Assembly: GCA_903877885.1 (NCBI GenBank)
Contig: CAIRFN010000005.1
Coordinates: 17,956 to 81,955, forward strand
Direction: 5' to 3'
DNA from: an uncultured Candidatus Berkelbacteria bacterium
GTDB lineage: Bacteria > Patescibacteriota > UBA1384 > UBA12157
Length of the DNA stretch: 64,000 bases
In this document: positions 1-64,000 of the stretch, piece by piece
Position numbering within the stretch: the first letter of the stretch is position 1
How the letters are laid out: the number at the start of each line of letters is the position of its first letter
Position numbers and translations under genes: made by a program
The notes under the pieces: model-generated
The model's input: only the letters and a program-made list of their open reading frames with translations
The model's database searches: none
What the model was told of the DNA's origin: nothing

Positions 1-165
1 AGCCTTGTCACTAATGCTCGTATGAGTATAAATCATGAAGATCACGCTCGTAGCGAATACATAATTAATATTCAACAACTCAAAGAAGAATTGCTTTCCA
101 GATTGGATAAAAATAATCCAGCCGAAATTGACACTACAATCCCCGACAATGTTGTTGGTTATTAA
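1..165 (+). CDS. 3' end of a CDS truncated by the window start (..HARSEYIINIQQLKEELLSRLDKNNPAEIDTTIPDNVVGY*); function unknown
   Basis: Open frame 1 from the window edge to TAA at 163-165. Followed by a hairpin terminator at 189-214. Confidence 0.4.
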   Translation, partial: SLVTNARMSINHEDHARSEYIINIQQLKEELLSRLDKNNPAEIDTTIPDNVVGY

Positions 166-187
166 AATATCAACGTTTTTTCCACCC

Positions 188-215
188 ACCCGTTTCTTAA
201 GAAACGGGTTTTTTA
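188..215 (+). terminator. Rho-independent terminator
   Basis: Perfect hairpin cccgtttc-ttaa-gaaacggg (189-208) followed by tttttt. Confidence 0.7.
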
Positions 216-277
216 GTCAAAATTTTACTATTATTTAATAATTCGTTATAATAGTAAGAGATATATTTAGGAGGGAT

Positions 278-871
278 ATGAATACAACACCAAATACCAA
301 TATTGAAACTGAACCGGTTATGCCATTGACAACGGATAAGACGCCGGTGATTGTACCGATTACAATGGGCGAAAAACCAAAAGAAACTTTATCTGACGGC
401 GCGCCTTTGGCTATGCCAACAACTATTGATGTCAAAGAAATGGCTGACACCGATGAAGGTCCATCTATCGATATTCCGAATAATGTCGATGAACTTGATA
501 TTCAAGCACCAGTCGAACCCGTTGCCGAAACACCAGTTGTTACGCCAGTTGAAGAAAAATCTGACAAGATGCCAAAAGAAGAAATTAAACCAGAAGTTAC
601 TGATAATGAAGATAAAGAAAATCTGGATGTTGCTCCAGCCATCGAAAGAATAACGGCCATGATTAACGCAACTGAAAACAGAATTAGAAATTTGCAAAAT
701 AACCAGAGATTAGTTCAAGTCGATATGGTTAATGCCGAAAAAAAGAATGCCGATATTGAACGACAAATGGCCGCTTCACAAAGTATTTTAGATGGTCTTA
801 AAGCGAATTTAGATCAATTACAACAAATTCAAACTTTCGCTGAATCAACCAAAACCGAAACTGAATCATAA
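278..871 (+). CDS. Hypothetical acidic protein with a C-terminal coiled-coil region
   Basis: 197-aa ORF with a GGAGG-like RBS (aggaggg) 6 nt upstream of the ATG. Downstream hairpin terminator. No family recognised. Confidence 0.5.
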   Translation: MNTTPNTNIETEPVMPLTTDKTPVIVPITMGEKPKETLSDGAPLAMPTTIDVKEMADTDEGPSIDIPNNVDELDIQAPVEPVAETPVVTPVEEKSDKMPKEEIKPEVTDNEDKENLDVAPAIERITAMINATENRIRNLQNNQRLVQVDMVNAEKKNADIERQMAASQSILDGLKANLDQLQQIQTFAESTKTETES

Positions 872-880
872 AATTTAACA

Positions 881-920
881 CAAACAAAAAAACACCCGAT
901 TTATTCAGGGTGTTTTTTTG
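881..920. terminator. Bidirectional rho-independent terminator between convergent genes
   Basis: Hairpin aacaccc-gatttattca-gggtgtt (891-914) flanked by an A-run upstream and a T-run downstream. It serves the plus gene ending at 871 and the minus RNase J gene ending at 937. Confidence 0.65.
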
Positions 921-936
921 ATACTAGCTACTAATT

Positions 937-2706
937 TTAGACTTCGATTATAACTGGAATAATCATTGGACGGCGTTCAGTTTCGGTAAATAAGAACTCA
1001 CCTAATTCCTGACGCATCGCTTTCTTAATATATTCCCAGTTAGCTGGATATTTTTCATTGTGTTTAGCAAAACCTTTTTTAATTTCCTGGCGAGCTTTGT
1101 AAACCAAGTCTTCGCGCTCGCGCATATAAATAAAACCGCGGGAAATAATATCAGGGCTGGTGACTAATTTGCCAGTTTCATGATCGACAGTCAAAATCAC
1201 CACGAAAATTCCGTCTTTGGCCATGGCTTGTCGATCACGTAAAACAATATTTCCGACATCGCCAACACCAAGACCATCGACTAGGACGTAAGAAGCATCA
1301 ACTTTTTGATGCGAGATACGCGCGCCTTTTTCATCAATTTCAATCACCGCACCATCTTCAATCACAAAAGTATTTGCTTCAGGAATACCTAATTCTTGAG
1401 CCAAACGAGCGTGTAAAACCAAATGTCTATATTCACCATGAATTGGCAAAAAATATTCAGGTTTAACGTTAGCAATCACAAGCTTTAATTCTTCGCGCTT
1501 GGCATGACCTGAAGAGTGAACTTTTTCGCGTTCCGAACCATAGAAGACATTGGCGCCCAAACGATACAAGTTATTGACCGTATCGTGATAGGTGCGTTCG
1601 TTTCCCGGAATAGCGCCGGCCGAAACCACGACCGTATCGCCTTTTTTAATTTTAATTTGTTTGTGTTCCCCTGTACTCATGCGAACCAAGGCCGAATATT
1701 CTTCGCCTTGGCTACCGGTACAGATAATGACCAGTTGATTGTCGGGAATTTTATCAGCCGAACGAAGGTCAGTCAAAATGCCTTTTGGCACTTTCAAATA
1801 TCCCAAGTTCATGGCAATATCAATCGCTTTTTCCATGCTACGACCCGCTACCGCCACCTTACGATGATGTTTTTGGGCCGAGTTGATTACGCCTTGAATA
1901 CGATCAAGTGCTGAGGCAAACGAAGTCACAATCATTCGGCCTTTGGCTTTACCAAAAATGCCGGCAATCGTGTCGTGAACCACGCTTTCCGCAATCGGAT
2001 TAGATTTAATTTCAACGTTAGTTGATTCGAGTAATAATAATTTAACACCGCGAGCGGCAAATTCACCCAGTTTAGAAAGAATCTTTTGCGATTCCAACTT
2101 GTTTGGATCGAGTTTAAAGTCGGCAATGTGGACAATTAAACCTTCCGGCGTGTCGATCACTAAACCGACATCGTCCAAGAAAGAGTGAGAAAATGGGATT
2201 AATTCAATCTTAAAAACACCGAGTTGGATTTTGTCGCCAGCTTTAACCACCCGAATTTGAGGTTTGAGTTCAGCTTCAGCCATTTTGCTTTCAATAAAAC
2301 CAGCGGTTAATTTTGTCGCGTAAAGCGGACATTGTAATTTTGGCCAGATGTAACTGATAGCGCCAATATGGTCTTCGTGACCATGAGTAAAAATCATCCC
2401 GCGGATTTTGCTTTTTCTTTCTTCAAGATAAGCCACGTTTGGAATGATTAAATCGATACCGAGCATTTCGGCGCGCGGAAACATAACACCACAGTCAACG
2501 ATAATAATATCATCGCCGTATTCATAAACCTGCATGTTTTTACCAATTTCGCCATTACCACCCATTGGGATGATTTTGAGCTTTTTGGCTTCTGGCGCCT
2601 TGTACGTTTGAATTGGTTTGGCAGCGTTCGATTGTTGTGGTTGCGTGTAGATTGGTCGTAGATTTGGATTTGTCCCAAAAGTTTTGGGATTTTGATTGTA
2701 ATTCAT
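937..2706 (-). CDS. rnj: Ribonuclease J (metallo-beta-lactamase/beta-CASP RNase)
   Basis: 589 aa. Metallo-beta-lactamase motif THGHEDHIGA. The N-terminal region MGGNGEIGKNMQVYEYGDDIIIVDCGVMFP is typical of RNase J. Confidence 0.9.
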   Translation of the reverse strand: MNYNQNPKTFGTNPNLRPIYTQPQQSNAAKPIQTYKAPEAKKLKIIPMGGNGEIGKNMQVYEYGDDIIIVDCGVMFPRAEMLGIDLIIPNVAYLEERKSKIRGMIFTHGHEDHIGAISYIWPKLQCPLYATKLTAGFIESKMAEAELKPQIRVVKAGDKIQLGVFKIELIPFSHSFLDDVGLVIDTPEGLIVHIADFKLDPNKLESQKILSKLGEFAARGVKLLLLESTNVEIKSNPIAESVVHDTIAGIFGKAKGRMIVTSFASALDRIQGVINSAQKHHRKVAVAGRSMEKAIDIAMNLGYLKVPKGILTDLRSADKIPDNQLVIICTGSQGEEYSALVRMSTGEHKQIKIKKGDTVVVSAGAIPGNERTYHDTVNNLYRLGANVFYGSEREKVHSSGHAKREELKLVIANVKPEYFLPIHGEYRHLVLHARLAQELGIPEANTFVIEDGAVIEIDEKGARISHQKVDASYVLVDGLGVGDVGNIVLRDRQAMAKDGIFVVILTVDHETGKLVTSPDIISRGFIYMREREDLVYKARQEIKKGFAKHNEKYPANWEYIKKAMRQELGEFLFTETERRPMIIPVIIEV

Positions 2707-2718
2707 ATAACTTTCTAG

Positions 2719-3285
2719 TTAATTAGATATTTGATTTATTTCCTCAAGAATTTGAGGGATTTTTTTAAAGTCATCTTTCATTGTCTCTTTTAAACTATTT
2801 TGATAGAGGGCGGCGGCTGGATGGTATAAAACCAAATAAACCTGGTCGGCTTTTTTGTAAGCCTTACCGTGAGAGGTAGAAACTGATTTAAAATGGGGAA
2901 AGAAGACCTGCATGGAATGTCGGCCTAAAGTTACAATTAACTTCGGCTTGATATTTTTGATTTGATCAAATAGGTATCGACTGGTACAGACACGGACTTC
3001 TTCCTCCAAGGGATCGCGGTTATGCGGCGGACGGCATTTTACTACATTAGTTATATATACGTCTTCTCGTTTTAAATTAATACTTTCAAGCATTTCGTCT
3101 AAAAACTGACCGGCTTGGCCCACAAAAGGGCGGCCTTCTTTGTCTTCCGATTCACCGGGACCTTCACCAATAAAAAGAATTTCAGTGCTAACCGCACCTT
3201 CTCCTGGAACTGCTTGAATTCGCCCCTTGTGTAGAGGACATTTCGTGCAAGATTTAATTTCCTGCGAAATCGAGTCTAGATCCAT
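2719..3285 (-). CDS. udg: Uracil-DNA glycosylase, family 4
   Basis: 188 aa. N-terminal CTKCPLHKGR Fe-S cysteine cluster and the GEGPGESEDKEGRPFVGQAGQFL motif of family-4 UDG. Confidence 0.85.
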   Translation of the reverse strand: MDLDSISQEIKSCTKCPLHKGRIQAVPGEGAVSTEILFIGEGPGESEDKEGRPFVGQAGQFLDEMLESINLKREDVYITNVVKCRPPHNRDPLEEEVRVCTSRYLFDQIKNIKPKLIVTLGRHSMQVFFPHFKSVSTSHGKAYKKADQVYLVLYHPAAALYQNSLKETMKDDFKKIPQILEEINQISN

Positions 3286-3455
3286 TTACAACTTTCTTGA
3301 GAACGTTAATATAGTTCAAAAAATAAAATTGATACTTCCAAGAGTCCTGCCCCGTGACGACGCACTATCATAATACGATGTAATCGATTTGATAGTAAGG
3401 AGTTCTACGGGGTCTTTTTAATCTGATGTAGCCCTACTATACCACGAATATGGCA

Positions 3456-3485
3456 ACTTGTCAAGTTTACTTGGATTAATCCAAG
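3456..3485. promoter_or_regulatory. Operator-like palindromes upstream of the membrane protein gene
   Basis: acttgtcaagt (11-nt palindrome) followed by a perfect 16-bp palindrome cttggattaatccaag (3470-3485), about 45 bp upstream of the TTG start at 3528. Confidence 0.4.
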
Positions 3486-3527
3486 CAGATTTTTTCAAAA
3501 TGTGTTAAAATAGAAAAAAGGAGCGGT

Positions 3528-4061
3528 TTGAAAACTATCAGTTTGAAGTTTGTAGATTTAATGGTCGGGATTGTTTTGGGCGCCGGGTTTTTATGGGTAA
3601 CCAACTTTCACCAACCTTGGCAATATTTAGCCTTTCTTTTCGTCTATTTAGATATTTTAGATTATTGGCTCGATCATAGTTCAGCCCAAGCCAAATTTCC
3701 ATCAAAACGGATTTTTGATCTAGTTCTAACTATTCTCACCGTTTTAGCCATATTTAGTTACACTTTTACGATTCAATTTGGTCTCTGGCCATTACTCCTT
3801 GCTTTCGGTTTGTTTAAATTTTTCGATTTTATCTGGCTTATTCGAGTCGAAAAACAACACAGACCGCATGGCGAAGAGAAAATGTTTGTAAATTCCTGGA
3901 TTATTTGTGATATTTTGGAAGTCGGCTTTGCTTTGGCTATGATTATTCTTTTACTACAAATATCGATTCAACCAATGACTCTACTTATAATTTTCATCAT
4001 TTTCCGTGTTCTCGTCTGGCTGCTCGCCACCCAATCGCATAAAAAATTGTTTTTAAACTAG
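3528..4061 (+). CDS. Polytopic membrane protein, hypothetical
   Basis: 177 aa with multiple hydrophobic helices. TTG start preceded by aaggag. Confidence 0.5.
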   Translation: MKTISLKFVDLMVGIVLGAGFLWVTNFHQPWQYLAFLFVYLDILDYWLDHSSAQAKFPSKRIFDLVLTILTVLAIFSYTFTIQFGLWPLLLAFGLFKFFDFIWLIRVEKQHRPHGEEKMFVNSWIICDILEVGFALAMIILLLQISIQPMTLLIIFIIFRVLVWLLATQSHKKLFLN

Positions 4062-4120
4062 TCAAATATTATAACTATGATATAATCATATCAGTTCTAT
4101 TTTGTTGAAGGAGAAAAACG

Positions 4121-4303
4121 ATGAGTTCCCTTGATCCGAAACGATTAGCCAGTCAACGATTTGAGGATATCTTACGAGCTGGCGCTTTAGAACAAAGCCG
4201 AAGAGCTGTTCGTGCCGAAGCAGAAGCTCGTAACCACATGAACAAAATCGCCGCCGAAATCCAACGCAAAAACCGGCTCTCCCAGGAGCAAAAACCTTCT
4301 TAA
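4121..4303 (+). CDS. Small hypothetical protein (60 aa, basic/helical)
   Basis: RBS ggagaaaaacg before the ATG. Terminator hairpin immediately downstream. Confidence 0.35.
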   Translation: MSSLDPKRLASQRFEDILRAGALEQSRRAVRAEAEARNHMNKIAAEIQRKNRLSQEQKPS

Positions 4304-4332
4304 CCTATTTACTATCCGCTTCTATTCCACCC

Positions 4333-4353
4333 AGCGGCCTCGGCCGCTTTTTT
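4333..4353 (+). terminator. Rho-independent terminator
   Basis: Hairpin agcggcc-tc-ggccgct followed by tttttt. It overlaps the stop codon of the convergent minus-strand gene. Confidence 0.65.
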
Positions 4354-4918
4354 AGTCCTTGATTTTTCTTAACGCTTGCCACTCGCTATTTAGTTCCAAT
4401 TTTTCAATCCAATCATTAATATATTTCTGGTCCAATTCAGATTGAGTATCGATAACGCTTTTAATATCTTCAAGCTGTCTGGTTGATTGACTTTCGCGAA
4501 ACCATAGAAGTTTGCTAATAATTAAATCTTCGGCAGAGATGAATTTCACATCATAATCAATATTTTTCGTTTTTAATCTCGAAAATGCTGATTTTTCAAA
4601 ATCGCTTTGATTAGTAATGAAAAAATCAAATTTTAAACCGCTTTCAGGATCAATAACATTAAATTCACTTTTATATTTTAGAGCATGTTCAATTAAATCT
4701 TTATCAACATAACCTTGTGGAAAGACATCTTGAACTTTCTGGCTAAAATCATTAACCGCTAAATTAGCCATTTTAATTACAATATCAATATCGGCCGTAA
4801 ATCGTGGTCGACCGTAAGTCGTCACCGCAAAACCGCCAGTGATATAATAAGGAATCTCAAGTTCATCAAGAATCTTGACGATTTTTACTAGATTTTCTAA
4901 TTCGGGATATTTGTTCAT
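4352..4918 (-). CDS. Nucleotidyltransferase-fold protein (minimal NTase-like)
   Basis: 188 aa. GGFAVTTYGRPRFTADIDIVI fits the hG[GS]..x..DhDh NTase signature. Confidence 0.5.
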   Translation of the reverse strand: MNKYPELENLVKIVKILDELEIPYYITGGFAVTTYGRPRFTADIDIVIKMANLAVNDFSQKVQDVFPQGYVDKDLIEHALKYKSEFNVIDPESGLKFDFFITNQSDFEKSAFSRLKTKNIDYDVKFISAEDLIISKLLWFRESQSTRQLEDIKSVIDTQSELDQKYINDWIEKLELNSEWQALRKIKD

Positions 4919-5139
4919 CTTTTAAATTATTTAAAAATTTACCGGCTCGAAAAAAGTTGATGGTTATTTCCAATTTCTTCTTGATTGGCATTTCACGGTA
5001 AATTTTATTTTGCATCTCTTGAACTTTGTTCATTTGATTTTAGTATAGCATAAAATTATAACCAAAAAGAACAGCCTTGCGACTGTTCTTTTAATATCTA
5101 TGATAGATTGCTTCGCCTGAGGGCTCGCAATGACTATTT

Positions 5140-7236
5140 TTATTCTACATCTTTCATACTTAAACTAACTCTACCTTTTTCTCGGTCGACTTCGACGACT
5201 TTGACTTTAACAATGTCGCCGACTTTAACCTTATCAGAAACTTTTTCAATTCTTTCGTTGGCAATTTGAGAAATATGAACCATACCGTCTTTGTTTGGCA
5301 GAATTTGCACAATAGCGCCAATCTCATTGCCGCGCATGCGGTCTTTCAAAATCTGAACGACTGGACCTTCAAAAACTTCACCGACTTTTGGTTCGCGCAT
5401 ACTGCCGGCAATAATTTCTTCGGCTTTTTTGGCCGCAGCCGCATCAGTCGAGGAAATCATGACCAAACCATCATCTTCGATATCGATGGAAATAATTTCA
5501 CCGCCGCCGCAATCTTCAATAATCTTGCGAATATTTTTGCCGCCTGGGCCGATTAATTCACCAATCTTTTCTGGTTCAATGCGAAGTGATGTAATTCGTG
5601 GCGCGTATGGTGATAGTTCCGCTCGAGGTTCGGCAATAACTTTTTCGATTTTAGCTAAAATAAAGTTAATACCTTCGCGAGCCTGAAGAGTCGCCTCTTC
5701 GAGCCATTCGACAGACAAACCTTTAAGTTTGGTGTCCATTTGACAGGCTGTAATACCATTTTTGGTTCCGGTTAATTTATAATCCATGTCGCCAGCAAAA
5801 TCTTCCAAACCTTGAATATCAGTCAAAACTTTATGTTTATCGCCTAATGTCATCAAACCCATAGCAATACCAGCCACTGGCGACTTAATCGGCACACCCG
5901 CATCCATCAAAGCCAAGGTTGAACCGCAAGTTGAAGCCATCGAGCTTGAACCGTTGGAGGCCAAAACTTCAGATACAACCCGAATCGTATATGGGAAATC
6001 TTCTTTAGACGGAATCACGGCAATCAAAGCTCGTTCGGCTAAAGCGCCATGACCAATTTCTCGGCGAGAAGTCCCGCGAATCGGTTTAACTTCGCCGGTA
6101 GAAAATGGTGGGAAATTATAGTGATGCATGTAGCGCTTAGTGCCTTCTTCTTCCATGGTTTCGATTGTTTGTTCTTCACCAGGAGCACCCAAAGTAACAA
6201 TACTCATAACCTGCGTTTGACCACGAGTAAATAAACCGGTGCCATGAGTTCGTGGCAACAAGCCAATTTCAATATCAATCGGACGAATTTCGTCTAATTT
6301 ACGGCCGTCAGGACGAATGCCTTTATCAACAATAGCGTGACGAACTTCTTTTTCCAATAAATCGGACAGAGTAGTTTTCAATTCCGATTGTTTGTAATCA
6401 CCTTCAAAATTTTTCAAAATATCAGCTTCAAAAGTCGCAATGTCATCATCGCGTTTGGCTTTGTCCATTTCAATCATCACATTGGCCAATTTGTCGCCCA
6501 AATATTTCTTAACATCAGCCACAATCGCCGCTTCACCTGGATCTTCGGTTGTGTGCTTGGTGTCGGCAATCAATTTCTTTTGAATTTCCAAACCTGGTTG
6601 TAACTCTTTTTGGCCAAATTCAATGGCTTTAATAAAATCGGCTTCGGTAACTTCTTTAGCACCAGCTTCCACCATCATGACCTTATCAGCCACACCGGCA
6701 ACAACTAAATCTAAAGTTGATAATTCCATTTCCGCTTCTGAAGGGTTGGCCACAAATTTGCCATCGATTAAACCAACGCGGACAGCCGAAACCGGGCCTT
6801 CAAAAGGCGCTGGGGTTTGGCTTAATGCCGCGGAGGCGGCAATAATAGCCAGAATGTCGGGATTATTTTCGCCATCATAAGATAAAACGGTGATAATCAC
6901 CTGAACATCATTACGATATTTTTTTGGAAATAGCGGTCGAATCGGTCGGTCAACCAAACGGCAAGTTAAAATTGCGCGTTCTGACGGGCGACCTTCGCGT
7001 TTGATAAATCGGCTGCCGGAAATTTTTCCGGCCGCATACAATCTTTCCTCGTAATCAACGAGTAACGGAAAATATTCCGCATCTTCTTTGGCTTTAGCTG
7101 AAACAACAGCAGTTGCCAAAACCACGGTATCGCCACAGCGAACCGTCACTGAACCAGACGCTAATTGCGCCAATTTACCAGTTTCGATGGACAATTGCTT
7201 GCCACCGAGCATGGTTGTGAAAACTTCACTTTTCAT
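5140..7236 (-). CDS. pnp: Polynucleotide phosphorylase (polyribonucleotide nucleotidyltransferase)
   Basis: 698 aa. Two RNase PH-like domains followed by C-terminal KH and S1 domains (..GPGGKNIRKI.., ..VGEVFEGPVVQILKD..). Confidence 0.95.
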   Translation of the reverse strand: MKSEVFTTMLGGKQLSIETGKLAQLASGSVTVRCGDTVVLATAVVSAKAKEDAEYFPLLVDYEERLYAAGKISGSRFIKREGRPSERAILTCRLVDRPIRPLFPKKYRNDVQVIITVLSYDGENNPDILAIIAASAALSQTPAPFEGPVSAVRVGLIDGKFVANPSEAEMELSTLDLVVAGVADKVMMVEAGAKEVTEADFIKAIEFGQKELQPGLEIQKKLIADTKHTTEDPGEAAIVADVKKYLGDKLANVMIEMDKAKRDDDIATFEADILKNFEGDYKQSELKTTLSDLLEKEVRHAIVDKGIRPDGRKLDEIRPIDIEIGLLPRTHGTGLFTRGQTQVMSIVTLGAPGEEQTIETMEEEGTKRYMHHYNFPPFSTGEVKPIRGTSRREIGHGALAERALIAVIPSKEDFPYTIRVVSEVLASNGSSSMASTCGSTLALMDAGVPIKSPVAGIAMGLMTLGDKHKVLTDIQGLEDFAGDMDYKLTGTKNGITACQMDTKLKGLSVEWLEEATLQAREGINFILAKIEKVIAEPRAELSPYAPRITSLRIEPEKIGELIGPGGKNIRKIIEDCGGGEIISIDIEDDGLVMISSTDAAAAKKAEEIIAGSMREPKVGEVFEGPVVQILKDRMRGNEIGAIVQILPNKDGMVHISQIANERIEKVSDKVKVGDIVKVKVVEVDREKGRVSLSMKDVE

Positions 7237-7393
7237 GAAATCCTTTCGAGCACGAGAACGCAGAACAAATATCAGTCAACAACTTTTGCTAACTCGTATC
7301 TGTTCTACCTGCCTCATGCATTATTATTAATTTTTAATTATCAAGTTCCAGGTGTCAATTATCTTTCGAATATTGATACCTGATATTTGATAA

Positions 7394-7648
7394 TTATTTT
7401 TTTAACCCTAAATCTTTAATCAATTTCTCGTATTTCTTGACTTCGTTTTTCTTGAGGTAATTCAGCAAACGGCGGCGTTTTCCCACCATCATCAAAAGTC
7501 CGCGACGAGAATCTTGATCTTTGTTGTGCTTTTTCAAATGTTTAGCTAATTCCAGAATCTTCTCTGTTAAAAGCGCAACTTGAACATCGGTTGAACCGGT
7601 GTCATTTTTGTGTGATTGGTACTTTTTGACCAAATCTTGTTTTTCCAT
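7394..7648 (-). CDS. rpsO: 30S ribosomal protein S15
   Basis: Sequence ..[50 protein letters not shown].. The start is trimmed to the internal ATG at 7648, which has an AGGAG RBS. The ORF track extends to 7681. Confidence 0.9.
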
Positions 7649-7776
7649 GTTTTTCTCCTGTTCGTTTATTCCAGATACCACCAGAATAAACCATCCCGAT
7701 AATCGGGCGATTAATTAATTCTTTAATTGATTGTAACAGAAAACTTGCCAAAAAGCAATAAATTCTGGTTAGTCAC

Positions 7777-7805
7777 ATTGACAAAAGCTCAAAAACATGG
7801 TAGTA
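7777..7805 (+). promoter_or_regulatory. Near-consensus sigma70-type promoter (TTGACA, 17-bp spacer, TAGTAT)
   Basis: ttgaca at 7777-7782 and tagtat at 7800-7805. It precedes the GC-rich gene at 7856. Confidence 0.55.
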
Positions 7806-7855
7806 TTTATCATTATGACTGATCTGGCTATCTAATCTGAAAGAAGGGTACGGAT

Positions 7856-8209
7856 ATGGTTATGGACGTGCGACACGTCAAAATCAACAACAACCTCTCG
7901 ATTATCGTAAGCTGCGGTAGAGTTACGATTAACGCAGGGCATGAATCGGATAACACCGGTTTGTCTTTCACCCTCCCCAATGATGTCAGCGAAGCGATCC
8001 TTGAAAGATCCGACACTGATGAACAACTGACCTGCAACTGCTACCCAATAGCTATGTTGCTACGAGGATTAGACTTAACGCTAACCGCTCTTCTGTATAG
8101 CGCAAAAAGCCCTGAAGAGTTTCAGGAAAGCTACGAGACGCTAAGTAGAGGCCTGGAAAACGTTAACCGCGACATGATATGCCTTATGCAAGCACGTCAA
8201 GGAAAGTAA
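7856..8209 (+). CDS. Hypothetical protein in a GC-rich single-gene island
   Basis: 117-aa ORF with higher GC than its surroundings. It has its own promoter and a strong terminator (8226-8257). Confidence 0.45.
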   Translation: MVMDVRHVKINNNLSIIVSCGRVTINAGHESDNTGLSFTLPNDVSEAILERSDTDEQLTCNCYPIAMLLRGLDLTLTALLYSAKSPEEFQESYETLSRGLENVNRDMICLMQARQGK

Positions 8210-8225
8210 TAGGCGTATCCGAGCA

Positions 8226-8257
8226 GGCGCCAGGGTTTCTACCCTGGCGCCTTTTTC
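8226..8257 (+). terminator. Rho-independent terminator
   Basis: Hairpin ggcgccaggg-tttcta-ccctggcgcc followed by ttttt. Confidence 0.75.
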
Positions 8258-8399
8258 ATTTTAGAGAACAGAAAATTTTGTTTATGACAATGACTTGACA
8301 AAGCTTGATTTCGAGAGAGAGTAAACCATTTAAAGCCCACCCCGGAGGCGGGCTTTAGGTTTAAATGATTTAGATGAAAGATTTTGATATAATTAATCT

Positions 8400-8834
8400 A
8401 TGCGAATTGAAATTGACCAAAGCGGAAAATTGGAAGACACACATAAACCTACTGTTGTGGGATTCTCGAATAGTACCAGCAAAACTGTGATTATTTTAGC
8501 AACCGAAAAGCAAAAATTGCAGAAATTTTTCCGCAATATTGGTAAACCAAATGTTTACCGTTACAAAACATTCGCTATCATGATTTTTCTCTTACTAGAG
8601 CACAAGCATTTGTCTCAAATAATTATTGATACCGAATATGTCGGTCAAGAAGCTGTAATCAAAAATTATTTGTTAGAACTATTCCGGAAAACCCGTAAAA
8701 ATTTGCTTAAAAATGTAATTATCTTTAAACAAATCGGCAAGAAATCACAAGCTCATATTGTGTCATACAATGCTTATAGGACCAAAAAAGCTGATCTTAA
8801 AATTTGCGCTAAAGATATTGAAAAATTTGTATAA
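8400..8834 (+). CDS. Hypothetical protein (144 aa)
   Basis: Intact ORF. No family recognised. Confidence 0.4.
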   Translation: MRIEIDQSGKLEDTHKPTVVGFSNSTSKTVIILATEKQKLQKFFRNIGKPNVYRYKTFAIMIFLLLEHKHLSQIIIDTEYVGQEAVIKNYLLELFRKTRKNLLKNVIIFKQIGKKSQAHIVSYNAYRTKKADLKICAKDIEKFV

Positions 8835-8969
8835 AAAAAGATCGAGTGTTTAATGAATATTTAAGGCTGGCCTAGCCCTCGATTTTCATCGAAGCGCCAT
8901 ACGGTCGATATCCCACCCGATTCTTGATTATATTATACTTTTAAATTTGATTTTTGTCAAGCTCAAAAA

Positions 8970-10127
8970 CTAGTTCTGTACTTTGCTTTTTTGCCAGTCG
9001 CGGATTTTTTGAATCACTTCATGACCACGAGTTTCGAGACTTTCACCAGCTAAATTGAAAGCCGCGGCGGCTTCGTGACCGCCGCCGCCAAATAATCTGG
9101 CGATAGCAGAAACGTCAACTCCGGCGCGAGCGGCCCGGAATGAGCCATGAAGACCATCATTTTTTTCAGAAAGTAACATCGCAAAATCAATGTTTGGCGC
9201 AGTTTTTAAGAGTTCATCTAAAACACCCGAAGAGGCCGAATCATCAGCGCCAGCATCTGCAAAATCTTGGCGCTTGATTGCCGACCAAATAAATTTGGAT
9301 TGAGCTTCGTCGTGAACATTTTCCAAAACTCGACCCCAAAGTTTTAAGGTAGATAAAGTTTTGGTTTTGAAAATCCATTTGATAATTTCTTGCTGTCTGG
9401 CTCCGGCGGCTACCAATTGCGCCGCCACAGTAAAAGATTTTGGGGTTGTATTAGCATTTTGAAAACTGCCGGTGTCGACAATAATACCGGTTAACAAAGC
9501 AGTGGCCACATCAACATCAAGCAAAGGTTTTTCGCGGCTAAGTGATTCAACCAAAGCGACCAAAATTTCCGCGGTCGAGGTTGCGGTTAAATCCACCCAG
9601 TTAACCTTACCAAAATAATCATTACCCGGGTGATGATCAATATTAACCACTGGAGTTTCATAAAATAAATCTGTATTTTTGTCGTAAATTGTGCCAAGTC
9701 GATCTAAATCTGGCGCATCCAAAACCACAATCAAATCATATTTAAACGCGCCTTGAGAGAAAGTCACATCTTCAGGTCGAAATGAACCGTTAATTGGAGT
9801 TATGACCACATTCAATTTATTTTCTTCTGGCAAATTTTTGTAAGATAATTTATCAACTTTAATTTTACTGGTATTAACCGAAATGATAAAATCTTTTGTA
9901 CCTGAAAAATTTGAACTTAAGTTTTCTTTACCAGGCAAAAATCGCAAATTTTCTGGTAAAACTTCAGAAGTCACGGCTGTCACTTCTTTGCCGAGTTTTT
10001 TGAGTACCAAAGACAGAGCAATCATTGAGCCCAAAGCATCACCATCTGGGTTGACATGGCTTAAAATCAAAACACGCTGTGCAGAACGCAACAATTCAAT
10101 TGTTTGCTGTTTGGGAGTTAATTCCAC
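8970..10127 (-). CDS. nrnA: DHH/DHHA1 phosphoesterase (NrnA-like oligoribonuclease and pAp phosphatase)
   Basis: 385 aa. N-terminal HVNPDGDALGS DHH motif and C-terminal GGGH DHHA1 motif. Confidence 0.85.
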   Translation of the reverse strand: MELTPKQQTIELLRSAQRVLILSHVNPDGDALGSMIALSLVLKKLGKEVTAVTSEVLPENLRFLPGKENLSSNFSGTKDFIISVNTSKIKVDKLSYKNLPEENKLNVVITPINGSFRPEDVTFSQGAFKYDLIVVLDAPDLDRLGTIYDKNTDLFYETPVVNIDHHPGNDYFGKVNWVDLTATSTAEILVALVESLSREKPLLDVDVATALLTGIIVDTGSFQNANTTPKSFTVAAQLVAAGARQQEIIKWIFKTKTLSTLKLWGRVLENVHDEAQSKFIWSAIKRQDFADAGADDSASSGVLDELLKTAPNIDFAMLLSEKNDGLHGSFRAARAGVDVSAIARLFGGGGHEAAAAFNLAGESLETRGHEVIQKIRDWQKSKVQN

Positions 10128-10200
10128 TTTTACCTCAAATTTACTTCAGTCTTATACTTTAGCAACTATTCAATATATTAGAAAGAGCCCGTTTTGTCAA

Positions 10201-10240
10201 CCCCGTTAGATATTTTTTCGGTTTTTTATATCTAACGGGG
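10201..10240. promoter_or_regulatory. 13-bp perfect inverted repeat with a U-rich loop between the divergent nrnA and rpsT genes
   Basis: ccccgttagatat ... atatctaacgggg, separated by tttttcggtttttt. No gene ends here, so it is not a simple terminator. Confidence 0.4.
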
Positions 10241-10324
10241 TCAAGGGTTTCAGATAACTCTTGCAAACTTTCTTCTCATATGATATTATCTAACTATTCA
10301 AATTAGAAAATCGAAAAGGAAAAA

Positions 10325-10633
10325 ATGCCAATTACCAAATCTGCGAAGAAATCATTAAAAGTTTCCCGCACCAAACAAGCTCAAAATTACACCAACGAAG
10401 TCAAATTAGAAAAAGCGATCCGCACTGCCGATGCCAAATCTGTTAACGATGTAGTTAGTTTAATCGACAAAGCGGCTAAAACCGGTTTGATGCACGACAA
10501 CAAAGCCGGCCGACTTAAGAGTCAGTTAGCCAAAAAATTCGGCACACCGGCTGTCGCCAAATCGAAAGTCGAAAGTAAAAAGTCTGTAAAGACAGAAAAA
10601 CCAAAAGTTGCTAAAAAAACAGCCAAGAAATAG
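10325..10633 (+). CDS. rpsT: 30S ribosomal protein S20
   Basis: N-terminus MPITKSAKKSLKVSRTKQAQN, a basic 102-aa protein. RBS aaaaggaaaaa. Confidence 0.9.
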   Translation: MPITKSAKKSLKVSRTKQAQNYTNEVKLEKAIRTADAKSVNDVVSLIDKAAKTGLMHDNKAGRLKSQLAKKFGTPAVAKSKVESKKSVKTEKPKVAKKTAKK

Positions 10634-10735
10634 TATTTAGTATCTGGCAGTAAGTATCTGGTATTAAAAATTATTATGTTCCCATACTAAATACCAGCTA
10701 CTAGATACCATATACCAATCAAAAGGAGTGGGAAA

Positions 10736-11344
10736 TTGAATCAAATATCTGAAAATGCGCCCAAAGAGAGCGTCAAACACAGACTATTTTACGGCGCTGG
10801 TTGCGCTTTTGAACTCACTAAATGGATTATTGTTTTAGTTATTGCTATTACAATGATTCATTTTTTTATTGCCACGATTGCAGTTGTCGATGGCGTTTCA
10901 ATGGAACCAAATTTCCACACCAACCAGATAGTTTTAGTCAATCGCTGGAACTATAACTTTGGTAAACCCGCCCGCGGCGATGCGGTGATTCTAAAATTCC
11001 CGGGCGATCCGGATCATAAAAAATACATCAAACGAATTATCGGTTTACCCGGAGAACATGTTAAAGTCGCCGGCGGCGAGGTTTACATCAATGGCCAAAA
11101 AATAAATGAACCATTTTTAGGCCAAGGCATTAAAACCTATAAACTCGATCCTACAGGTGTGCCTTTAACCAATGAAGTTTTAGATGTTACCGTCAAGCCT
11201 GATGAATACTTTATCATGGGTGATAACCGTCCGAATTCCAATGATTCTCGAACCTGGGGCACAGCCGGCCGCCGTTTCTTAATCGGCAAAGCCATGTTTG
11301 TAATCTGGCCAACCCAGGAAATAGTCCCGGAAGTTAAGTTCTAA
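10736..11344 (+). CDS. lepB: Signal peptidase I
   Basis: Catalytic Ser box GVSMEPNF, Lys box KRIIGLPGE and box E GDNRPNSNDSRTWG. TTG start preceded by aaggagtggg. Confidence 0.9.
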   Translation: MNQISENAPKESVKHRLFYGAGCAFELTKWIIVLVIAITMIHFFIATIAVVDGVSMEPNFHTNQIVLVNRWNYNFGKPARGDAVILKFPGDPDHKKYIKRIIGLPGEHVKVAGGEVYINGQKINEPFLGQGIKTYKLDPTGVPLTNEVLDVTVKPDEYFIMGDNRPNSNDSRTWGTAGRRFLIGKAMFVIWPTQEIVPEVKF

Positions 11345-11372
11345 AAAATAGTATCTGGTGTACAGAGTAACA

Positions 11373-11408
11373 AAGGACAGTCCTTAAACGCGTAAAAGGA
11401 CTGTCCTT
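11373..11408. repeat. REP-like palindromic element (aaggacagtcctt arms), copy 1
   Basis: aaggacagtcctt-aaacgcgtaa-aaggactgtcctt followed by tttt. Located between the convergent genes lepB and 11469..12995. Confidence 0.8.
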
Positions 11409-11468
11409 TTAAATTATAGATCGCCACGGTCTGCTGACCTCGCGATGACAATTTTTTTAGATCTATCT

Positions 11469-12995
11469 TTATTCTACTGTCGGGTCGTGGGATTTATCCA
11501 AACTAGTACCAACATATGTAATGAGTGGGAAAAGTTCTTCAGTAAAGGCTTCCAAAGTTACCACGGCGCTATCTGATTCATACCAATCCGGTTTGGCGAA
11601 ATTAGTTTCTTTAAATCTGTTAGCCCAAGTAATTTCATCGCCAAAAACAATAGCATAAGGCAAATATTTGTTAAACACGTCCTCTAAAGTCGCGCCGGCC
11701 TCAATCCGTTTATTCATCGTCAAATATTGCTTAAATTGCAACCATTGTCGCAGTGCCACTGAACCGGTCACACTGCGGACTGGCATCAACCCGGAAATAC
11801 TGATAATTACCCAAGAAGCGGCCATTTGACCGATCCAAAAAAATAAAACATATTTTGGATCCGGTCCATAAAAAGCGGTGTAGAAAAAACCGACCAAACT
11901 CAAGAAAAAAGCGACTACGCCAGTATTGCGCCAATAAGTATGAATCACCGCCGGATTTTGAACAAAATAACCATTTTTGGTCGCTTCATTATAGATATTC
12001 AAATAAACCTCGGCAATCTTGCGCGAAAAAATATGACGGCCAATTCTCATCTGAACATCCTCGCCCGTACTCTTATACATTTGCGGCATAAAAATTTTAC
12101 TAAGTAAAATCCGCTCAAATTCGTGTAATTGGGGCGAATGCTCCAAATCCAGGCTTTTTCGCTTACCAAAGGAAAAAGTGCCATCTTGATGGCGATTGAT
12201 AAATAAAAAGTTTCGACAAGCCAAATCAATCAAAGTGGCGGCGATTTCCCGAGAACCAACCCGGCCGTCCATCAGAGCGCCAACCACCGCCGGCGACATA
12301 CCGCTTGGCGGAACATTGACAATTTTTTTACTGATGTAAAAATATTGATCTTGACGGCGACGAATAATCATCCCGATTAAAATAATCCAGGTTAGCGCCG
12401 GAAAACCAATCGCAAAAATCAAGTAAGATTTAGTGGGAATTTGAGCTAAGAAAAAAATTAATTGCTTGAGCGGCGGCGGCGTTAAAATAGTTTTTGGTAG
12501 ATCGGCCACCACCGTATAAGAAGCGCTTTGATCAATGTTATCAGCCACAAAAACCAGGGTTCGGCTATCGGCTAAATATTCTCTATGCGATTCAATCCCA
12601 TGAACCGCGTAAACCCGTTGCGTAACCTGATCGGCAGTCACATCTTCAGGTAGATGCATCGTCACCGTAAAGTTGCTTAAAAACGAACCAGGACTATCGA
12701 GAGCTAAAATACTAATTTCATATGCATTTGGCAGAATTTTTAAATCATTGGATAGACTTTTCTTCTCGGTTAAAACCTGGCCATTAGAGGTTACGATCAC
12801 ATCCAGATTTTGCGGAGTCGCCGCCTGTTCAGCCGTCAATTTCACAAATTCGTTCGAAGCGCTGGTTTTACTCTGATTTTGCCAAATGGCGTAACCGCCA
12901 CCGACGGTGATTGCTAAAATTAAAAATACAAAAAACTTCCGCCAATAAATATTGGTATTGCGTAATAATAATTGGACTAATTCAAAATTAGTCAT
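11469..12995 (-). CDS. Membrane protein, DUF2207-like architecture (N-terminal TM, large extracytoplasmic domain, C-terminal TM cluster)
   Basis: The start is trimmed to the ATG at 12995 (MTNFELVQLLL..), which has a GGAGGGG RBS. The track extends to 13118. Confidence 0.5.
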   Translation of the reverse strand: MTNFELVQLLLRNTNIYWRKFFVFLILAITVGGGYAIWQNQSKTSASNEFVKLTAEQAATPQNLDVIVTSNGQVLTEKKSLSNDLKILPNAYEISILALDSPGSFLSNFTVTMHLPEDVTADQVTQRVYAVHGIESHREYLADSRTLVFVADNIDQSASYTVVADLPKTILTPPPLKQLIFFLAQIPTKSYLIFAIGFPALTWIILIGMIIRRRQDQYFYISKKIVNVPPSGMSPAVVGALMDGRVGSREIAATLIDLACRNFLFINRHQDGTFSFGKRKSLDLEHSPQLHEFERILLSKIFMPQMYKSTGEDVQMRIGRHIFSRKIAEVYLNIYNEATKNGYFVQNPAVIHTYWRNTGVVAFFLSLVGFFYTAFYGPDPKYVLFFWIGQMAASWVIISISGLMPVRSVTGSVALRQWLQFKQYLTMNKRIEAGATLEDVFNKYLPYAIVFGDEITWANRFKETNFAKPDWYESDSAVVTLEAFTEELFPLITYVGTSLDKSHDPTVE

Positions 12996-13145
12996 TGATT
13001 CCCCTCCGCTCATCCATGACCTATGGATATTATGTAGTTGAGCGCCCTCCGAATCTACACTGTCAGTAGAGGACGAAGCCCCTTTGACAGTAAAGATGTA
13101 GGATGGGCTATTTACCATTATAACAAAATTTCTAACTTTAAGCGA

Positions 13146-14177
13146 TTAACTCGCTAATTTAAGAACTAATAAGTCGAGGGCCACTTTTGGCTCAACCTGA
13201 CCGGTTTTCATCGCCAAATCGTTTTCCATTAATTCATGGTAGATTTTTTTCAGTTCTATCATATTGTAATTCTTAATTAAATTTAGGCTTTTACCGGCCA
13301 CAAACGGATGCAATCCAGCCCGTTTCGACAGCTCCCACTGCGAATTTACTCCGCGCTCGGCAAAATCCATCGTAATTAACAGGTTCCGATATTGATAAAC
13401 AATCATCGACAAAATATAGAGTTCATTTTCGCCATTATCTAAAAGTCGGTGTAATTCGTATAATGATTTTTTGACGTTTCGACTAGCGACCGCGTCAACC
13501 AGAGCAAAAATATCGCTGGAAGTTTGCGGTTTAACCAAGAGTTCGATATTTTGAACTGTAATAATATTGTCATCCTCGAGCCGGTGTGAGTCTTTATCGA
13601 ACACCGACATCGGGGATCCAGATCCCGGATCCTGAAGCCTTCCGGTCCGGGATGACAGACCTTTAAAAGTTGCAAGTTTGGCAATTTCATTTCCTAACCG
13701 CCACAAATCGGCGCCAACATATTCAAATAATTTTTGAACACCATCAGATGTAATCGTACCATTTAATTTAGCAACTTCTTCGCGAATCCAGGTTTTTGCA
13801 CCTTGTTCATCAAGCGGTTTAAATTCTTGGGTTTTTTGTTTAGCTAATTTTTTGTAAAGCGATGTCCGTTTATCTGGCACGCCTGCTTCAGCAAAAACCA
13901 AAACGGTTGTTTCCGGGACTTTCGGCAAAAATTCGCCGATTTTTTCTTGTTCATCCTTTTTTCCTTCTAACAACAAATTTTCAATAATCACCAGCCGACT
14001 TTTGGCTAAAAATGGATAGGCCAAAATCTGCCGAATCATAAAATCGGCTTTAGTCGTCTTGCCGTCAATCACCGCTAAATTTGTGTCCCCTAAAGACGCG
14101 GAAATATACTTTTCCTTCATCTCTTTAATTTTTTGTTTTAGTCTGTAAGTATCCTCGCCAAAAAGAAATAATATCAT
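13146..14177 (-). CDS. holA: DNA polymerase III delta subunit-like (HolA)
   Basis: 343 aa. N-terminus MILFLFGEDTYRLKQKIKEMKEKY and overall delta-subunit layout. It carries an in-frame family-A element at 13568-13657. Confidence 0.65.
   Translation of the reverse strand: MILFLFGEDTYRLKQKIKEMKEKYISASLGDTNLAVIDGKTTKADFMIRQILAYPFLAKSRLVIIENLLLEGKKDEQEKIGEFLPKVPETTVLVFAEAGVPDKRTSLYKKLAKQKTQEFKPLDEQGAKTWIREEVAKLNGTITSDGVQKLFEYVGADLWRLGNEIAKLATFKGLSSRTGRLQDPGSGSPMSVFDKDSHRLEDDNIITVQNIELLVKPQTSSDIFALVDAVASRNVKKSLYELHRLLDNGENELYILSMIVYQYRNLLITMDFAERGVNSQWELSKRAGLHPFVAGKSLNLIKNYNMIELKKIYHELMENDLAMKTGQVEPKVALDLLVLKLAS
13568..13657. repeat. Family-A MITE-like palindromic element (tgtcatcctcgag...gggatgaca) inserted in frame in holA
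   Basis: Termini tgtcatcctcgagccgg.. and ..ccggtccgggatgaca. Translated through as ..RLQDPGSGSPMSVFDKDSHRLEDDN.. Confidence 0.8.
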
Positions 14178-14257
14178 GGTTTGAGTATATCTGATTTTCT
14201 TGACTTTTCAACCTTTTTACGCTACAATTTGGACATTCGAACCTTGGAGGAAAGTCG

Positions 14258-14503
14258 ATGACGATATGCGATAAAATAAATCTGGCTATCCTCGAGTTCT
14301 GGCAAAATTATTGGGAAGAGTCAGAAGATCCGTACGGCGATTTTTTAAGCACGACTCGCGAAGAATTATTGCAAAATTTTTCACAGAAATTATCTGTTGC
14401 GCAAAAAAAACATTTTCTTCATTGCCCAGAATGTACCAGTTACTTTCACGGACACTATTTAATCCGTGAAGAAATGGCCGTCTACAACGACTTCAATGAC
14501 TAA
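14258..14503 (+). CDS. Small CxxC zinc-finger-like protein (81 aa)
   Basis: HCPECTSYFHGH motif. RBS ggaggaaag. Terminator downstream. Confidence 0.4.
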   Translation: MTICDKINLAILEFWQNYWEESEDPYGDFLSTTREELLQNFSQKLSVAQKKHFLHCPECTSYFHGHYLIREEMAVYNDFND

Positions 14504-14525
14504 AATTCTATTTTCAATCTTACTT

Positions 14526-14547
14526 GCCCCCTCGGGGGCTTTTTTTA
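14526..14547 (+). terminator. Rho-independent terminator
   Basis: gccccc-tc-gggggc followed by ttttttt. Confidence 0.7.
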
Positions 14548-14599
14548 TTGACTTTTGACCGAATTCTCGATACAATCTGGACATCAGAGGAGGTGTACC

Positions 14600-15637
14600 T
14601 TGTTTAACAACATCAATATCATTGGCGTTGGCTCGTTTGTACCAGATCGGGTTTTGACAAACTACGATATCGAGAATATGCGACCTGATGATATCGAGCC
14701 GGAAAATTGGACCAACGATGCCTGGATTTTTCCGCGCACCGGTATTCGTGAACGCCGAGTTGCTCATGACAGTTGGGCTTCGAGTGATTTAATGGTCAGA
14801 GCGGCAAAAAAAGCTTTGCTCGATGCCGAAATGACGATGAATGTTATCGACCTAATCGTCACTTCCACCAGTTTTCCAGACAAGGGTTTTAATAATCCAC
14901 GAACCTCGGAAATCGTCAAAGATAAACTTGGCGCTCGCCAAAAAACTCTCTCGGTTTGCGAAGATGCTGCTTGCGCTGGTTTTACCTGGGCTTTAGAACG
15001 GGCTTGCATGGAAATGTTAAGACACGATTTTAAACATGCCTTAGTCGTCTCTGGCGATAAGGTTACATCGGCCGTCAATTACCAAGACCGCTCAACCTGT
15101 ATTCTCTTTGGTGATGCTGCTGGCGCGGTCATTTTAGAGAAAAATTCTCGATTTGGTGGCATTTACAGAACCCTTCGCGAAACTAATACTAAATACATTG
15201 AGGCGATTGAAATTCCGGCTGGCGGTTCGGCTTTACCATATATCATCAACTCTAACCCGGCTGATTTCTATATCAAAATGCCCGGCGGCGCCGATATGTT
15301 GAAAGTGATTGGTGGCGAGGTTATTCCCCAGCTTTATAATGATTTGAAGCAATATGCCAGACGAGGTGAGGTCAAATTCATTATCCCCCACCAGGCTAAT
15401 GCCCGAATCATTAAAACGGCCAAACATTACCTCAAGAATTTCGCTGGCGAAGTTTTTGACGCCAATATCGAATGTTTTGGTAACACTTCTGGCTCCAGCG
15501 TGCCCCTGGCACTGGACACGATTTATCGCCAAGGCAAACTCGCGCCTGGCGATATGATTATTCTAATGGGTTTTGGCGCCGGTTTTATTTACGGCGCAAA
15601 CCTAATCGAATGGTCCTTGCCAATTTACAAACCTTAA
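14600..15637 (+). CDS. fabH: 3-oxoacyl-ACP synthase III (FabH)-like condensing enzyme
   Basis: Active-site Cys in CEDAACAGFTWAL, His in HQANARII and Asn in GNTSGSS. TTG start at 14600 after GGAGG. The track frame opens at 14555. Confidence 0.75.
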   Translation: MFNNINIIGVGSFVPDRVLTNYDIENMRPDDIEPENWTNDAWIFPRTGIRERRVAHDSWASSDLMVRAAKKALLDAEMTMNVIDLIVTSTSFPDKGFNNPRTSEIVKDKLGARQKTLSVCEDAACAGFTWALERACMEMLRHDFKHALVVSGDKVTSAVNYQDRSTCILFGDAAGAVILEKNSRFGGIYRTLRETNTKYIEAIEIPAGGSALPYIINSNPADFYIKMPGGADMLKVIGGEVIPQLYNDLKQYARRGEVKFIIPHQANARIIKTAKHYLKNFAGEVFDANIECFGNTSGSSVPLALDTIYRQGKLAPGDMIILMGFGAGFIYGANLIEWSLPIYKP

Positions 15638-15691
15638 CCAACACGCGGTGGCCTCCACCGCTTTTTAAATTCTGGCAATCTTCTAACAAAT

Positions 15692-15727
15692 AAGGACAGT
15701 CCTTCAGCGCGTTAAAGGACTGTCCTT
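15692..15727. repeat. REP-like palindromic element, copy 2
   Basis: aaggacagtcctt-cagcgcgtta-aaggactgtcctt followed by ttt. Located just after the fabH-like gene. Confidence 0.8.
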
Positions 15728-15735
15728 TTATTCTT

Positions 15736-15826
15736 TGTCATCCTCGAGCCGGAGGGTACTCCGACATCAAGGATCCAGAAAATTCCTGGATCCCAGATCC
15801 TGAAGCCTTCCAATCTGGGATGACAT
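15736..15826. repeat. Family-A MITE-like element, intergenic copy
   Basis: tgtcatcctcgagccggagggtactccgacatcaaggatccag + aaaattc + ctggatcccagatcctgaagccttccaatctgggatgaca. Confidence 0.8.
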
Positions 15827-15831
15827 AAAAA

Positions 15832-16803
15832 TTAAAACAAGCTCAACCGATTATCTTCCCTATTAGATTTATGAATTCTGGGAATTAAGGATTTAAACCC
15901 GAGGTCTAAAAAGAGTTTTTCCACTTTTTCCTTATCAAAATCGTGAATTTTGGCATCTGATAATTTAAACTCGATCGGCGCATCTGAAACAATTTGTGAC
16001 AATTTTTGGCTTAAATATGCTTGATCTTTGTACTCAATTAATAAGGAAAGAACTTTTTTGGAAATTTTTAACTTTTCTGATAGTTTTTGAATTTTGTCAT
16101 CCTGAGCTTGCGAAGGAACTTTTTTAGATTCTTCACTACCGTTCAGAATGACATTATATAAATTATCAAGTGTTTGAAATTTCTCGATTAGATTGCTGGC
16201 CGTTTTTTCACCTATTCCTGGAACTCCGGGAATATTGTCCGAAGAGTCGCCTTTGAGCGCCTTTAGGTCAACAAATTGACTTGGATTAACATTATACCGC
16301 TCTTTGACTTTATTCTCATCGTACATGACCGCTTGCTGGACACCGCGCGCCATCGAATAAACCTTTGTACTCTGATCAATCAGCTGAAAAGTATCCGAGT
16401 CACCTGTCACAATAATGTTTTCAATTCCACTATCTTCTATCCCCTTTATTATCGTTGCGGCAATATCTTCGCCTTCATATCCTTCGGCCGAAACAATCGG
16501 AATATTCATGGTCTCCAACACTTTTTTGCAATATTGAATTTGCGGCACCAAATCATCAGGCATCGGTTTGCGCGTCGCTTTGTAATCAACATATTCCAAG
16601 TGCCGTTTGGTTGGTTTGGGTAAATCAAAACAAGCCACCAAGTATTCAGGTTGGAGTTCTTTAATGGCAGCAAGTAAAGCCGAGGCAAAACCATAGGCCG
16701 CGTTAATCGGATGACCATCGCGCGTCAAAGTCGGCGGAATACCATAGAATGCCCTAAAAATTAAAGCAAACGAATCAATTAAAACCAAACGATTTTTTAT
16801 CAT
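15832..16803 (-). CDS. 5'-3' exonuclease (Pol I N-terminal-type / FEN-like)
   Basis: 323 aa. N-terminus MIKNRLVLIDSFALIFRAFYGIP with the acidic metal-binding clusters typical of 5'-nuclease domains. It carries an in-frame family-B element. Confidence 0.85.
   Translation of the reverse strand: MIKNRLVLIDSFALIFRAFYGIPPTLTRDGHPINAAYGFASALLAAIKELQPEYLVACFDLPKPTKRHLEYVDYKATRKPMPDDLVPQIQYCKKVLETMNIPIVSAEGYEGEDIAATIIKGIEDSGIENIIVTGDSDTFQLIDQSTKVYSMARGVQQAVMYDENKVKERYNVNPSQFVDLKALKGDSSDNIPGVPGIGEKTASNLIEKFQTLDNLYNVILNGSEESKKVPSQAQDDKIQKLSEKLKISKKVLSLLIEYKDQAYLSQKLSQIVSDAPIEFKLSDAKIHDFDKEKVEKLFLDLGFKSLIPRIHKSNREDNRLSLF
16095..16153. repeat. Family-B palindromic element (tgtcatcctgagc...gttcagaatgaca) in frame in the 5'-exonuclease gene
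   Basis: tgtcatcctgagcttgcgaaggaacttttttagattcttcactaccgttcagaatgaca. Translated as ..PSQAQDDKIQ.. Confidence 0.8.
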
Positions 16804-16835
16804 TATGAATATACTTTAACACAGCTCTCTATACC

Positions 16836-16864
16836 TTGACAAATGGGCGATTTTATGGTACAAT
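16836..16864 (+). promoter_or_regulatory. Near-consensus promoter TTGACA, 17-bp spacer, extended TGgTACAAT
   Basis: ccttgacaaatgggcgattttatggtacaat. It drives the GC-rich lipoprotein gene. Confidence 0.55.
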
Positions 16865-16954
16865 TTATTGTTGCAAAGTTGACTTAGTCAATTGTGACCG
16901 TTAGCAATTTTGCTGACATCGACCCCCGCCCGAGGCGGGAGAAGGAACCTTAAA

Positions 16955-17446
16955 ATGAAAACTTCCCTGAACTTGATGGTAATGGTTGTACTGGCGGTTT
17001 TTTCGGCGCTCCTGATGACAGGTTGCGGCGAAACGGCCGATCCGGGCAATCTCGCCGCCAAATCGTCAATCGCCATCACCGGCGATGTCTCCCCGACCGC
17101 CAACGGCGCGACGTTCCATGTCTGCCTGACCAACCCGAATCCCGGCACGGTCAGTAAGAACGTGAAGGCGAATATCTTCATCAACCCAAACAGGAAGCTG
17201 GAAGTCTTTGCTGAAACCACCGTGGGTACAAACATCACCAGTTGGCTGTACCTCGACATCCCCAATGGGATGAAAATCGGTACCGTGACCCTGTGCCAGT
17301 GGGACGTCGAGAACAACTGGATTGTTGTTCCGATTGACCCAGTCATGGCAAAAAACCCCAGGAGCATCGACGTCGGCGACATCCTGGCACAGACGCCAAC
17401 AACACAAAACCAACGCTACCTTTATGGAACGTTGGTCCCCAAATAA
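16955..17446 (+). CDS. Lipoprotein (signal peptide with LMTGC lipobox) in a GC-rich island
   Basis: MKTSLNLMVMVVLAVFSALLMTGCGE. The start is trimmed to the ATG at 16955. Markedly higher GC than the flanks. Own promoter and terminator. Confidence 0.55.
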   Translation: MKTSLNLMVMVVLAVFSALLMTGCGETADPGNLAAKSSIAITGDVSPTANGATFHVCLTNPNPGTVSKNVKANIFINPNRKLEVFAETTVGTNITSWLYLDIPNGMKIGTVTLCQWDVENNWIVVPIDPVMAKNPRSIDVGDILAQTPTTQNQRYLYGTLVPK

Positions 17447-17464
17447 CACCGCAATAAAATGCGA

Positions 17465-17502
17465 AACTCCCCCTTTCATTACGATTGGGGGAGTTTTGTT
17501 TT
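17465..17502 (+). terminator. Rho-independent terminator
   Basis: aactccccc ... gggggagtt followed by ttgtttt. Confidence 0.7.
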
Positions 17503-17506
17503 AAAA

Positions 17507-17531
17507 TATGAAGTATGAATCATGAAGTATG
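17507..17531. repeat. Left 25-bp inverted repeat flanking the four-helix-bundle gene
   Basis: gaagtatgaatcatgaagtatggat is an imperfect reverse complement of 17914-17938. Confidence 0.6.
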
Positions 17532-17533
17532 GA

Positions 17534-17911
17534 TTACGGTAAATGACTTTTAGAGCTTTTAATTAAACCGGTTAATAATTTATGAACTATAACTGTTTTG
17601 TTAGCTAAATCAATAAAAATTTTGTTATCAATGTAGCCTATATCTCGCGCGATTAATAACTGATTCTGGAGCTCAGCTACAGAACCTTGAGAAATAGCAT
17701 AAAATTGGATTTTATCTTTATATGATTGACGACAAAATCCCTCGGCAATATTTGAGGTGATTGAGACTGCACATCTTTGAATTTGATTTGTTAAACTAAA
17801 AATTTCGCTTTTAGGAAAATTTTTTGCCGCTTTATATATCCCTAAAACAAGTTCATGCCCTGTTTGCCACGCGTTTAAATCTGTGAATGATTTAATCGAT
17901 TTCCCTTCCAT
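17534..17911 (-). CDS. Four-helix-bundle protein (23S rRNA intervening-sequence protein family)
   Basis: 125 aa. Characteristic ..AWQ..HELV..IYK..FPK.E...L..Q..R...S...NIAEG.. pattern. Confidence 0.8.
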   Translation of the reverse strand: MEGKSIKSFTDLNAWQTGHELVLGIYKAAKNFPKSEIFSLTNQIQRCAVSITSNIAEGFCRQSYKDKIQFYAISQGSVAELQNQLLIARDIGYIDNKIFIDLANKTVIVHKLLTGLIKSSKSHLP

Positions 17912-17913
17912 AA

Positions 17914-17938
17914 TTCATACTCCATGATCCATACTTCT
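17914..17938. repeat. Right 25-bp inverted repeat flanking the four-helix-bundle gene
   Basis: attcatactccatgatccatacttc. About 22 of 25 positions match the reverse complement of the left repeat. Confidence 0.6.
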
Positions 17939-17941
17939 ACC

Positions 17942-19258
17942 CTATCCATCCATTCTCTTTAACAACGCGTCGCGAGCGATTTTGCGGTCAGACCAAGGAA
18001 TTTTCTTTTCGCCAACCACCATACATTCCTCGGCGCCTTTGCCGGTAATGAGAACTATATCATCTTTGTGAGCAATTTTAATAGCCTTTTCAATCGCCTC
18101 TTTGCGATCAAAAATCTGGAAAAAGTTCTCGTTTAAAACTTTGGGATTTTTGCTATCAGCGCCGCGAGGCACGCCGCCGGAGACTTCCTCGATAATTTTT
18201 TGAGCGTCCTCGGTATATGGATCTTCGTTCGTCACAATCACAATATCGGCAAATTTACCAGCTAAGGCGCCCAAGATTGGCCGTTTGGTTTTATCACGAT
18301 CGCCGCAAGAACCCAAAACCGAAATAATTCGAGCTTTTTTAGCCATATCCAAGGTTTGATAAACTTTCTCCAAAGCGTCTGGCGTATGAGCGTAATCAAT
18401 AATGACAGCAAAACTTTGGCCTATATCCACTTTTTCCATTCGACCTGGAACCACATCCATTTCTTCGAGTGCTTGTTTGGCCACATCCAAATGAATTTTT
18501 AAAGCATAGGCCACACAAATCGCAGCCAAAGCATTATAAATATTAAACTTGCCGGGCAAATTAGAATTAACCGCAATTTGACTGGTTGGAGTGACAATCG
18601 TAAACATTGAACCAGTTGGTTCTAGAATAATTTTTTTAGCTAAAATTTCAGGTCGAACCTGACGCGTGGTTTGAGCATTTTCAATACCGTAAGTGATAAT
18701 ATCGCGAGCTGGTAAAGCCGCAAGCTGATCAATTGTTTTTTCATCATCATTATTTAAAATATTAATCGTTTTGCCAGTCGAAAAAAGTTTGGTTTTAACC
18801 TTGCGATATTCCTCAAAAGTCTTATGATAATCCAGATGGTCGTGCGTCATATTGGTCATAATGGCAATCTGATAATTGATCCCATAAGTGCGATATTGGC
18901 TAATGGCGTGAGAAGAAGTTTCCAAAACCACCCAATGACAGCCAGCTTTAAGGCATCGACTCAAAAACTTTTGAACCGCAAATGGCGAGTCGGTGGTCAT
19001 TTTAGTCGTATTAACCCACTCTTCTTTACCAATCTTAAAATTAATCGTCGTGGCCATACCCACACGGTAATTGGCTTTTTCCAAAATTCTGGCAATCATA
19101 TTACAAGTCGTGGTTTTGCCGTTTGTACCAGTCACACCGATAATTTTGAGTTTTCGACCAGGAAAACCATAAATCATGGCCGCCAAAACGCCTCGGGCGA
19201 AATGCGTCCAAATGATAAATGATTCAGGTAAAATTGATTTAAGATAAGATTTAATCAT
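17942..19258 (-). CDS. murE: Mur ligase, MurE-like (UDP-MurNAc-L-Ala-D-Glu : diamino acid ligase) with a short N-terminal domain
   Basis: GVTGTNGKTTT P-loop, DHLDYH, GKFNIYNALAA, GRMEKV, IIDYAHTPDALEKV and ITGKGAE motifs. Confidence 0.75.
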   Translation of the reverse strand: MIKSYLKSILPESFIIWTHFARGVLAAMIYGFPGRKLKIIGVTGTNGKTTTCNMIARILEKANYRVGMATTINFKIGKEEWVNTTKMTTDSPFAVQKFLSRCLKAGCHWVVLETSSHAISQYRTYGINYQIAIMTNMTHDHLDYHKTFEEYRKVKTKLFSTGKTINILNNDDEKTIDQLAALPARDIITYGIENAQTTRQVRPEILAKKIILEPTGSMFTIVTPTSQIAVNSNLPGKFNIYNALAAICVAYALKIHLDVAKQALEEMDVVPGRMEKVDIGQSFAVIIDYAHTPDALEKVYQTLDMAKKARIISVLGSCGDRDKTKRPILGALAGKFADIVIVTNEDPYTEDAQKIIEEVSGGVPRGADSKNPKVLNENFFQIFDRKEAIEKAIKIAHKDDIVLITGKGAEECMVVGEKKIPWSDRKIARDALLKRMDG

Positions 19259-20217
19259 TTCCTTCTCATCTTCTCGATAAACTTAAATAAATTATACCAG
19301 CATTTGCTGTAAATAATATCCCAACTTCCGACTGTTTGGTATTTGATGCCGCCAAATTGCTCTTTAAATTGAGTGATACCGGCGTATTTATGTTTTTTGT
19401 CATTCTGAGCTTGCGAAGAATCTATAGATCCTTCACTGCGTTCAGGATGACTATTAAATGGCGCTACTGCTAATAAATCATAAAACTTGCAACCTTTGGC
19501 TTTGGCGATTTTAATCGCCTCCCAGTGCATTAGGTATGGTGCCATTACATTGCGATATTTTGATAAGCTTGCTCCATAAAGATAAGTCGCCATTTCGTCA
19601 AAAAAAGTAAAAATTCCAGCCGCCACGGGAATATCATTATATTTAACAACCAAAAGTTCAACGGAATTTATTTCTTTTAAGGTTTGAATTAATTTAGCAA
19701 AATATTTTTTTGGTCTGATTTGAAAACCATCTCGGCTAGCCGTTTCCTTAAAAATTTCGTAAAATTCGTCAATATTTTGTGATTTTTCAACAACTAAACC
19801 ATGTTTTTGCCCTACTTTAATATTATATCGGCCTTTTGGTTTCATTTTGGCCAAAATTTCTTCTTCAGATTTTGTTATATCCACAATTTGACGATATTCT
19901 GGCTGAATCTCTTCAAACGATTTAATGAGATGATTTTTCTTCAAAATTGTTGTAATTTTTCCACCAAAAACCGAGTTTTTTTGATTCAAAAAATCTAACC
20001 TTAAAAATATCGAGTGGGATTTTTTAGAAATTTCTTTAATTTTTGGTAAAAATTTGGGGAAATTGATTTTGTAAAAATCGACTTCCGGCGAGTACAGAAA
20101 ACTAAAACCCAGTGGTAATGGTTTTTCCAAAACTAAAACCTCATCAACCCAATGGGCTTTCCAACCTTGACTTTCGCGAAGCGCAGCCCATTCCTTTGTT
20201 TGTAGAATTGATTTCAT
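19255..20217 (-). CDS. FemAB-family peptidoglycan interpeptide aminoacyltransferase (FemX-like)
   Basis: 320 aa. N-terminus MKSILQTKEWAALRESQGW and overall Fem-family layout. It overlaps murE by 4 nt. It carries an in-frame family-B element. Confidence 0.65.
   Translation of the reverse strand: MKSILQTKEWAALRESQGWKAHWVDEVLVLEKPLPLGFSFLYSPEVDFYKINFPKFLPKIKEISKKSHSIFLRLDFLNQKNSVFGGKITTILKKNHLIKSFEEIQPEYRQIVDITKSEEEILAKMKPKGRYNIKVGQKHGLVVEKSQNIDEFYEIFKETASRDGFQIRPKKYFAKLIQTLKEINSVELLVVKYNDIPVAAGIFTFFDEMATYLYGASLSKYRNVMAPYLMHWEAIKIAKAKGCKFYDLLAVAPFNSHPERSEGSIDSSQAQNDKKHKYAGITQFKEQFGGIKYQTVGSWDIIYSKCWYNLFKFIEKMRRK
19398..19452. repeat. Family-B palindromic element in frame in the femX-like gene
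   Basis: tgtcattctgagcttgcgaagaatctatagatccttcactgcgttcaggatgac. Translated as ..HPERSEGSIDSSQAQND.. Confidence 0.8.
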
Positions 20218-20246
20218 ACTATAATTAGTATATAATAAATTATCTT

Positions 20247-21482
20247 ATGATGAAAGAAAAAATGAAAATATTAGCCATTGAATCAAGTTGTGACGAAACC
20301 GCGGCCGCCGTTATTGAAAATAATAACGGTGAGATTAAGATACATTCAAACATAATTTCTAGTCAAATTGATATTCACAAACAATTTGGTGGCGTTTTTC
20401 CCGAAATTGCTTCGCGTGCTCATGCCGAAAATATTATTCCGGTGATTAAAGAATCTTTAATTAATAGTATTGATGATGTCGATCTAATCGCTGTCACTGA
20501 CGGACCAGGTTTAATCGGTTCGCTTTTGGTTGGCGTCAATGTAGCCAAAACCTTGAGTTTCGCAAATAATATTCCGATCTTACCAATCAACCACTGGCTT
20601 GGTCATATCTATTCCTGTTTTACCGATGATAAAAATTTACCTCGATTCCCTCTTCTCGCCCTTATTGTTTCCGGTGGTCATACTGGTTTGGTGTTGATGA
20701 AAAGTCATACCGAGTACATTCAAATCGGCGCTACACTTGATGACGCCGCTGGCGAAGCTTTTGATAAAGTAGCAAAACTCTTAGAATTAGGTTATCCTGG
20801 CGGACCGGCGATTTCAGCTGCGGCTGAAGAATATAAAAAAGAATGTCATTCCGGTCCAGATGGTAATACTGGAACCGGAATCCAGGCCTGGATTCCCGAT
20901 GTCGAGTTGCCACTCGGCTCGAGAATGACAATTTCCTTTCCGAGAGCCATGCTTAATTCTAAAGATTATAATTTAATGTCAATTAAATTTCCGCGGGCCA
21001 TGATGCAATCAGGGAACTATAATTTCTCATTTTCAGGGTTAAAAACTTCTGTACTAAACAAAGTTCGAACTTTAACTGAAAATTGGAAATTGAGAACTGA
21101 AAATTTTGCCCCCGTAGTTGCCTATGAATTTCAACAATGCGTCATTGATATTTTAATTGGTAAAACTTTGAAAGCGGCTGAAGAATTTAAGCCAAAATCA
21201 ATTCTTCTTTGCGGCGGCGTTTCAGCAAATAAGGAATTAAGAGAACAAATGAAAAAAGCTATTTTGTCATTCCGGACCCCTCCTGTCATTCCGGACCGGT
21301 TGGCAACAGGATCCGGAATCCAGGAAAAAACGAATGACAAGATTAATTTTTTCTGTCCGCCCATCGAATTAACCGGCGATAACGCGGCCATGATCGGTAT
21401 TGCCGCAGCCTATCAAATCAACGCTGGCGTTAAACCAACTACATATAATAATGTAAATGCGAACTCAAATTTGAAATTGTAA
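20247..21482 (+). CDS. tsaD: tRNA N6-adenosine threonylcarbamoyltransferase TsaD (Kae1/Gcp family)
   Basis: (M)KILAIESSCDETAAAVIEN.. N-terminus with the His metal site. At 411 aa it is longer than typical, because of two in-frame element insertions plus a 17-codon tandem duplication. An alternative start exists at the ATG at 20262. Confidence 0.9.
   Translation: MMKEKMKILAIESSCDETAAAVIENNNGEIKIHSNIISSQIDIHKQFGGVFPEIASRAHAENIIPVIKESLINSIDDVDLIAVTDGPGLIGSLLVGVNVAKTLSFANNIPILPINHWLGHIYSCFTDDKNLPRFPLLALIVSGGHTGLVLMKSHTEYIQIGATLDDAAGEAFDKVAKLLELGYPGGPAISAAAEEYKKECHSGPDGNTGTGIQAWIPDVELPLGSRMTISFPRAMLNSKDYNLMSIKFPRAMMQSGNYNFSFSGLKTSVLNKVRTLTENWKLRTENFAPVVAYEFQQCVIDILIGKTLKAAEEFKPKSILLCGGVSANKELREQMKKAILSFRTPPVIPDRLATGSGIQEKTNDKINFFCPPIELTGDNAAMIGIAAAYQINAGVKPTTYNNVNANSNLKL
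20844..20930. repeat. Family-A MITE-like element in frame in tsaD (copy 1)
   Basis: tgtcattccggtccagatggtaatactggaaccggaatccag gc ctggattcccgatgtcgagttgccactcggctcgagaatgaca. Translated as ..CHSGPDGNTGTGIQAWIPDVELPLGSRMT.. Confidence 0.8.
21263..21340. repeat. Family-A MITE-like element in frame in tsaD (copy 2, with a duplicated left terminus)
   Basis: ttgtcattccggacccctcc tgtcattccggaccggttggcaacaggatccggaatccag gaaaaaacgaatgacaa. Translated as ..ILSFRTPPVIPDRLATGSGIQEKTNDK.. Confidence 0.75.
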
Positions 21483-21489
21483 CCTTAAT

Positions 21490-21880
21490 GTACACCCTGG
21501 AAGTGTACATTGGTTTGAACTAATATAAAGAGAACGCCCCTGGCAAGCCAGGGGCGGTAGGAAAGATGGATAGGGATTGGGAAAGAAAAGAATGAAAAGT
21601 AGGCGTTGCGATGCCTCGAGTGATGAAGAGATGTGCTAGACTTAGAACGAGTGGACAGATGCGGTCTGAACGAAGCCTTCTTGCGAAGGACAAGTGAACG
21701 TAGAGCCCTAAGGCTCGGACAGTGATGGTCTAGGCGGCAGCCCGAAATGCTGGCGAGTCGCAACCGAGAACACCAAAGAGGTGTCGAACATGACAAAGCA
21801 ACGCCTTATAAATATCGTAGTTCTCACTAAAACCTTTGTCAAGACCTTAAAAATCTGATAAGATAAAATAAATTAATGAG
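21490..21880. ncRNA. Candidate structured non-coding RNA in a GC-rich block with many tetraloop hairpins, between tsaD and valS
   Basis: No plausible ORF on either strand; the only long frame is S/R/L-rich junk. Hairpins at tgtacaccctggaagtgtaca, cccctggcaagccagggg, gccttcttgcgaaggc and gagccctaaggctc. GC is clearly elevated against the flanks. Identity unknown. Confidence 0.3.
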
Positions 21881-21888
21881 AAAATATT

Positions 21889-24039
21889 ATGCAAGAATTA
21901 CCATCAAATTACAATTATAAAGAAACTGAAGACAAAATTTATGCGCTGTGGGAAGAAGCCGGCGCGTTTAAACCAGTTATTGATCCTAATCAAAAACCAT
22001 ATACGATTGTGATTCCGCCACCAAATGTGACTGGTTCTCTTCATATGGGTCATGCTTTAAATAACACAATTCAAGATATTTTAATTCGTCGCTCTCGGAT
22101 GCGTGGCGTGCCAACTCTATGGATTCCCGGAACTGATCATGCCGGTATTGCTACTCAAAATGTGGTGGAAAAAAAGTTGGCTAAAGAAGGCAAAACTCGT
22201 CAAGAACTTGGGCGCGAAGAGTTCACCAAAGAAGTTTGGGATTGGGTTGATCAATATGGCAACACTATTATTGGACAGCTCAAGAAAATGGGTTGTTCTT
22301 GCGATTGGTCCAGACAGCGTTTTACCATGGATGAAGGCTATTCAGAAGCGGTTAAAGTCGCGTTCAAAAATTACTATGATAAGGGTTATATTTATCAAGG
22401 TGAACGAGTGATCAACTGGTGTACCCGTTGTCAAACTGCCTTATCTGATATCGAAGTCGAACATATTGATCAAAACGCTAAACTATATTTTTTTAAATAT
22501 GATAAAAATTTTCCGATCACCATTGCCACTACGCGACCAGAGACAAAGCTTGGCGATACAGGTGTAGCGGTCAATCCGAAAGACAAAAGATATCAGGATT
22601 ACATTGGTAAAACTTTCAAGGTTAATTTTTGCGGTGTCGACCGCGAGATTCGGGTTTTTGCTGACATTAGTATTGATATAACCTTTGGCACTGGCGCCGT
22701 CGGAGTCACTCCAGCGCATTCTTTGGTTGACTATGAAATGGCCGAAAAAAATGGCTTGGATATTATTAAAGTGATTGATCAATATGGGAAAATGACCAAA
22801 GAAGCGGGAACAGAATTTGAAGGTTTGAAAGCAACTGAAGCGCAAGCCAAAGTCATCGAAATGTTGGAAAAAGCTGGGCTGATGGAAAAAGTGGAAGAAA
22901 TCCAAAACGCGATCAGTGTGTGTTATCGCTGTAATCGACCGATTGAGCCTCAACCGTCAAAACAATGGTTTTTAAAGATGTCGGAATTAGCAAAACCAGC
23001 GATTGAAGCGGTTAAATCTGGTCAAATTAAATTCACACCAGACCGTTGGACCAAAGTTTATTTAGACTGGATGGAAAATTTGCGCGACTGGTGCATTTCT
23101 CGCCAAATCTGGTGGGGGCACACCATTCCAATTGAAGGCGAAACTGATGTTTTGGACACTTGGTTTTCGTCAGCCTTGTGGCCGTTTGCCACACTTGGTT
23201 GGCCCAATAAAACTGAAGACCTAAAATATTTTTATCCGACCACCACACTTTCCACTGCCCGCGATATTATTTATCTGTGGGTGGCACGAATGATTTTTTC
23301 AGGGCTTGAATTTACCAACGAAATTCCATTTTCACAGGTTTATATTCATCCAACGGTTTTCAATAAAGAAGGTAAACGCATGTCCAAATCTTTGGGCACC
23401 GGCGTCGATCCTTTGGAACTGATCGAGAAATACGGTGCCGATGCCACGCGATTTGGTCTTACCTATATTAATACCGGGATTCAAGATTTGAAATTTGACG
23501 AAGAAGCTATTGGTGCTGGCAAAAAATTTGCCAATAAGTTGTGGAATATCACCAGATTCATGTTGATGAGCATTTGTCATTCCGGTCCGGATGGCTCCGG
23601 AACCGGAATCCAGGAAAATGATAATCTGGATTCCAGATCAGGTTGCCAACCAGTCTGGAATGACAAGATGGAACCAAGAACTGAAGCCGATAAAATCATT
23701 CTTGAAAAACTTAATGCCGTTATTAAATCAACTGACAAAAATCTTGATGAATTTAAATTTGGCCAAGCGGCGCATGATTTGTATGATTTCGTCTGGCACG
23801 ATTTGGCCGACGTATATATAGAAGAAAGCAAAGTGACCGCGAACGGTCATCCCGAGCCGAAGTCCGGCGAGGGAACCCCTGATTTTTCAGTATTACTTTA
23901 TGTAATAGTAACTTCGATTAAACTTTTGCACCCGATTATGCCGTTTGTAACAGAAGAAATCTGGCAAAAACTCTACGAAGATAAATTAGTTGATGAAAGA
24001 ATGCTGATTACGGCAAAATGGCCAAAAGCACAAGAATAG
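21889..24039 (+). CDS. valS: Valyl-tRNA synthetase (compact form)
   Basis: PPPNVTGSLHMGHAL HIGH region, KMSKS (GKRMSKSLG) and anticodon-binding region. Carries an in-frame family-A element at 23575-23665. Confidence 0.9.
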   Translation: MQELPSNYNYKETEDKIYALWEEAGAFKPVIDPNQKPYTIVIPPPNVTGSLHMGHALNNTIQDILIRRSRMRGVPTLWIPGTDHAGIATQNVVEKKLAKEGKTRQELGREEFTKEVWDWVDQYGNTIIGQLKKMGCSCDWSRQRFTMDEGYSEAVKVAFKNYYDKGYIYQGERVINWCTRCQTALSDIEVEHIDQNAKLYFFKYDKNFPITIATTRPETKLGDTGVAVNPKDKRYQDYIGKTFKVNFCGVDREIRVFADISIDITFGTGAVGVTPAHSLVDYEMAEKNGLDIIKVIDQYGKMTKEAGTEFEGLKATEAQAKVIEMLEKAGLMEKVEEIQNAISVCYRCNRPIEPQPSKQWFLKMSELAKPAIEAVKSGQIKFTPDRWTKVYLDWMENLRDWCISRQIWWGHTIPIEGETDVLDTWFSSALWPFATLGWPNKTEDLKYFYPTTTLSTARDIIYLWVARMIFSGLEFTNEIPFSQVYIHPTVFNKEGKRMSKSLGTGVDPLELIEKYGADATRFGLTYINTGIQDLKFDEEAIGAGKKFANKLWNITRFMLMSICHSGPDGSGTGIQENDNLDSRSGCQPVWNDKMEPRTEADKIILEKLNAVIKSTDKNLDEFKFGQAAHDLYDFVWHDLADVYIEESKVTANGHPEPKSGEGTPDFSVLLYVIVTSIKLLHPIMPFVTEEIWQKLYEDKLVDERMLITAKWPKAQE
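23575..23665. repeat. Family-A MITE-like element in frame in valS
   Basis: tgtcattccggtccggatggctccggaaccggaatccag...ctggattccagatcaggttgccaaccagtctggaatgaca. Translated as ..CHSGPDGSGTGIQENDNLDSRSGCQPVWNDK.. Confidence 0.8.
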
Positions 24040-24049
24040 ATAAATTTTG

Positions 24050-24068
24050 AAATTCGAATTTTGAATTT
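24050..24068. repeat. Outer 19-bp inverted repeat, left arm (aaattcgaattttgaattt)
   Basis: Its reverse complement is identical to 24481-24499. Lies within gaaattc-type short tandem repeats. Confidence 0.75.
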
Positions 24069-24074
24069 TTTCTT

Positions 24075-24451
24075 TGTCATTCCAGACCGGCCGGAGGCAG
24101 GATCTGGAATCCAGAATAAAATGAATAATTATTATGTGTATATTTTGACTAGCAGAAGAAACGGCACTTTATATATTGGCGTAACTAATGATCTGATTAA
24201 AAGAATATGGGAACATAAAAACCATAGTAAAAAAGGATTTACAGAAAAATATAACATTTGCCAATTGATATACTTTGAGCAAACTAATAATATAAACTCC
24301 GCTATTAATAGAGAAAAACAATTAAAATCATGGAATAGAAAATGGAAACTTGACTTAATTGAGAAAGTCAATCCTGATTGGAAAGATTTATATCAAGAAT
24401 TGTTGTAACTGGATTCCCGATGTCGGATGCCATCCGACTCGAGAATGACAA
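24075..24451 (+). mobile_element. Full-length family-A element carrying a GIY-YIG nuclease ORF between its two terminal modules
   Basis: Left module tgtcattccagaccggccggaggcaggatctggaatccag (24075-24114). ORF 24121-24408. Right module ctggattcccgatgtcggatgccatccgactcgagaatgaca (24410-24451). The short MITE copies (e.g. 38811-38904) are these two modules joined directly. Confidence 0.75.
24121..24408 (+). CDS. GIY-YIG nuclease family protein (UPF0213/YhbQ-like, about 95 aa)
   Basis: ..YYVYILTSRRNGTLYIGVTNDLIKRIWEHKN.. with the GIY...YIG motifs. The start is trimmed to the ATG at 24121. The track frame is open from 24061 through the left terminal module. Confidence 0.85.
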   Translation: MNNYYVYILTSRRNGTLYIGVTNDLIKRIWEHKNHSKKGFTEKYNICQLIYFEQTNNINSAINREKQLKSWNRKWKLDLIEKVNPDWKDLYQELL

Positions 24452-24480
24452 TTGGATAATTAAAAATTGATTCGAAATTC

Positions 24481-24499
24481 GAAATTCAAAATTCGAATT
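24481..24499. repeat. Outer 19-bp inverted repeat, right arm (aaattcaaaattcgaattt)
   Basis: Exact reverse complement of 24050-24068. Confidence 0.75.
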
Positions 24500-24514
24500 T
24501 AATTGAAAGTTACT

Positions 24515-24982
24515 ATGTCTTTTACAAAACTCCTCATTATTCTATCTATCTTATTATTCGGTTTGAGCCTTTCGCTCGTGGTTTTTAAAGTTACCTATAA
24601 TAATCAGACGAAAGATATTAAGACTAAAAATCAACAAATTCTCGATCAATATAGTAATAATATTAAAACCGAAAATGATGCTTATAAATTAACTGTCGCT
24701 GGACTACATCAACTGGATGTGAATTTGCCGGATTTAGCTTTAATCAGTTTGAAACAAGCCACAGTTGCTAATCCCAGTTATCGCGATGGTTGGCTGGCAT
24801 TGGGGTCAGCTCAATTTGACACTGCGAATTTCAATAATGCTCTTATCTCTTTCCAAACCGCGGCCAAACTCGATCCAATTTTTCCTGAAACCTATCGTCT
24901 TCTCCAGATAACTTACAATAAACTCGGTCAAAATGACGCGTCTAAACTTGCGCAAACAAAATACGAATTGTTAGCAAAATAG
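24515..24982 (+). CDS. Membrane-anchored TPR-repeat protein
   Basis: N-terminal TM helix (LLIILSILLFGLSLSLVVF) followed by TPR-like repeats (..GWLALGSAQFDTANFNNALISFQTAAKLDP..). The ATG at 24515 is the likely start; the in-frame TTG at 24503 is an alternative. Confidence 0.5.
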   Translation: MSFTKLLIILSILLFGLSLSLVVFKVTYNNQTKDIKTKNQQILDQYSNNIKTENDAYKLTVAGLHQLDVNLPDLALISLKQATVANPSYRDGWLALGSAQFDTANFNNALISFQTAAKLDPIFPETYRLLQITYNKLGQNDASKLAQTKYELLAK

Positions 24983-25036
24983 TTTTTGTGTTATACTTTA
25001 TATATATTTCATAAATCATGGTAGGTCGGAGGGGCT

Positions 25037-27475
25037 ATGTTTAATAAATTCAAAAAGAACTTCATCAAGTTTATGATCGGCGTATTATTAGTAGTCTCTT
25101 TTATGCCGAATATTATTGACGCTCAAAAAACCGAATTTGATCGCTGGCAACAAAAAGTAGCTATTCAAAATAATCATTGGCAACAATTAAATGAGCAAGC
25201 TAAAGCAGTTGCTGAAAAATTACAATCAGCTGACAAAAATCCTCTAGGACTAGCCACAGCTAAAGCGGCTGGAAATTATCCAGTTAAAGGTCTTCGAGTA
25301 GCCTTAGACATTTTTGATCGATATACTAATGATGCTACCTATCGACCAAATTACTGGTGGGATTCAGCACCGCTTCCGACTGGTACAAATCTGGCCGATA
25401 TTCAATTTGATATCTCTCTAAGCGCTCCTAATTATAACCTTATTAATAGAACTCTTGTTAGTACTGCCAAAGGTTCTGATTTTCCTAATGACGACAATCT
25501 AAAATGTAATAATGCTGACAAAACCAATTGCGGTACCGTTATGGTCACGGTTAAAACAATGTTGAACCAAAATGGTAATCGAACAGAAATTGGTTCTTCC
25601 TTAGCTTCATTGGTAGTTCCGAATTTAAGCGATCGTGCAAGTAAATTGGCCGCTAGTGCTATTGATAATGATTATAATCCCGCAACATTAAGCACAAGCA
25701 GCACTAGTTCTATTGATAATTCTGACTATCCACCAGCGCCAGACGGTACTACCAGAATGACTGGTGAGCAATGTCAAAACGACCCGGTATGCAGTACTTT
25801 ACCAACATTTGGCGTGCTCGCAGAACCAACTGCTGTATGGGGTGATATAGCTCCAATTGGCATACTGGCATACAATGCTAAAAGTATTGCCAAAATTACT
25901 TTGAGCATTTCTGATCCAGTTTCCAATAAATCATTTTATAAAGACGATTTTACTAACGTTAAAAAACAGGATCAAATATATTATGAATATGATTGGGACA
26001 CTTTACTAGCTCAAACTAATGTCGATAGTGCTAATTCTACCCACACTGCTTTAGCCGAATTTTACAAAGATAATGGTAAAGGCGGTTTTACTTCTATCGG
26101 CCGAGCTACTGCTACGATTAAAATTACTGCTTTCAGTAGTTTCGATCCAATGACTGATGGTTTCTGGGGCGGCTATTTAAGAAATGATGGTAGCTATAGC
26201 CAAGATTGGAAAGTAAAACTTGGTTGTGATAAAAGTGCTGATCTTTGCAAAGATATCGATTCAACTAAAACTGCTATAAGTACAGCAATTGCTAGCGGTC
26301 AAGTTACAGAACAAGATGTTAATGATCTGATAAAAAGTTTCTCTCGTTATAATACCCAATTAAGCAAATCTAGTAGCGGAAACGATGAAACAATGATGCA
26401 GACTGTAGCTAATTGTTATAATATGACTGATTTAATTGGAGTAGTTAATGATCAGATGGATACCAAAGTTGGTATCCCTATTAGCGATATGGACGAAGCT
26501 TTCTTAAAATCACCTGAAAGTATTACTATCTTGCAAGTAGTTAACCAATATAGTTCACGGATTGCTTCTTATAATCCACAAACTCTTGATGAATGGAAAG
26601 CAATGCCTTTTTGGCCACAAATGAGTAATGAGATACTAAATAAGATTAGCCGCGATCCAGCCAATCTTATTAATTCTATTGACGATGTTACACCAGCAAG
26701 TTTAGACACTACGACAACCGCAAGCAACCACAATTCTTTTGCTCTTTTTATGAACCCAACTGGAGTCGCAAAAGCAACTGACCCAATAGGTTTCGTGACC
26801 GATGGCGCCTTCCTTATTGCAGATACAATTAAAATGTTTAGAGATCCAAGTATTGGAAATGCCGCCTGGATATTGGGCGATGTTGCGCTCGGGGCAGTAG
26901 ATGTTGTTCTTGGCGGTGGCGGCGAACTTCATGCCGCTATTGCTAGTGGTAAAGCTGCTATTTGGATGGCTACACATTTTCCGAAAGTAGTTGAAGTATA
27001 TAGAGTAACTAAGGGCGTAATTGCATCGGCTAAAATTGGCGAACGGGTTGGTGCATTTTTAACTAGGATCGGTGGTGGCGCAATTAAGGAAGCAATTATT
27101 AAAGGTGGTACAGCGGTCACTGAATATCTTGCAGCTCATCCAAATCTTGCTAAAATTGTCGATAGAATCAACCCTTTTAAAGCCAAATATTGGGCTTGGG
27201 CGCCAGGAATAGCTAAGAAATTTATCACCAAAGCCAAAGCTGCCGCTTGGTTTGTTTTTGATCATATTATTCCATTCGCCAACCTTGCTGCCCACGTTGC
27301 TGGAGATTCAGGTAAATGTGAATACTGCGCAGATGCAAAAAAGTGGTGGACATGGTTTACTCCAAGCGGAGCTATTCTAAACACCTTATGTGAGCTTCAA
27401 TGTGTAATTATCAACTGGATTGCCAGCGCGGTTGGCTTTGTTGTGGATAAGGTTTTACTACCAAGTATCCTTTAA
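25037..27475 (+). CDS. Large secreted/surface protein (812 aa) with a Gly/Ala-rich hydrophobic C-terminal region
   Basis: N-terminal signal/TM MIGVLLVVSFMPNIIDAQ. Long S/T/N-rich extracellular region. The C-terminal 250 aa are rich in G/A/I and amphipathic. No family recognised. Confidence 0.5.
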   Translation: MFNKFKKNFIKFMIGVLLVVSFMPNIIDAQKTEFDRWQQKVAIQNNHWQQLNEQAKAVAEKLQSADKNPLGLATAKAAGNYPVKGLRVALDIFDRYTNDATYRPNYWWDSAPLPTGTNLADIQFDISLSAPNYNLINRTLVSTAKGSDFPNDDNLKCNNADKTNCGTVMVTVKTMLNQNGNRTEIGSSLASLVVPNLSDRASKLAASAIDNDYNPATLSTSSTSSIDNSDYPPAPDGTTRMTGEQCQNDPVCSTLPTFGVLAEPTAVWGDIAPIGILAYNAKSIAKITLSISDPVSNKSFYKDDFTNVKKQDQIYYEYDWDTLLAQTNVDSANSTHTALAEFYKDNGKGGFTSIGRATATIKITAFSSFDPMTDGFWGGYLRNDGSYSQDWKVKLGCDKSADLCKDIDSTKTAISTAIASGQVTEQDVNDLIKSFSRYNTQLSKSSSGNDETMMQTVANCYNMTDLIGVVNDQMDTKVGIPISDMDEAFLKSPESITILQVVNQYSSRIASYNPQTLDEWKAMPFWPQMSNEILNKISRDPANLINSIDDVTPASLDTTTTASNHNSFALFMNPTGVAKATDPIGFVTDGAFLIADTIKMFRDPSIGNAAWILGDVALGAVDVVLGGGGELHAAIASGKAAIWMATHFPKVVEVYRVTKGVIASAKIGERVGAFLTRIGGGAIKEAIIKGGTAVTEYLAAHPNLAKIVDRINPFKAKYWAWAPGIAKKFITKAKAAAWFVFDHIIPFANLAAHVAGDSGKCEYCADAKKWWTWFTPSGAILNTLCELQCVIINWIASAVGFVVDKVLLPSIL

Positions 27476-27489
27476 ATAAATTTAAATCA

Positions 27490-30063
27490 ATGAAAAAATT
27501 TCTTATTACAAATTCCGGGCTGTTTTTAACGATTTTAATCGGTTTAATTTTATTAGGCTGTTTTGGTATTCACCAGCACCTTAATGCTGATTTTTTAAGT
27601 TTAGCTCCTGGAGTCGCCCATGCCGAACCTTTAGACCAAGAATTGAGAACCGGCGGACCAGCTTGGATCTACACCGTTTGGCGCATTACTTTAAGTTTAG
27701 CCAATGTTTTTGTTGGCGTAATTTTATTATTTTTCGCGTTTGTCAATATTGCCCATATTGATTACGACACGCTCCAGCTTAAAAAAACTTTTCCTGGTTT
27801 GATTACTGGCATTATTATGGCTAACTTCAGTTTGGTTATCTGTCGAATGATGGTCGATATTGCCTCAATCTTAACCTTAACTTTTACTCAAGATTCCACA
27901 GCAATGGTTAATGGTATTCTCTGCTCTTTAACCTTTACTCCTCAAACTACTACTAGTGGGCTGGTCACTTTAGGTATTGCTGTCGGTGCTATTTCCGCCT
28001 TCGGCGGCCCCTTATTATTACTTTTGATTTTAATTTTGGTGGCAGTATTTTTAGGTGTTCTTTTCTTGTCGTTAATGATGCTAATTCGTAAATCAATCAT
28101 CGAAGTTTTAGCCGCCGTTGCTCCTTTAGCCTTCATTATGCTCGCCTTTCCCCCAACCGAAACCTATTTTAAAAAATGGTGGGAATGGTTTTTAAGTTGG
28201 ACTTTTATGGGTCCAATTATGATGGCTTTACTTTGGATTGCTGGTCAAGTCGGCGGCCATTGCGGCGACCCGTTTAGTATGACTCGTACCTTAGCGGTTT
28301 TGGCTTTGGTTTATTTAGCCGCCACTGTTCCATTTAGTATGGGCGGAGTGATTATGGGCGCGATTAAAAAAACTGCTCAAGGTGCCTACAAAGTTGCTTC
28401 TAATAATCCTTGGAGCAAAGCCAGCACGGCAAAAATGAAACAGAAAGCTGGAAACTGGTTTAATAAAACTGGTATTGGTCAATCGTGGCGCAATGCCGAA
28501 GCAACAACCGAAGATTATAACAAACTTTATGATACTCAAGCTAAAGGCGCTCAAGATGAAGCAAGAAGAGGACGAGCACCAAGGGAACAAAGCGAGATCG
28601 ATATGCAAATGAAAGCCGCTCAAGATATCACTGCCGATATCAGTGCAAGAGTTGAAGAAAATTTAAACCGAATGGAAGCTGGTCAACTTCTTGATGGTTT
28701 AACGAATGACGATGTTCAACGCTTTACTGGTCACGCTACCGCACAAGCAGCTGCTAGCCAATTTGTTCGCAATGCCGCTAGAGTTAATCAAGCCAAAAAA
28801 GCAATTGCTAAACGACGTGCTTTAGATATTTTTACTATGGCTCGTCATAATAACGAAGCTAATACTCAAGTAAGAAATGCGATGAGAGCAAGATTGACTG
28901 AAACAGAACTTCCAACAAATGATCCAAATTATCATGCTTTTGTAAATAACCAGGACGGTGTTACAGCCACAGTTTATGATTCAAATAGGCAAGCCAGAGG
29001 TCGGCAAAATTTTACTCATGCTGACTTAGTCGACCAGGCTGCAGATTGGAGACTTAACGGTAAAAAAGCTGCACAAGGGAGTCAACAACAACAAGAATGT
29101 TTTCGAATCGCTCAAGAATATGAGCAACAAGCACAAGCCTTCCAAGATGCCAATCCACAAGTATATGACTATCAAGCAGTACTTGACCGAAATTTATCAG
29201 GTCGTCAATTTGCAGAAATTAATACTGTTCATGTAGATGAAGCTAAAACTGAAGAAATGAATACTACAGGTTTCAATGTCCTTGCAGATACAAGAAAACG
29301 AAATCCTGGCGATTTAAGAAGATTTGGTACCGCAGAAATTCGCGGTACAGACGAAGACTTTGATCGATTTTTAAGAGGAGAGCAACATTTGAATGAAGGT
29401 TTTGGAAATGACGCCTCTCTAATTAAACGAGACGCGACAATGGGTCATGCAAGAAAAGGTGTCAGTAGTGGTGATGTAGCGGGTGTATATGCACTTAATG
29501 ACATTGTAAATCGCATCCAAGAAGCTAGAGAAGTTTGGCGCGGCGATCCTAATCATATACGAACTGTACGTAATGTCCATGGCCAAGATATTCAAATTGA
29601 TGAAGGGGAGTCTAAGGCTAATTTATTTCAAGATAGCCTCGAACGCCTGACTATTCCAGCTCAAAGACAACACATGGAAGAGCAAATCTATAATCAATAC
29701 CGTGAATCATTGCCTCCAGCAGCACAAGCTCATTTGCGAGATCTTACTGGACTAAATCCAACACAAAGACAAACGGAGGTTAATTCACTATTACCCGGTC
29801 AAAGAACAGTCGCATTACGTAATTTTGATCTAACTCGTTTATCTCCTTCTGACCGAGGTGATGGAATTATTCATAAATCATTTTTAAGAAATGTCTATGG
29901 TGGTGTAGAACGTGATGAAAATTTACGTTTTGGTGAAAGTTCTGGCGCAACAGCGGGGAGATCACCGGCCGCCGGTGATGCCCACCCGCTTACTAATCCA
30001 ACACCCAGAAACCAACAAGGTCAGAATCCTGGACAAAATCCAGGCCCAGGAACCGGTCCATAA
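27490..30063 (+). CDS. Polytopic membrane protein (857 aa): about 8 N-terminal TM helices plus a long hydrophilic C-terminal domain with a Gln/Pro-rich tail. Possibly VirB6/TrbL-like
   Basis: The TM cluster spans residues ~1-300. The C-terminus is ..NPTPRNQQGQNPGQNPGPGTGP. The VirB6-like assignment is architectural only. Confidence 0.5.
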   Translation: MKKFLITNSGLFLTILIGLILLGCFGIHQHLNADFLSLAPGVAHAEPLDQELRTGGPAWIYTVWRITLSLANVFVGVILLFFAFVNIAHIDYDTLQLKKTFPGLITGIIMANFSLVICRMMVDIASILTLTFTQDSTAMVNGILCSLTFTPQTTTSGLVTLGIAVGAISAFGGPLLLLLILILVAVFLGVLFLSLMMLIRKSIIEVLAAVAPLAFIMLAFPPTETYFKKWWEWFLSWTFMGPIMMALLWIAGQVGGHCGDPFSMTRTLAVLALVYLAATVPFSMGGVIMGAIKKTAQGAYKVASNNPWSKASTAKMKQKAGNWFNKTGIGQSWRNAEATTEDYNKLYDTQAKGAQDEARRGRAPREQSEIDMQMKAAQDITADISARVEENLNRMEAGQLLDGLTNDDVQRFTGHATAQAAASQFVRNAARVNQAKKAIAKRRALDIFTMARHNNEANTQVRNAMRARLTETELPTNDPNYHAFVNNQDGVTATVYDSNRQARGRQNFTHADLVDQAADWRLNGKKAAQGSQQQQECFRIAQEYEQQAQAFQDANPQVYDYQAVLDRNLSGRQFAEINTVHVDEAKTEEMNTTGFNVLADTRKRNPGDLRRFGTAEIRGTDEDFDRFLRGEQHLNEGFGNDASLIKRDATMGHARKGVSSGDVAGVYALNDIVNRIQEAREVWRGDPNHIRTVRNVHGQDIQIDEGESKANLFQDSLERLTIPAQRQHMEEQIYNQYRESLPPAAQAHLRDLTGLNPTQRQTEVNSLLPGQRTVALRNFDLTRLSPSDRGDGIIHKSFLRNVYGGVERDENLRFGESSGATAGRSPAAGDAHPLTNPTPRNQQGQNPGQNPGPGTGP

Positions 30064-30224
30064 CCGCAAGGTCCTAACCCTGGTCCAATTCCAGCACCTA
30101 GACCGGCTGGTGCTCCAAATCCTGCGCCACAGCCGCCACAAAGTCCACAAAACCCACCAGCGCCAACTGGGCCGGCCGGTGCCCCGCCAGTAGTTTAGTA
30201 AACATATAATTAAGTTAAAAAAAT

Positions 30225-31046
30225 ATGAACAATGATTTAGATGACAATTCATACCTTCAAGGACCAACTGCCGAAACCTTAGCTATGGCTGATGAATTAA
30301 CAGCTAATGATTTTGAAACGCTAAAAAATCAGTACGGCGAGAAGAAACTATTTGATAAAGTTTTTCGATTTGACGCTAATTACTATTCGGCGGCCGATGA
30401 ATTAAGAGCTAGACGGCATCAACTGGTCATCAATTTTTATCCAACCGATAAAGATCTTTCCTTGTCTAACAAACAAAAAAATCAAATTGTTGATCTTTTA
30501 GCTAATTCCCCAACTGACGCTAATCAATTACTAATAGATCTAAAAACAGTCAATCCAGATCTAACGATTAACCCTGGAATAGATGTTAATAGTATTATTG
30601 CGCGAAGTCAATTGATTAAAAATGCGTTTTCTGTACTTGAAAATCTAATGCTTGATAATTTTAGTTATGACTATCTTCAAGACACAATGTTATTCTATAA
30701 AATCGAAGATCAAAAGCTAGCGGAACTTGAAATTCAAATTAAAAATATCTCTGAAAAAATGGCTGATCAACTCGAAAAATTAGCTAAAAACGATTTTAAA
30801 ACTGATGAAACAATCGCGACCGACGCAATTGGAATATTAGCCAAACTCGGTCGAACGCAACTATTTGTCAGTGAAGGAAATGAAGGAAAGAACCTAGGTC
30901 AATTAGTTGAAATCTTTGGCCGATTCGATTTAGCTCTAACTGCGGCAAAAAATTTAAAGACAAAAATCTCTGGCACCAATGACAATCTAGAGCAGTCAGC
31001 ATTAGCAGAAATTAAGCTACTTCTAAAAAACGATATCGATATTTAA
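30225..31046 (+). CDS. Hypothetical protein (273 aa)
   Basis: Intact ORF with AT-rich native composition. No family recognised. Confidence 0.45.
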   Translation: MNNDLDDNSYLQGPTAETLAMADELTANDFETLKNQYGEKKLFDKVFRFDANYYSAADELRARRHQLVINFYPTDKDLSLSNKQKNQIVDLLANSPTDANQLLIDLKTVNPDLTINPGIDVNSIIARSQLIKNAFSVLENLMLDNFSYDYLQDTMLFYKIEDQKLAELEIQIKNISEKMADQLEKLAKNDFKTDETIATDAIGILAKLGRTQLFVSEGNEGKNLGQLVEIFGRFDLALTAAKNLKTKISGTNDNLEQSALAEIKLLLKNDIDI

Positions 31047-31086
31047 AATCAACTGGATTTGACAGATTATTCCCCCTTGACAACAG

Positions 31087-31115
31087 GGGAGTTTTGTGGT
31101 ATATTTATATGTTCT
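31087..31115 (+). promoter_or_regulatory. Near-consensus promoter TTGACA, 17-bp spacer, extended TGgTATATT
   Basis: ccttgacaacaggggagttttgtggtatatt. It sits within a weak cccc/gggg hairpin and drives the GC-rich gene at 31279. A second TTGACA lies at 31069. Confidence 0.5.
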
Positions 31116-31278
31116 GAAATTGATGAGGTGAAAGATTATTTTACCCCTCAAGTCAGTTGCATAGATTGACAATTGAATACAAATATTACTCTGACCCAGT
31201 GGGCAAATTAGCCCCTGGCAAGGCACCAGTTTAACCTGATGCTGCGTCCGGGCTGATGAGGCCCAAGGAGAAAGAAAA

Positions 31279-32241
31279 ATGCAGAAATTCCTCTTGATTG
31301 CCATGATGGCAATCACTCTGTTATCCCTCACCAACAGCGCCTTCGGTCAGAAGGTGGTTGGAACACTGGTCGTCAAAGCGACAACCAGTACGACAACAAG
31401 CGGTGTTCCTGTGCCTGACGGTGCAGTTGAACAGCCGCCAACGCCGAAAGCGCAAACAACCCCTGCGCCAGTAGTGTCCGACCGTGTCAATATCAATGAC
31501 CTTCGGGTCAAAAAATTGACAATCGACAACGTGAAAGTACATGTCGATCGTCGGTCAGGTAATGTCGTAGCGGACGGGGCAAGACCAGCAAGTCATCATG
31601 TTGCCCGTCGCCCGACCATCGGAACCAGTCCGGTCGTAGTCAAAAAAATCTCCGGATTAGAGACGACTGTCTACGGCGGCAGGAAGTCGACTGGTTTGGT
31701 CGGGAAAGTCGCAAAAATCGACACTCGGCTAACCGACGCCGAGACTAACATCTCGACATTAAATGAAAACTGCACCACAGCCCAAACAACTGCAGATGGA
31801 GCTAAAACAGCTGCAGAGGAAGCCAAAGCGATGGCAACTGGAGCTAACGAGAAAATAAATAGTTTAGCTGCCGGAATCGGGCTGACTAAGTGGGTTGCCT
31901 GGATCGCTTTGATCTTGGCGATTTGCTTGGCCTGCTTGGCTGGCTATAACTACTTCCGAAAGGAAAGAACTGGTGTGAGTAAGGACGAGCTTGACACTTT
32001 AGGGCGTCAGGTTGTTATTAACAATATCAACCTCAAGGATCAGCTTGAAGGAATCAACCGAGAGATCGCCGATCTTAAGCGAAGTATCAACACTTCGTCG
32101 GAACCCGACGCCGAACCGGAGGCAACCCCTAGGCCGCCGTTCGACTTCTCGCGTTTTCACATGCCAAAACCCGAGCCTGAACCGCTCGCCGCGACTAAGG
32201 AAGATCTTCAGGGCGCAGTCGACGACGCGGTCATAGCATAA
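31279..32241 (+). CDS. Secreted protein with signal peptide, coiled-coil region and a single C-terminal TM anchor. GC-rich island gene
   Basis: MQKFLLIAMMAITLLSLTNSAFGQ signal. TM at LTKWVAWIALILAICLACLAGY. GC clearly above the flanks. AAGGAG RBS 8 nt before the ATG. Confidence 0.5.
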   Translation: MQKFLLIAMMAITLLSLTNSAFGQKVVGTLVVKATTSTTTSGVPVPDGAVEQPPTPKAQTTPAPVVSDRVNINDLRVKKLTIDNVKVHVDRRSGNVVADGARPASHHVARRPTIGTSPVVVKKISGLETTVYGGRKSTGLVGKVAKIDTRLTDAETNISTLNENCTTAQTTADGAKTAAEEAKAMATGANEKINSLAAGIGLTKWVAWIALILAICLACLAGYNYFRKERTGVSKDELDTLGRQVVINNINLKDQLEGINREIADLKRSINTSSEPDAEPEATPRPPFDFSRFHMPKPEPEPLAATKEDLQGAVDDAVIA

Positions 32242-32248
32242 CACAACA

Positions 32249-32296
32249 AAACCCCAACGAAATCTTGCAGGAGGCAAGAGAGTAGTTGGGGTTTTA
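32249..32296 (+). terminator. Rho-independent terminator (long stem)
   Basis: aaaccccaac...cttgcaggaggcaag...gttggggtttt. Confidence 0.65.
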
Positions 32297-32311
32297 AAAT
32301 ACTTAAAAATA

Positions 32312-32348
32312 GATTCCGGATCCTGTCGCCAACCGGTCCGGAATGACA
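32312..32348. repeat. Family-A solo half-module
   Basis: gattccggatcctgtcgccaaccggtccggaatgaca. Confidence 0.65.
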
Positions 32349-32355
32349 TTTGACG

Positions 32356-33969
32356 TCACATCAAATTCCAATTCATCTTAATATCAACCTTGCCTTTATT
32401 AGGCGGTAATTTGATTCTATTTGGCACGAATAAGCCCTCGCTTAAACCAGCTATTTCGCAGAAATTTTCCATAGCCGTCTTAGGAACAAATTTTCCTTCA
32501 TACCAACCACCGGCTGCATCAATTTCTTTTTGCATAAGGTCCGAAGCAATCTTTTCATACTGATTTTGTAAACTTATTCGTTTAATGAAATTCCAGGCGC
32601 CTTTGGCTGCTTTAATTTCTTGGCGTAAATGATCTAATGACATTGAGCCGGAAATAGTTTCCATAGATCGTTCAGCTCTTTCGGTTGGCTCTAGTATTGA
32701 AGCCGACCCGGCACCAACTCCACCACTGCCGCTGGCTTCTATAATCGGCGCCGAAGGCGGTAAAACCGGTTCTGGCGCACTTTCGGCTGGTTCTGACGGT
32801 ATTGCGGGTGATTCAAATACCGAAGGCGCAGCTGGCGTCGCCGGTAATTCTGGACTTGACACTGGCACTGGAGCGACTGCCGGTTGAGGTAAATCGTTTA
32901 ATTTCCACGGCGAATTTTCGCCTTCTGCTGGCTTACGCGGTTTGGAACCAAAAATCTTCGCGCCTAAAATACCGAAAGCCGACGCTATTTGAGCCCAATC
33001 CTTAAATTCCAAACCACGACCTAAAACATGACCAATCTCGTCAACAAAAGGTTCGATCGTTAATTTTGCCCCCATTTGAATGGCTTCAGCAGATGCCCTC
33101 GCATACTCGGACATATTATTATATATGAAATGACCGCCATGCATATTCCAGACAACCCTGTGACCAGCATCAAGTGCCACTTGGCCAACCTTTGTCGCCT
33201 CCGCCGCTTTATGAAAACCAAGGGGAATACCATTGAGTAAACCTGTTGCCAAAGTCGCGACCGATGATACAATCCCTCGACCTAATTTCCAGTTCTGTTC
33301 GCTTTTCATATTTTTCTGCTGCGCTTCAATGACAGCATTTTCTTTTTCTTTAATGCCAATTATCAGATCTGCAAAATTATCATCGGTCATTTCTGCACCA
33401 TGTTCGCGTAGAGCTAACTTTGCTACTTCAATTGCTTCTGTTAATTCATTTTGAGCCGCCAGTTCTAAATTAGTACGCTTATTACCCCAACCAACTTCTT
33501 CAACAACTTGAATTAAGCCGTCAATACCAACCTGTAATCCCTTGCTCCAAAGCGGAGCGGTAAAAACACCAGCACCACTCATTACCATCACTGTCGCTGT
33601 ACCAAGACCGCCAGAAACTTTAGATAAAATTCCCATCCACTTGCGATATCGCGGCGTTTTTTCCCATTCGCCAAGAGTATCTAGCTCAATACTTCCATCT
33701 TCTTTTTCTGTGTAAAATCTTTCACCGACACGATTAAAAAATTGATTGATTTCGCCAAGTGTTTTACTTCCAAACGCCCCTTTGTATCTTTCAGCGGCTC
33801 TGGCGTCATCACGATCAACTAATTCTTTAATTTCATCAATCAACCATTGTTCATAGTTTAATGGCTCTTCTTCAGGTTCAACTGGCGTTTCATGAAGCGT
33901 GATTTCAGGACCTAATTCTGGCCTGACAGTGGCTTCGGCAGAATGATCAATCGGAGTTGTTTCTTGCAT
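32356..33969 (-). CDS. Hypothetical protein (537 aa) with a Pro/Ala/Ser-rich linker
   Basis: Intact ORF with the low-complexity stretch ..PAVAPVPVSSPELPATPAAPSVFESPAIPSEPAESAPEPVLPPSAP.. No family recognised. Confidence 0.5.
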   Translation of the reverse strand: MQETTPIDHSAEATVRPELGPEITLHETPVEPEEEPLNYEQWLIDEIKELVDRDDARAAERYKGAFGSKTLGEINQFFNRVGERFYTEKEDGSIELDTLGEWEKTPRYRKWMGILSKVSGGLGTATVMVMSGAGVFTAPLWSKGLQVGIDGLIQVVEEVGWGNKRTNLELAAQNELTEAIEVAKLALREHGAEMTDDNFADLIIGIKEKENAVIEAQQKNMKSEQNWKLGRGIVSSVATLATGLLNGIPLGFHKAAEATKVGQVALDAGHRVVWNMHGGHFIYNNMSEYARASAEAIQMGAKLTIEPFVDEIGHVLGRGLEFKDWAQIASAFGILGAKIFGSKPRKPAEGENSPWKLNDLPQPAVAPVPVSSPELPATPAAPSVFESPAIPSEPAESAPEPVLPPSAPIIEASGSGGVGAGSASILEPTERAERSMETISGSMSLDHLRQEIKAAKGAWNFIKRISLQNQYEKIASDLMQKEIDAAGGWYEGKFVPKTAMENFCEIAGLSEGLFVPNRIKLPPNKGKVDIKMNWNLM

Positions 33970-33972
33970 AAT

Positions 33973-34311
33973 TTACTCCTTTTGACTTTTTACTTTTTTG
34001 GCCAAGTCGATCAGTTTGATTTTTTCCAACAAGGTTTCTTCAACCACTAACTGACCAAGATTGATGTTTTTGCTTTCCAAAAACTTTAGAGTTTCCTCGT
34101 CTTGATCTTTAGCCATCAAATCAGTAAAAATCGATTTGTCTGCTTCAGCCAATAAATCGTCGATTCTAACCGCCACCCGACTTTGAATCCCCCGATTTAA
34201 CTGGTTTATGAGTTCCGCTTTTTTATCATCTGACAGATGGTCAAGTCCCATGAGTTCAAAGATATCGCCTTCGATTAAATCTTCCGGCGTAACATTAACT
34301 AAGTTAGACAT
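33973..34311 (-). CDS. Hypothetical protein (112 aa)
   Basis: Intact ORF. RBS ggaggcaaatg. Directly upstream of, and co-oriented with, the 537-aa gene. Confidence 0.4.
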   Translation of the reverse strand: MSNLVNVTPEDLIEGDIFELMGLDHLSDDKKAELINQLNRGIQSRVAVRIDDLLAEADKSIFTDLMAKDQDEETLKFLESKNINLGQLVVEETLLEKIKLIDLAKKVKSQKE

Positions 34312-34350
34312 TTGCCTCCTTACTTTACCTTTCTAGCATAGATTAACCTC

Positions 34351-34379
34351 TTGACAAATGTCAAATTATATGGTATATT
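34351..34379 (+). promoter_or_regulatory. Near-consensus promoter whose -35 lies in the palindrome TTGACAAATGTCAA. 17-bp spacer, extended TGgTATATT
   Basis: cctcttgacaaatgtcaaattatatggtatatt. It shares the CTCTTGACAAAT(A)GTCAA motif with the promoter at 36780. Confidence 0.55.
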
Positions 34380-34448
34380 ACGATGTTATTGCTAGAAGAA
34401 TATTTTAGCAATTTAGTATATTAAAAATCAAGCTTAAGGAGAGGAAAA

Positions 34449-34949
34449 ATGCCAGAAAAGACTACCGGTGAGCCGGTGAAGTTCATCCCTTTGTCCATGG
34501 TTGGTTCTCTCGTCAATATGGTTGTTGAGAAAATCAAGGCATGGCTGGTCACCACCTATTTAAAATCGATCATTGATCGATTGGAAAAAGTCGAAGCGGA
34601 TTTAAACCCGCCCGACGAGTTCTTCACACAGCAATTCGATGTGATTAACGAAGGGATAAAAAAAATCATCGATGAGCGCTTGGCGAAGGTTCGTCAGGAG
34701 GTCTACGACCAACTGAAGCAAGAGCTTAGTTCGTCGCTGACGATTCTCTCCTCCGAGGAAGAAGCCAAGACGATCGAGCAGGCTCGCGCCGAGCGCGATG
34801 CTCGAAACAAAGAGTTGCGCGACATTGCTCCACCAACGCCGCCTGCGCCAACTCCAACGACTACCGTCAAACGCACAGAGCGCGTCGTCAAACCCGACAC
34901 CGCTACCCCCACCGTCAAGAAGCCGCGGCTCGCGCCACCGAGCATCTAA
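34449..34949 (+). CDS. Hypothetical coiled-coil protein with a Pro/Thr-rich C-terminus. GC-rich island
   Basis: 166 aa. AAGGAG RBS. Elevated GC. Confidence 0.45.
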   Translation: MPEKTTGEPVKFIPLSMVGSLVNMVVEKIKAWLVTTYLKSIIDRLEKVEADLNPPDEFFTQQFDVINEGIKKIIDERLAKVRQEVYDQLKQELSSSLTILSSEEEAKTIEQARAERDARNKELRDIAPPTPPAPTPTTTVKRTERVVKPDTATPTVKKPRLAPPSI

Positions 34950-34966
34950 AATCAAGGAGAAGGAAC

Positions 34967-36037
34967 ATGGGAATCGAAACCAAAGAACCCCGCCAAATCG
35001 GGGCGCTGAACATTATGCTATCAGGACTTGTCCTGGATGAGCAGAACCCTCCGAAGGATGGATGGGTCTACTACAAAATGATGGAAAATGAAACCCTGGT
35101 ATTAAATTTTGTCGACAGTCGCGAAAAAGTCCTCGAAGCGGCCGAAGCCGTATTTAACACCTCGGCAGAAATTTCCGTGGCCAAACGCGCGCACAAGGAA
35201 TTCAAAGCGCTTTTGGTTGGGTACAAAGAGGCTGTCACCGCCTTTGAAAAAGCGGTTCATAGCCCAGGCGTAGTACAAACGCAAGAGGTTATCGGTCTCG
35301 GCGGTCGTAATCGTTGGCAACGGATAATTATCTACGACCTCGAAGATGAAGAGATCGAGGGTGATATGGTCGCCTGTCGAATCTACGGTGATGCCCGGAG
35401 TTGGTTTTTTAACCCGTTCTGGTGTGTGAACCTGGATAACGGCGGCGTCTACCCGGTTTTGGCACCGATCGGTAAACAAGCGGTCATCGTCGACCGTAAC
35501 GGTAGCACCATCCGGTTCTGCTGTTACTCTCACGAAGACGGTTGGGTTGTCGAGACATTCGACAAGCGTAAGCCTGTCAAAGCGCCACCGACACTACCGA
35601 AAACGACCGAGAAACTGGCACCGCCCCCACCGCCTGACGACAAACCGGAAGCAACAGTGATATCGGAAGTCCCCATCATCTGCCCGGAATGTGAAGCCGA
35701 AATCGGCGTACCGTTCCTCGACTATCAGGAGGCAGGCACGATTAGCTGTCCGAACTGTAAAACCAGTATCGGACCATTAATCAATGGCTCCACCCTCCTG
35801 ACCGCCGACGCCGTCGGTGTCAAGGTGGGACTGAATGAACAAATGATAGTGACGCTCGGCGAACAAAACCAGCCGATCTACACCATCGCCGGATTGGCCG
35901 GTATGGGCGACAGCGATCTTCGCAAGATGCTAAAGCTCAAACGAACATCGGAAGCGGCCACGATTATCTTGGCTGCCCAGGCATTTATGCCTGACGACAA
36001 TCCCGAGGAAGATGCGGATCAGGAGGATCCGCAATAA
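34967..36037 (+). CDS. Hypothetical protein with a C-terminal zinc ribbon (CPECEAEIG...CPNCKTSIG). GC-rich island
   Basis: 356 aa. AAGGAG RBS. Elevated GC. Tandem terminators downstream. Confidence 0.5.
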   Translation: MGIETKEPRQIGALNIMLSGLVLDEQNPPKDGWVYYKMMENETLVLNFVDSREKVLEAAEAVFNTSAEISVAKRAHKEFKALLVGYKEAVTAFEKAVHSPGVVQTQEVIGLGGRNRWQRIIIYDLEDEEIEGDMVACRIYGDARSWFFNPFWCVNLDNGGVYPVLAPIGKQAVIVDRNGSTIRFCCYSHEDGWVVETFDKRKPVKAPPTLPKTTEKLAPPPPPDDKPEATVISEVPIICPECEAEIGVPFLDYQEAGTISCPNCKTSIGPLINGSTLLTADAVGVKVGLNEQMIVTLGEQNQPIYTIAGLAGMGDSDLRKMLKLKRTSEAATIILAAQAFMPDDNPEEDADQEDPQ

Positions 36038-36055
36038 CATCAAAAGGAGGAATTA

Positions 36056-36121
36056 GGCCGGCTCGAAAGAGCCGGCCTTTTCCATACTTAAAAGCCCGGC
36101 GCGTAAGCGCCGGGCTTTTTC
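36056..36121 (+). terminator. Tandem rho-independent terminators
   Basis: ggccggctc-gaaa-gagccggcc tttt, then agcccggcgc-gtaa-gcgccgggct ttttt. Confidence 0.75.
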
Positions 36122-36139
36122 GTGGCATCAAAATGCCAA

Positions 36140-36703
36140 CTAAAAATCGATAAAAAGATAGGAAGGACCGCGGGAAAAATTCCAATCCACCATTCGGCCG
36201 CCGTTTAAGGCCGGACCAAGAATCAATTGAACGAAATCGCCGCGATCGTAATGGTTGAGAAAAAACCCTCGAACCGAGAGATTTTGTTGCCGTAAGCAAC
36301 CGAGGAACTCGATATTCCTTTCAATCGAGAGCTCGCCAGACATATCGGCATTCGGCGTCAGCCACTTGAGTTGCAATTTGGTCTTCGGAACTTTGGACTC
36401 AACCGAGTCCGCCTCTTCCTGAACCTTAACCAATTCTACTAGCCAAGCATCTTGCAGCTGGCTAATAAGATGAGCAATAATCCTTCCGGGAATAATCATA
36501 TTCCGGAAGGCTTCAACAGGTTCGCCGGCGCCTTTAATCGACCTACCATGAAACTCGTGCTCATATTCGCCACCCAAAGCAGCAGAAAGAGCATTTTGCG
36601 TTTCACGGTCAGCTTCGCGCCGCGGCCAACTGATAATATCATGGCCGAGAATGTTTTCCAGCCGGATTATAGAAATCCGATCCACTGGCAAAATCATCGC
36701 CAT
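36140..36703 (-). CDS. Hypothetical protein (187 aa), GC-elevated
   Basis: Intact ORF. No family recognised. Confidence 0.45.
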   Translation of the reverse strand: MAMILPVDRISIIRLENILGHDIISWPRREADRETQNALSAALGGEYEHEFHGRSIKGAGEPVEAFRNMIIPGRIIAHLISQLQDAWLVELVKVQEEADSVESKVPKTKLQLKWLTPNADMSGELSIERNIEFLGCLRQQNLSVRGFFLNHYDRGDFVQLILGPALNGGRMVDWNFSRGPSYLFIDF

Positions 36704-36763
36704 TTCCTCCTTTTTTTATTCAATTTTCAAAGAACATTGTATTATACCTTAAAATTGTCTGAA

Positions 36764-36833
36764 TGTCAAGAGAAAGCTCTTGACAAATAGTCAACAATGT
36801 AGTATAGTTGGTTGTTATCTTCCGGAAGATAAC
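36764..36833 (+). promoter_or_regulatory. Promoter plus operator complex: a TGTCAAGA-n6-TCTTGACA palindrome overlapping the -35, TTGACA, 17-bp spacer, TATAGT, then a perfect 20-bp palindrome gttatcttccggaagataac
   Basis: tgtcaagagaaagctcttgacaaatagtcaacaatgtagtatagt... The palindrome at 36814-36833 sits at about +5 to +25. Confidence 0.55.
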
Positions 36834-36938
36834 ATTGGCAAAGAGAAAAGGAGTTTCGTAGCTAAGAAGTTCGTAAGCTACGTAGCGCATTACAGATAGT
36901 TTCTGCCTAATCAAGCCTATACACAAGGAGACGAGTCA

Positions 36939-37664
36939 ATGCAACTCGCAGATTTCGTCAAAGACACAAATCCGGAGACCTATGCTGCCTTAACAAATGA
37001 GACAACGCAGGCCGAGGGAGCGACGCAAGTGCCGAGAAGTACACAACGGCCGATGCCAATCGCTGCAAATGTCCTGGACACCAGCAACTTCATCTTTAAC
37101 ACCAAAGTGATGACCCTGATGTTCCCGTTACCGCAGTCAGCGGCAACAATCACTGTCCCGATTCGTGATCGCGGTCAAAAGGCCGGCTTCAAACTGAAGC
37201 CGATTCACGACTTAAAATTCACAATCGTCGGGTACCCGACCGGTCGGATCCTTAGCACTATTGCCAAGAAAATGTCCGACCATCAGTTTGATTCCTTTGT
37301 CTGGCAAATCGAACAGCTCATTCGCCAAACAAACTGGAATTGGCAAGTCGCCGCCGATAAGGCTGGCAATGCCCAGTATTGGGAACTTTCCCGCGCTTAC
37401 CTGGAAGAGGTCAACTCACCGGATGGTAAAGGCAAGTATACCAGAGAAAACCGCCGCGGTTCAATCATCGCCTTGATCGATCTGCCGGGGTTGGAAGGTT
37501 TCTACTGCGAGCTGGAAAAGCTCGTCAGTAAGGCCGCTAACAAATCGACCACCCTGCCACGACCTGCCACCTACATCACCCTGATGGTGAAAGGTGCTAA
37601 TCAGGACGGCATTGGCATAAGCTCTCCCGACGAATTGGAAACGTACAAAGTCAAACGATGGTAA
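36939..37664 (+). CDS. Hypothetical protein (241 aa), GC-elevated
   Basis: AAGGAG RBS. Strong terminator at 37717-37741. Confidence 0.5.
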   Translation: MQLADFVKDTNPETYAALTNETTQAEGATQVPRSTQRPMPIAANVLDTSNFIFNTKVMTLMFPLPQSAATITVPIRDRGQKAGFKLKPIHDLKFTIVGYPTGRILSTIAKKMSDHQFDSFVWQIEQLIRQTNWNWQVAADKAGNAQYWELSRAYLEEVNSPDGKGKYTRENRRGSIIALIDLPGLEGFYCELEKLVSKAANKSTTLPRPATYITLMVKGANQDGIGISSPDELETYKVKRW

Positions 37665-37716
37665 TATTTTCTCTGGGAGGAGAGCAGTCGAAACAGGAGG
37701 TCTAGACTTAAATCAC

Positions 37717-37741
37717 AGCGCTCATGATGAGCGCTTTTTAA
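37717..37741 (+). terminator. Rho-independent terminator
   Basis: agcgctca-tga-tgagcgct followed by ttttt. Confidence 0.75.
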
Positions 37742-37752
37742 ATACAGACCAA

Positions 37753-37788
37753 AAGGACAGTCCTTCAGCGCGTTAAAGGACTGTCCTT
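37753..37788. repeat. REP-like palindromic element, copy 3
   Basis: aaggacagtcctt-cagcgcgtta-aaggactgtcctt tt. It is followed by a ttgataccagatacc motif. Confidence 0.8.
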
Positions 37789-37839
37789 TTGGATAATCTG
37801 ACACTTGATACCAGATACCAAATGCTATATACTTGACCC

Positions 37840-38793
37840 ATGACCATACAACAAATTTTTGAACTCGGAATTAAATTAGGCGTTAAAAACGATCCTCGAG
37901 GAAAAGTCGGCGTCAAACGCTGGCTTGATTTGCAAAAAAAGAAATTCGATAAAATCTCGAAAGAAGAAAAAGAATTTTTTGATTTAGAACGTTTAACCAA
38001 CCCTTATGCTGATAGTCGAATTTTATTTGACAATAAAAAACCAATCAAACGAATGGCGGCCGGGATTGATATTAATGTTGGCGAAATTGCCTTGTTAAAC
38101 ACACTTGAACCAAAAGTTGATTTAGTTATGGCTCATCATCCGGAAGGTAAAGCTCTGGCCGCGCTTGATGAAGTGATGCACTTACAAGCCGATCTGATGG
38201 CCAGTTACGGTGTCCCGATCAATGTAGCCGAAGGCGTGATGCGCGAACGAATTGAAAAAGTTTCTCGTCAAATTTCACCAAGTAATCATAAGCAAGCAGT
38301 TGATGCCGCGAAACTGGTTGATTTGCCAATGTTTTGTTTGCATACTCCTTGCGACAATTTAGTTTTCCAATTTTTGCAAAATTTAATGGATACGAAAAAA
38401 CCGGAAACTGTGGCTGAAATTGTGGAAATCCTCCAAAAAGTACCGGAATATCGCCTGGCGACTTTAGATAAAGCCGGTCCGCGAATTTTCGCTGGCAGTC
38501 CAGAAAATCGCTGTGGTAAAATCGTGGCCTTTGATATTACCGGCGGCACATCAGGTTCAAAAGAAGTTTATCCAGAATTAGTTCGAGCCAGCATTGGCAC
38601 GGTTATCGGTATGCATATGAATGAAGAAAACCGCGAAGAAGCGCTCAAAAATCATTTGAATATTGTCATCGCCGGCCATATTTCCTCCGACTCACTTGGT
38701 ATGAATTTATATTTAGATGAACTCGAAAAAGAAGGAATCGAGATAATTCCGATTAGTGGGTTGATCCGCGTAAAAAGAAGTAAGAAAAGTTAA
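37840..38793 (+). CDS. Nif3-family dinuclear metal centre protein (YqfO/YbgI-like)
   Basis: 317 aa. AHHPEG, HTPCDN and IVIAGHISSDSLGMN motifs. Possible TTGATA, 17-bp spacer, TATACT promoter at 37806-37834. Confidence 0.7.
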   Translation: MTIQQIFELGIKLGVKNDPRGKVGVKRWLDLQKKKFDKISKEEKEFFDLERLTNPYADSRILFDNKKPIKRMAAGIDINVGEIALLNTLEPKVDLVMAHHPEGKALAALDEVMHLQADLMASYGVPINVAEGVMRERIEKVSRQISPSNHKQAVDAAKLVDLPMFCLHTPCDNLVFQFLQNLMDTKKPETVAEIVEILQKVPEYRLATLDKAGPRIFAGSPENRCGKIVAFDITGGTSGSKEVYPELVRASIGTVIGMHMNEENREEALKNHLNIVIAGHISSDSLGMNLYLDELEKEGIEIIPISGLIRVKRSKKS

Positions 38794-38810
38794 AATTTAT
38801 AACTGTAGAC

Positions 38811-38904
38811 TGTCATTCCAGACCGGACGGCGTCAGGATCTGGAATCTAGGATAATTGTTTCTGGATTCCCGATGTCGGATTGCCATCCGACTCGGGAAT
38901 GACA
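38811..38904. repeat. Family-A MITE-like element, intergenic reference copy
   Basis: tgtcattccagaccggacggcgtcaggatctggaatctag gataattgttt ctggattcccgatgtcggattgccatccgactcgggaatgaca. The whole element is a long imperfect palindrome. Confidence 0.85.
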
Positions 38905-38921
38905 AAGAAAAATATAACAAA

Positions 38922-40070
38922 TTATTTATTAACTTCTTTCTTCAGTTCTTCCACTTTATCCGTTCTCTCCCAAGGTAAATCTAATTCTGGTCTACCGAAA
39001 TGGCCATAGGCGGCAATTTTTTGGTAGATTGGTTTTCGAAGATCTAAGGCTTGGATAATCATCCCTGGTCGTAAATCAAAAACTTTACTCACCGCTTGAG
39101 CGATTTTATCGTCTTCAATGGTGCCAGTACCAAACGTATCAATTCGCACCGACATTGGTTCAGCTCGACCGATGGCATAAGCAATCTGCACTTCACAGCG
39201 TTCGGCTAATTTTGCGGCAACGATATTCTTGGCCACCCATCTGGCCGCATAGCTACCCGACCGATCAACTTTACTCGGATCTTTTCCAGAGAAACAACCG
39301 CCACCGTGACGCGCATAGCCACCATAAGTATCAACAATAATTTTGCGGCCGGTCAGTCCAGTATCACCTTGCGGCCCACCAATCACAAACCGACCGGTGG
39401 TGTTGACATAGTAGTTTGTATTTTGAAGCAAGGATTTAGGGATAACTTTTTCAATTACTTTCTCGATAATTTCTTTTTTTAAGATCGATGTTTTAATATT
39501 TTCATCATGTTGTGCCGCAATTAAAACCGATTCGATGCGGACTGGTTTGTCGCCATCATATTCAACTGTAACCTGGCTTTTGCCGTCTGGTCGCAAGCCT
39601 TTGACAATCCCCTTTTTTCGAACTTCAGCCAAGCGTTGGCAAAGTTTGTGAGCCAAAACAATTGGCAAAGGCATTAATTCTTTGGTTTCGCGACAAGCAT
39701 AACCAAACATCAAACCTTGATCACCGGCGCCTAGATTTTCCAAGTCTTCGACCAAAGGACAGTCCTTTTGTTCCTTTAAGGACTGTCCTTTACTAAACGC
39801 ATCAACACCCTGTGCAATATCGGCTGATTGTTCCTTAACCGCCACCATTACACCGGAAGTTTCCCAGTGAAAACCATATTCGGCATTTGTATAGCCAATT
39901 TGTTTAATGACGTTGCGAGCGATTTTCGGAATATCGACATATGTTTTAGTGGTAATTTCTCCAGCGATAATACAAACGCCGTTGGTCAGCAATGTTTCGC
40001 AAGCGACTCGTCCTTGCGGATCGTCAGTTAAAATTGCATCGAGTACCGCATCACTAATCTGATCAGCCAT
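38922..40070 (-). CDS. metK: S-adenosylmethionine synthetase
   Basis: [35 protein letters not shown] and the rest of the canonical MetK sequence. Carries an in-frame REP-like insertion at 39765-39800 (..[17 protein letters not shown]..). Confidence 0.95.
39765..39800. repeat. REP-like palindromic element inserted in frame inside metK
   Basis: aaggacagtcctt-ttgttccttt-aaggactgtcctt. It adds about 12-16 residues relative to the conserved MetK loop before GAGDQG. Confidence 0.8.
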
Positions 40071-40183
40071 TTTGTCAAGGATGCCCTTCAGTAACAGATT
40101 CTGATGTAAAGAATTTATTCATAGGACTATCTCCTTTCTAGAGCATAAAGCTTCCTCATATTTTTTATATTTATCTAATTTTT

Positions 40184-40277
40184 TGTCATTCCAGACCGGA
40201 TGGCATCAGGATCTGGAATCCAGAGTTAATTATTTCTGGATTCTTGATGTCGGAGTACCCTCCGGCTCGAGAATGAC
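40184..40277. repeat. Family-A MITE-like element in the metK 5' leader, between the riboswitch terminator and the start codon
   Basis: tgtcattccagaccggatggcatcaggatctggaatccag...ctggattcttgatgtcggagtaccctccggctcgagaatgaca. Confidence 0.8.
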
Positions 40278-40292
40278 ATAAAAAAACAAAAA

Positions 40293-40412
40293 TCACCGCA
40301 AGCGGTGAAATATATAAAAACATCTTTCCCGCAAGGGGTCGGAGGTAGCACCTAAATTAATGGGTTGCTGGTGGATCATCGGGCCGAATCCCTCACCACA
40401 CTCTTGATATTA
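40293..40412 (-). ncRNA. SAM-I (S-box) riboswitch with an intrinsic terminator, upstream of metK
   Basis: Minus-strand read: AUCAAGAGUGUGGUGAGGGAUUCGGCCCGAUGAUCCACCAGCAACC...GGUGCUACCUCCGAC. This matches the conserved SAM-I core AGAGnGGnGGAGGGAnnGGCCCGAUGAnnCCnnGCAACC...GGUGCUA. It is followed by a terminator tcaccgcttgcggtga plus a T-run at 40280-40308. Confidence 0.8.
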
Positions 40413-40528
40413 AAATTAATTTTTAACTAAATTTATCATATTATAACCATCTAACTTTTGTCAAACTCTTGCCTGGAAACAATTTTTGCTTTAAGATGTA
40501 AATATTAAATTTATATTTTAGGAGCAAA

Positions 40529-40957
40529 ATGAGCCACCACAAAAGTCAAACAATTTTAGTTCGTTGTCCCGATGATCGCTACAGTCCCGGTGAAATGCTA
40601 CACGCCGGACTGAAAGAAATTTTAAATTGCGAAGATTGTTTGGTTCGCTATGAGCCGAACGGTTTTGGCGGCGCCATGGAATTTTGCCACCCGGAAACTC
40701 AAACTGCTTGGCTCTGGCGCTTTAAAATCGCCGGCACACTTGAACCAAAAATCCAAAGATTAATCGTCATTAATCACACGCCTGGTTGTGGTGCGGTTTG
40801 CGCTGAATTTGGCCCGTTTGCTTCTGACGACGATGAAAAAAATAAACACCTCGAACTCTTGAGCCAAGCCGCGGAATTTATTGGAAAACACGCGCCCGAA
40901 ATTCAGTTCATTGGCTACCTTCAAACCCCCGAAGGCGTCAAAAAAATTATCGGTTAA
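40529..40957 (+). CDS. Hypothetical Cys-containing protein (142 aa)
   Basis: Intact ORF. RBS taggagcaaaATG. No family recognised. Confidence 0.4.
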   Translation: MSHHKSQTILVRCPDDRYSPGEMLHAGLKEILNCEDCLVRYEPNGFGGAMEFCHPETQTAWLWRFKIAGTLEPKIQRLIVINHTPGCGAVCAEFGPFASDDDEKNKHLELLSQAAEFIGKHAPEIQFIGYLQTPEGVKKIIG

Positions 40958-41047
40958 ATTTTAAACTCTTGATTTTTAGTTTTGTTTAATATATCCTGAA
41001 AATTACCTAAGCGAAAGTTTGGGTAATTTTTTTAGGGAGGGCGCACC

Positions 41048-41560
41048 ATGCCAGACAATGTAAAGCGAATGTTAGAAATTAAGTGCAACGAAGCGCGTTA
41101 TCGTGAGCTAAATCATCCGCTTCGGCGCGGGCTTAAAGCGATCCGTGCATTCCAACATCGTTATGAGGGCCACAAGATCTTTAGTGATGGAGAATGGGGC
41201 GGGCTTCATTACCTGGTCTATGGATCAGAAAAACATTGGCGCGATTCATTTGATTTTGCGATTAATGTAGCCCGTATTACCAGTATCGTCGGCATCCTTC
41301 ATTTGGATTGTGCTTGGGCCAAATGGAAAATGGAGCAATTAAATATTGGATATAGTCTTGAAACAGAAATGGAATTTTGCTTAAGAACAGCTCGAGCATC
41401 AACACTACTCCTTAACTACTATGCTTCAGGAATTCCTTTTGAGATCTTTCTTCATCATGAAGAAGAGCCTTACGAGGCATATCTATTTAACCCAATCAGA
41501 ACAATTTTTGAACCATTCACTATTCCGTTGGTTGAAAAAAACCAAATCATATCCTCATAA
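41048..41560 (+). CDS. Hypothetical protein (170 aa)
   Basis: RBS agggagggcgcaccATG. Terminator follows. Confidence 0.4.
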   Translation: MPDNVKRMLEIKCNEARYRELNHPLRRGLKAIRAFQHRYEGHKIFSDGEWGGLHYLVYGSEKHWRDSFDFAINVARITSIVGILHLDCAWAKWKMEQLNIGYSLETEMEFCLRTARASTLLLNYYASGIPFEIFLHHEEEPYEAYLFNPIRTIFEPFTIPLVEKNQIISS

Positions 41561-41564
41561 CTTT

Positions 41565-41588
41565 ACCCCGCTTCGGCGGGTTTTTTTA
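41565..41588 (+). terminator. Rho-independent terminator
   Basis: cccgc-ttcg-gcggg followed by ttttttt. Confidence 0.7.
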
Positions 41589-41669
41589 ATCTAATTTTAT
41601 CAAATTGAACCGTGCGTAAATTTCTAACGGGGTTGATTTTTCTTGACTCGTGTGTTAGCCTAGAAAAGT

Positions 41670-42413
41670 ATGAATATTTCTTTAGCTGCCGAAAAAATAA
41701 TTGAATTTGGACCCGTTGCTATTACCAACACCATGCTGGTCACTTGGGTAGCAGTGGTGCTTTTAATAACATTATCGTATTTTGCCACCAAGCATATGAC
41801 CAAAGTTCCAGGTAAATTACAAAACTTTTTTGAGTTTGTAGTCGAAGCCTTATTAAATTTGATTGATAATATTACTCAAGATCGCAAACAAAGCTTGAGA
41901 TTTTTACCACTTGTGGCCACCATTTTTCTGTTTATTATCACCTGCAATTGGATGGGTTTAATTCCCGGTTTTGAAACGATTGGCCGTTGGACAGTCGAAA
42001 ATGGCCATCAAGTCTTGGTACCATTTTTACGTTCACCGGCATCGGACTTAAATACCACCATTGCTCTAGCGCTTATTGCCATGGTTTCGGTTCAAATTAT
42101 CGGTATCAGTAGCGTTGGCTTTTTCCGTTACATTAAAAAATTTGTTAACTTCAAAGGCCCGATTGAATTTTTTGTCGGCGTCGTTGAAAGCATTTCCGAA
42201 TTTGCTAAAGTCATTTCCTTTAGTTTTCGTTTATTTGGCAATGTTTTCGCCGGCGGCGTTTTATTAGCAGTCGTTTCCAGCCTATTACCACTTATCGTTC
42301 CGATTCCTTTTTATGGCATGGAACTGTTTGTCGGTTTCATTCAAGCTTTGGTTTTTGCCATGTTAACCACTGTATTTTTACAGATGGCAACTGTTGCTCA
42401 CGACGAACACTAA
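41670..42413 (+). CDS. atpB: F0F1 ATP synthase subunit a
   Basis: 247 aa and polytopic. Conserved C-terminal region ..FRLFGNVFAGGVLL.. with the essential Arg. Confidence 0.9.
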   Translation: MNISLAAEKIIEFGPVAITNTMLVTWVAVVLLITLSYFATKHMTKVPGKLQNFFEFVVEALLNLIDNITQDRKQSLRFLPLVATIFLFIITCNWMGLIPGFETIGRWTVENGHQVLVPFLRSPASDLNTTIALALIAMVSVQIIGISSVGFFRYIKKFVNFKGPIEFFVGVVESISEFAKVISFSFRLFGNVFAGGVLLAVVSSLLPLIVPIPFYGMELFVGFIQALVFAMLTTVFLQMATVAHDEH

Positions 42414-42425
42414 ATTTTAAATTAA

Positions 42426-42677
<252 letters not shown>

Positions 42678-42739
42678 ACCCAGACACGCAGCAAGAAAAA
42701 ACTTGCTGTTGCTTGAGTTTAATAATATCGGAGGTTATT

Positions 42740-43222
42740 TTGGAAGCACTTGGTATTGATGGAAAACTTTTACTTGGTCAGATAGTCAATTTTTTGATTC
42801 TTTTTGGCGCGCTCGGATATTTCTTATATAAACCAGTGGTAAAAATGTTGACTGATCGCCAAAACACCATTGCCGATTCTTTGGAAAACGCCAAAAAAAT
42901 TGAAGAAAACTTGGCTAAATCAGAAGCCAAAACTAAAGCAGCTTTGGAATTAGCTCAAAGCGAAGCCCGAAAAGTGCTGGAAGAAGCAATTAAATTAGCT
43001 TCTGATCAGAAAAACAAAATCCTAGCCGAAGCCCAAACCCAATCAGATCGAATTATTGCCAGCGCCAAAGCCGAAGCCAAACAAGCCAAAGATGATGTTG
43101 TGGCTGACGCCAAAAAAGAATTGTCTTCTGTGGTTTTGGCCGCGTTGGATAAAATTATTGGTCATGATATTGATGAAACCACCAAAGAAAAATTAACCAA
43201 GAATGCAATTGAAGAAATCTAA
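42740..43222 (+). CDS. atpF: F0F1 ATP synthase subunit b
   Basis: N-terminal TM followed by a long charged helix. TTG start at 42740 after GGAGG. The track opens at an upstream TTG at 42713. Confidence 0.8.
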   Translation: MEALGIDGKLLLGQIVNFLILFGALGYFLYKPVVKMLTDRQNTIADSLENAKKIEENLAKSEAKTKAALELAQSEARKVLEEAIKLASDQKNKILAEAQTQSDRIIASAKAEAKQAKDDVVADAKKELSSVVLAALDKIIGHDIDETTKEKLTKNAIEEI

Positions 43223-43605
43223 TGAAAATTTCTCCTAATAATTTTGCGAACGCTTTAATCGATTCTGCAGAGCCCGATAATCTTAAAATTATTGCTCGTA
43301 ATTTTTGGTACAAATTGCAAAAAAATAAACAATACAAAGATTTTGCAAAAGTTTTGGACGCGATTGATCTTGAATCAGCAAAAATTCAAAACAAAATTTT
43401 AGCGAAAATTTATTCAAAAAATGAATTAACCGATCAAGATAAGCAAACCATTAATGAAAAATTAGAAAAAAAGTTTCAAAAAGCAATTGTTTTGAAAAAT
43501 ATTATTGGCAAGAATATCACGGGTATAATTATCAAGATTGATGATAAAATAATTGATCTTTCCCTTGAGGGAAAACTCGATAAAATTAAACGGCTTTTTA
43601 ATTAA
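43222..43605 (+). CDS. atpH: F0F1 ATP synthase subunit delta (short form)
   Basis: Position in the operon between b and alpha. 127 aa with an OSCP-like C-terminus (..IIGKNITGIIIKIDDKIIDLSLEGKL..). Start overlaps the atpF stop. Confidence 0.65.
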   Translation: MKISPNNFANALIDSAEPDNLKIIARNFWYKLQKNKQYKDFAKVLDAIDLESAKIQNKILAKIYSKNELTDQDKQTINEKLEKKFQKAIVLKNIIGKNITGIIIKIDDKIIDLSLEGKLDKIKRLFN

Positions 43606-43614
43606 GGAAGTAAA

Positions 43615-45129
43615 ATGAGTAATTACAACATTGTTGAAGAACTAAAAAAAGAGATTATGGATTTTGACACTAACGCCAAAGAAGAATCTGCTGGCGAAGT
43701 AGCCGAAATCGGTGACGGTATTGCTAAAATTTACGGCCTTCGTGATGCCAAAAACGGCGAACTTCTAACCATTCATACTTCCACCTCCGAGGTGGCCGCA
43801 ATGGTTTTAAACCTTGAAGAAACCACTATCGGCGCCATTATTTTGGGCGATTACAAAAAAATTCAAGCTGGTGATAAAGTCAGTACCACCGGAAATGTGG
43901 CTGAAATTCCTGTTTCCGAGGAAATTATCGGTCGTGTCGTTGATCCACTCGGCGTTCCACTTGATGGCAAGGCTGATATCAAAGCTGTTAAATCAATGCC
44001 AATCGAAAAAGTCGCGCCTGGCGTTATTACTCGACTGGGCGTTTCTGTGCCGCTTCAAACCGGTATTAAAGCAATTGATGCTCTGATTCCGATTGGTCGC
44101 GGTCAACGCGAACTCATTATTGGCGATCGCGGCACAGGGAAAACCGCCATCGCCATTGATACTATTATTAACCAAAAAAATCTGCCAAAAGAAAACAGAC
44201 CGATTTGTATTTATGTGGCTATTGGTCAAAAGAAATCCAAAGTTGCCCGCATCGCCGCGATTTTGGAAGAACACGGCGCCATGGAATACACCACCATTGT
44301 TTTGGCCGGCGCTTCAGATCCAGCGCCGCTATCTTACATTGCCCCATATTCTGGTTGCGCTATTGGCGAATATTTTATGGAACAAGGCAAAGATGTTTTG
44401 ATTGTTTTTGATGATTTAACCAAGCACGCTTGGGCTTATCGCCAAGTTTCTTTGTTACTTCGCCGCCCACCAGGTCGCGAAGCTTATCCAGGCGATGTTT
44501 TCTATCTCCACTCTCGATTATTGGAACGCTCTGCTCGTTTAAACAAAGATTTTGGCGGCGGCTCAATGACAGCTTTACCAATCATCGAAACCCAAGCGGG
44601 CGATGTTTCCGCTTATATTCCAACCAATGTTATTTCCATTACCGACGGCCAGATTTTCTTGGAATCCGATCTTTTTTACCAAGGTATTCGACCAGCTTTA
44701 AACATCGGTATATCGGTATCACGTGTCGGCGGCGCCGCTCAAATTAAAGCGATGAAAAAAGTCGCGGGAAAATTAAAATTGGAAATGGCTCAATATCGTG
44801 AACTGGCAGCTTTCGCTCAATTTGCATCAGATTTGGATGCCGATACCAAAAAAACCATTGAGCGTGGCAAACGCATGACCGAGGTGATGAAACAGCCACA
44901 ATATCAACCAATGCCAGTCGAAGAACAAGTGGTGATTTTGTACGCGGTTTCCAACGGTTATTTGGATGGTTATGATGTTACTGAAATTCAAGATATTGCC
45001 AAGGAATTGACCATCAAAGCCCAAAGCGAGGGCAAAGCCATTTTAGCCGAAATCCGCGAAAAATCAGTTATTGACGAAGCCTTAGAAGCCAAACTAAAAT
45101 CGTTTTTAGAAAAAAATACGAAAAAATAA
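43615..45129 (+). CDS. atpA: F0F1 ATP synthase subunit alpha
   Basis: GDRGTGKT Walker A plus the complete conserved alpha-subunit sequence. Confidence 0.95.
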
Positions 45130-45136
45130 TTTTAAA

Positions 45137-45527
45137 TGTCATCCTCGAGCCGGTTTGAGCTTTGTCGAAAACCGACATCAAGGATCCATCAAAATAAAAA
45201 GCTATTTCGTTTACATTTTAGCCAGTCAGAAAAACGGAACATTATATATCGGTGTTACAAATGATATTATAAGAAGGATTTGGGAGCACAAAAATAAAGC
45301 TATTCAAGGTTTTACAGATAAATATAGAATTGATAAATTAGTTTATTTCGAAGAAACACCAGATATTAATTCAGCTATTAAGAGAGAAAAACAATTAAAA
45401 TTATGGAGCCGTTCCTGGAAAATAGATTTGATAGAAAAGAATAATCCTGATTGGAAAGATTTATATCAAGATTTGTTATAATGGATCCTTGATGTTGGAG
45501 CGCTTCGCTTCCAACTCGAGGATGACA
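45137..45527 (+). mobile_element. Second full-length family-A element carrying a GIY-YIG ORF between its terminal modules, inserted between atpA and atpG
   Basis: Left module tgtcatcctcgagccggtttgagctttgtcgaaaaccgacatcaaggatcca. ORF to 45481. Right module tggatccttgatgttggagcgcttcgcttccaactcgaggatgaca. Confidence 0.75.
45155..45481 (+). CDS. GIY-YIG nuclease family protein (second copy)
   Basis: ..YFVYILASQKNGTLYIGVTNDIIRRIWEHKN..REKQLKLWSRSWK.. The frame is open from a TTG inside the left terminal module. There is no ATG near the conserved N-terminus, so the start is uncertain. Confidence 0.75.
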   Translation: MSFVENRHQGSIKIKSYFVYILASQKNGTLYIGVTNDIIRRIWEHKNKAIQGFTDKYRIDKLVYFEETPDINSAIKREKQLKLWSRSWKIDLIEKNNPDWKDLYQDLL

Positions 45528-45548
45528 AAAAAAGATAAAAACTTTAGT

Positions 45549-45611
45549 ATGTCATTCTCGAGCCGAATGGTAATTCGACCTGCCTGACGGCAGGCAGGCA
45601 TCAAGAATCCA
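45549..45611. repeat. Family-A solo module with an embedded 20-nt palindrome (cctgcctgacggcaggcagg)
   Basis: tgtcattctcgagccgaatggtaattcgacctgcctgacggcaggcaggcatcaagaatccaa. Confidence 0.7.
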
Positions 45612-45617
45612 ACTGTA

Positions 45618-45659
45618 TGTCATTCTCGAGTCGGATGGGATCCGACATCAAGAATCCAG
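45618..45659. repeat. Family-A solo module, tandem direct copy
   Basis: tgtcattctcgagtcggatgggatccgacatcaagaatccag. Confidence 0.7.
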
Positions 45660-45712
45660 ATAAATAAAAAAGGCCAATGCGTAAACGCAAAGGCCGAAAT
45701 CCGGTCTTAAAG

Positions 45713-45958
45713 CTACTTTCGGAAAAACATAGCTATCAGACCAACAATTATGCTACCGATATAAGCGATTGGATGTTGTGCAAAACCGAGAGTCAACATC
45801 CATGAAATCGCTCCACTTGCACCGACGGCGGTAGATAGACCAGAATCTGGACCCATAACAGCCAGAAAGAAAAGGAAGCTTAATATCAGAGTTGCGATCA
45901 TCAGTGATGCGTACATTAACGTAGCAACACCAAAGAATCTTCCTATTCGGTAAGTCAT
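45713..45958 (-). CDS. Small hydrophobic membrane protein (81 aa), antisense to and inside the atp operon
   Basis: Intact ORF with 2-3 TM helices. RBS ggagggaacgaaATG on the minus strand. Weak terminator-like hairpin plus a T-run downstream of its stop. Confidence 0.4.
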   Translation of the reverse strand: MTYRIGRFFGVATLMYASLMIATLILSFLFFLAVMGPDSGLSTAVGASGAISWMLTLGFAQHPIAYIGSIIVGLIAMFFRK

Positions 45959-46025
45959 TTCGTTCCCTCCAACAAAAATCTATCAGAAGTATACCATAAT
46001 AAGCATTAAAAGTCAATAGAATATT

Positions 46026-47066
46026 ATGCCAAGTACACAAGAATTTCGTAGAAGAATTAAATCGGTCAGTTCGACCAAACAGATTACCAAAGCAATGGAA
46101 ATGATTGCTTCTATTAAGATGCAAAAATCTGTCAAAACTATTGCCCAGGCTCGAGCCTATATCCAAAACGCATGGAATATTTTACATTTACTGTCTGAAA
46201 AAATATTAAGCGACGATCACGCGCTGATTAATCCTAAAGATCATGCCAAAAAAACAGCCGTGATTTTAATTACTTCTGACCGCGGTTTATGCGGTTCATA
46301 TAATTCAGAAGTGATCAAGAAGCTAACATCATTCAAAAATGTCATCCTCGAGACGGAGGGTACTCCGACATCAAGGATCCAGGACCTGGATTCCAGATCT
46401 GGTTCCCAACCAGTCTGGAATGACAATACGATTGATATCATTGCCATCGGTAAAGTCGGCGCCGCGTTTGTTAACAGATATAAAATCGGCAAACTGATCG
46501 CTGAATTTAAAGGTTTTGAAAATAATATTTCCGTTGAAGATGTCATTCCGATTTCCAAACTGACGAATGGTGAATATATGGCTGGAAATTATGACAAAGT
46601 GGTAGTGATTTATTCTCATTTCATTTCTTCGCTTAAACAAGTCCCGGTCGTCAAACAAATTTTGCCAATTGTCGAAGATCATATCGATCATCCGGAATTA
46701 TGGGAAGGAAATAATGTCATCCTCGAGCCGGAGGGTACTCCGACATCAAGGATCCAGGACCTGGATTCCCGATCCGGAGGCCATCCGGTCGAGAATGACA
46801 AAAACAATACTGAATACAAATTTGAACCCAATCCTGATGAAGTTTTTGATGGCGTCTTGCGACAAATTTTACGCACCCAAATTTTCGGTGCCATTTTAGA
46901 AGCCAACGCTTCTGAACATTCGGCCCGTATGGTGGCCATGAAAAATGCCACCGACAATGCCACCGATTTAGTTGATGAATTAAAATTAGTATATAACAGC
47001 ATCCGCCAAGGAAACATCACTTCGGAAATCGCCGAAATTAGTGGTGCCGCCGAGGCGATGAAATAA
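46026..47066 (+). CDS. atpG: F0F1 ATP synthase subunit gamma (lengthened by two in-frame MITE insertions)
   Basis: Conserved N-terminus (..RRRIKSVSSTKQITKAMEMIASIKMQK..) and C-terminus (..NSIRQGNITSEIAEISGAAEAM). At 346 aa it is longer than typical. Confidence 0.9.
   Translation: MPSTQEFRRRIKSVSSTKQITKAMEMIASIKMQKSVKTIAQARAYIQNAWNILHLLSEKILSDDHALINPKDHAKKTAVILITSDRGLCGSYNSEVIKKLTSFKNVILETEGTPTSRIQDLDSRSGSQPVWNDNTIDIIAIGKVGAAFVNRYKIGKLIAEFKGFENNISVEDVIPISKLTNGEYMAGNYDKVVVIYSHFISSLKQVPVVKQILPIVEDHIDHPELWEGNNVILEPEGTPTSRIQDLDSRSGGHPVENDKNNTEYKFEPNPDEVFDGVLRQILRTQIFGAILEANASEHSARMVAMKNATDNATDLVDELKLVYNSIRQGNITSEIAEISGAAEAMK
46340..46425. repeat. Family-A MITE-like element in frame in atpG (copy 1)
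   Basis: tgtcatcctcgagacggagggtactccgacatcaaggatccag gac ctggattccagatctggttcccaaccagtctggaatgaca. Translated as ..VILETEGTPTSRIQDLDSRSGSQPVWND.. Confidence 0.8.
46715..46800. repeat. Family-A MITE-like element in frame in atpG (copy 2)
   Basis: tgtcatcctcgagccggagggtactccgacatcaaggatccag gac ctggattcccgatccggaggccatccggtcgagaatgaca. Translated as ..VILEPEGTPTSRIQDLDSRSGGHPVEND.. Confidence 0.8.
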
Positions 47067-47077
47067 CAGGAGTATAA

Positions 47078-48500
<1,423 letters not shown>

Positions 48501-48501
48501 G

Positions 48502-48711
48502 ATGCTAAACTTCATAAACAGCTATTGGATTTTAATAATTCCAGTAATTACCTTAATTATTGGTTTGCTATTTCTATCTATTGGCACCAAGAATAACAAT
48601 AAAAATTTAATTATATTTTCAAAAATTATTAGTATTTTTAGTTTTGTTATAATCTGTTATTTAGTATTTGTGACTTTTATGATTTACTTAAGTATGAAAC
48701 CTTTGAATTAA
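48502..48711 (+). CDS. Small hydrophobic protein (69 aa) between atpD and atpC
   Basis: Two predicted TM helices and very AT-rich. Possibly a real small membrane protein or a spurious ORF. Confidence 0.3.
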   Translation: MLNFINSYWILIIPVITLIIGLLFLSIGTKNNNKNLIIFSKIISIFSFVIICYLVFVTFMIYLSMKPLN

Positions 48712-48712
48712 A

Positions 48713-49123
48713 ATGAAAACATTTAATCTAAAATTAATTTCTCCAACTGGTATTAAATACGAAGCCTCGGCAACGGCGGCTTTTTTGCCGACTGCCGAAG
48801 GTACGATTGAAATTTTGCCAGATCACATGCCGCTGATTGCGCTTTTGTCACCCGGAGAAATTATTATTAAAAATAATGCTGAAACTAAAAGTCTTGTCAC
48901 CGATGGCGGCTTAGTGGAGATTGCCGATAACGTGGTTAAGATTTTGGCTGATGAAGCTGAAGAAGCGCATAACCTAGATGAGATGAAAATTTTGGAAGCC
49001 AAAAAAGCGGCTGAAAATCGTTTGGCTAATGCCAAAGACGATGTTGAACATGCCGACGCCGCCGCGCATTTAGAAAAACAATTATCAAAGTTGACGTTCC
49101 TTAAACGTCGTAGACATAAATAA
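48713..49123 (+). CDS. atpC: F0F1 ATP synthase subunit epsilon
   Basis: N-terminal beta-sandwich (..LKLISPTG..ASATAAFLPTAEGTIEILPDHMPLIALL..) plus a C-terminal helical hairpin. Confidence 0.85.
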   Translation: MKTFNLKLISPTGIKYEASATAAFLPTAEGTIEILPDHMPLIALLSPGEIIIKNNAETKSLVTDGGLVEIADNVVKILADEAEEAHNLDEMKILEAKKAAENRLANAKDDVEHADAAAHLEKQLSKLTFLKRRRHK

Positions 49124-49124
49124 T

Positions 49125-49170
49125 TGTCATCCTGAGCGTAGCGAAGGATCTATCATAACGCGTCGCAAGC
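49125..49170. repeat. Family-B element, degenerate or truncated copy
   Basis: tgtcatcctgagcgtagcgaaggatctatcataacgcgtcgcaagc. Left terminus is intact; the right terminus is missing. Confidence 0.55.
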
Positions 49171-49210
49171 ATCAAAAATAATTATATAAAATCAAATTTT
49201 TCTCACAAAA

Positions 49211-49238
49211 AAATCACCAAAAAAATGGTGATTTTTTT
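49211..49238 (+). terminator. Rho-independent terminator ending the atp operon
   Basis: aaatcacc-aaaaaaa-tggtgattt followed by ttttttt. Confidence 0.7.
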
Positions 49239-49558
49239 AAATATTTTTATTTAGACCAAAAAATGTCACCAAAATATCCCCTACTCATATCGTTCGAGCC
49301 AGCAGGCGAGAACTATTTCACCAACTGTCAATTCCTAATAACTTATGATTTAAGGTCAAAATTTTAAATCAAGGTGATTTTTCGGCTGTCACGCCAAATT
49401 GTCGCATTTTCGCTATTTTGATATCATCACTCTCGATTTATAACCTGATATTTGAATTACAATTATTTTTCTGATTTTTTATTATTTTCATCATTTTTTC
49501 ATTTTTTTTAAAAATCAAAAAAATCAATTTTTTTAATATTTTTTTACTCTTCCTCTAC

Positions 49559-49649
49559 TGTCATTCTCGACCGGACGGCCTCCGGATCGGGAATCTAGAA
49601 ATATAATCCTGGATCCCAGATCCTGTTTGACAACCGGTCTGGGATGACA
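49559..49649. repeat. Family-A MITE-like element, intergenic
   Basis: tgtcattctcgaccggacggcctccggatcgggaatctag...cctggatcccagatcctgtttgacaaccggtctgggatgaca. Confidence 0.8.
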
Positions 49650-49651
49650 GA

Positions 49652-49679
49652 TAAAAAAACCGCCAATTAATTAGCGGTT
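49652..49679 (-). terminator. Rho-independent terminator for the minus gene 49685..49879
   Basis: aaccgccaattaattagcggtt preceded on the plus strand by aaaaaaa, which is a T-run on the minus strand. Confidence 0.6.
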
Positions 49680-49684
49680 GAAAT

Positions 49685-49879
49685 TTATTGTGATTGTTTT
49701 TCGGCAAGACGAGCCATTGCTTCTTCCATGTATTGAGCATGCAAAAATCCATCAGGATATTCACCTTCTTCAAAACAACGCGGTAGAGCATTGCCAATCA
49801 ATTCTGAATCAGATACTCTCTGACTTCGGCGAATCGCGTTTCGATGCGCTAGTTCTCTAACCCGAAGATAATTCTTCAC
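49685..49879 (-). CDS. Small hypothetical protein (64 aa)
   Basis: RBS ggaggaagtcc before the ATG. Terminator downstream. No family recognised. Confidence 0.4.
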   Translation of the reverse strand: MKNYLRVRELAHRNAIRRSQRVSDSELIGNALPRCFEEGEYPDGFLHAQYMEEAMARLAEKQSQ

Positions 49880-49897
49880 TGGACTTCCTCCTATGAA

Positions 49898-50335
49898 TTA
49901 AAGAATTGGCAAAATATTCTTTTCAAATTGATAGATGAGCCATTCGGCAATAAATTCTGTAAAACCAAGTGGAATCATCATTGAGCCAAATAGAAAGAAC
50001 ACTACTAAGATTCTGGATGCTTGGTTAACAGATTGGTTAATTGATTCTGTTCCAATAAAAATCAAAATCTCTAAGAGAGCGCAGATCAGCAATAGATTGG
50101 CGCACACCGACATTACGATAATCGATTCTAAATATTTACTCTCAAACAATACTATTCCAAACTTTAATTTTGGCAAAATAAAAGCAAATACTAAAAGTAA
50201 AATCGACAGGCAAAAACTTGCCATTAGTAGAATCCAAAACCAATGCCAACATTGCACTACATCAATCATCTTGCTATCCCCACTTTCGATTGTAAGGTTC
50301 TGATTCAATATTCTCATACTAAAGTTGAATGTCAA
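49898..50335 (-). CDS. Membrane protein, hypothetical (145 aa, about 4 TM)
   Basis: Intact ORF with hydrophobic helices. Confidence 0.4.
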   Translation of the reverse strand: MTFNFSMRILNQNLTIESGDSKMIDVVQCWHWFWILLMASFCLSILLLVFAFILPKLKFGIVLFESKYLESIIVMSVCANLLLICALLEILIFIGTESINQSVNQASRILVVFFLFGSMMIPLGFTEFIAEWLIYQFEKNILPIL

Positions 50336-50401
50336 TAATAATTTATTTTATTGGCAGACAATTTGAGTTGTGATACAATGAAAACAGTATTTGGTATTTC
50401 A

Positions 50402-50516
50402 GCCCATCCTTCATCTTTACTGTGCAACCGACTCCGTCGTGTACGCACAGTGCAGATTGCGGAGGGCGACATCCTATCATATTTTTTAAATAAATGAGTG
50501 TCGGAGGGGTATAGTG
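50402..50516 (+). promoter_or_regulatory. Conserved ~115-nt 5' leader element, copy A, upstream of the T4SS-like operon
   Basis: About 80% identical to the reverse complement of 62448-62558. Both end in gtgtcggagggg, which is the SD, plus a start codon. It contains the cggagggcgaca / tgtcggagggg complementarity. Confidence 0.5.
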
Positions 50517-50552
50517 CAGTTTCAAGTACCACAAAATATGGTCAAGCTATAA
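50514..50552 (+). other. 12-codon decoy ORF (VQFQVPQNMVKL*) that duplicates the RBS and the first 8 codons of the gene at 50647
   Basis: ggaggggtataGTGcagtttcaagtaccacaaaat at 50503 matches ggaggggtataGTGcaatttcaagtaccgcaaaat at 50636. Confidence 0.45.
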
Positions 50553-50646
50553 CTATCATATTTTAAGGTAGCTTGCCGCGGAATTTTGCGGATAGCTAAA
50601 CGAAAATTTTTCCAAAAATATAGATTACTAATCACGGAGGGGTATA

Positions 50647-51150
50647 GTGCAATTTCAAGTACCGCAAAATATAGATCTCGAAGACAAGATTGTCGGGCCA
50701 TTGACCTTGACGCAGTTTTTGTATGTCTTAGGCGGCGGCCTTGTTGATTACATTATGTTTCAATCTTTTGCCGCTAATTATTTTGGGCTTTTTCTGGTTC
50801 TTGGTATCCCAGTCGCTTTACTTGCTTTAGGATTAGCTTTTTTTAAAGTCCAAGAACAGCCTTTGTCACATTTTATCACAGTTGGAATTTTATATTTATT
50901 TAAACCAAAAACTAGACTATGGAAAAGAGAAGAAAGCTATCCAACAGTTCTAACTGAACCAACAAAAAAAGAAAAAAAGGAAAATGAAAATGTGGCAATT
51001 CCAAAACATCATCTTGAAAAAAGTGAGCTGGAACAATTAGCCTACAAATTAGATACTTTTCAAGTAGATACGCCGGTTGAAGAAAAGAAAAAATTTGGCG
51101 CAGTTTCCGCCGCTTTCGAACAATTATTGAAGGAAGATAAAAAGAAGTAA
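50647..51150 (+). CDS. Small 2-TM protein, VirB3-like / PrgI-like component of Gram-positive-type T4SS (tentative)
   Basis: 167 aa. GTG start after GGAGGGG. Hydrophobic hairpin LYVLGGGLVDYIMF...LVLGIPVALLALGLAFF followed by a charged tail. First gene of the operon that contains VirB4. Confidence 0.45.
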   Translation: MQFQVPQNIDLEDKIVGPLTLTQFLYVLGGGLVDYIMFQSFAANYFGLFLVLGIPVALLALGLAFFKVQEQPLSHFITVGILYLFKPKTRLWKREESYPTVLTEPTKKEKKENENVAIPKHHLEKSELEQLAYKLDTFQVDTPVEEKKKFGAVSAAFEQLLKEDKKK

Positions 51151-51163
51151 CCAGGAGGGGATC

Positions 51164-51865
51164 TTGGCTCAACAAAAACCGCCACAACCAAAACCGATTG
51201 TCAGCACCCAAAGTTTTTTGGCTTTTTCTGAAGTCCACGAGGGAATTATAATTACTAAAAATGGTGAACTCCGAGCGATTTTAATGGCCAGCTCGATTAA
51301 CTTTTCCTTAAAATCCGAACAGGAACAAACGGCTATTGTTTATGCTTATCAAAATTTTCTTAACTCCCTATCTTTTCCTGTTCAAATTATGATGCAATCG
51401 CGCAAACTTGATCTAACAAAATATATTGCCAAACTTAAAGAGATTGCCAAAGTTCAGGGCAACGAATTATTGCGCGGCCAAACCATTGATTATATTTATT
51501 ACATCGAACGATTAGTTAAAGTCGCCAATATTATGGATAAAAAGTTTTATGTTGTTATTCCTTTTATGCCGCCTTCCACGACCCAAATTAAACCTTCTGC
51601 TGGTTTATTTGGTAATAAAAAAGAAGCTAGCGGCCCTAAAATTACACCGAAGGATTTTGAAAAATATCAAACCGAAATTTTACAGAGACTTCAAGTAATT
51701 CAATCTGGTTTAGGTTCAATTGGAGTCCGTACAGCGCAACTTAATACCCAACAAATTGTCGAGTTGATGTACGGTATTTATAACCCAGAAGAAGCGGAAA
51801 AAGAAAAATTAATCAATTTTAATCATCTAAATTCTGATTTAGTCGAAAGCGAAGTCGAAAAATGA
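51164..51865 (+). CDS. VirB4/TraC-family N-terminal domain encoded as a separate ORF
   Basis: ..FSEVHEGIIITKNGELRAILMASSINFSLKSEQEQTAIVYAYQNFLNSLSFPVQIMMQSRKLDL.. matches the N-terminal domain of conjugative VirB4-type ATPases. Its stop overlaps the next ATG (ATGA). Confidence 0.6.
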   Translation: MAQQKPPQPKPIVSTQSFLAFSEVHEGIIITKNGELRAILMASSINFSLKSEQEQTAIVYAYQNFLNSLSFPVQIMMQSRKLDLTKYIAKLKEIAKVQGNELLRGQTIDYIYYIERLVKVANIMDKKFYVVIPFMPPSTTQIKPSAGLFGNKKEASGPKITPKDFEKYQTEILQRLQVIQSGLGSIGVRTAQLNTQQIVELMYGIYNPEEAEKEKLINFNHLNSDLVESEVEK

Positions 51866-53685
51866 ATAATCAAAATCAACCACAATCAATACCAACGCCA
51901 ACACAAAATAAATTACCTGCCGGTGTTTCTCAAGGTATGAACTCGGTTTTTGATCTAATTGCCCCGCCGTCATTTGAGGCTAAACCAAATTATCTAAAAA
52001 TCGGTGGCATTTTTACTCGAACTCTGTTTGTATTCACTTATCCTCGCTTTGTCCAAACCAACTGGTTAAGTCCGATTATCAACTACGATATTACAATGGA
52101 TATTTCCATGTTTATTCACCCAATCGGATCTAAAGAAACCATGGATACTCTCAAGAAAAAAGCAGCTCAACTCGAATCGAGCGAACAAATTGATGCGGAA
52201 AAGGGCATGGTTCGCGATCCGGAACGCCAAACTGCTATTTCCGATATTGAAAATTTACGCGATACTTTGCAGCGCGGCGAAATGAAATTATTCCAATACG
52301 CGCTTTATTTTACCATTTACGCTCAAAGCGAGGATGAATTAAACACTATTACCGAGCAATTAGAGTCAACCTTGGGTGGCATGTTGATTTATACCAAACA
52401 AGCGCTATTGCAAATGGAACAAGGTTTTAATTCCACTATTCCGCTTTTTCTTGATCAGCTAAATATTCTTCGCAATCTGGACACTGCTTCGCTTTCCACC
52501 ACTTTTCCATTTACTTCTTCAACATTAAGTTCGAATGATGGTATTCTCTACGGCATTAATCGCCATAACAATTCTTTGATTTTGTTTGACCGATTCAAAT
52601 TAGAAAATGCTAATTCTGTTGTTTTTGCTAAATCCGGTTCCGGTAAATCGTATACAATTAAACTGGAAGCTCTTCGATCATTGATGCTCGGTACCGATAT
52701 TATTGTGATCGACCCGGAAAATGAATATAAAGCCTTGTGCGAAGCGGTTGGTGGTAATTACTTGAATATTTCCATCAACTCCGATAAACGAATTAACCCG
52801 TTTGATTTGCCGGTGGCTGGTGTGGGTTTACAAAACGATGCCACTGGTGAAGATATTTTAAGAAGTAATATTACAACTTTACAGGGTTTGATTTCTTTAA
52901 TGCTTGGCGAAATGACTCAAGATGAAGACGCGATTTTGGAAAAGGCTTTATATGCCACTTACGCCTTGCGCGATATCACCGCCGACCCTAATACTCAAAG
53001 AAATAAGCCACCGGTTCTAGCCGATCTTCAATCAATTTTGGCTGACACAACCGGCGCTGATAGTATGGTCAAACGTTTAGAGCGATACACTAATGGTACA
53101 TTTCGAGGTTTATTTGATCAACCAACCAACTTTGATTTAGGCGGCGGCATGACTGTTTTTAGTGTCAGAGATTTGGAAGACGCGCTTCGGCCGATTGGCA
53201 TGTATATGGCTCTGAACTATATTTGGCAAAGAGTTCGTTTTAATGTCAAAAAACGAATTATGATTATTGATGAAGCCTGGTGGATGATGCAATACGAAGA
53301 TTCTGGTAAATTTCTTTATGCTTTAGCTAAACGCGGTCGTAAATATTTCCTTGGTTTAACCATTATTTCTCAAGATGTAGAAGATTTCATTGGTAGTAAA
53401 TATGGCCGTGCCGTGGTCAACAACTCTTCAATGCAAATTTTAATGAAGCAAAACCCGGCATCAGTCGATAAAATTGCTTCGATTTTCGGTTTAACTGAAG
53501 GTGAAAAGTTTATGTTACTTGAATGCGAAGTTGGTGAAGGTTTATTCTTTGCCGGACTCAATCATGTGGCTATCAAAGTCGTTGCCAGTTATTCTGAAGA
53601 CCAATTAATCACCACTAACCCGCAAGAAATTCTCGAACAACAAGCAAAAGCTAAAGAAGAAAAAGCTGCGGCCGAAACAAATTAA
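51862..53685 (+). CDS. VirB4-family conjugal transfer / type IV secretion ATPase (ATPase domain)
   Basis: Walker A VVFAKSGSGKSYT, Walker B MIIDEAWWMM and a TrbE/CagE-like C-terminal region. Confidence 0.8.
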   Translation: MNNQNQPQSIPTPTQNKLPAGVSQGMNSVFDLIAPPSFEAKPNYLKIGGIFTRTLFVFTYPRFVQTNWLSPIINYDITMDISMFIHPIGSKETMDTLKKKAAQLESSEQIDAEKGMVRDPERQTAISDIENLRDTLQRGEMKLFQYALYFTIYAQSEDELNTITEQLESTLGGMLIYTKQALLQMEQGFNSTIPLFLDQLNILRNLDTASLSTTFPFTSSTLSSNDGILYGINRHNNSLILFDRFKLENANSVVFAKSGSGKSYTIKLEALRSLMLGTDIIVIDPENEYKALCEAVGGNYLNISINSDKRINPFDLPVAGVGLQNDATGEDILRSNITTLQGLISLMLGEMTQDEDAILEKALYATYALRDITADPNTQRNKPPVLADLQSILADTTGADSMVKRLERYTNGTFRGLFDQPTNFDLGGGMTVFSVRDLEDALRPIGMYMALNYIWQRVRFNVKKRIMIIDEAWWMMQYEDSGKFLYALAKRGRKYFLGLTIISQDVEDFIGSKYGRAVVNNSSMQILMKQNPASVDKIASIFGLTEGEKFMLLECEVGEGLFFAGLNHVAIKVVASYSEDQLITTNPQEILEQQAKAKEEKAAAETN

Positions 53686-53687
53686 TT

Positions 53688-54941
53688 TTGTTTATTATGA
53701 TCAACCAAACGGTAAATAAACTAAAAGCCCTTAAGAATCGTAAAGGCGCGATTGGGATTATTATTGCTATTTGTATAGTAATTTTTCTTTTGATTCTCTT
53801 AATCGCTTTTGCCGCCGCTATAATTGGTAGTCACCAGGGCGCAAATTCTACCGGCGGATTAATCACTGGTACTGATACCGGAGGTTGCACTGGTGGGAAA
53901 TTACCACAAAGCGTTTTAGATCTTATTAATCAAAACAAACCGGTTTATCAGGCCGCAGCCAAAGCCGAAGGAATTGATTGGGAAATGTTGGCTGCGGTTC
54001 ATTATCGCGAAGCGACCAATAACCCCAACGGATCGTTGATGAGTGGTGAAAAAATTGGAACAGTAAATCCGGATAATGGTAAAACTTACAATACTTTATA
54101 CGATAGCGCAGTCGCCGCCGCTCAATCTTTAAAATCCCGTGTTAATGGTCTAAGAGTTGGTTCAGATAGTGACACAATTAAAAAGGCTTTTTTGGGACAT
54201 AATCGAGGTGACAGATATACAAAAGGTGGATGTAGTCTTGATTCTTCACCATATGTTATGAATCAATTTGATGCTGCCCATACAAATATGGCTTATCCAT
54301 CAAATCTAATTTGCGAACCAAAAAGTACTGCCGGAAGAACCGAAACAAAACTTGGCGCTTTCACTGTTTACTCAATCTTAAAAGGCAATATTGCTGGTAG
54401 TGCTACTTGCACCCAAACGAGCGGACCAGCCGCCACAGGTAGTTGCGCTGATATTTTGCCAGCCGCGGAAAAATATTTCGGACTAAATTATTCACAAGCT
54501 AGTCACTGTGGCCCAAATACAATCGGACCAGCTGGTGTAACTGCTGTTGATTGTTCTGGTTATGTTTCCAGGGTTTATCGTGATATTGGTATCGCATCAA
54601 AAAACTGGTGTACAAGAACCGCAACTATACCTAACGATTCCACTTTAGTCTTAATTACAAACGATCTTTCTAGGGCACCACAATTAGCTCAACAGGGCGA
54701 TTTAATCTTAACCGGAAGTCACGTCGTTATCTATGTTAACAATAATACTGTTTATGCTTCTCGCGGCGAAACAGCCGGTGGCCCACAAAAGGAGACTGTT
54801 AGAAGTGGTGTTTGGAATGTCAAAAACCTCGCAGCCACTCATGGTTGGGTCGGACTTTATCGGGCCAAGGCCTGCACACTCCAACAACCAGCCGCCTTAA
54901 TTCAATCGGCTGTAAATAATGCCTTAAAGGTGAAAAAATGA
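53688..54941 (+). CDS. Membrane-anchored cell-wall hydrolase with a C-terminal NlpC/P60 (Cys-His) peptidase domain, possibly a VirB1-functional analogue
   Basis: N-terminal TM. C-terminal DCSGYVSRVY (catalytic Cys) ... GDLILTGSHVVIYV (His). Confidence 0.6.
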   Translation: MFIMINQTVNKLKALKNRKGAIGIIIAICIVIFLLILLIAFAAAIIGSHQGANSTGGLITGTDTGGCTGGKLPQSVLDLINQNKPVYQAAAKAEGIDWEMLAAVHYREATNNPNGSLMSGEKIGTVNPDNGKTYNTLYDSAVAAAQSLKSRVNGLRVGSDSDTIKKAFLGHNRGDRYTKGGCSLDSSPYVMNQFDAAHTNMAYPSNLICEPKSTAGRTETKLGAFTVYSILKGNIAGSATCTQTSGPAATGSCADILPAAEKYFGLNYSQASHCGPNTIGPAGVTAVDCSGYVSRVYRDIGIASKNWCTRTATIPNDSTLVLITNDLSRAPQLAQQGDLILTGSHVVIYVNNNTVYASRGETAGGPQKETVRSGVWNVKNLAATHGWVGLYRAKACTLQQPAALIQSAVNNALKVKK

Positions 54942-55954
54942 ACAAGAAATTTATTTATTTAATTATTGGCATAGTAATTATCCTTTTCGGTCTGATTGTT
55001 TTAATCGCGATTACTGTAGCTAAACCAGTAGAAAGTTTAGTTAATCCAGATAAAGATGCCATTAGCTTATCTACCTTATCCTCCGACTCTCAATATCTTT
55101 TTTACTATGATCAAAAATCAAGTATTAAAAGATGGAATTTGCAAACAAACCAAGTTGAAGATTGGCTACAATTTCCTTTTTCCAAAATTGATAATATTAG
55201 TTATTCACCAGATAAAAGTTTGGCAATTGTTTATTGGAGTAACCCTAATGATGTCACCGATATTCATACTTGGTTAGTTGATTTAACTAATAAAAAAATT
55301 ATTAAAGAGATTAGTCAAAATATTTCCAATAGTGCTTGGTCACCTGATGGCGAACAATTAGTAACCCAATATTGGAATGAAAAACAAAACAAATTTGAAA
55401 TCGATCTATACCAAACTGATGGCACGAATCTTAAAAAAATCTCCGATGATGACGCCGGCGATATAAATCTGTTATGGCCAAATTCCAAAACTGTAATTTA
55501 TTTTCCAATGGCTTCCGAAGCCAGTCAAAACGATGTAAATGCAATTAATTTACAAACTTTAAAACAAACAACTATCTTACAAAATAAAGCTGTGATTAAT
55601 GCAAAAAATTTGATTGATCAAAACACCTTTATAGTCGATTTAATGTCTGATAATTTAATAACCGAAGAAGTGGCAAGTTACAATTTGTTAAATAATAAAT
55701 TATCAATCATTAAATCTGGAACAAACTTAAACAAAATTACTCCAATTTCAACCACGAATAATTTTTATGTTGCCATCAGACCAGATAAACAAACTACAGA
55801 TGATATTATTAAAATCAATTCCGATACCAATAAAACCGAAAATGTTCGAACCAAATTACCAGGTAAAATTGATGCCACAAATTTAGCTGTTTCGGCTGAC
55901 AATAAATATTTGTATTTTATATCAGATAAAAATTTCTATCGGTTAAAATTGTAA
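54938..55954 (+). CDS. Membrane-anchored beta-propeller protein (TolB/PD40-like repeats)
   Basis: N-terminal TM, then repeated SPDK/SPDG-containing blades (YSPDKSLAIVYWS, WSPDGEQLVT). Confidence 0.45.
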   Translation: MNKKFIYLIIGIVIILFGLIVLIAITVAKPVESLVNPDKDAISLSTLSSDSQYLFYYDQKSSIKRWNLQTNQVEDWLQFPFSKIDNISYSPDKSLAIVYWSNPNDVTDIHTWLVDLTNKKIIKEISQNISNSAWSPDGEQLVTQYWNEKQNKFEIDLYQTDGTNLKKISDDDAGDINLLWPNSKTVIYFPMASEASQNDVNAINLQTLKQTTILQNKAVINAKNLIDQNTFIVDLMSDNLITEEVASYNLLNNKLSIIKSGTNLNKITPISTTNNFYVAIRPDKQTTDDIIKINSDTNKTENVRTKLPGKIDATNLAVSADNKYLYFISDKNFYRLKL

Positions 55955-55966
55955 ATAGGAGACTAA

Positions 55967-56671
55967 ATGAAAAAAGGCTTATCAAAAATTATTATAATTA
56001 TCTTAATAACAATATTTGTATTGATTATTGTTGGTCTTTATTTTTATCTAGCTAAAAAACCTCAACCAAAACCAGTTTCTTCGCCAACTCAACTAACACA
56101 ATTAAATCAGTTGCCAATTGAAACCAATGATTTTAAAATTACTTATGATCCCGATCAAAATACTCTAACAATTACTCCAAATATTTTATTTGATTCAACT
56201 CAAACTCCCAGCGACTTTTTCAAAAAAAATTGGGATCAGTATAATACTGACGCGCATGTTGCCTTGAAATATCTTGAAGATCATCAACTTGGTAAAACTT
56301 TCCGGACTAACTTTGGGATTAAAATCGTGTGGTGGCAACAGGCCTGGTGGCCAGCCGGTAAGGGTAGCGATCTGCTCGACGGAGCGATTATTGCACCAGC
56401 GAGCGATTTATATCAAACCTTAGTCAATGAAACGAGCGATTACTCAATTAAACTGGCTAACCAACCTAATTATGATTTGGAAGTTGATTTATACGCGACT
56501 TTAAATGGTTCGGATAATCCTGAAGCTGACCAAATAAAATTACAAAATTATCTTGATGAACTAAAAGCTTTCAAAAAAGAGGTTTTTGATTATATTAAAT
56601 CAAAAAACCTTGATCTAACCAAAATCAGAATTTATTGGATTCCGAGCGATGCCAAGGATATTCAGATTTAA
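55967..56671 (+). CDS. Membrane-anchored hypothetical protein (234 aa)
   Basis: N-terminal TM IIIIILITIFVLIIVGLYFYL. Last gene of the co-directional operon. Confidence 0.4.
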   Translation: MKKGLSKIIIIILITIFVLIIVGLYFYLAKKPQPKPVSSPTQLTQLNQLPIETNDFKITYDPDQNTLTITPNILFDSTQTPSDFFKKNWDQYNTDAHVALKYLEDHQLGKTFRTNFGIKIVWWQQAWWPAGKGSDLLDGAIIAPASDLYQTLVNETSDYSIKLANQPNYDLEVDLYATLNGSDNPEADQIKLQNYLDELKAFKKEVFDYIKSKNLDLTKIRIYWIPSDAKDIQI

Positions 56672-56720
56672 AAAAGAGGCCTTGTAAGCCTCTTGGGGAT
56701 TGAAATTTATTTTTTATATT

Positions 56721-57584
56721 TTATTCGTCGGGGTTAAAATCAAATGAATAAGTTTTTTTTGTTATATTGTAAGTCAAACTAAAAAGTGGAACTGCAACCT
56801 TATATTTTTTGTATATAGTCAAGTCATTTAAAACAAAAGGGACTCCGATTTCATTTTTAATCCGCAATGGACTACTATGAATTGACCATTTAGATAGAGC
56901 GTAATATTTTAAATAATCTGAAAAATATTTCTTTGCAATTAATCTAGTAGCTGGGTCTATCTGTTGAATCAGATTGTTTATTTCAGTTTGATTTTTAGCT
57001 GCCATTAATTGATAACCAAAATTAATTATTCCAGGCACAAGATCTTGGTTTAAGGTTGCTAATACATCAGGTGTTAAAACAACCTTTTTTTGATTCTCGG
57101 CGAATTCACTCATTGGTAAATGGATCAATTTATAGGAAATCACATTCGGCCCATCCCAATGAGCATTTTCCACTGTATCCATTTTTAAACTCGCTACCTG
57201 GCAATATTTTTTTTCATAACCGACTAGCCAATAAATTATTTTTGTCAAAGGATCATATACGCCTAAATAGTCATGAAAATCACGCTGACTAACCTTCCCA
57301 TCATCCGGAATTTTATCAGCCACAATCATTAGCCAACCATCATCTGACCAGTCAAAACTAACAGTTTGAACCGCTGGCTCACAATTTTGCCTATCAAGCC
57401 AGGTAATTTGTTGCCAAATTTTACCTTTGTCGTAACTTATTTCCAATTTTTGACCATAATAAAGTTCATTCTGAACCAGCCGAGCCATTACCTGCGGCAT
57501 TTTTGGTGATGATACTGCTTTATCTTGCGCTACTATCGCAGTTGATAAAAACAGAAACACTAATACAATTGTCAAAGTACGCAT
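56721..57584 (-). CDS. Secreted hypothetical protein
   Basis: Signal peptide MRTLTIVLVFLFLSTAIVAQDKA. The start is trimmed to the ATG at 57584. The track extends to 57614. Confidence 0.45.
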   Translation of the reverse strand: MRTLTIVLVFLFLSTAIVAQDKAVSSPKMPQVMARLVQNELYYGQKLEISYDKGKIWQQITWLDRQNCEPAVQTVSFDWSDDGWLMIVADKIPDDGKVSQRDFHDYLGVYDPLTKIIYWLVGYEKKYCQVASLKMDTVENAHWDGPNVISYKLIHLPMSEFAENQKKVVLTPDVLATLNQDLVPGIINFGYQLMAAKNQTEINNLIQQIDPATRLIAKKYFSDYLKYYALSKWSIHSSPLRIKNEIGVPFVLNDLTIYKKYKVAVPLFSLTYNITKKTYSFDFNPDE

Positions 57585-57696
57585 CGAATTTCCTCCTAAG
57601 GATAAGTTGGTCATATTCTACATCATTAGACAATATTATTCAAGACATGATATGATAAAATTGAAAAATTATATTGATCTATTTTAGGAGGGGAAC

Positions 57697-60600
57697 ATGG
57701 CCGACGATAATATTAAATTTACCACTAAAACCAACCAAACCTTTGATGTTGAGGTTGAAAAAACCAAAAGTTCGACCGAAAAAACTGAATTAGGTACTAC
57801 TACTTCGACTGCTGGATCAGAAAATAATAGTGGAAAAGCTTCACCAAGTCAAACTGGATCGACTGAACAATCCTCTAAACCCGGTTCTACCCAATCCCAA
57901 CCACAAAATAATAATCAACCAGAAAATCAGCAAAATCAACAAGATCAGCAAAACCAAAAAAACAAAGAAGAAAAAGAAAAAGCTGATCAAAAAGATAAGG
58001 ATAAAGAAAAAGAAAAAGCCGAAAAAGAAGGCCAAGAACCAAAAGAAAAACCAGCCGAAGGTGAGAAACCTGGCGAACCAGGTCAACCAGCCGAAGGTAC
58101 TCCGGGCGAAGGTATCGGCAATGAACCAGCTGGTGTACCTGAAGGCGGATTACCAGAAGGAGCTGGCCCAGTTGGAACAGAAGCGGGGACAACCGGTTTA
58201 GGTGGTGAAGCGGCAGTCGGTGGCGAAGGCGCAGCCGCGGCTGGTGCTGAAGGAGCAGCCGTAGCCGAAGGTGCCGCTGTCGCCGAGGGAGCAGCAGTTA
58301 CTGAAGGCGTGGCTGTAGCCGAGGGAGCCGCGGTGGCTGCTGGCGCTACTGCCGGTGCGCCGGTTTTATTAATCGTTTTAGGAGTTTTAGTAGTTATTGT
58401 ATTGATTCTTTTGGTAATTTTTGGCGTCATGGCTTGCCAAGCCGATCAAGGCGAATTTGGCAAAGGAACCAAACAAGAAGCCGGACCAAATTATACCAAT
58501 ACCAAAACAGTCTTAGCTAGCGCCGGAACACCAGCTAAAAGCGCTCAAGGCAACACTGTTAGCGGTCAAAATAAAATTAATCTTAATGCCACTGATCAAA
58601 AATATATTGCTGCCGGTAGCACCGACAAACGGTTGATGGATGCCTTGCACTATGTTGACCAAAAACATCTAAGTCTTGGTGTTAGTCACGTTATTTCTGG
58701 CTATAACGGCTCGGCGAAAGTTAGTTACAATTCTAATACCTTGGCTTCCGAAATTGATGCCAAATATAGTCTATTTCATCCGGTAGGCATTAGCTATGCC
58801 GCGCTAGATTATTCAAACATTCCTGATTTAACCGAATCTGGCGCCTTGGACAATTCTCAAGTGACAGCCAATGTTTCGGCCCACCAAGAAGGTTTGGCAA
58901 TTGATATTTCTACGATTGATTTTGTCTATCACGACCACGAATATGATCCGCTCTGCCCAGATGGTTTTCCACCGTTTGACAAGGTTTGGTATAGCGACGG
59001 TAGTTCGGATTCTAGTGGTATTTTGGGTAGCTTAATTAATCCCGAGGGTTTAAAAGCTAATTTAGATAGTTTGACTTCGCAAATCACGAATTTAACTGCA
59101 TCTTTAAACGATTCAACTATTACCAAAATTTTAAATCAAGCTAATCCCGATCAAGCCAGCAATCTATTGAAAATCGTTCAAAATGCCAGTAAAAATAGTA
59201 ATGGCGATTTGGCTAGTATTAATAATATTTTCCAACAAAACAACGACTCTGTTAATGCTCTGCAAGCCCAAGTTGCTAAATACGCTGGCGCCATTAACGC
59301 CAGTTCTCAAGACCAAGCGACAAAAGATAAAGAAACTAACGCTCTAATTAAAATTCAAGCAATGGTTGAGTCTAATACTAGCCAATGGAGCCAAATCGGC
59401 AATGTGACTGGCATCCATACTGGTAGCATCCAACGAGATATTGATGATCTTAGTGATTTAGCTAATGGTCAATTCGACCCAAATCGCACTAATGATTTGA
59501 TTAACCACTTAACGAGCGATTTTAACAGTATTACCAATTTTAAGGGCATCAGTGGCTTAGGCCAAGCCAGCCAGTTGACTCAAAGTTTTGGTGATATTAC
59601 CAAATATCTAACCAACGGTAATAGTTCCGATGTTAATGCTATGGCCGATACTTTTAATAAATTTATTTCTGATCCTGGTATCAGTTCTGGTGGTCTTGGT
59701 TCAAGTTCTAAAAATTTCAACACAGTATTAAATGATTTGAGTAAAAATCCGAGTTTAAAAAGTTTAGCTAATTTGGATATTGCAAAGTTGGGAAACCTTG
59801 GTGATTTTGGTAAATTAACTAATCTGGCCAATTTGGATAATTTATCCAATCTCACTAAAATCGGCGGTTTAGGTAGTTTAAGTAGTTTGCCTGGTTTAAG
59901 CAATTTAAGTAATATTCCAGGTGTTAGTGGATTAATTAGTGGTCTAAGTGGGCTTTTGGGCGGCAATGAATTATTACGCATTCCCTGCTCCAGCTACAGC
60001 CCAGTACCAGATTCGAGTAACCAGTTGCCATCGATTCCCGGGTTAAGTCAAGCTCTTGGAACAGTTACTAATAGTTTAAACCAATTGAATAATGTGATGA
60101 ATACTTCAGTTATAGACGCCTTAAATAAAATTGATCCAACATTAACAAAACAACTTCAAAACTCGATTTCTCAAATAACTGGCATTGCCCCAGGTCAACA
60201 AGCGACCGATATCAATGCTATCACCAGCCAAAAACTGGCTTCTAACCTCTCGACTGTTAAAGATTTATTTAATAAAAATTCCGATACGGTTAATTTATTA
60301 CAAAAACAAGTCAGCCAAATTGCGTCGGCAATTAATCATTCCTCTCAAGATCAGAATACTAAAAATCAAGAAACTCAGGCTTTAGTTAAACTTCAAGCCA
60401 TGGTTGAAACTAATTCTAACCAATGGAATCAATTTATGTCTGATTCTGTTAACCAAAGAGGAATGATCGATCAAGACCTTAGTTTCATCAATTATGTCAC
60501 CGGCCAAAACTCGAATAAAGTCGATGCCAATACGGTTAAAGGTGTACTTGATCGAGCAATCAACGATATTCAAGCGACAAATTTTAATCAAAACAATAGT

Positions 60601-61437
60601 CAGGTTGCTCAAGCCAGAGATTTAAATACTGCCTTTAACGATATTACTAATCAGTTAAAAACAATTTTACCAACAAACGGTTCGACTAGTTTTAGCGCAA
60701 GCCAAGCCAATCAAATTGCTGATACATTTCAGAATTTCTTAAAATCAGATTCTAATCCAGCCACCGGCACTAAAAACTTCTCTAGCATCATGAATACTTT
60801 AAGTAAAAATCCTGATTTGAAAGCTTTAGCCAACTTGGATGTCAGTAAACTTGGTGATCTGGGAGATTTTGGCAATCTTAGTAAATTGGCAAATGTTGGC
60901 AATTTAAGCAGTCTCACAAATATTGGCGGCTTAGGCAGCCTTGGTAGTTTAACTGGTTTTTCTAAAATTGCTTCTAGCCTGGGTAATATTCCCGGATTAG
61001 GCAGTCTCTTTGGCGGTCTGACCGGCGGTACCAATACGACCTGGAACGGTTTGCCAGCCGTCGCTATTCCGATTCAAGTGGGTTGGCAAGATCGAAAACC
61101 ATCAGTCGGCTGGATCACTGGCGATTCCAGTAATTTGATTACCAATGCTATTACTAATGCTTTGGTTAATTATTTCGTTTATCAACCGGAAGCGCGTCGC
61201 AAAACCCATCAACTGGTTGGTGAATTATTACAATTTCCATATGATATGGTAGCAGCAAGTGGTAAATCTAGCGATAAATATAATTATCGCTTAAGCCAGA
61301 TTATTACTTACTCTGATGAACGCGATGTCAAACCATTTTGGGATAAATTAACCGATCTCTATGGTTTACCTCGCACATCAAATCTTGGTCTTTTTGCCAT
61401 GCCAGAAGCTTGGGATCATGTTCACATCGGATACTAA
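57697..61437 (+). CDS. Giant surface protein (1246 aa) with three regions: an acidic/low-complexity N-terminus with a Gly/Ala/Val/Glu repeat, a single TM, and two ~350-aa tandem repeat units
   Basis: RBS taggaggggaacATG. TM helix PVLLIVLGVLVVIVLILLVIFGVMA. Repeat units around aa 490-800 and 820-1110, e.g. ..NTVLNDLSKNPSLKSLANLDIAKLGNLGDFGKL.. vs ..SIMNTLSKNPDLKALANLDVSKLGDLGDFGNL.. Confidence 0.6.
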   Translation: MADDNIKFTTKTNQTFDVEVEKTKSSTEKTELGTTTSTAGSENNSGKASPSQTGSTEQSSKPGSTQSQPQNNNQPENQQNQQDQQNQKNKEEKEKADQKDKDKEKEKAEKEGQEPKEKPAEGEKPGEPGQPAEGTPGEGIGNEPAGVPEGGLPEGAGPVGTEAGTTGLGGEAAVGGEGAAAAGAEGAAVAEGAAVAEGAAVTEGVAVAEGAAVAAGATAGAPVLLIVLGVLVVIVLILLVIFGVMACQADQGEFGKGTKQEAGPNYTNTKTVLASAGTPAKSAQGNTVSGQNKINLNATDQKYIAAGSTDKRLMDALHYVDQKHLSLGVSHVISGYNGSAKVSYNSNTLASEIDAKYSLFHPVGISYAALDYSNIPDLTESGALDNSQVTANVSAHQEGLAIDISTIDFVYHDHEYDPLCPDGFPPFDKVWYSDGSSDSSGILGSLINPEGLKANLDSLTSQITNLTASLNDSTITKILNQANPDQASNLLKIVQNASKNSNGDLASINNIFQQNNDSVNALQAQVAKYAGAINASSQDQATKDKETNALIKIQAMVESNTSQWSQIGNVTGIHTGSIQRDIDDLSDLANGQFDPNRTNDLINHLTSDFNSITNFKGISGLGQASQLTQSFGDITKYLTNGNSSDVNAMADTFNKFISDPGISSGGLGSSSKNFNTVLNDLSKNPSLKSLANLDIAKLGNLGDFGKLTNLANLDNLSNLTKIGGLGSLSSLPGLSNLSNIPGVSGLISGLSGLLGGNELLRIPCSSYSPVPDSSNQLPSIPGLSQALGTVTNSLNQLNNVMNTSVIDALNKIDPTLTKQLQNSISQITGIAPGQQATDINAITSQKLASNLSTVKDLFNKNSDTVNLLQKQVSQIASAINHSSQDQNTKNQETQALVKLQAMVETNSNQWNQFMSDSVNQRGMIDQDLSFINYVTGQNSNKVDANTVKGVLDRAINDIQATNFNQNNSQVAQARDLNTAFNDITNQLKTILPTNGSTSFSASQANQIADTFQNFLKSDSNPATGTKNFSSIMNTLSKNPDLKALANLDVSKLGDLGDFGNLSKLANVGNLSSLTNIGGLGSLGSLTGFSKIASSLGNIPGLGSLFGGLTGGTNTTWNGLPAVAIPIQVGWQDRKPSVGWITGDSSNLITNAITNALVNYFVYQPEARRKTHQLVGELLQFPYDMVAASGKSSDKYNYRLSQIITYSDERDVKPFWDKLTDLYGLPRTSNLGLFAMPEAWDHVHIGY

Positions 61438-61460
61438 AAAGTAGACGGTATCCGACAATA

Positions 61461-61495
61461 AAGGACTGTCCTTCAACGCGCTAAAGGACAGTCCT
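61461..61495. repeat. REP-like palindromic element, copy 5
   Basis: aaggactgtcctt-caacgcgcta-aaggacagtcctt tttt. Followed by atacttgatactaaatcctaaatactagatac. Confidence 0.8.
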
Positions 61496-61540
61496 TTTTA
61501 AATACTTGATACTAAATCCTAAATACTAGATACTAATTTT

Positions 61541-61813
61541 ATGATGGATAAAATTAGTGGATTTTTAAGCCACAACTCAAAATATCAAAGGCTGTCCGGG
61601 CCGCTTCGCGCCGCTCAAGTTTGTGATACAGCACGCGAACTTGGCCTTAATCGTTTCGGCGTTGCAAGTTTCAAAGACGGGCTTCTAACGCTTACCGTCG
61701 AAAATTCCATGGCCGGGGCCAACTTGCAAATGGAAATACCAGAAATAATCCAATCTGTGAATACTAAAATTGGACAAGAGTTAGTCAAAAAAATTAGATT
61801 TAAAATTCAGTAG
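61541..61813 (+). CDS. DUF721-like small protein (DciA-like fold candidate)
   Basis: 90 aa. ..GLLTLTVENSMAGANLQMEIPEIIQSVNTKIGQELVKKIRFK.. resembles the DUF721 consensus. Low-certainty call. Confidence 0.4.
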   Translation: MMDKISGFLSHNSKYQRLSGPLRAAQVCDTARELGLNRFGVASFKDGLLTLTVENSMAGANLQMEIPEIIQSVNTKIGQELVKKIRFKIQ

Positions 61814-61823
61814 CTTTACCTAA

Positions 61824-61859
61824 AAGGACAGTCCTTCAGCGCGTTAAAGGACTGTCCTT
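61824..61859. repeat. REP-like palindromic element, copy 6
   Basis: aaggacagtcctt-cagcgcgtta-aaggactgtcctt t. Located between convergent genes. Confidence 0.8.
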
Positions 61860-61877
61860 TATTGTTTGTGATTTTTC

Positions 61878-62447
61878 TTAAAATATCTGCGGCAAATGCA
61901 TAAAGCTGGCAAAGATGTTCGGCAAAAACGAAACGAAATATAAAAATAACGAAATAAAAACACCGTAGAGCAAAACCCGAATTGACCAATTAAGGTAAAA
62001 CTTGCGCGGCACATTGGAATATTTGGTTAAATTATAGGTCTCTAAAATATAGGCATCATAAATTTTGTTCTCATTAGCCAAGGTATCCAAAACCTGTTTT
62101 TGATATTCGTCTTCGGATTTACCGCTGATTTGATGATGGTAAAACAGACTTTCACTCTGACCTTTTTTGGTCGCAAAATGACTTGGTTTCAAAGCCATTA
62201 AAGCAAAAAACATAGAAATAACTACAGATATTAAAGCAGCAATAAAAAATACGCTTTGAGCCCATTGGGCTTCAAAATTTGTGGCAAAAAAGACAATCAA
62301 AGCCGAGTTAAAACCAATCATAATATTGGTTCTTAAGTCCAACATATTGCGAATTTCAATCTGTTTATTTAAAATATCAGACACAAAAGTCACCCGCTCC
62401 AGAGCGCCCAATTCCCCATCCCATTTAATTTCTTCTTTAGTTTGCAT
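61878..62447 (-). CDS. Membrane protein (3 TM) with a cytoplasmic N-terminal domain. Function unknown
   Basis: Start trimmed to the ATG at 62447 after GGAGGGG. The track uses the GTG at 62462. Preceded by conserved leader copy B. Confidence 0.5.
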   Translation of the reverse strand: MQTKEEIKWDGELGALERVTFVSDILNKQIEIRNMLDLRTNIMIGFNSALIVFFATNFEAQWAQSVFFIAALISVVISMFFALMALKPSHFATKKGQSESLFYHHQISGKSEDEYQKQVLDTLANENKIYDAYILETYNLTKYSNVPRKFYLNWSIRVLLYGVFISLFLYFVSFLPNIFASFMHLPQIF

Positions 62448-62558
62448 CTTCCCCTCCGACACACATTAATTTAAAAATATGATAGTTTGTCGCCCTCCGA
62501 TACTCGCACTGTTCGTACACTACGAAGTAGGTTGAACAGTAAGAGTTTAGGATGGGCA
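62448..62558 (-). promoter_or_regulatory. Conserved ~115-nt 5' leader element, copy B
   Basis: The reverse complement aligns with 50402-50516 over gcccatcct...ttactgtNcaaccNactNcgtNgtgtacgNacagtgc...cggagggcgaca..ctatcatattttt..gtgtcggagggg. Confidence 0.5.
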
Positions 62559-62628
62559 AACAATAAAACACTTATTATATATTTATCATATCACAAACAT
62601 TTATCAAAACGTATTAGTTAAATTACTT

Positions 62629-62641
62629 AAGGACAGTCCTT
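62629..62641. repeat. REP-like single arm (aaggacagtcctt)
   Basis: A self-complementary 13-mer followed by tttt. Confidence 0.55.
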
Positions 62642-62656
62642 TTAGTTTCATAGATT

Positions 62657-63088
62657 TTAAATATCTTTCCCTTGCTGCCAAAGTAAATTAAAATAGTTCA
62701 AATATGTTTTAGCCAGAACTGGATTTTTAATTTCAATCACCGAAACTGGTTCATCGAAAATTTGCATCGCAATATAATCCTCAATCACCAACATGTTTGC
62801 CGGCGTTTCTAAATTAGTAGGAATAACTCGCACTTCGTAAAGTTCGTTGTTGTCTGATTTTCTCTTATCAACTTCGGAAACATGGTACTCAACCATTTTC
62901 ATCACAATATTTTTCTTTTTGCGAATCCGATCATAGCGATGTTGCTTACTTCCCATCAACTCATACCAGCGATCACCAATGACACCCAAGACATAAATCG
63001 TACTACCCTCTTTCATCCGACTGATATAATTCAAACTAAAATTTTGAAAACCTTCCAAACCTTCGTAAATCACGATCTCTTGTTTCAC
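62657..63088 (-). CDS. Hypothetical protein
   Basis: The ORF is open to 63148, but the first 20 codons lie in the foreign GC-rich fragment. Probable GTG start at 63088 (VKQEIVIYEG..). Confidence 0.35.
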   Translation of the reverse strand: MKQEIVIYEGLEGFQNFSLNYISRMKEGSTIYVLGVIGDRWYELMGSKQHRYDRIRKKKNIVMKMVEYHVSEVDKRKSDNNELYEVRVIPTNLETPANMLVIEDYIAMQIFDEPVSVIEIKNPVLAKTYLNYFNLLWQQGKDI

Positions 63089-63536
63089 TGCCGACCTGCA
63101 GACCGGGACGGTCTGCACCGAGGTAAATTTAGAAAAAAACCTCGGCAACCGTTTCGGCCTTTGGGCCTATGCGGCCCAGTCGGAGAATTGGGGCGAGGTT
63201 TACGCCGGCCCAAGTTACGCGCCAGCAAAAAATTTTCAAGTCGGCATCGCCGCCGGCACCGAATCCAACCAGCCCCGCGTCCGCTTCGGCGGCTTCGCGT
63301 GGATCGGAATGGGCCGTTTCTCTCTCATCGCATTAGGCGAGGACGGCGGATCGGGAACCTGGTGGAAGCTAGAGGGTAAATATACCCTCGATGCCAAAAC
63401 CAATATTGGCGTCATGGAAGACGCCAACAAAAAAACCAGTCTTCTTATCGAGCGCAAGCTCGACAATAGCTTAACGCTCCGCGGCCGTTTTTACGGCAAC
63501 GGAGCAGGCGATTTGGGATTAAAAATCGCCTTCTAG
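63069..63536 (+). pseudogene. GC-rich fragment encoding the C-terminal part of an outer-membrane beta-barrel-like protein (no start codon until Met63309). Likely a foreign gene remnant
   Basis: Frame open from 63069: ..NRFGLWAYAAQSENWGEVYAGPSYAPAKNFQVGIAAGTESNQPRVRFGGFAWIGMGRFSLIALGEDGGSGTWWKLEGKYTLDAKTNIGVMEDANKKTSLLIERKLDNSLTLRGRFYGNGAGDLGLKIAF*. The C-terminus shows the alternating-hydrophobic pattern ending in Phe. GC is very much higher than the flanks. Confidence 0.4.
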
Positions 63537-63544
63537 AAAATTAA

Positions 63545-63572
63545 CCCCGCATAGAAATGTGCGGGGTTTTTC
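63545..63572 (+). terminator. Rho-independent terminator of the GC-rich fragment
   Basis: ccccgcat-agaa-atgtgcgggg followed by ttttt. Confidence 0.7.
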
Positions 63573-63613
63573 GTATTCAAAAATTATATTTGCATGATTT
63601 AATCAAGAAGCTA

Positions 63614-63644
63614 TTGACATGTTCGCTATTTGTTCGTGTATAAT
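63614..63644 (+). promoter_or_regulatory. Promoter: TTGACA, 17-bp spacer, TGTATAAT
   Basis: ctattgacatgttcgctatttgttcgtgtataat. It drives the RhuM-family gene. Confidence 0.5.
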
Positions 63645-63670
63645 ATAATTATATAAAGAAAAGAGATCTC

Positions 63671-64000
63671 ATGGACAAACAAAAAAGTCGGGGTCAAATC
63701 ATCATCTACCAAACGCCGGAGGGCGAAAACAAAATCGAAGTTAAAATGGAGGAGGAAACCATCTGGTTGACACAAGAGCAAATGTCAACATTATTCAATA
63801 AAGATAGAAGAACCATTACTGAACATATCGGAAATATTTTTAAGGAGAACGAGCTTAGTAAAATTTCAGTATGCCGGAAATTCCAGCATACTGCCGCTGA
63901 TGGTAAAAAGTACAAAGTCAATTTCTACAATCTCGATGTAATTATCTCTGTTGGATATCGTGTTAAATCAATCCAAGGAACTCAATTTCGCATCTGGGCT
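63671..64000 (+). CDS. RhuM-family virulence-associated protein, 5' part (truncated by the window end)
   Basis: MDKQKSRGQIIIYQTPEGENKIEVKMEEETIWLTQEQMSTLFNKDRRTITEHIGNIFKENELSKISVCRKFQHTAADGKKYKVNFYNLDVIISVGYRVKSIQGTQFRIWA matches the conserved RhuM N-terminal domain. Confidence 0.7.
   Translation, partial: MDKQKSRGQIIIYQTPEGENKIEVKMEEETIWLTQEQMSTLFNKDRRTITEHIGNIFKENELSKISVCRKFQHTAADGKKYKVNFYNLDVIISVGYRVKSIQGTQFRIWA

Follow-up and report, generated by a model that had tools for sequence, protein, structure and literature searches.

A covarying 5′ leader family with a decoy Shine-Dalgarno box at mainly cell-envelope genes of Candidatus Berkelbacteria

Introduction

Several described systems resemble the leader family reported here. 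Known 5′ stabilisers include the STAB-SD of cryIIIA and the 5′ stem-loops of aprE and ermC in Gram-positive mRNAs, as well as the ompA 5′ UTR of E. coli. Control in cis through pairing of an anti-Shine-Dalgarno strand with the Shine-Dalgarno (SD) sequence is known from RNA thermometers (ROSE, fourU), from translational riboswitch platforms, and from the tac/fbi/ucb exchange in hok mRNA. MITE-like repeats that are transcribed as part of 5′ UTRs are represented by the Correia elements of Neisseria, the enterobacterial ERIC/IRU and bcr1 of Bacillus; the hag leader of B. subtilis is an example of a CsrA/RsmA target. Hardly anything is known of how bacteria of the candidate phyla radiation (CPR), which cannot be grown alone, control gene expression after transcription.

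The leader was noticed in a 64-kb (64,000-nt) stretch of an uncultured Candidatus Berkelbacteria genome (assembly GCA_903877885.1, contig CAIRFN010000005.1, positions 17,956 to 81,955), referred to below as the window. An initial annotation, made from the letters of the window alone, proposed that two unrelated operons share a conserved 5′ leader, that this leader is riboswitch-like or attenuator-like and could sequester the ribosome-binding site (RBS), and that one copy is followed by a duplicated translation start. The element is of a known kind, a cis-acting 5′ leader for translation or mRNA stability; its decoy-SD architecture is unusual.

Like STAB-SD and other 5′ stabilisers, the leader has a non-initiating, SD-like GGAGG in the 5′ UTR, a stable hairpin that in some copies is predicted to lie at or near the 5′ end of the mRNA, and a strong genuine SD, in a host group that encodes RNase J. 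Unlike STAB-SD, its extra SD-like box is not single-stranded; it is paired to an anti-SD-like strand and therefore cannot bind the 30S subunit in the ground state. The leader also differs from STAB-SD in being a multi-helix family that recurs at many genes, with several copies in intercistronic positions. With anti-SD/SD elements it shares a pyrimidine-rich strand complementary to the SD, competition between pairing partners, and the location of all these parts within ~110 nt of the start codon. In those elements, however, the SD is paired by default, whereas the leader pairs a decoy SD and leaves the real one free; the swap is 4–11 kcal/mol uphill, and neither a ligand core nor a temperature-labile helix is evident. 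As do MITE-like repeats, the leader forms a hairpin of ~100 nt that is present or absent at orthologous intergenic sites and is co-transcribed with the neighbouring gene. Unlike them, it is strictly sense-oriented, places an SD at working distance, lacks a signature of terminal inverted repeats (TIR) or target-site duplication (TSD), keeps its helices through compensatory change, and has an ancient association with ftsL. The two GGA sites, one of which overlaps the SD, and the 5′ hairpin recall CsrA/RsmA target leaders, from which the leader differs in that the upstream GGA box lies in a stem, not a loop, and in that csrA was not found in the window or the collected loci, which cover only parts of genomes.

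Leader copies and family members

The two similar leaders of the initial annotation, each located 5′ of its own gene and alike in orientation relative to it, are indeed there: a repeat finder aligns copies A and B at 79% identity over 92 ungapped nt (50402-50493, plus strand, vs. 62557-62466, minus strand). In a MAFFT alignment, the similarity spans GCCCATCC to GTGTCGGAGGGG and ends at the SD; the coding regions that follow are unrelated and do not align. A repeat search of the 64-kb window revealed a third copy, C (Table 1). With a covariance model derived from the family, the three copies reach 102–105 bits (E ~1e-28), and the best other score in the window is 14 bits; thus, the resemblance of A and B is not due to chance. 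Run with filters off, the model detects no copies in the window beyond these three. Two matches of 12–14 bits were rejected, one at 62488-62597 (plus strand), which is the antisense of copy B, and one at 24942-25045, which is an SD-like end. The window is also rich in other palindromic repeat families.

Table 1. Positions of leader copies and associated features in the window
Feature	Position	Strand	Remark
Copy A, promoter-like site TTGGCA-17-TACAAT with TG extension	50351..50379	+	10/12 match
Copy A, leader	50402-50509	+	upstream of prgI
Copy A, P1 5′ strand GCCCAUCC	50402..50409	+	anti-SD-like
Copy A, variable inner hairpin P2-P4	50410..50459	+	compensatory changes in 11/12 pairs of these helices
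Copy A, internal decoy box CGGAGGGCG	50460..50468	+	GGAGGGC is the P1 3′ strand; no start codon after it
Copy A, hairpin P5 (GACAU...GUGUC)	50468..50502	+	AU-rich loop; adjoins both GGAGG boxes; 4/5 pairs covary family-wide
Copy A, SD GGAGGGG	50503..50509	+	for GTG 50514
12-codon ORF VQFQVPQNMVKL, then stop	GTG 50514 to TAA 50552	+	first 8 codons duplicate the prgI start
Segment X (95 nt)	50540..50634	+	between the duplicated SD+8-codon blocks
Second SD+8-codon block	50635..50672	+	genuine prgI translation start; SD 50636-50642, GTG 50647
prgI	50647-51150	+	first gene of T4SS-like operon; Pfam PrgI match from residue 4
Copy B, leader	62451..62557	-	105 bits; P1 5′ strand 62557-62550, decoy box 62499-62491, SD 62457-62451
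PycTM-like gene behind copy B	ATG 62447 to 61878	-	
Copy C, leader	13001..13108	-	102.6 bits; P1 5′ strand 13108-13101, decoy box 13051-13043, SD 13007-13001
Copy C, extended -10 box TGTTATAAT	ends 8 nt upstream of leader		
DUF2207 membrane-protein gene (508 aa) behind copy C	ATG 12995 to 11469	-	
Related hairpin without GGAGG boxes (CCCCGU...CUUACUAUCA...UGAUAGUG...ACGGGG)	3350..3412	-	5′ UTR of udg-rnj operon

Relatives were collected with sequence patterns. A three-box scan of the GTDB species genomes, in which GCCCATCC, CGGAGGGCG and CGGAGG were required, gave 111 matches. One of these is real, namely L105 in Candidatus Berkelbacteria RIFOXYA2_FULL_43_10, the one low-GC locus among them; the remaining 110, all from high-GC genomes, were set aside as presumed chance matches. 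Metagenome contigs, scanned in a similar way, returned 49 matches, 12 of them in low-GC loci; these yielded 8 new low-GC members, 1 contig identical to copy A, and 2 repeats of L105. Pattern scans of viral contigs gave only chance matches. The resulting family set comprises 12 sequences, i.e., copies A, B and C and nine distinct relatives, one from a Berkelbacteria genome and the others from metagenomes, so that the homologues that the initial annotation had called for exist both inside and outside the window. The family covariance model separates the members (79–116 bits) from the background (≤14 bits). It should be noted that the invariance of GCCCAUCC, CGGAGGGCG and CGGAGG in the 12-member alignment is forced by the search patterns and is therefore uninformative when taken alone. 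Three further loci are not leaders. At L114 (GC 0.64), the partner of GCCCAUCC is a GGAUGGGC located 5′ of it, and the locus scores only 12 bits with the model; L124 and L150 carry tandem 33-nt mini-hairpins beside a toxin-antitoxin-like cassette.

A search of Rfam 15 (4227 families, E up to 10) returned no match: copy A hit only noise (miRNA and snoRNA models, ≤21 bits), copy B hit nothing, and neither did the version found in dcw spacers. Full-text literature searches turned up no description of an RNA of this type from Berkelbacteria or the CPR. Judged by these searches, the leader is an apparently undescribed RNA family, so far seen only in Candidatus Berkelbacteria (Patescibacteria/CPR). 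In the window, the DUF2207 and VirB4-like proteins have their best matches in entries that carry the name Candidatus Berkelbacteria. At the gathering threshold, the sole Rfam match in the whole window is a SAM riboswitch at 40317-40413.

Structure and covariation

The leader is a structured, cis-acting element of ~105 nt, the fold of which is backed by covariation. In the RNAalifold consensus of the 12 sequences, the 5′ strand GCCCAUCC (GCCC-A-UCC, with the A bulged) pairs with the internal SD-like GGAGGGC box to form P1, which closes one long, interrupted and variable hairpin composed of P2, P3 and P4. The hairpin P5 begins on the nucleotide after P1, with no spacer, and ends on the nucleotide before the genuine SD. 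The latter, GGAGG(GG), thus adjoins the 3′ strand of P5, and in 11 of the 12 members a start codon follows the GGAGG at 4–7 nt. No ATG, GTG or TTG start lies 2–10 nt behind any of the three internal GGAGGG boxes of the window (50461, 62498 and 13050). Leaderless genes in the window use GGAGGGG as their SD, too.

Compensatory double changes are present in 15 of the 24 predicted pairs. Standard pairs occupy 93.2% of the cells, compared with 35–50% when the 3′ partners are slid by 1–3 columns; the covariation score is 0.53, compared with 0.07–0.13 for the slid controls, and none of 500 shuffles reaches 0.53. P5 occurs as GACA/UGUC, GCUCA/UGAGC, GCCACA/UGUGGC, GCUAC/GUAGC, GCAACA/UGUUGC and GAGCAC/GUGUCUC, and the compensatory pairs as a whole fall within P2-P5. 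Copies within the same genome diverge by ~20%, yet every helix is kept through compensatory changes. Further homologues, a similarity that ends at the SD, and covariation are the opposite of the three outcomes by which the initial annotation proposed to reject its idea, and its central claim, a conserved structured 5′ leader common to unrelated genes, is supported.

The details of the pairing are different from those first proposed. A helix between cggagggcgaca and tgtcggagggg had been suggested; the only part of it that pairs is CGACA/UGUCG, as the 5-bp base of P5. The two GGAGGG boxes, being identical in sequence, cannot pair with each other. Nor is there a helix that sequesters the RBS: the partner of the 5′ GCCCAUCC is the internal GGAGGGC, and the genuine SD stays free. 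In 11 of the 12 members, the minimum free energy (MFE) fold is the one in which P1 forms with the decoy box; in L105, this fold is no more than 0.2 kcal/mol above the MFE. In this conserved conformer the genuine SD remains outside the conserved helices. Conformers in which the 5′ strand is forced to pair with the real SD are 4.2–11.3 kcal/mol less stable, and the predicted unpaired probability of the internal box is ≤0.01 in 10 of 12 members. The SDs of three members are GGAGGU, predicted to be poor partners of the 5′ strand. Nearly isoenergetic alternative partners are found in the three-box dcw variants, in which the 5′ strand pairs almost as well with a distal GGAGGGGC box; pairing of GCCC with the distal GGGGC box appears in the MFE structure of L168 and in the centroid of L105.

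The attenuator-like character ascribed to the leader is not borne out. None of the three window copies contains, or is followed by, a terminator-like site, i.e., a hairpin with a U-tract; behind P5 comes GGAGG and no U residues. Outside P1, no conserved unpaired nucleotides were found; the invariant columns are almost wholly those of P1 and the SD boxes, which are fixed by the pattern, and the two subtypes of the leader have no loop sequence in common. With neither a terminator nor a conserved unpaired core in the leader, a riboswitch-like character is not supported.

Downstream genes

Leader A precedes prgI at the head of a T4SS-like operon with VirB4-like and NlpC-P60 genes, leader B a gene for a PycTM-like membrane protein, and leader C a DUF2207 gene. 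Elsewhere, the genes behind the leaders encode DUF4012 (L113), DUF3048 (L126), a PsbP_2-like anchored protein (L132), a 237-aa N-terminally anchored protein (L112), a small multi-TM protein (L136 and L153), FtsL-like proteins (L152 and L105) and ribosome recycling factor, RRF (L131). When L136 and L153 are counted once, 10 of 11 leaders, a small sample, precede genes for membrane or exported products as judged by a domain match or by visible hydrophobic N-terminal segments. A share of 20–30% is expected in a bacterial proteome. Thus, within the limits of the small sample, the downstream set is mainly a cell-envelope set, far above the proteome expectation. No single metabolic or transport theme was found among these genes, and the envelope bias follows no ligand logic.

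Four leaders (L113, L136, L152 and L153) occupy intercistronic positions. Good -10 boxes end 6–8 nt before the GCCC of P1 in three members (copy C, L112 and L113); in A and B they are predicted 16–22 nt before it, and the remaining copies come after the stop codon of an upstream gene.

Conservation and history

The closest sequenced relative is GCA_964547745.1 (loci L177 and L161), in which VirB4 is 84% and DUF2207 63% identical. Its gene order is syntenic with that of the window over the segments atp operon-prgI-VirB4...DciA-PycTM and holA-DUF2207. The leader is absent from all three orthologous sites A, B and C of this relative. The promoters align with those of the window, the -10 region of copy A with the prgI promoter at L177:8540-8565, and are followed directly by UTRs that are short or rich in AT and carry ordinary SDs (GGAGGAGGG, AGAGGG and GAGGAGGG). 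At site C the leader is also absent from two more distant relatives (L164 and L166), the holA-DUF2207 spacer of which is 15–21 nt long. Since the leader is missing at orthologous sites in relatives, the three window copies are recent, lineage-specific gains. From this comparison, the gained leaders appear to sit between transcription start and start codon, where each brings its own SD and replaces a plain UTR, and in the window's lineage at least three more genes appear to have recently received a copy of the leader in their 5′ UTRs. The absence from the orthologous sites is equally compatible with a dispensable or a selfish insert. The related hairpin of the udg-rnj operon (Table 1), a partial covariance-model match of 10.4 bits with an inner part resembling P3-P4 of copies A-C, is likewise missing from the corresponding position in this relative's genome, the closest one compared.

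The association with ftsL is of a different age. L152 has the order rsmH, leader, ftsL, ftsI, and in L105 and its 85% relative L168 the module occupies the mraZ-ftsL spacer; there, no start codon lies behind its terminal box at the distance expected of an SD. L168 has kept P1, P5 and the boxes, and its inner hairpin is down to 13 nt. Two more divergent versions were located through synteny and not through the search pattern: the homologue in L170 (FtsI 69% identical) has AUCCUCC/GGAGGAU as its P1, and in L171 the counterpart is a CUCCCA/UGGGAG mini-hairpin with GCG behind it. These variants indicate that the sequence of the helix changes while its SD-like GGAGG 3′ strand stays. The hairpin is absent from L178 and L181, in which a conserved purine cluster, CGGAGGAGGRCAAAGGAGGGGCAAAGG, is embedded in a long outer helix, >100 nt 5′ of the ftsL start (~125 nt in L178). 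With FtsI proteins 69–85% identical to that of the L105 query, the ftsL link is old, and it is the family's only conserved gene association.

Functional interpretation

The leader probably tunes the translation or the mRNA life of cell-envelope genes. The reading that we prefer, to which we give a probability of about 0.4, is that of a new cis-acting translation/stability leader built on a triad of anti-SD, decoy SD and SD. Such a leader would act post-transcriptionally through its three matched boxes, on ribosome access, on mRNA lifetime, or on both. In the ground state, the decoy would occupy the anti-SD-like strand and the real SD would be single-stranded beside a coaxial P1/P5 stack, with translation ON. 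If the 5′ strand were freed or the decoy captured, the 5′ strand could swap onto the real SD, or a second ribosome-binding box could be exposed; candidate triggers are the 30S subunit, a protein, and nuclease cleavage of the long hairpin. In SD-type copies the alternative state lies 4–11 kcal/mol uphill and, thus, unless a trans factor takes part, the leader would simply be always ON.

One alternative is a constitutive cassette, an mRNA stabiliser and insulator that does no switching and works like the Gram-positive and ompA 5′ stabilisers named above; we regard it as possible, though on the whole unlikely. The GC-rich P1-P4 hairpin would block 5′-end-dependent decay by RNase J; at intercistronic sites it would also block 3′ exonucleases on behalf of the upstream cistron, and P5 would hold the SD open in a context-independent manner. 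The single-state energetics, with the SD outside the helices in a fold that is the MFE or within 0.2 kcal/mol of it, agree with such a role, as do an inner hairpin that is free to vary, down to the 13 nt of L168, and the replacement of plain UTRs by the leader at three genes. RNase J and PNPase are encoded in the group (window 937-2706; L161), and the -10 boxes of copy C, L112 and L113 would put P1 right at the 5′ end of the transcript. Those predicted for A and B, however, would leave an unpaired tail at the 5′ end, something that the described stabilisers are not known to tolerate, and the four intercistronic copies also speak against this explanation. Moreover, it leaves unexplained both the anti-SD mimicry of the 5′ strand and the GGAGG-like 3′ strand of P1 in independent variants.

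A bolder version of the preferred reading, which we consider rather improbable, is that of a self-spreading "plug-in" 5′ UTR: a cassette with its own RBS and a masked duplicate of it, propagating in sense orientation to the starts of envelope genes in one CPR lineage and acting as a three-box switch read by the ribosome or by another factor. If true, the plug-in UTR would define a translational regulon of a new class and reveal a novel route by which regulons grow in reduced genomes.

It seems still more doubtful that the leader is bound by an RNA-binding protein, dimeric or global, which, in the manner of CsrA, reads the repeated (C)GGAGG boxes and, through the overlap with the SD, represses the translation of envelope genes. 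Two or three near-identical GGA boxes lie 35–45 nt apart, one of them being the SD, and a mixed, envelope-biased gene set suits a regulon. The dcw-spacer RNAs, in which the cluster CGGAGGAGGRCAAAGGAGGGGCAAAGG is kept, point in the same direction, since boxes more than 100 nt from the ftsL start cannot be plain SDs. The internal box, however, is held in a stable helix and not in a loop, with an unpaired probability of ≤0.01 in 10 of 12 members. Homologues of csrA, hfq and khpA were not found by tblastn in the window and the collected loci, which make up a small part of any genome, so that this result is uninformative.

We are equally reserved about a selfish or neutral origin, in which a MITE/REP-like hairpin has spread through 5′ UTRs and the fold is a by-product of propagation at the DNA or ssDNA level. 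Its absence from three orthologous sites in GCA_964547745.1, and from site C in two further relatives, would fit such an element, and so would the fourth, related hairpin inserted in the udg-rnj UTR, the abundance of other palindromic repeat families in the window, and the rearrangement scar in copy A described below. Against this stands the orientation of all 13 SD-type and ftsL-type copies and of the udg hairpin, each of which is in sense and lies between a promoter or upstream stop codon and the start codon; the probability of this orientation by chance is at most ~1 in 4000. The distance from SD to start codon is a working one in 11 of 12 members, copies ~20% apart in one genome keep their helices by compensation, and no terminal inverted repeats beyond P1, target-site duplication or conserved 5′ flank were found. 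The conservation of the ftsL association across organisms with FtsI 69–85% identical to the L105 query likewise argues against a selfish repeat.

A small-molecule riboswitch with P1-P4 as the aptamer and a ligand that stabilises P1 is highly improbable: a P1 closing a multi-helix domain and followed by the SD is the general layout of translational riboswitches, but none of the 4227 Rfam families matches at E up to 10, P2-P4 have no conserved unpaired nucleotides and the two subtypes no common loop sequence, the would-be aptamer domain has shrunk to an insert of 13 nt in L168 and is missing altogether from L178 and L181, the genes behind the leader are of mixed function with no metabolic theme, and the platform has no sequence that competes for the 3′ strand of P1.

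The leader is a well-supported structured RNA family, so far seen in one CPR group, with ties to cell division (ftsL), to a T4SS-like apparatus, and to other envelope proteins of the kind that mediate episymbiosis. The comparison with a syntenic relative, in which several genes lack the leader that they have in the window, offers a rare view of a cis-regulatory RNA spreading to new genes. Should the leader turn out to be no more than a stabiliser or a selfish hairpin, it would add only modestly to the orphan RNA motifs on record.

Duplicated translation start at copy A

Copy A is followed by a duplication of the RBS and the first 8 codons of prgI, which the initial annotation had described as exact. 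The duplication is real, but the two blocks (50502-50539 vs. 50635-50672) are identical at 36 of 38 nt. Both differences are synonymous and, therefore, the 8 codons (VQFQVPQN) are the same. The 12-codon ORF that had been noted, from GTG to TAA, is present (Table 1); its stop codon lies 95 nt before the real start, which makes direct translational coupling unlikely. A decayed gene copy that would continue the 38-nt duplication was looked for and not found.

The layout of this region is leader, SD with 8 codons, segment X (95 nt), and again SD with 8 codons leading into prgI. Segment X carries the remnant of a P5-like hairpin, in which AACTATCATATTTT is shared with the P5 loop of leader B. The duplication looks like the scar of a recombination event that installed or replaced the leader together with the prgI start, and it is fixed in the sampled strains: the layout, segment X included, is identical in five independent assemblies, among them the strain contigs L140, L172, L173 and L176.

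A conserved RNA in the mraZ-ftsL spacer

In six Berkelbacteria loci (L105, L168, L170, L171, L178 and L181), the mraZ-ftsL spacer contains a larger conserved non-coding RNA, in which the purine-rich cluster CGGAGGAGGRCAAAGGAGGGGCAAAGG and a CAAAAACAAAAA tract lie within a long outer helix (e.g., CCAGCAGCCAA ... UGGCUGCUGG). The gene rsmH is absent from all six clusters. The spacer RNA is without a match in Rfam and could represent a separate undescribed RNA motif; the leader module may have originated in this spacer.

Leader-like elements and other features of the window

Locus L124, an unrelated contig of ~50% GC, carries a small toxin-antitoxin-like gene pair flanked by tandem 33-nt units, each of which forms a mini-hairpin with a P1 sequence identical to that of the leader. 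These units score 32 bits with the leader model, yet their architecture differs from that of the leader. The udg-RNase J operon has in its 5′ UTR a hairpin whose inner part (CUUACUAUCA...UGAUAGUG) is similar to P3-P4 of the leaders and whose outer helix is CCCCGU/ACGGGG. This 5′ UTR hairpin contains no GGAGG boxes, and it is not present at the equivalent site of the relative L161 (18560-18640).

Because genes without the leader also use GGAGGGG as the Shine-Dalgarno sequence, the extended G-run characterises the ribosome-binding sites of this organism in general and could mirror the 3′ tail of the 16S rRNA. The SAM-I riboswitch is the only Rfam family detected in the window.

A stand-alone PycTM-like membrane protein adjoins dciA, an arrangement conserved in Berkelbacteria. 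No recognisable cyclase lies beside the PycTM-like gene in the window, L177 or L166; a relative, L164, encodes an Apyc1-like (anti-Pycsar) protein of the metallo-beta-lactamase fold.

Several families of 40-50-nt palindromic repeats (e.g., AAAGGACAGTCCTT...AAGGACTGTCCTTT and TGTCATTCCAGA...TCTGGAATGACA) are dispersed across the window and look like REP-like or terminator-like elements. Repeat pairs lie 375 nt apart within an ORF-rich region, and the two copies of a longer direct repeat are separated by 21 kb.

Coordinates of the features (window positions unless a locus is named)
Feature	Position	Strand	Remarks
mraZ-ftsL spacer RNA	L105:1270-1600; L168:9130-9430; L170:9240-9520; L171:9340-9510; L178:9395-9570; L181:9360-9590		
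Tandem 33-nt units	L124:1247-1357 and 383-420 (also L150)		GCCCATCCTTCGCTAAAAGCTACGGAGGGCGCA
udg-RNase J 5′ UTR hairpin	3350-3412	-	promoter TTGACA-17-TATAGT upstream
GGAGGGG, leaderless genes	25028-25034, 51154-51160, 57687-57693		
SAM-I riboswitch (RF00162)	40317-40413	-	Rfam, 57.6 bits; gathering score 44.4
PycTM-like (Pycsar effector-type) protein	61878-62447	-	
PycTM-like, relatives	L177:18737-19309; L166:20688-21197		
Apyc1-like protein	L164:18846-19643		
Palindromic repeats (examples)	11372-11417, 15691-15736, 37752-37797, 61460-61505, 61823-61868		
Palindromic repeats, also	13618-13658, 23626-23666, 46386-46426		and others
Palindromic repeat pairs	46335-46426, 46710-46801		
Direct repeat, 291 nt	24118-24408, 45191-45481		72% identity

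Follow-up and report, generated by a model that had tools for sequence, protein, structure and literature searches.

A probable Patescibacteria-type type IV secretion operon on the chromosome of a Berkelbacteria-like bacterium

Introduction

[quoted passage not shown] In the one species where this was tested it is essential, and the importance of the system is already recognised. A survey by Quinonero-Coronel et al. 2025 (PMC12102498) found that the Patescibacteria VirB4 proteins form a monophyletic clade inside MPF-FATA and are inherited vertically within classes. No T4SS component was more abundant in that survey than the stand-alone TrsD-like gene that precedes virB4, with 2,272 homologues, 1,664 of which adjoin virB4; relaxases occur in only 103 of 3,035 genomes, and homologues of the coupling protein (T4CP) are reported in most (PMC12102498). 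The species tested is Southlakia epibionticum ML1, where the T4SS spans SEML1_0004-0019 (Wang et al. 2023, PMC10633639). Within it, SEML1_0004-0013 encode PrgI, a 293-aa protein, VirB4, a DD-peptidase, a lysozyme plus Cys peptidase, a PEGA protein and a VirB6-like protein, and Tn-seq identified all but one of the listed genes as essential for epibiotic growth (PMC10633639).

Here we describe a further example of this system, already described in 2023 and 2025, in a 64,000-nucleotide stretch of DNA (the window). With a probability of roughly 0.88, we consider the region to be the core operon of a chromosomal, vertically inherited Patescibacteria-type T4SS in a Berkelbacteria-like CPR host, derived from monoderm MPF-FATA systems. 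An earlier reading of the letters and open reading frames alone (the sequence-only reading) had proposed a Gram-positive-style T4SS operon, and the VirB3-like, VirB4 and wall-hydrolase genes are indeed of the monoderm, MPF-FATA-like kind.

Results

An ORF check of the window recovered the six tightly packed, co-directional genes that the sequence-only reading had described at 50647-56671 (Table 1), and profile matches agree with the families it had proposed for the operon ORFs. The 233-aa and 607-aa ORFs overlap by ATGA at 51862-51865, as that reading had it, and a second ATGA overlap occurs between the 417-aa and 338-aa genes. The best sigma-70-like promoter match upstream may drive the operon, judging from its fit to the consensus, and a G+C-rich hairpin between convergent genes is likely a bidirectional terminator that closes the six-gene operon. 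Rfam and tRNA scans gave no match within or beside the operon.

Table 1. Positions in the window of the operon genes, associated genes and putative signals.
Feature	Position	Strand	Basis
TPR protein, 159 aa, N-terminal anchor	24503-24982	+	accompanies VirB6-like gene elsewhere
812-aa secreted protein, hydrophobic C-terminus	25037-27475	+	accompanies VirB6-like gene elsewhere
VirB6/TrbL-like polytopic membrane protein, 857 aa	27490..30063	+	synteny, marginal profile matches
Best sigma-70-like promoter match upstream of operon	50351..50379	+	TTGGCA-17-TACAAT, extended -10 TG
PrgI / VirB3-like small membrane protein, 167 aa	50647..51150	+	Pfam PrgI PF12666
TrsD-like protein, 233 aa	51164..51865	+	N-terminal matches to VirB4 models
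VirB4 ATPase, 607 aa	51862..53685	+	NF045971 CD1110 family
VirB1-like wall hydrolase, 417 aa	53688..54941	+	Pfam NlpC/P60
Membrane-anchored PD40/TolB-like beta-propeller, 338 aa	54938..55954	+	TolB propeller and PD40 matches
Membrane-anchored 234-aa protein, PEGA-like beta-sandwich after anchor	55967..56671	+	homologues, position
G+C-rich hairpin between convergent genes	56674..56694	.	pattern match
Membrane-anchored LAS-fold peptidoglycan peptidase, 1246 aa	57697..61437	+	fold comparison

The cluster is chromosomal, lies between the ATP synthase operon and dciA, and has a GC content similar to that of its flanks. The order ATP synthase, T4SS, DciA is also found in the closed Berkelbacteria genome CP011213 and in a further locus, L006. 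Two neighbouring genes were not counted as parts of the system, both being lineage-specific: a 297-aa convergent gene common only to the closest relative, and a 145-aa divergent membrane gene present only in the same strain. A 38-nt duplication at 50502-50539 copies the ribosome-binding site of PrgI together with its first codons. Since relatives lack it, it is probably a neutral remnant, not a regulatory feature.

The 167-aa product of the first gene matches Pfam PrgI above the gathering score (E 4.8e-9, 37.1 bits, cutoff 27) and has two adjacent predicted hydrophobic segments, in line with the earlier description of a VirB3-like protein with two transmembrane segments. Its gene sits immediately 5' of the TrsD-like gene in 80/80 loci.

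The 607-aa ORF comprises the second half of the VirB4 N-terminal domain and the RecA-like ATPase domain. It matches positions 186-733 of the 752 in the CD1110 model NF045971 (E 5.8e-104, 348.9 bits against a curated cutoff of 325), and its residues 219-584 match PDB 4AG5, the VirB4 C-terminal domain (E 3.5e-46). Residues 445-733 of TrwK align with residues 250-550, a stretch that includes Walker A (AKSGSGKS, residues 256-263) and Walker B (IMIIDE, residues 466-471). The TraC and TIGR00929 VirB4 models stay under their cutoffs, which is to be expected given that the first ~200 residues are missing from this protein. Membership in FtsK/HerA had been set beforehand as the test of the ATPase assignment; HerA reaches 13.5 bits (E 0.019) against the 348.9 bits of CD1110, and the matches to DUF87 and AAA_10 are generic P-loop matches. 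Close homologues in our searches are all from Patescibacteria MAGs, and the best non-CPR VirB4 match is 38% identical over 94% of the length. On these profile matches, we assign the protein as a VirB4 ATPase of the CD1110 / MPF-FATA type.

The preceding 233-aa ORF covers approximately the first quarter of VirB4, which is the N-terminal part of its N-terminal domain. Among NCBIfam models it matches only the N-terminal parts of VirB4 (VirB4_plasma positions 103-233, E 7.2e-9; CD1110 positions 11-80; TIGR00929 positions 18-194), plus TrsD/TraD. The TrsD/TraD score (E 1.9e-6, 27.8 bits) is far under the cutoff of 200, so we classify the protein by sequence as a homologue, and not a member, of this subfamily (pGO1/pSK41). 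An identical protein carries the precomputed annotation PF26593. We found 696 stand-alone homologues, and the 120 of these that were listed are 204-266 aa long and carry the precomputed Pfam annotation PF26593 TraC-like. An alignment of 17 diverse homologues has 66 invariant columns. A sequence-profile search of the PDB with the family gave nothing meaningful, and fold comparison alone worked: the top 14 Foldseek matches in the PDB of an AF2 model of moderate quality (pLDDT 66.5, TM about 0.4) are all TrwK/VirB4 chains.

The sequence-only reading considered this division of VirB4 unusual and placed it at the domain boundary, and neither statement survives. In the 607-aa protein the ATPase domain begins only around residue 219, which places the break within the VirB4 N-terminal domain, and the two-gene arrangement is real, conserved and normal for the family. 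TrsD-like and virB4 genes are separate ORFs in 49/49 independent species-level loci, with no fusion, with gaps that range from -197 to +464 nt and with all three frame relations. Bacillota plasmids and the pGO1 prototype (TrsD/TrsE) have this pairing too, and the two-gene layout is annotated in cultured Bacillota. In nine loci the two genes share a frame but are parted by stops; given these and the varying gaps and frames, we rejected programmed frameshifting as a means to fuse both proteins. The 4-nt overlap, which puts the second ORF in the -1 frame, could also arise by a single-base indel in a once-continuous virB4, through sequencing error or decay. However, the operon sequence is identical in three independent metagenome assemblies, which excludes a one-off sequencing error at the junction, and the 607-aa ORF retains both Walker motifs and has a separate start. 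The abundance and narrow length range of the stand-alone homologues, the invariant columns of the small protein, the consistent separation at variable spacing and the layout in cultured Bacillota also count against an artefact or pseudogene, the probability of which is practically nil; to judge from the comparative data, that explanation is already refuted. Far from being a defect, the division into TrsD and VirB4 genes is, as the locus shows, the ancestral state of a whole branch of monoderm T4SSs.

The operon is not the whole system: a VirB6-like gene lies 21 kb upstream, and its 857-aa product is likely the channel subunit. The N-terminus of this protein is signal-like, about 6-7 transmembrane segments fall within the first 300 aa, and the long tail is hydrophilic and rich in Q, P and G. 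In at least 21 other loci, a homologue is encoded on the same strand immediately before PrgI-TrsD-VirB4. Among the PDB matches of the family profile, TrwI, the R388 VirB6, ranks first at a marginal E of 0.016. Pfam TrbL matches four of the homologues below the gathering score (E 3.9e-4 to 0.19), and a Pfam search of the window protein alone gave no match. Homologues of the neighbouring 812-aa protein precede the VirB6-like gene beside virB4 in loci L078 and L044, and those of the TPR protein precede it in 8 loci, with weak E-values of 2e-5 to 4e-3; family and PDB searches gave no assignment for either. A 273-aa ORF (30225-31046) follows the VirB6-like gene, and we considered it as a counterpart of the gene for ~270-300 aa that other loci have in this place; a profile built from the proteins of those loci matches nothing in the window.

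Immediately 3' of virB4 is the wall hydrolase gene, which gene callers start at the ATG at 53697, giving 414 aa. The Pfam NlpC/P60 match (E 1.2e-6) bears out the hydrolase that the sequence-only reading had placed here. The protein consists of a single N-terminal membrane anchor, an SLT-like lytic transglycosylase region (YRE106A) and an NlpC/P60 cysteine peptidase with C289 in DCSG and H345. The match of the window protein itself to the MltF catalytic region is weak (E 0.0049 over 32 residues); the family profile matches that region with E 1.3e-3 and, with E 0.012-0.02, three NlpC/P60 structures (8er5, MepS and Spr). The canonical ES...GLGQF motif is present in relatives at the aligned columns, and the Glu is conserved. 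Two lytic domains behind an anchor, encoded beside virB4, point to a VirB1-like protein of the monoderm type.

The 338-aa protein matches the TolB propeller (E 1.1e-7) and PD40 (E 3.3e-5) and has a single predicted N-terminal hydrophobic anchor, as a membrane-anchored beta-propeller should; among PDB sequences it has only weak matches, to WD/beta-propeller proteins. In 33 of 41 loci a PD40-like gene follows virB4 on the same strand within 6 kb, and 42 of 46 PD40-like proteins have the N-terminal anchor.

The last protein of the operon (234 aa) had been described as anchored and unknown. A single N-terminal hydrophobic anchor is predicted, and "unknown" gives way to a PEGA-like fold seen in homologues: those at the same position in loci L013 and L045 match Pfam PEGA (E 1.5e-8 and 6.9e-14). 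The window protein itself has only a weak Cohesin match at residues 37-110, with no assignment for its C-terminal half. Its positional counterpart in S. epibionticum is SEML1_0005, a PEGA-domain exported protein that is essential. We also considered a VirB8/NTF2-like subunit, which is not supported, the homologues carrying a PEGA beta-sandwich.

Of the 1246-aa repeat-rich surface protein noted beyond the operon, the ORF and repeats stand, and the protein is not of an unrecognised type: it is a peptidoglycan peptidase of the LAS fold (MepA/VanY/M15, 'Hedgehog/DD-peptidase') with a tandem-repeat insertion that interrupts it. The cytoplasmic N-terminus, acidic and rich in Ala and Gly, precedes a transmembrane segment (223-241) and a catalytic domain in two halves: the first, residues ~242-420, contains SAHQEGLAID, and the second, ~1104-1246, ends in MPEAWDHVHIGY. 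These contain H-x6-D and a C-terminal His, the zinc ligands of LAS / M15 peptidases. The insertion between the halves is about 680 aa, and its tandem duplication (456-752 vs 806-1110) has 41% identity. As with the TrsD-like family, it was fold comparison alone that worked, a sequence-profile search of the PDB with the LAS module giving nothing meaningful.

A Pfam scan of the window ORFs of at least 120 aa, and of a few shorter ones, found no relaxase, VirD4-type coupling protein or integrase. This agrees with the absence of relaxase and VirD4 noted earlier, and the relaxase and T4CP that define a conjugative T4SS are missing within the window. VirB2-like pilin and VirB8-like proteins, both reported for other Patescibacteria, were not found in the window, and the small membrane ORFs at 45713-45958 (-), 48502-48711 and 49898-50335 (-) have no pilin family match. 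A chromosomal location, PrgI and TrsD genes beside virB4 and no relaxase nearby are among the marks of a Patescibacteria-type T4SS, and the locus shows these three.

Discussion

How might the system work? We infer the subunit roles from homologous T4SSs. Between them, PrgI/VirB3 and the TrsD-like protein would take over the functions that the N-terminus has in a one-piece VirB4, membrane docking and assembly contacts, and would recruit the hexameric VirB4 ATPase, with both Walker motifs intact, to the membrane. The ATGA overlap may reflect translational coupling of the TrsD-like and VirB4 halves. The VirB6-like protein would form the membrane channel, and two anchored peptidoglycan hydrolases, the SLT-like plus NlpC/P60 protein and the LAS-fold metallopeptidase with its variable repeat insertion, could open the cell wall of the bacterium itself, of its host, or of both. 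The anchored PD40 propeller and PEGA-like protein may be envelope scaffold or contact parts.

Given no relaxase or coupling protein in the window, and a homologous locus that a cultured Saccharibacterium needs for epibiotic growth, the system most likely mediates exchange with a host cell, through effector export or acquisition of host material, and not plasmid conjugation. An episymbiosis apparatus, which the sequence-only reading had raised over classical conjugation, is thus the most likely option and is the published view of the homologous system (PMC12102498; PMC10633639). A more specific and rather unlikely version is that the system is a host-tapping conduit and not an exporter. The epibiont would then acquire host macromolecules (RNA, nucleotides or lipids) by a route that VirB4 alone powers, without a coupling protein, and the repeat-bearing LAS peptidase and the anchored PD40 propeller, which is conserved in the lineage, would be CPR-specific parts that breach and grip the host wall and set the host range.

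Could the region instead be the transfer module of an ICE or plasmid remnant, capable of classical Gram-positive conjugation with a relaxase and coupling protein encoded outside the window? The best family match is to a conjugative-transposon VirB4, the closest non-CPR relatives are on plasmids of Bacillota and Actinomycetota with the same PrgI-like / TrsD-like / VirB4 / large peptidoglycan peptidase module, and most Patescibacteria genomes are reported to encode T4CP homologues elsewhere. However, different species, one of them with a closed genome, have the locus at the same place between the ATP synthase operon and dciA, and the window has no Pfam match to an integrase, relaxase or T4CP and no compositional break. 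The vertical inheritance of the Patescibacteria VirB4 clade and the scarcity of relaxases also argue against mobility, and in S. epibionticum the T4CP homologue is not essential while the T4SS genes are. We consider this origin highly improbable. A DNA-import machine, either analogous to the archaeal Ced system or acting in DNA uptake together with ComEC, is very unlikely as well. The ATPase has weak CedB and CedD matches (E 2.7e-13 and 2.7e-5), CPR bacteria lack nucleotide synthesis, and T4SS loci adjoin competence genes in the ABY1 class; yet the Ced scores are far below that of conjugative VirB4 (49 vs 349 bits), the window has no Ced-like or competence genes, and deletion of comEC in S. 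epibionticum abolishes competence but not viability, with the T4SS still essential.

As a probable episymbiosis-related T4SS, the locus adds a clean Berkelbacteria-type example of a system dispersed over two loci, and adds the membrane-anchored propeller as a frequent virB4 partner. The variable repeat insertion of the DD-peptidase could be a host-specificity element.

The window cluster corresponds almost gene for gene to the T4SS locus of S. epibionticum. Common to it and to the Patescibacteria T4SS are a chromosomal location, the PrgI / TrsD-like / VirB4 triad, in which the small protein has a gene of its own, a DD-peptidase-fold protein of large size, a hydrolase that combines glycosidase and cysteine peptidase, an exported protein with a PEGA domain, a putative VirB6/TrbL-like protein of very large size, and no adjacent relaxase or coupling protein. 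In contrast to those systems, the window yielded neither a VirB2-like pilin array nor an NTF2-like (VirB8-like) gene. The VirB6-like block is distant in the window but adjacent in S. epibionticum, the anchored PD40 propeller is absent from the S. epibionticum locus, and the DD-peptidase domain of the window protein is interrupted by the tandem-repeat insertion. The window locus follows the ATP synthase operon, whereas that of S. epibionticum is near dnaN and recF; locus L086 also has the dnaA/dnaN region nearby, unlike the window locus.

Systems of the pGO1/pSK41 type are described in the literature as plasmid- or ICE-borne and as transferring DNA with a relaxase and T4CP. The window shares with these MPF-FATA systems (TrsC, TrsD, TrsE, TrsG), and with Pontibacillus sp. 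plasmid CP062975, a gene for a small homologue of the VirB4 N-terminus (TrsD) that immediately precedes, and in many cases overlaps, the gene for a VirB4 of about 600-670 aa. As in Bacillota plasmid systems, a VirB3-like gene precedes and a large cell-wall hydrolase follows; the Bacillota example CP062975 is typed as non-mobilizable. The subthreshold TrsD/TraD score of the small protein sets the window apart from pGO1/pSK41. Unlike the R388 and Agrobacterium systems, there are no outer-membrane core components (VirB7, VirB9, VirB10), and the VirB4 polypeptide is divided inside its N-terminal domain. Nevertheless, the ATPase domain and Walker motifs are those of one-piece VirB4 proteins (TrwK of R388, Agrobacterium VirB4), the TrsD-like fold matches TrwK, and the TrsD-like and 607-aa proteins tile a one-piece VirB4 without overlap (TIGR00929 positions 18-194 and 249-724).

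Operon composition and T4SS assignment

The six-gene operon encodes a monoderm-type type IV secretion system (T4SS), most likely non-conjugative, as the sequence-only reading proposed. ORF calling re-found all six co-directional ORFs exactly, together with the ATGA start/stop overlap of the 233-aa and 607-aa genes, and a further ATGA overlap links the fourth and fifth genes.

Coordinates of the T4SS operon and other features of the window
Feature	Position	Strand	Remark
23S rRNA intervening-sequence protein gene	17534-17911	-	PF05635, E 1.3e-35
VirB6-like gene	27490-30063		857 aa
Conserved ORF without family match	37840-38793
S-adenosylmethionine synthetase gene	38922-40070	-
SAM riboswitch	40317-40413	-	RF00162, 57.6 bits
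GIY-YIG nuclease gene	45155-45481	+	between atpA and atpG
Membrane ORF	45713-45958	-	81 aa, between atpA and atpG
Two-TM ORF	48502-48711	+	69 aa, splits atpD from atpC
Terminator-like hairpin	49207-49238		3' end of upstream ATP synthase operon; pattern match
Top promoter-like match	50351-50379		pattern match
Direct repeat, 38 nt	50502-50539 and 50635-50672		95% identical
PrgI gene	50647-51150	+	operon gene 1
TrsD-like gene	51164-51865	+	operon gene 2, 233 aa
virB4	51862-53685	+	operon gene 3, 607 aa
ATGA overlap	51862-51865		genes 2 and 3
Wall hydrolase gene	53688-54941	+	operon gene 4, 417 aa
Propeller gene	54938-55954	+	operon gene 5, 338 aa
PEGA-like gene	55967-56671	+	operon gene 6, 234 aa
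G+C-rich hairpin	56674-56694		end of six-gene unit; pattern match
Convergent gene	56721-57614	-	297 aa, between operon and 1246-aa ORF
LAS peptidase ORF	57697-61437		1246 aa, downstream of operon, beyond convergent gene
PycTM-domain gene	61878-62462	-	194 aa, just past dciA

One copy of the 38-nt repeat lies 133 nt upstream of the other and duplicates the ribosome-binding site, the GTG start and eight initial codons of PrgI, giving rise to a mini-ORF of 12 codons. All three same-strain assemblies have the duplication, and every relative lacks it.

The first gene, previously read as VirB3-like, indeed encodes a PrgI protein (PF12666, E 4.8e-9, exceeding the Pfam gathering score). With 348.9 bits (curated cutoff 325, E 5.8e-104), the 607-aa protein belongs to NCBIfam's CD1110 family, the VirB4-like conjugal transfer ATPases, its match covering model positions 186-733 of 752. 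HerA gives E 0.019, so the alternative of an FtsK/HerA-type ATPase outside the T4SS families does not apply. Residues 219-584 match 4AG5, the crystallised C-terminal ATPase domain of Thermoanaerobacter VirB4 (E 3.5e-46), and TrwK 445-733 aligns to residues 250-550. The Walker A motif (AKSGSGKS) is intact at 256-263, and so is Walker B (IMIIDE) at 466-471.

A VirB4 divided between two genes

Of the VirB4 models, the 233-aa protein matches the N-terminal part alone (VirB4_plasma 103-233, CD1110 11-80, TIGR00929 18-194); it also matches the TrsD/TraD model (E 1.9e-6). An AlphaFold2 model of moderate quality (pLDDT 66.5), built from an alignment of 17 homologues, was searched with Foldseek against 350,542 PDB chains; every one of the best 14 matches was a TrwK/VirB4 chain from the R388 T4SS (probabilities 0.75-1.00, the first 11 ≥ 0.94). 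Together, the 233-aa and 607-aa proteins tile a full-length VirB4. The break falls near canonical position 200-250, inside the N-terminal domain, and not, as first proposed, at the junction between that domain and the ATPase.

Three metagenome assemblies, independent of one another, contain the operon with identical sequence. For the 233-aa protein there are 696 homologues, and the best 120 listed are all Patescibacteria proteins of 204-266 aa that stand alone; 66 columns are invariant among 17 diverse homologues. In a comparison set of 80 species-level loci taken from GTDB genomes, PrgI adjoins the TrsD-like gene in 80/80, and the TrsD-like gene and virB4 are separate ORFs in all 49 independent loci that also have virB4, with no ORF in these matched by both queries. 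The gap between the two genes varies (-197 to +464 nt), as does the frame relation, of which all three kinds are seen. With the ORFs always separate and the gaps and frames so variable across the 49 loci, the split cannot be explained by sequencing error, by recent decay into a pseudogene or by a conserved programmed frameshift joining the VirB4 halves. The division of VirB4 is real.

In Gracilibacteria, Peregrinibacteria and Peribacteria loci (L054, L058-L060, L062-L065, L067 and others of the comparison set), PrgI adjoins the TrsD-like gene and no VirB4 ORF follows, consistent with a published exception for Gracilibacteria. The missing VirB4 could in part be an artefact of code 11 ORF calling in code-25 genomes.

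The division is not unusual, contrary to the sequence-only reading: stand-alone TrsD is common in Patescibacteria (PMC12102498) and is found on plasmids. Among the T4SS components of Patescibacteria, none is as abundant as TrsD, which was first noticed in plasmid pGO1 and is remotely homologous to the N-terminus of VirB4; 1,664 of its 2,272 homologues there adjoin virB4 (Quinonero-Coronel et al. 2025, PMC12102498). By tblastn, 147 PLSDB plasmid records match the 233-aa protein (Bacillus, Clostridium, Paenibacillus and others). Five records are shared by the matches listed for the 233-aa protein and for VirB4; in these, both matches are on one strand and the small protein comes ~100-400 bp before VirB4. 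A Pontibacillus plasmid is annotated with pilin-like, 145-aa, 779-aa, 116-aa, 274-aa, 621-aa and 1050-aa proteins in that order. Its 274-aa gene overlaps that of the 621-aa 'VirB4-like ATPase, CD1110 family', as in the TrsD-like/virB4 pair, and the 1050-aa product after VirB4 is a peptidoglycan DD-metalloendopeptidase.

Envelope proteins and a remote VirB6-like gene

The 417-aa protein is a VirB1-type hydrolase with a membrane anchor, an SLT-like region and then an NlpC/P60 domain (E 1.2e-6; Cys289 in DCSG, His345), in agreement with its earlier identification as a cell-wall hydrolase. A nine-homologue profile matches the MltF catalytic region (E 1.3e-3), NlpC/P60 structures (E 0.012-0.02) and, weakly, a Tn916-like conjugative hydrolase (E 0.15). 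The SLT-like motif is a canonical ES...GLGQF in relatives and reads YREA at that place here. This slot just downstream of virB4 is modular: by lineage, the second domain is NlpC/P60 or VanY/LAS-like (the latter in relatives' loci L045, L016 and L086), with the SLT-like N-terminal domain retained in L045 and L016, the two checked, and a third kind of C-terminal domain in the closest relative, L006. The ATPase, NlpC/P60 and LAS domains all retain intact catalytic motifs.

The 338-aa protein is an anchored PD40/TolB-like propeller, much as the sequence-only reading had it. Using two profile iterations, we found a PD40-like gene on the virB4 strand, no more than 6 kb past virB4, in 33 of the 41 loci with enough sequence, and an N-terminal anchor in 42/46 PD40-like proteins. 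The main texts and supplementary text of PMC12102498 and PMC10633639 do not mention a propeller in the T4SS cluster. The 234-aa product stands as membrane-anchored but no longer as "unknown", since homologues at the same locus position carry a clear PEGA domain (E 1.5e-8 and 6.9e-14).

The 857-aa ORF has no Pfam match itself. Its product begins with a signal-like stretch, has ~6-7 transmembrane segments and carries a long tail rich in Q, P and G. In at least 21 other loci a homologue is encoded on the same strand immediately before the PrgI-TrsD-VirB4 genes, and 17/28 loci having ≥ 6 kb of upstream sequence possess one. Searched against the PDB, a 17-homologue profile matched TrwI (VirB6 of R388) best (E 0.016), with the alignment spanning the conserved 'LsPlAf...LPqT..F..W' region, and four homologues have sub-threshold Pfam TrbL/VirB6 matches (E 3.9e-4 to 0.19). 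We regard the ORF as a putative VirB6-like channel subunit, for which synteny is strong. An 812-aa secreted protein, encoded directly 5' of it, and a small TPR protein accompany it in some loci.

Ten consecutive ORFs (166-857 aa) at 25037-38793 lack a Pfam match at E ≤ 0.001. The first two are part of the T4SS-linked block; others encode 537 aa (minus strand), then 166, 356, 187 and 241 aa. The ORF at 37840 is very strongly conserved in other Patescibacteria loci (E to 1e-147). GC content is 0.43-0.49 at 30-38 kb versus ~0.40 elsewhere. The SAM riboswitch lies upstream of the S-adenosylmethionine synthetase gene, and the 23S rRNA intervening-sequence protein family has further members close to the T4SS genes of L004 and L086.

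Chromosomal context

The operon lies between an F-type ATP synthase operon upstream and dciA downstream, and its GC content resembles that of its flanks. The closed Berkelbacteria genome GW2011_GWE1_39_12 (CP011213) has the order ATP synthase, PrgI, TrsD-like, VirB4, hydrolase-related, PD40, large peptidase and dciA, as does Ca. Berkelbacteria ELA735, the closest species representative, whose TrsD-like protein is 74% identical. A Pfam scan of window ORFs ≥ 120 aa and a few shorter ones detected no relaxase, VirD4/TcpA-type coupling protein or integrase, matching the reported lack of relaxase and VirD4. The locus is chromosomal rather than mobile.

The ATP synthase operon is itself interrupted by a GIY-YIG nuclease gene and two small membrane ORFs, one of them antisense; the closed genome likewise has a ~85-aa minus-strand gene between atpA and atpG. 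The gene past dciA, whose membrane-protein product matches the Pycsar effector domain PycTM (E 1.2e-9), is kept at the equivalent place in L006 (E 5e-97).

Proposed function and comparison with Southlakia epibionticum

By analogy with R388 and Gram-positive T4SSs, PrgI/VirB3 and the TrsD-like protein would dock a VirB4 hexamer at the membrane beside the VirB6-like channel, the anchored hydrolases would open the peptidoglycan, and the propeller and PEGA protein may form an envelope scaffold. Published views prefer effector export or another host-interaction role to conjugation, and a 2026 preprint ties T4SS-like tubes to acquisition of host material.

A split VirB4 with a missing relaxase is a known signature of Patescibacteria T4SSs; what this locus adds is modest, namely a VirB6-like gene distant from the operon, a propeller that recurs as a partner, and a LAS peptidase bearing an insertion. 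The operon corresponds almost gene for gene to the locus of the cultured Saccharibacterium S. epibionticum, which runs from SEML1_0013 to SEML1_0004 as tabulated in the supplement of Wang et al. 2023: TrbL/VirB6-like (SEML1_0013), NTF2-like (SEML1_0012), 'T4SS protein' (SEML1_0011), PrgI (SEML1_0010), a 293-aa hypothetical protein in the TrsD position (SEML1_0009), VirB4 of 612 aa (SEML1_0008), a 1113-aa protein with a Hedgehog/DD-peptidase domain (SEML1_0007), a protein with two lysozyme-like domains and a cysteine proteinase (SEML1_0006) and a PEGA-domain protein (SEML1_0005) (PMC10633639). SEML1_0004-0013, SEML1_0012 excepted, are essential in co-culture (PMC10633639). Unlike in S. epibionticum, a pilin array and an NTF2-like gene were not detected in the window, and the VirB6-like block is remote. 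The window operon sits beside ATP synthase, whereas dnaA/dnaN are near the S. epibionticum and L086 loci, and the propeller and the repeat insertion in the peptidase are features of the window.

Follow-up and report, generated by a model that had tools for sequence, protein, structure and literature searches.

The DNA analysed here, hereafter the window, is a stretch of 64,000 nucleotides from an uncultured Candidatus Berkelbacteria bacterium. All named relatives of its PNPase among the 120 listed, to 62% identity, come from Candidatus Berkelbacteria or the Patescibacteria group, and the names of the relatives of its TrmB-family regulator are likewise Berkelbacteria or Patescibacteria. Close to the 3′ end of the window two gene remnants are found back to back (Table 1), namely a TrmB-family regulator gene on the minus strand and, on the plus strand, a GC-rich gene whose intact relatives are predicted to code for an outer membrane protein (OMP)-type β-barrel. 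The neighbors of the pair are a gene for a PycTM-like (Pycsar effector) membrane protein at 61878-62462 (-) and a RhuM gene at 63671-64000 (+), the latter being a RhuM-Fic gene (330 aa) in contig L014, which continues the window.

Table 1 Features of the TrmB/barrel locus and of the type IV secretion system (T4SS) cluster; coordinates are those of the window.
Feature	Coordinates	Strand	Remarks
TrmB-family regulator gene, 3′ remnant	62657..63095	-	Residues ~97-241 of a 241-aa protein
Spurious 5′ extension of the minus-strand ORF	63096..63148	-	MPRFFSKFTSVQTVPVCRS.., antisense of the barrel fragment, no TrmB sequence
Probable deletion junction	63091..63095		CCGAC microhomology common to the TrmB gene (+ strand reading) and the barrel gene
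5′-truncated pseudogene of a predicted 12-stranded OMP-type β-barrel	63087..63536	+	Equals P0001 residues ~29-176
75-aa ORF with ATG start, P0023	63309..63536	+	Annotated by gene callers within the barrel fragment
Intrinsic terminator of the barrel gene	63543..63568	+	11-bp stem, 4-nt loop, T-rich tail
Candidate TrmB palindrome site for P0003/P0005			TTTGTCATCACAAAGTATTGACAAA
PrgI-family protein	50647-51150		T4SS cluster
VirB4/TraG-type ATPase	51862-53685		T4SS cluster
NlpC/P60 cell-wall hydrolase	53688-54941		T4SS cluster

The GC content calculated per 200 nt rises from 0.39 (62900-63099) to 0.60 (63100-63299) and is 0.34 after 63500, which bears out the compositional jump described in the initial annotation, although not its exact position of about 63088, since both composition and homology break at 63091-63096. 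The 450-nt fragment has a GC content of 0.558, i.e. about 56% in a 40% GC genome, a value reached by just 0.27% of the 450-nt windows in the 64 kb (mean 0.401, sd 0.054), and its GC3 is 0.66 vs a mean of 0.37 (sd 0.10) for the 58 other ORFs. Other GC-rich islands are located at 31279-32241 and 34449-37664 (GC 0.48-0.53, GC3 up to 0.63) and encode proteins without a Pfam match, that of 31279-32241 having a signal peptide and a C-terminal TM segment, so the barrel fragment is not the sole compositional outlier. The region 16871-17470 has a GC content of at least 0.54 and ORFs that overlap one another on the two strands, and may represent either a small GC-rich gene or an RNA not described so far; the Rfam search of the surrounding island (16.6-17.7 kb) gave nothing at E ≤ 1 except a chance-level match.

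The plus-strand frame of the fragment is open from 63069 to the TAG at 63534-63536, and its earliest ATG, GTG or TTG codon is at 63309, in agreement with the initial annotation, which had noted the lack of a start codon over the first 240 nt and called the sequence a 3′ gene fragment. It begins at the equivalent of residue 29 of the full-length relative P0001 and thus has no start codon, no signal peptide and almost nothing of strand 1; according to the AF2 strand map, it keeps the last two residues of strand 1, followed by strands 2-12. The 5′ leader and the promoter are missing as well, and no promoter-like site was found on the plus strand from 62483 to 63767. The frame is unbroken over 148 codons with zero internal stops and ends in ..RGRFYGNGAGDLGLKIAF (..GDLGLKIAF) directly before the stop codon, which is the same C-terminal Phe end as claimed earlier. 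The terminator predicted to follow the frame is also present, its stem being followed by TTTCGTATTC, and in the L002 orthologue a similar hairpin is located 3′ of the gene, followed by TTTTTCGTATT. The annotated 75-aa ORF lacks a signal peptide and includes no more than roughly the final six strands. In a scan of the window with the family HMM, the barrel frame was matched at E = 1.4e-59, and no paralogues besides the fragment were found.

Elsewhere in the window there is a SAM-I riboswitch at 40317-40413 (-), scoring 57.6 bits, above the gathering score, upstream of the ORF 38922-40070 (-). The motif ..Y(V/I)YIL.S..NGTLYIGVTND.. is common to two small AT-rich ORFs, 24061-24408 and 45155-45481, which look like GIY-YIG-type nuclease paralogues; the latter breaks up the row of ATP synthase genes. 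The tRNA/tmRNA scan of the window for integration sites found none.

TrmB-family regulators (PF01978) are abundant in CPR. The minus-strand ORF 62657-63148 is a genuine TrmB gene as far as about 63095, where the homology ends, and then reads through into the antisense of the GC-rich fragment, so that its extension into the fragment is only apparent, as the initial annotation had supposed. With the C-terminal 141 aa of P0003 (241 aa, PF01978) the remnant shares 99% identity, and with P0004-P0006 74-79%. Compared with the intact allele in contig L003, it shows 99.6% nucleotide identity over 504 nt, with one mismatch in about 430 nt (~99.8%) within the TrmB remnant itself. Its start codon and N-terminal winged-helix DNA-binding domain are deleted: the full-length relatives P0003-P0016 carry the N-terminal TrmB domain, but no PF01978 or other TrmB Pfam match was found in the remnant at 62657-63095, which retains only the C-terminal, effector-side domain. 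In other respects the relatives conform to the TrmB family, being 241-aa proteins with an N-terminal winged helix, encoded divergently from their presumed target, with a palindromic operator overlapping the -35 box.

The window equals the reverse complement of L003, which harbors the intact TrmB gene for P0003, through position 63095 (…CACTGCCGAC) and differs from position 63096 on, beyond which L003 runs on in TrmB codons and the window in barrel-gene sequence; the matching place in the L001 barrel gene reads ..ATACCGACATCCAGACCGG. BLAST aligns the window with L003 as far as 63099, position 63096 being mismatched, and the shared CCGAC has an imperfect extension, CCGACnTGC, to 63099. Exactly the same 111-nt junction, with flanks 100% identical, is present in five contigs (L014-L018) obtained from separate assemblies of five read sets, and the 75-aa ORF is found on 12 contigs in all, one of them 445 kb long.

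In relatives the two genes are intact. A divergent pair consisting of a gene for a 241-aa TrmB regulator and a gene for a secreted barrel of 170-188 aa was found in L001, L005, L006/L007, L008/L009, L012/L024, L020, L021, L022 and L023, i.e. in at least nine Berkelbacteria-type lineages. The spacing between the genes is 159-287 bp or more, and in L008/L009 there are two small ORFs between them. The L005 contig has the PycTM-DciA genes and the giant-protein gene in common with the region of the window, and both the contig encoding P0001 and L014 continue to recF-dnaN, which makes the locus orthologous and places it within a few kb of the genes at the replication origin. In L014 the row recF-dnaN-dnaA-rpmH-rnpA-yidC is just 4-9 kb beyond the scar, which, together with the PycTM and RhuM flanks, makes the locus a variable accessory patch beside the origin region.

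The promoter/operator of the relatives, TTTGTCATC-NN-AAAG-NN-TTGACAAA followed after 17-18 nt by TGnTATAAT, is conserved in nine lineages and absent throughout the window even with three mismatches tolerated; the search of the window for the operator and intercistronic motifs of the relatives was negative too. Between the divergent genes there is an inverted repeat, TTTGTCA-N11-TGACAAA, which overlaps the -35 box of the barrel gene, the layout expected for a TrmB dimer controlling both its own gene and the target. Judging from this arrangement, in the intact system TrmB would bind the TTTGTCA-N11-TGACAAA palindrome and control an operon coding for the Sec-exported barrel and usually, after it, a SAM-dependent methyltransferase. 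The barrel transcript of the relatives has a long leader, with repeated hairpin modules before each cistron. The operator/promoter and the leader, which begins with GTCACGATGAGAAAG, are located at L001 174-378, L005 5079-5365, L008 4974-6000, L012 2353-2900 and L004 320-560, and the intercistronic module consists of a hairpin, the sequence CAA(C/T)CTCGAG…AGAG(T/C)(G/A)TTGAA and a stem GAGGTGC…GACCTC abutting the Shine-Dalgarno sequence. In L004 the same promoter and leader precede an unrelated 101-aa gene, suggesting a cassette-like operon.

A word-indexed search of 5.8 billion proteins returned only two relatives of the fragment, P0001 (176 aa, ~60-61% identity) and P0002 (188 aa, 59% identity), both of which are full-length proteins that start with a signal peptide (..LAMVANA/NEV..) and end like the fragment. 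An exhaustive profile search extended the family to 425 cluster representatives (E ≤ 1e-3), of which 165 also pass a cutoff of 1e-10; almost all representatives are 165-200 aa long. No family was assigned to the fragment or to the 24 aligned members in the Pfam and NCBIfam scan, in which a single member out of the 24 matched PF13505 (OMP_b-brl), weakly (E = 0.058), and the profile search against the PDB sequences gave chance matches only. The scan of GTDB genomes with a narrow peptide pattern found just two loci, both in CPR-type MAGs. No relatives were detected in phage and plasmid collections (tblastn) or in IMG/VR, so nothing points to a phage or plasmid as the vehicle. The literature on β-barrels, BamA and porins in Patescibacteria and Berkelbacteria was searched, and no description of such a family was found.

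In spite of the absence of an assigned family, the sequences have the features of an exported β-barrel. Among 139 members, 134 possess an N-terminal hydrophobic run, whereas in the window copy the Sec signal peptide present in intact homologues was lost by deletion. Dyad alternation was found in 10 of the 12 strands (strand 7 shows none, strand 8 a weak one), the mean KD being roughly +0.7 to +3 on one face of the strands and roughly 0 to -1.6 on the opposite one; the polar face consists of Gly, Ser and Ala with conserved lumen charges E86, R93, E112 and K121. The C-terminus is F in 97 of the 139 members, with a conserved G171-x-x-hydrophobic-x-F pattern. The consensus of the β-signal is polar-x-G-x-x-hydrophobic-x-hydrophobic/aromatic, which is fitted by the C-terminal motif of the family, D-x-G-x-x-I-x-F, and the window copy ends accordingly in ..DLGLKIAF.

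The AF2 model of P0001, built from a 24-sequence alignment, has a pLDDT of 91.8, and in it the signal helix is followed by 12 β-strands. In the PDB, Foldseek matched transmembrane barrels only, KdgM and NanC being the best (PDB 4pr7, 4fqe, 2wjq; E 7e-7 to 9e-6, TM ~0.55-0.6), followed by a designed transmembrane barrel (TMB), the β-domains of intimin/invasin and OMPLA, and in the BFVD library of viral structures almost only OMPs are seen among the significant and near-significant matches. The prediction that the intact protein is a closed 12-strand antiparallel amphipathic OMP-type barrel is thus well supported, and the initial annotation was right in recognizing an OMP-like β-barrel C-terminus. 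The family resembles KdgM/NanC in its 12 antiparallel strands, monomeric state, size (~150-205 mature residues), Sec signal peptide, polar charged lumen and C-terminal aromatic residue. It differs from them in having no KdgM profile match, with an identity of 10-18% in the structural alignments, in its shorter strands and loops, and in that the studied copies are found in CPR genomes, thought to be without an outer membrane, and paired with a TrmB regulator. With the BAM-inserted OMPs (PF13505, OmpX/OmpW/OMPLA, intimin/invasin) it shares the amphipathic strands with dyad repeat and the aromatic strand ends, but not the sequence profile, PF13505 being matched only as described above. Due to the hydrophobic outer face, the charged lumen and the BAM-type C-terminal signal, the intact barrel most likely inserts into a membrane and acts as a porin-like channel.

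When eight barrel orthologues are aligned by codon, identity is highest at position 2 (0.77), followed by positions 1 (0.66) and 3 (0.45); dN/dS is 0.2-0.3, and dS is above 1 and often saturated, from which it follows that this is a protein-coding gene under purifying selection and not an RNA. The pairwise identities of the barrels rank like those of the TrmB proteins, which suggests that the two genes co-diverged. In fifteen CPR-type loci, mostly TrmB-linked, the GC content of the barrel gene exceeds that of the remaining contig by 8-16.5 points and its GC3 is 0.53-0.73, and the GC content of the co-transcribed methyltransferase gene is moderately raised. Thus high GC is a trait of the CPR copies and no sign of recent arrival. 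Expression-linked codon bias was considered as the cause of the high GC3 but is not supported, because the ATP synthase, S20 and PNPase genes of the window have a GC3 of just 0.37-0.43. In L013, a MAG labelled as Saccharibacteria, a barrel homologue at 4989-5525 is located inside a 3.6 kb GC-rich stretch (3000-6600) with no convincing ORFs and an odd 81-nt tmRNA match at 4561-4641, where ARAGORN finds no tmRNA.

An approximate NJ tree of 147 members, midpoint-rooted and without support values, places all TrmB-linked copies in one 42-tip clade, and the copies from diderm contigs outside of it. Two such distant members, at L030 5992-6546 and L032 5547-6098, come from marine contigs of FCB-type diderm bacteria, where genes for multihaem cytochromes and T9SS-CTD glycosidases lie beside them; these homologues are 7-14 GC points below their contigs. 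An ancient transfer of the barrel family from diderm bacteria to CPR is possible. As synonymous sites are saturated between the CPR orthologues, the base composition of a gene from a single old transfer should have ameliorated.

The initial annotation proposed that the fragment is either a horizontal-transfer remnant or an assembly chimera. In the former case, a recent acquisition from a GC-rich Gram-negative donor with an insertion boundary at about 63090, the GC content of 0.56 and GC3 of 0.66 in a 0.40 GC genome could be explained, members of the family do exist on diderm FCB-type contigs, and the single clade of CPR copies would fit one acquisition, albeit an old one. However, the barrel gene stands divergent from TrmB at the same place in all the Berkelbacteria-type lineages listed above and diverges together with it, the copies remain GC-rich despite the saturation at synonymous sites, the known diderm copies are AT-rich relative to their contigs, and the far side of the junction is truncated too, which is not expected from an insertion. 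Since the two sides of the junction are neighbors in relatives and the barrel co-diverges with TrmB, the break is an internal deletion rather than an insertion boundary. Recent transfer is refuted by this synteny, the co-divergence and the truncation on both sides, and we regard it as very unlikely; to speak of a foreign fragment abutting native genes is misleading, as the barrel and TrmB genes are a native divergent pair. A chimera, or contamination fusing a CPR contig with a fragment of another organism, would account for a composition shifting within a few bases and for two ORFs broken at one point, but the identical 111-nt junction in five contigs from five read sets and different pipelines, the 12 contigs with the 75-aa ORF, the natural adjacency of the two sides in relatives and the mere 5 bp shared at the join, too little to mislead a k-mer assembler, make it extremely improbable.

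Two more readings concern the function of the sequence. GC-rich islands of AT-rich genomes are often RNA genes, and several long ORFs overlap here on both strands, so that the stretch might be a structured non-coding RNA with the open frame as a by-product of high GC; against this stand the codon-position identities and dN/dS of the eight orthologues, the signal peptide with the confident protein model, and the Rfam search, which at the gathering threshold gives no match at the fragment and, for the L001/L002 orthologues at E ≤ 1, only a sub-threshold sR55 snoRNA match (20 bits vs gathering 35, E 0.11), taken as chance. The coding signature refutes the RNA reading, to which we give next to no probability. 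It might also be suggested that the truncated barrel gene is still expressed with a new function, for example as the 75-aa ORF from the ATG at 63309, considering that the 148-codon frame is intact, the terminator is kept and gene callers annotate the 75-aa protein. This is highly improbable, as the native promoter and leader are deleted, no promoter-like site is present upstream on the plus strand, and the product would have neither a signal peptide nor half of the strands and so could not close a barrel. That the frame is still intact is accounted for by how recent the deletion is, given that the TrmB remnant and the intact allele are ~99.8% identical.

The region is thus very probably the scar of a recent deletion in a Berkelbacteria (CPR/Patescibacteria) chromosome. 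In the ancestral state the TrmB gene (-) and the gene for a secreted 12-stranded barrel (+) would have been arranged back to back around a common promoter/operator, and one deletion of ~0.55-0.65 kb between the two CCGAC microhomology copies would have taken 287 nt coding for TrmB residues 1-96, including the DNA-binding domain, the entire intergenic control region (~160-290 nt with the leader) and ~84 nt of the barrel gene, coding for almost the whole of strand 1 and the signal peptide before it. The size of the deleted barrel and leader part is extrapolated from orthologues because no near-identical intact barrel allele of the same lineage was found, the best match being 61% identical. The barrel gene is truncated compared to its orthologues and its neighbor is cut at the same point; both remnants lack a promoter and a start codon and are therefore pseudogenes. 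With about one base in 430 changed in the TrmB remnant and no internal stop in the barrel frame, the deletion is young. Two adjacent genes cut at one junction with 5 bp of microhomology are typical of pseudogenes formed by microhomology-mediated illegitimate recombination, and the remnants, otherwise unmutated and with an intact allele in a ~99.6% identical population, resemble the deletion pseudogenes of reduced bacterial genomes. The scar itself is ordinary genome decay with nothing unusual compared to known deletion pseudogenes, but it corrects a tempting misreading, as GC-rich here does not mean foreign or chimeric.

The barrel family raises a different question. CPR bacteria are held to be monoderm, without an outer membrane (PMC6744442, PMC11665869), and a monoderm-type T4SS such as that encoded in the window has been described for Patescibacteria (PMC12102498). 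The T4SS cluster of the window occupies positions 50647-54941 and is flanked by unannotated membrane or secreted proteins, for example a 1246-aa low-complexity protein at 57697-61437. No Omp85-type gene was found among the ORFs scanned in the 64-kb window. With CPR held to be without an outer membrane and with a monoderm-type T4SS, there is no obvious home for an OMP-type barrel, and it is surprising that one is conserved intact in Berkelbacteria. The barrel might be destined for the outer membrane of a host, or else for an outer layer of the CPR cell that has gone unrecognised. The full proposal, namely that Berkelbacteria and some other CPR keep a monophyletic group of TrmB-controlled, purifying-selected, genuine transmembrane 12-strand porin-like barrels despite being thought monoderm, is a tentative one, and we consider it rather unlikely to hold in its entirety.

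The TrmB-linked, GC-anomalous 12-strand barrel family of the supposedly monoderm CPR is undescribed and deserves follow-up: it combines an OMP fold and hundreds of metagenomic relatives with the absence of a Pfam or NCBIfam family, and one of its clades is fixed beside a TrmB regulator in CPR. The barrel gene is also a clean case of anomalous base composition kept through long vertical descent. If the proposal is true, such CPR would have an unrecognised outer lipid layer or would secrete the barrel into the outer membrane of a Gram-negative host, where it would open a nutrient channel at the contact between the episymbiont and the host. In that case a special constraint on expression or at the RNA level would be reflected in the GC3 excess that the operon shows across the lineage, and the deletion in the population represented by the window would show that the barrel system is dispensable under some conditions. 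For the study of CPR envelopes and of the interaction with hosts, a conserved OMP-type channel would be a concrete, clonable candidate for the membrane interface.
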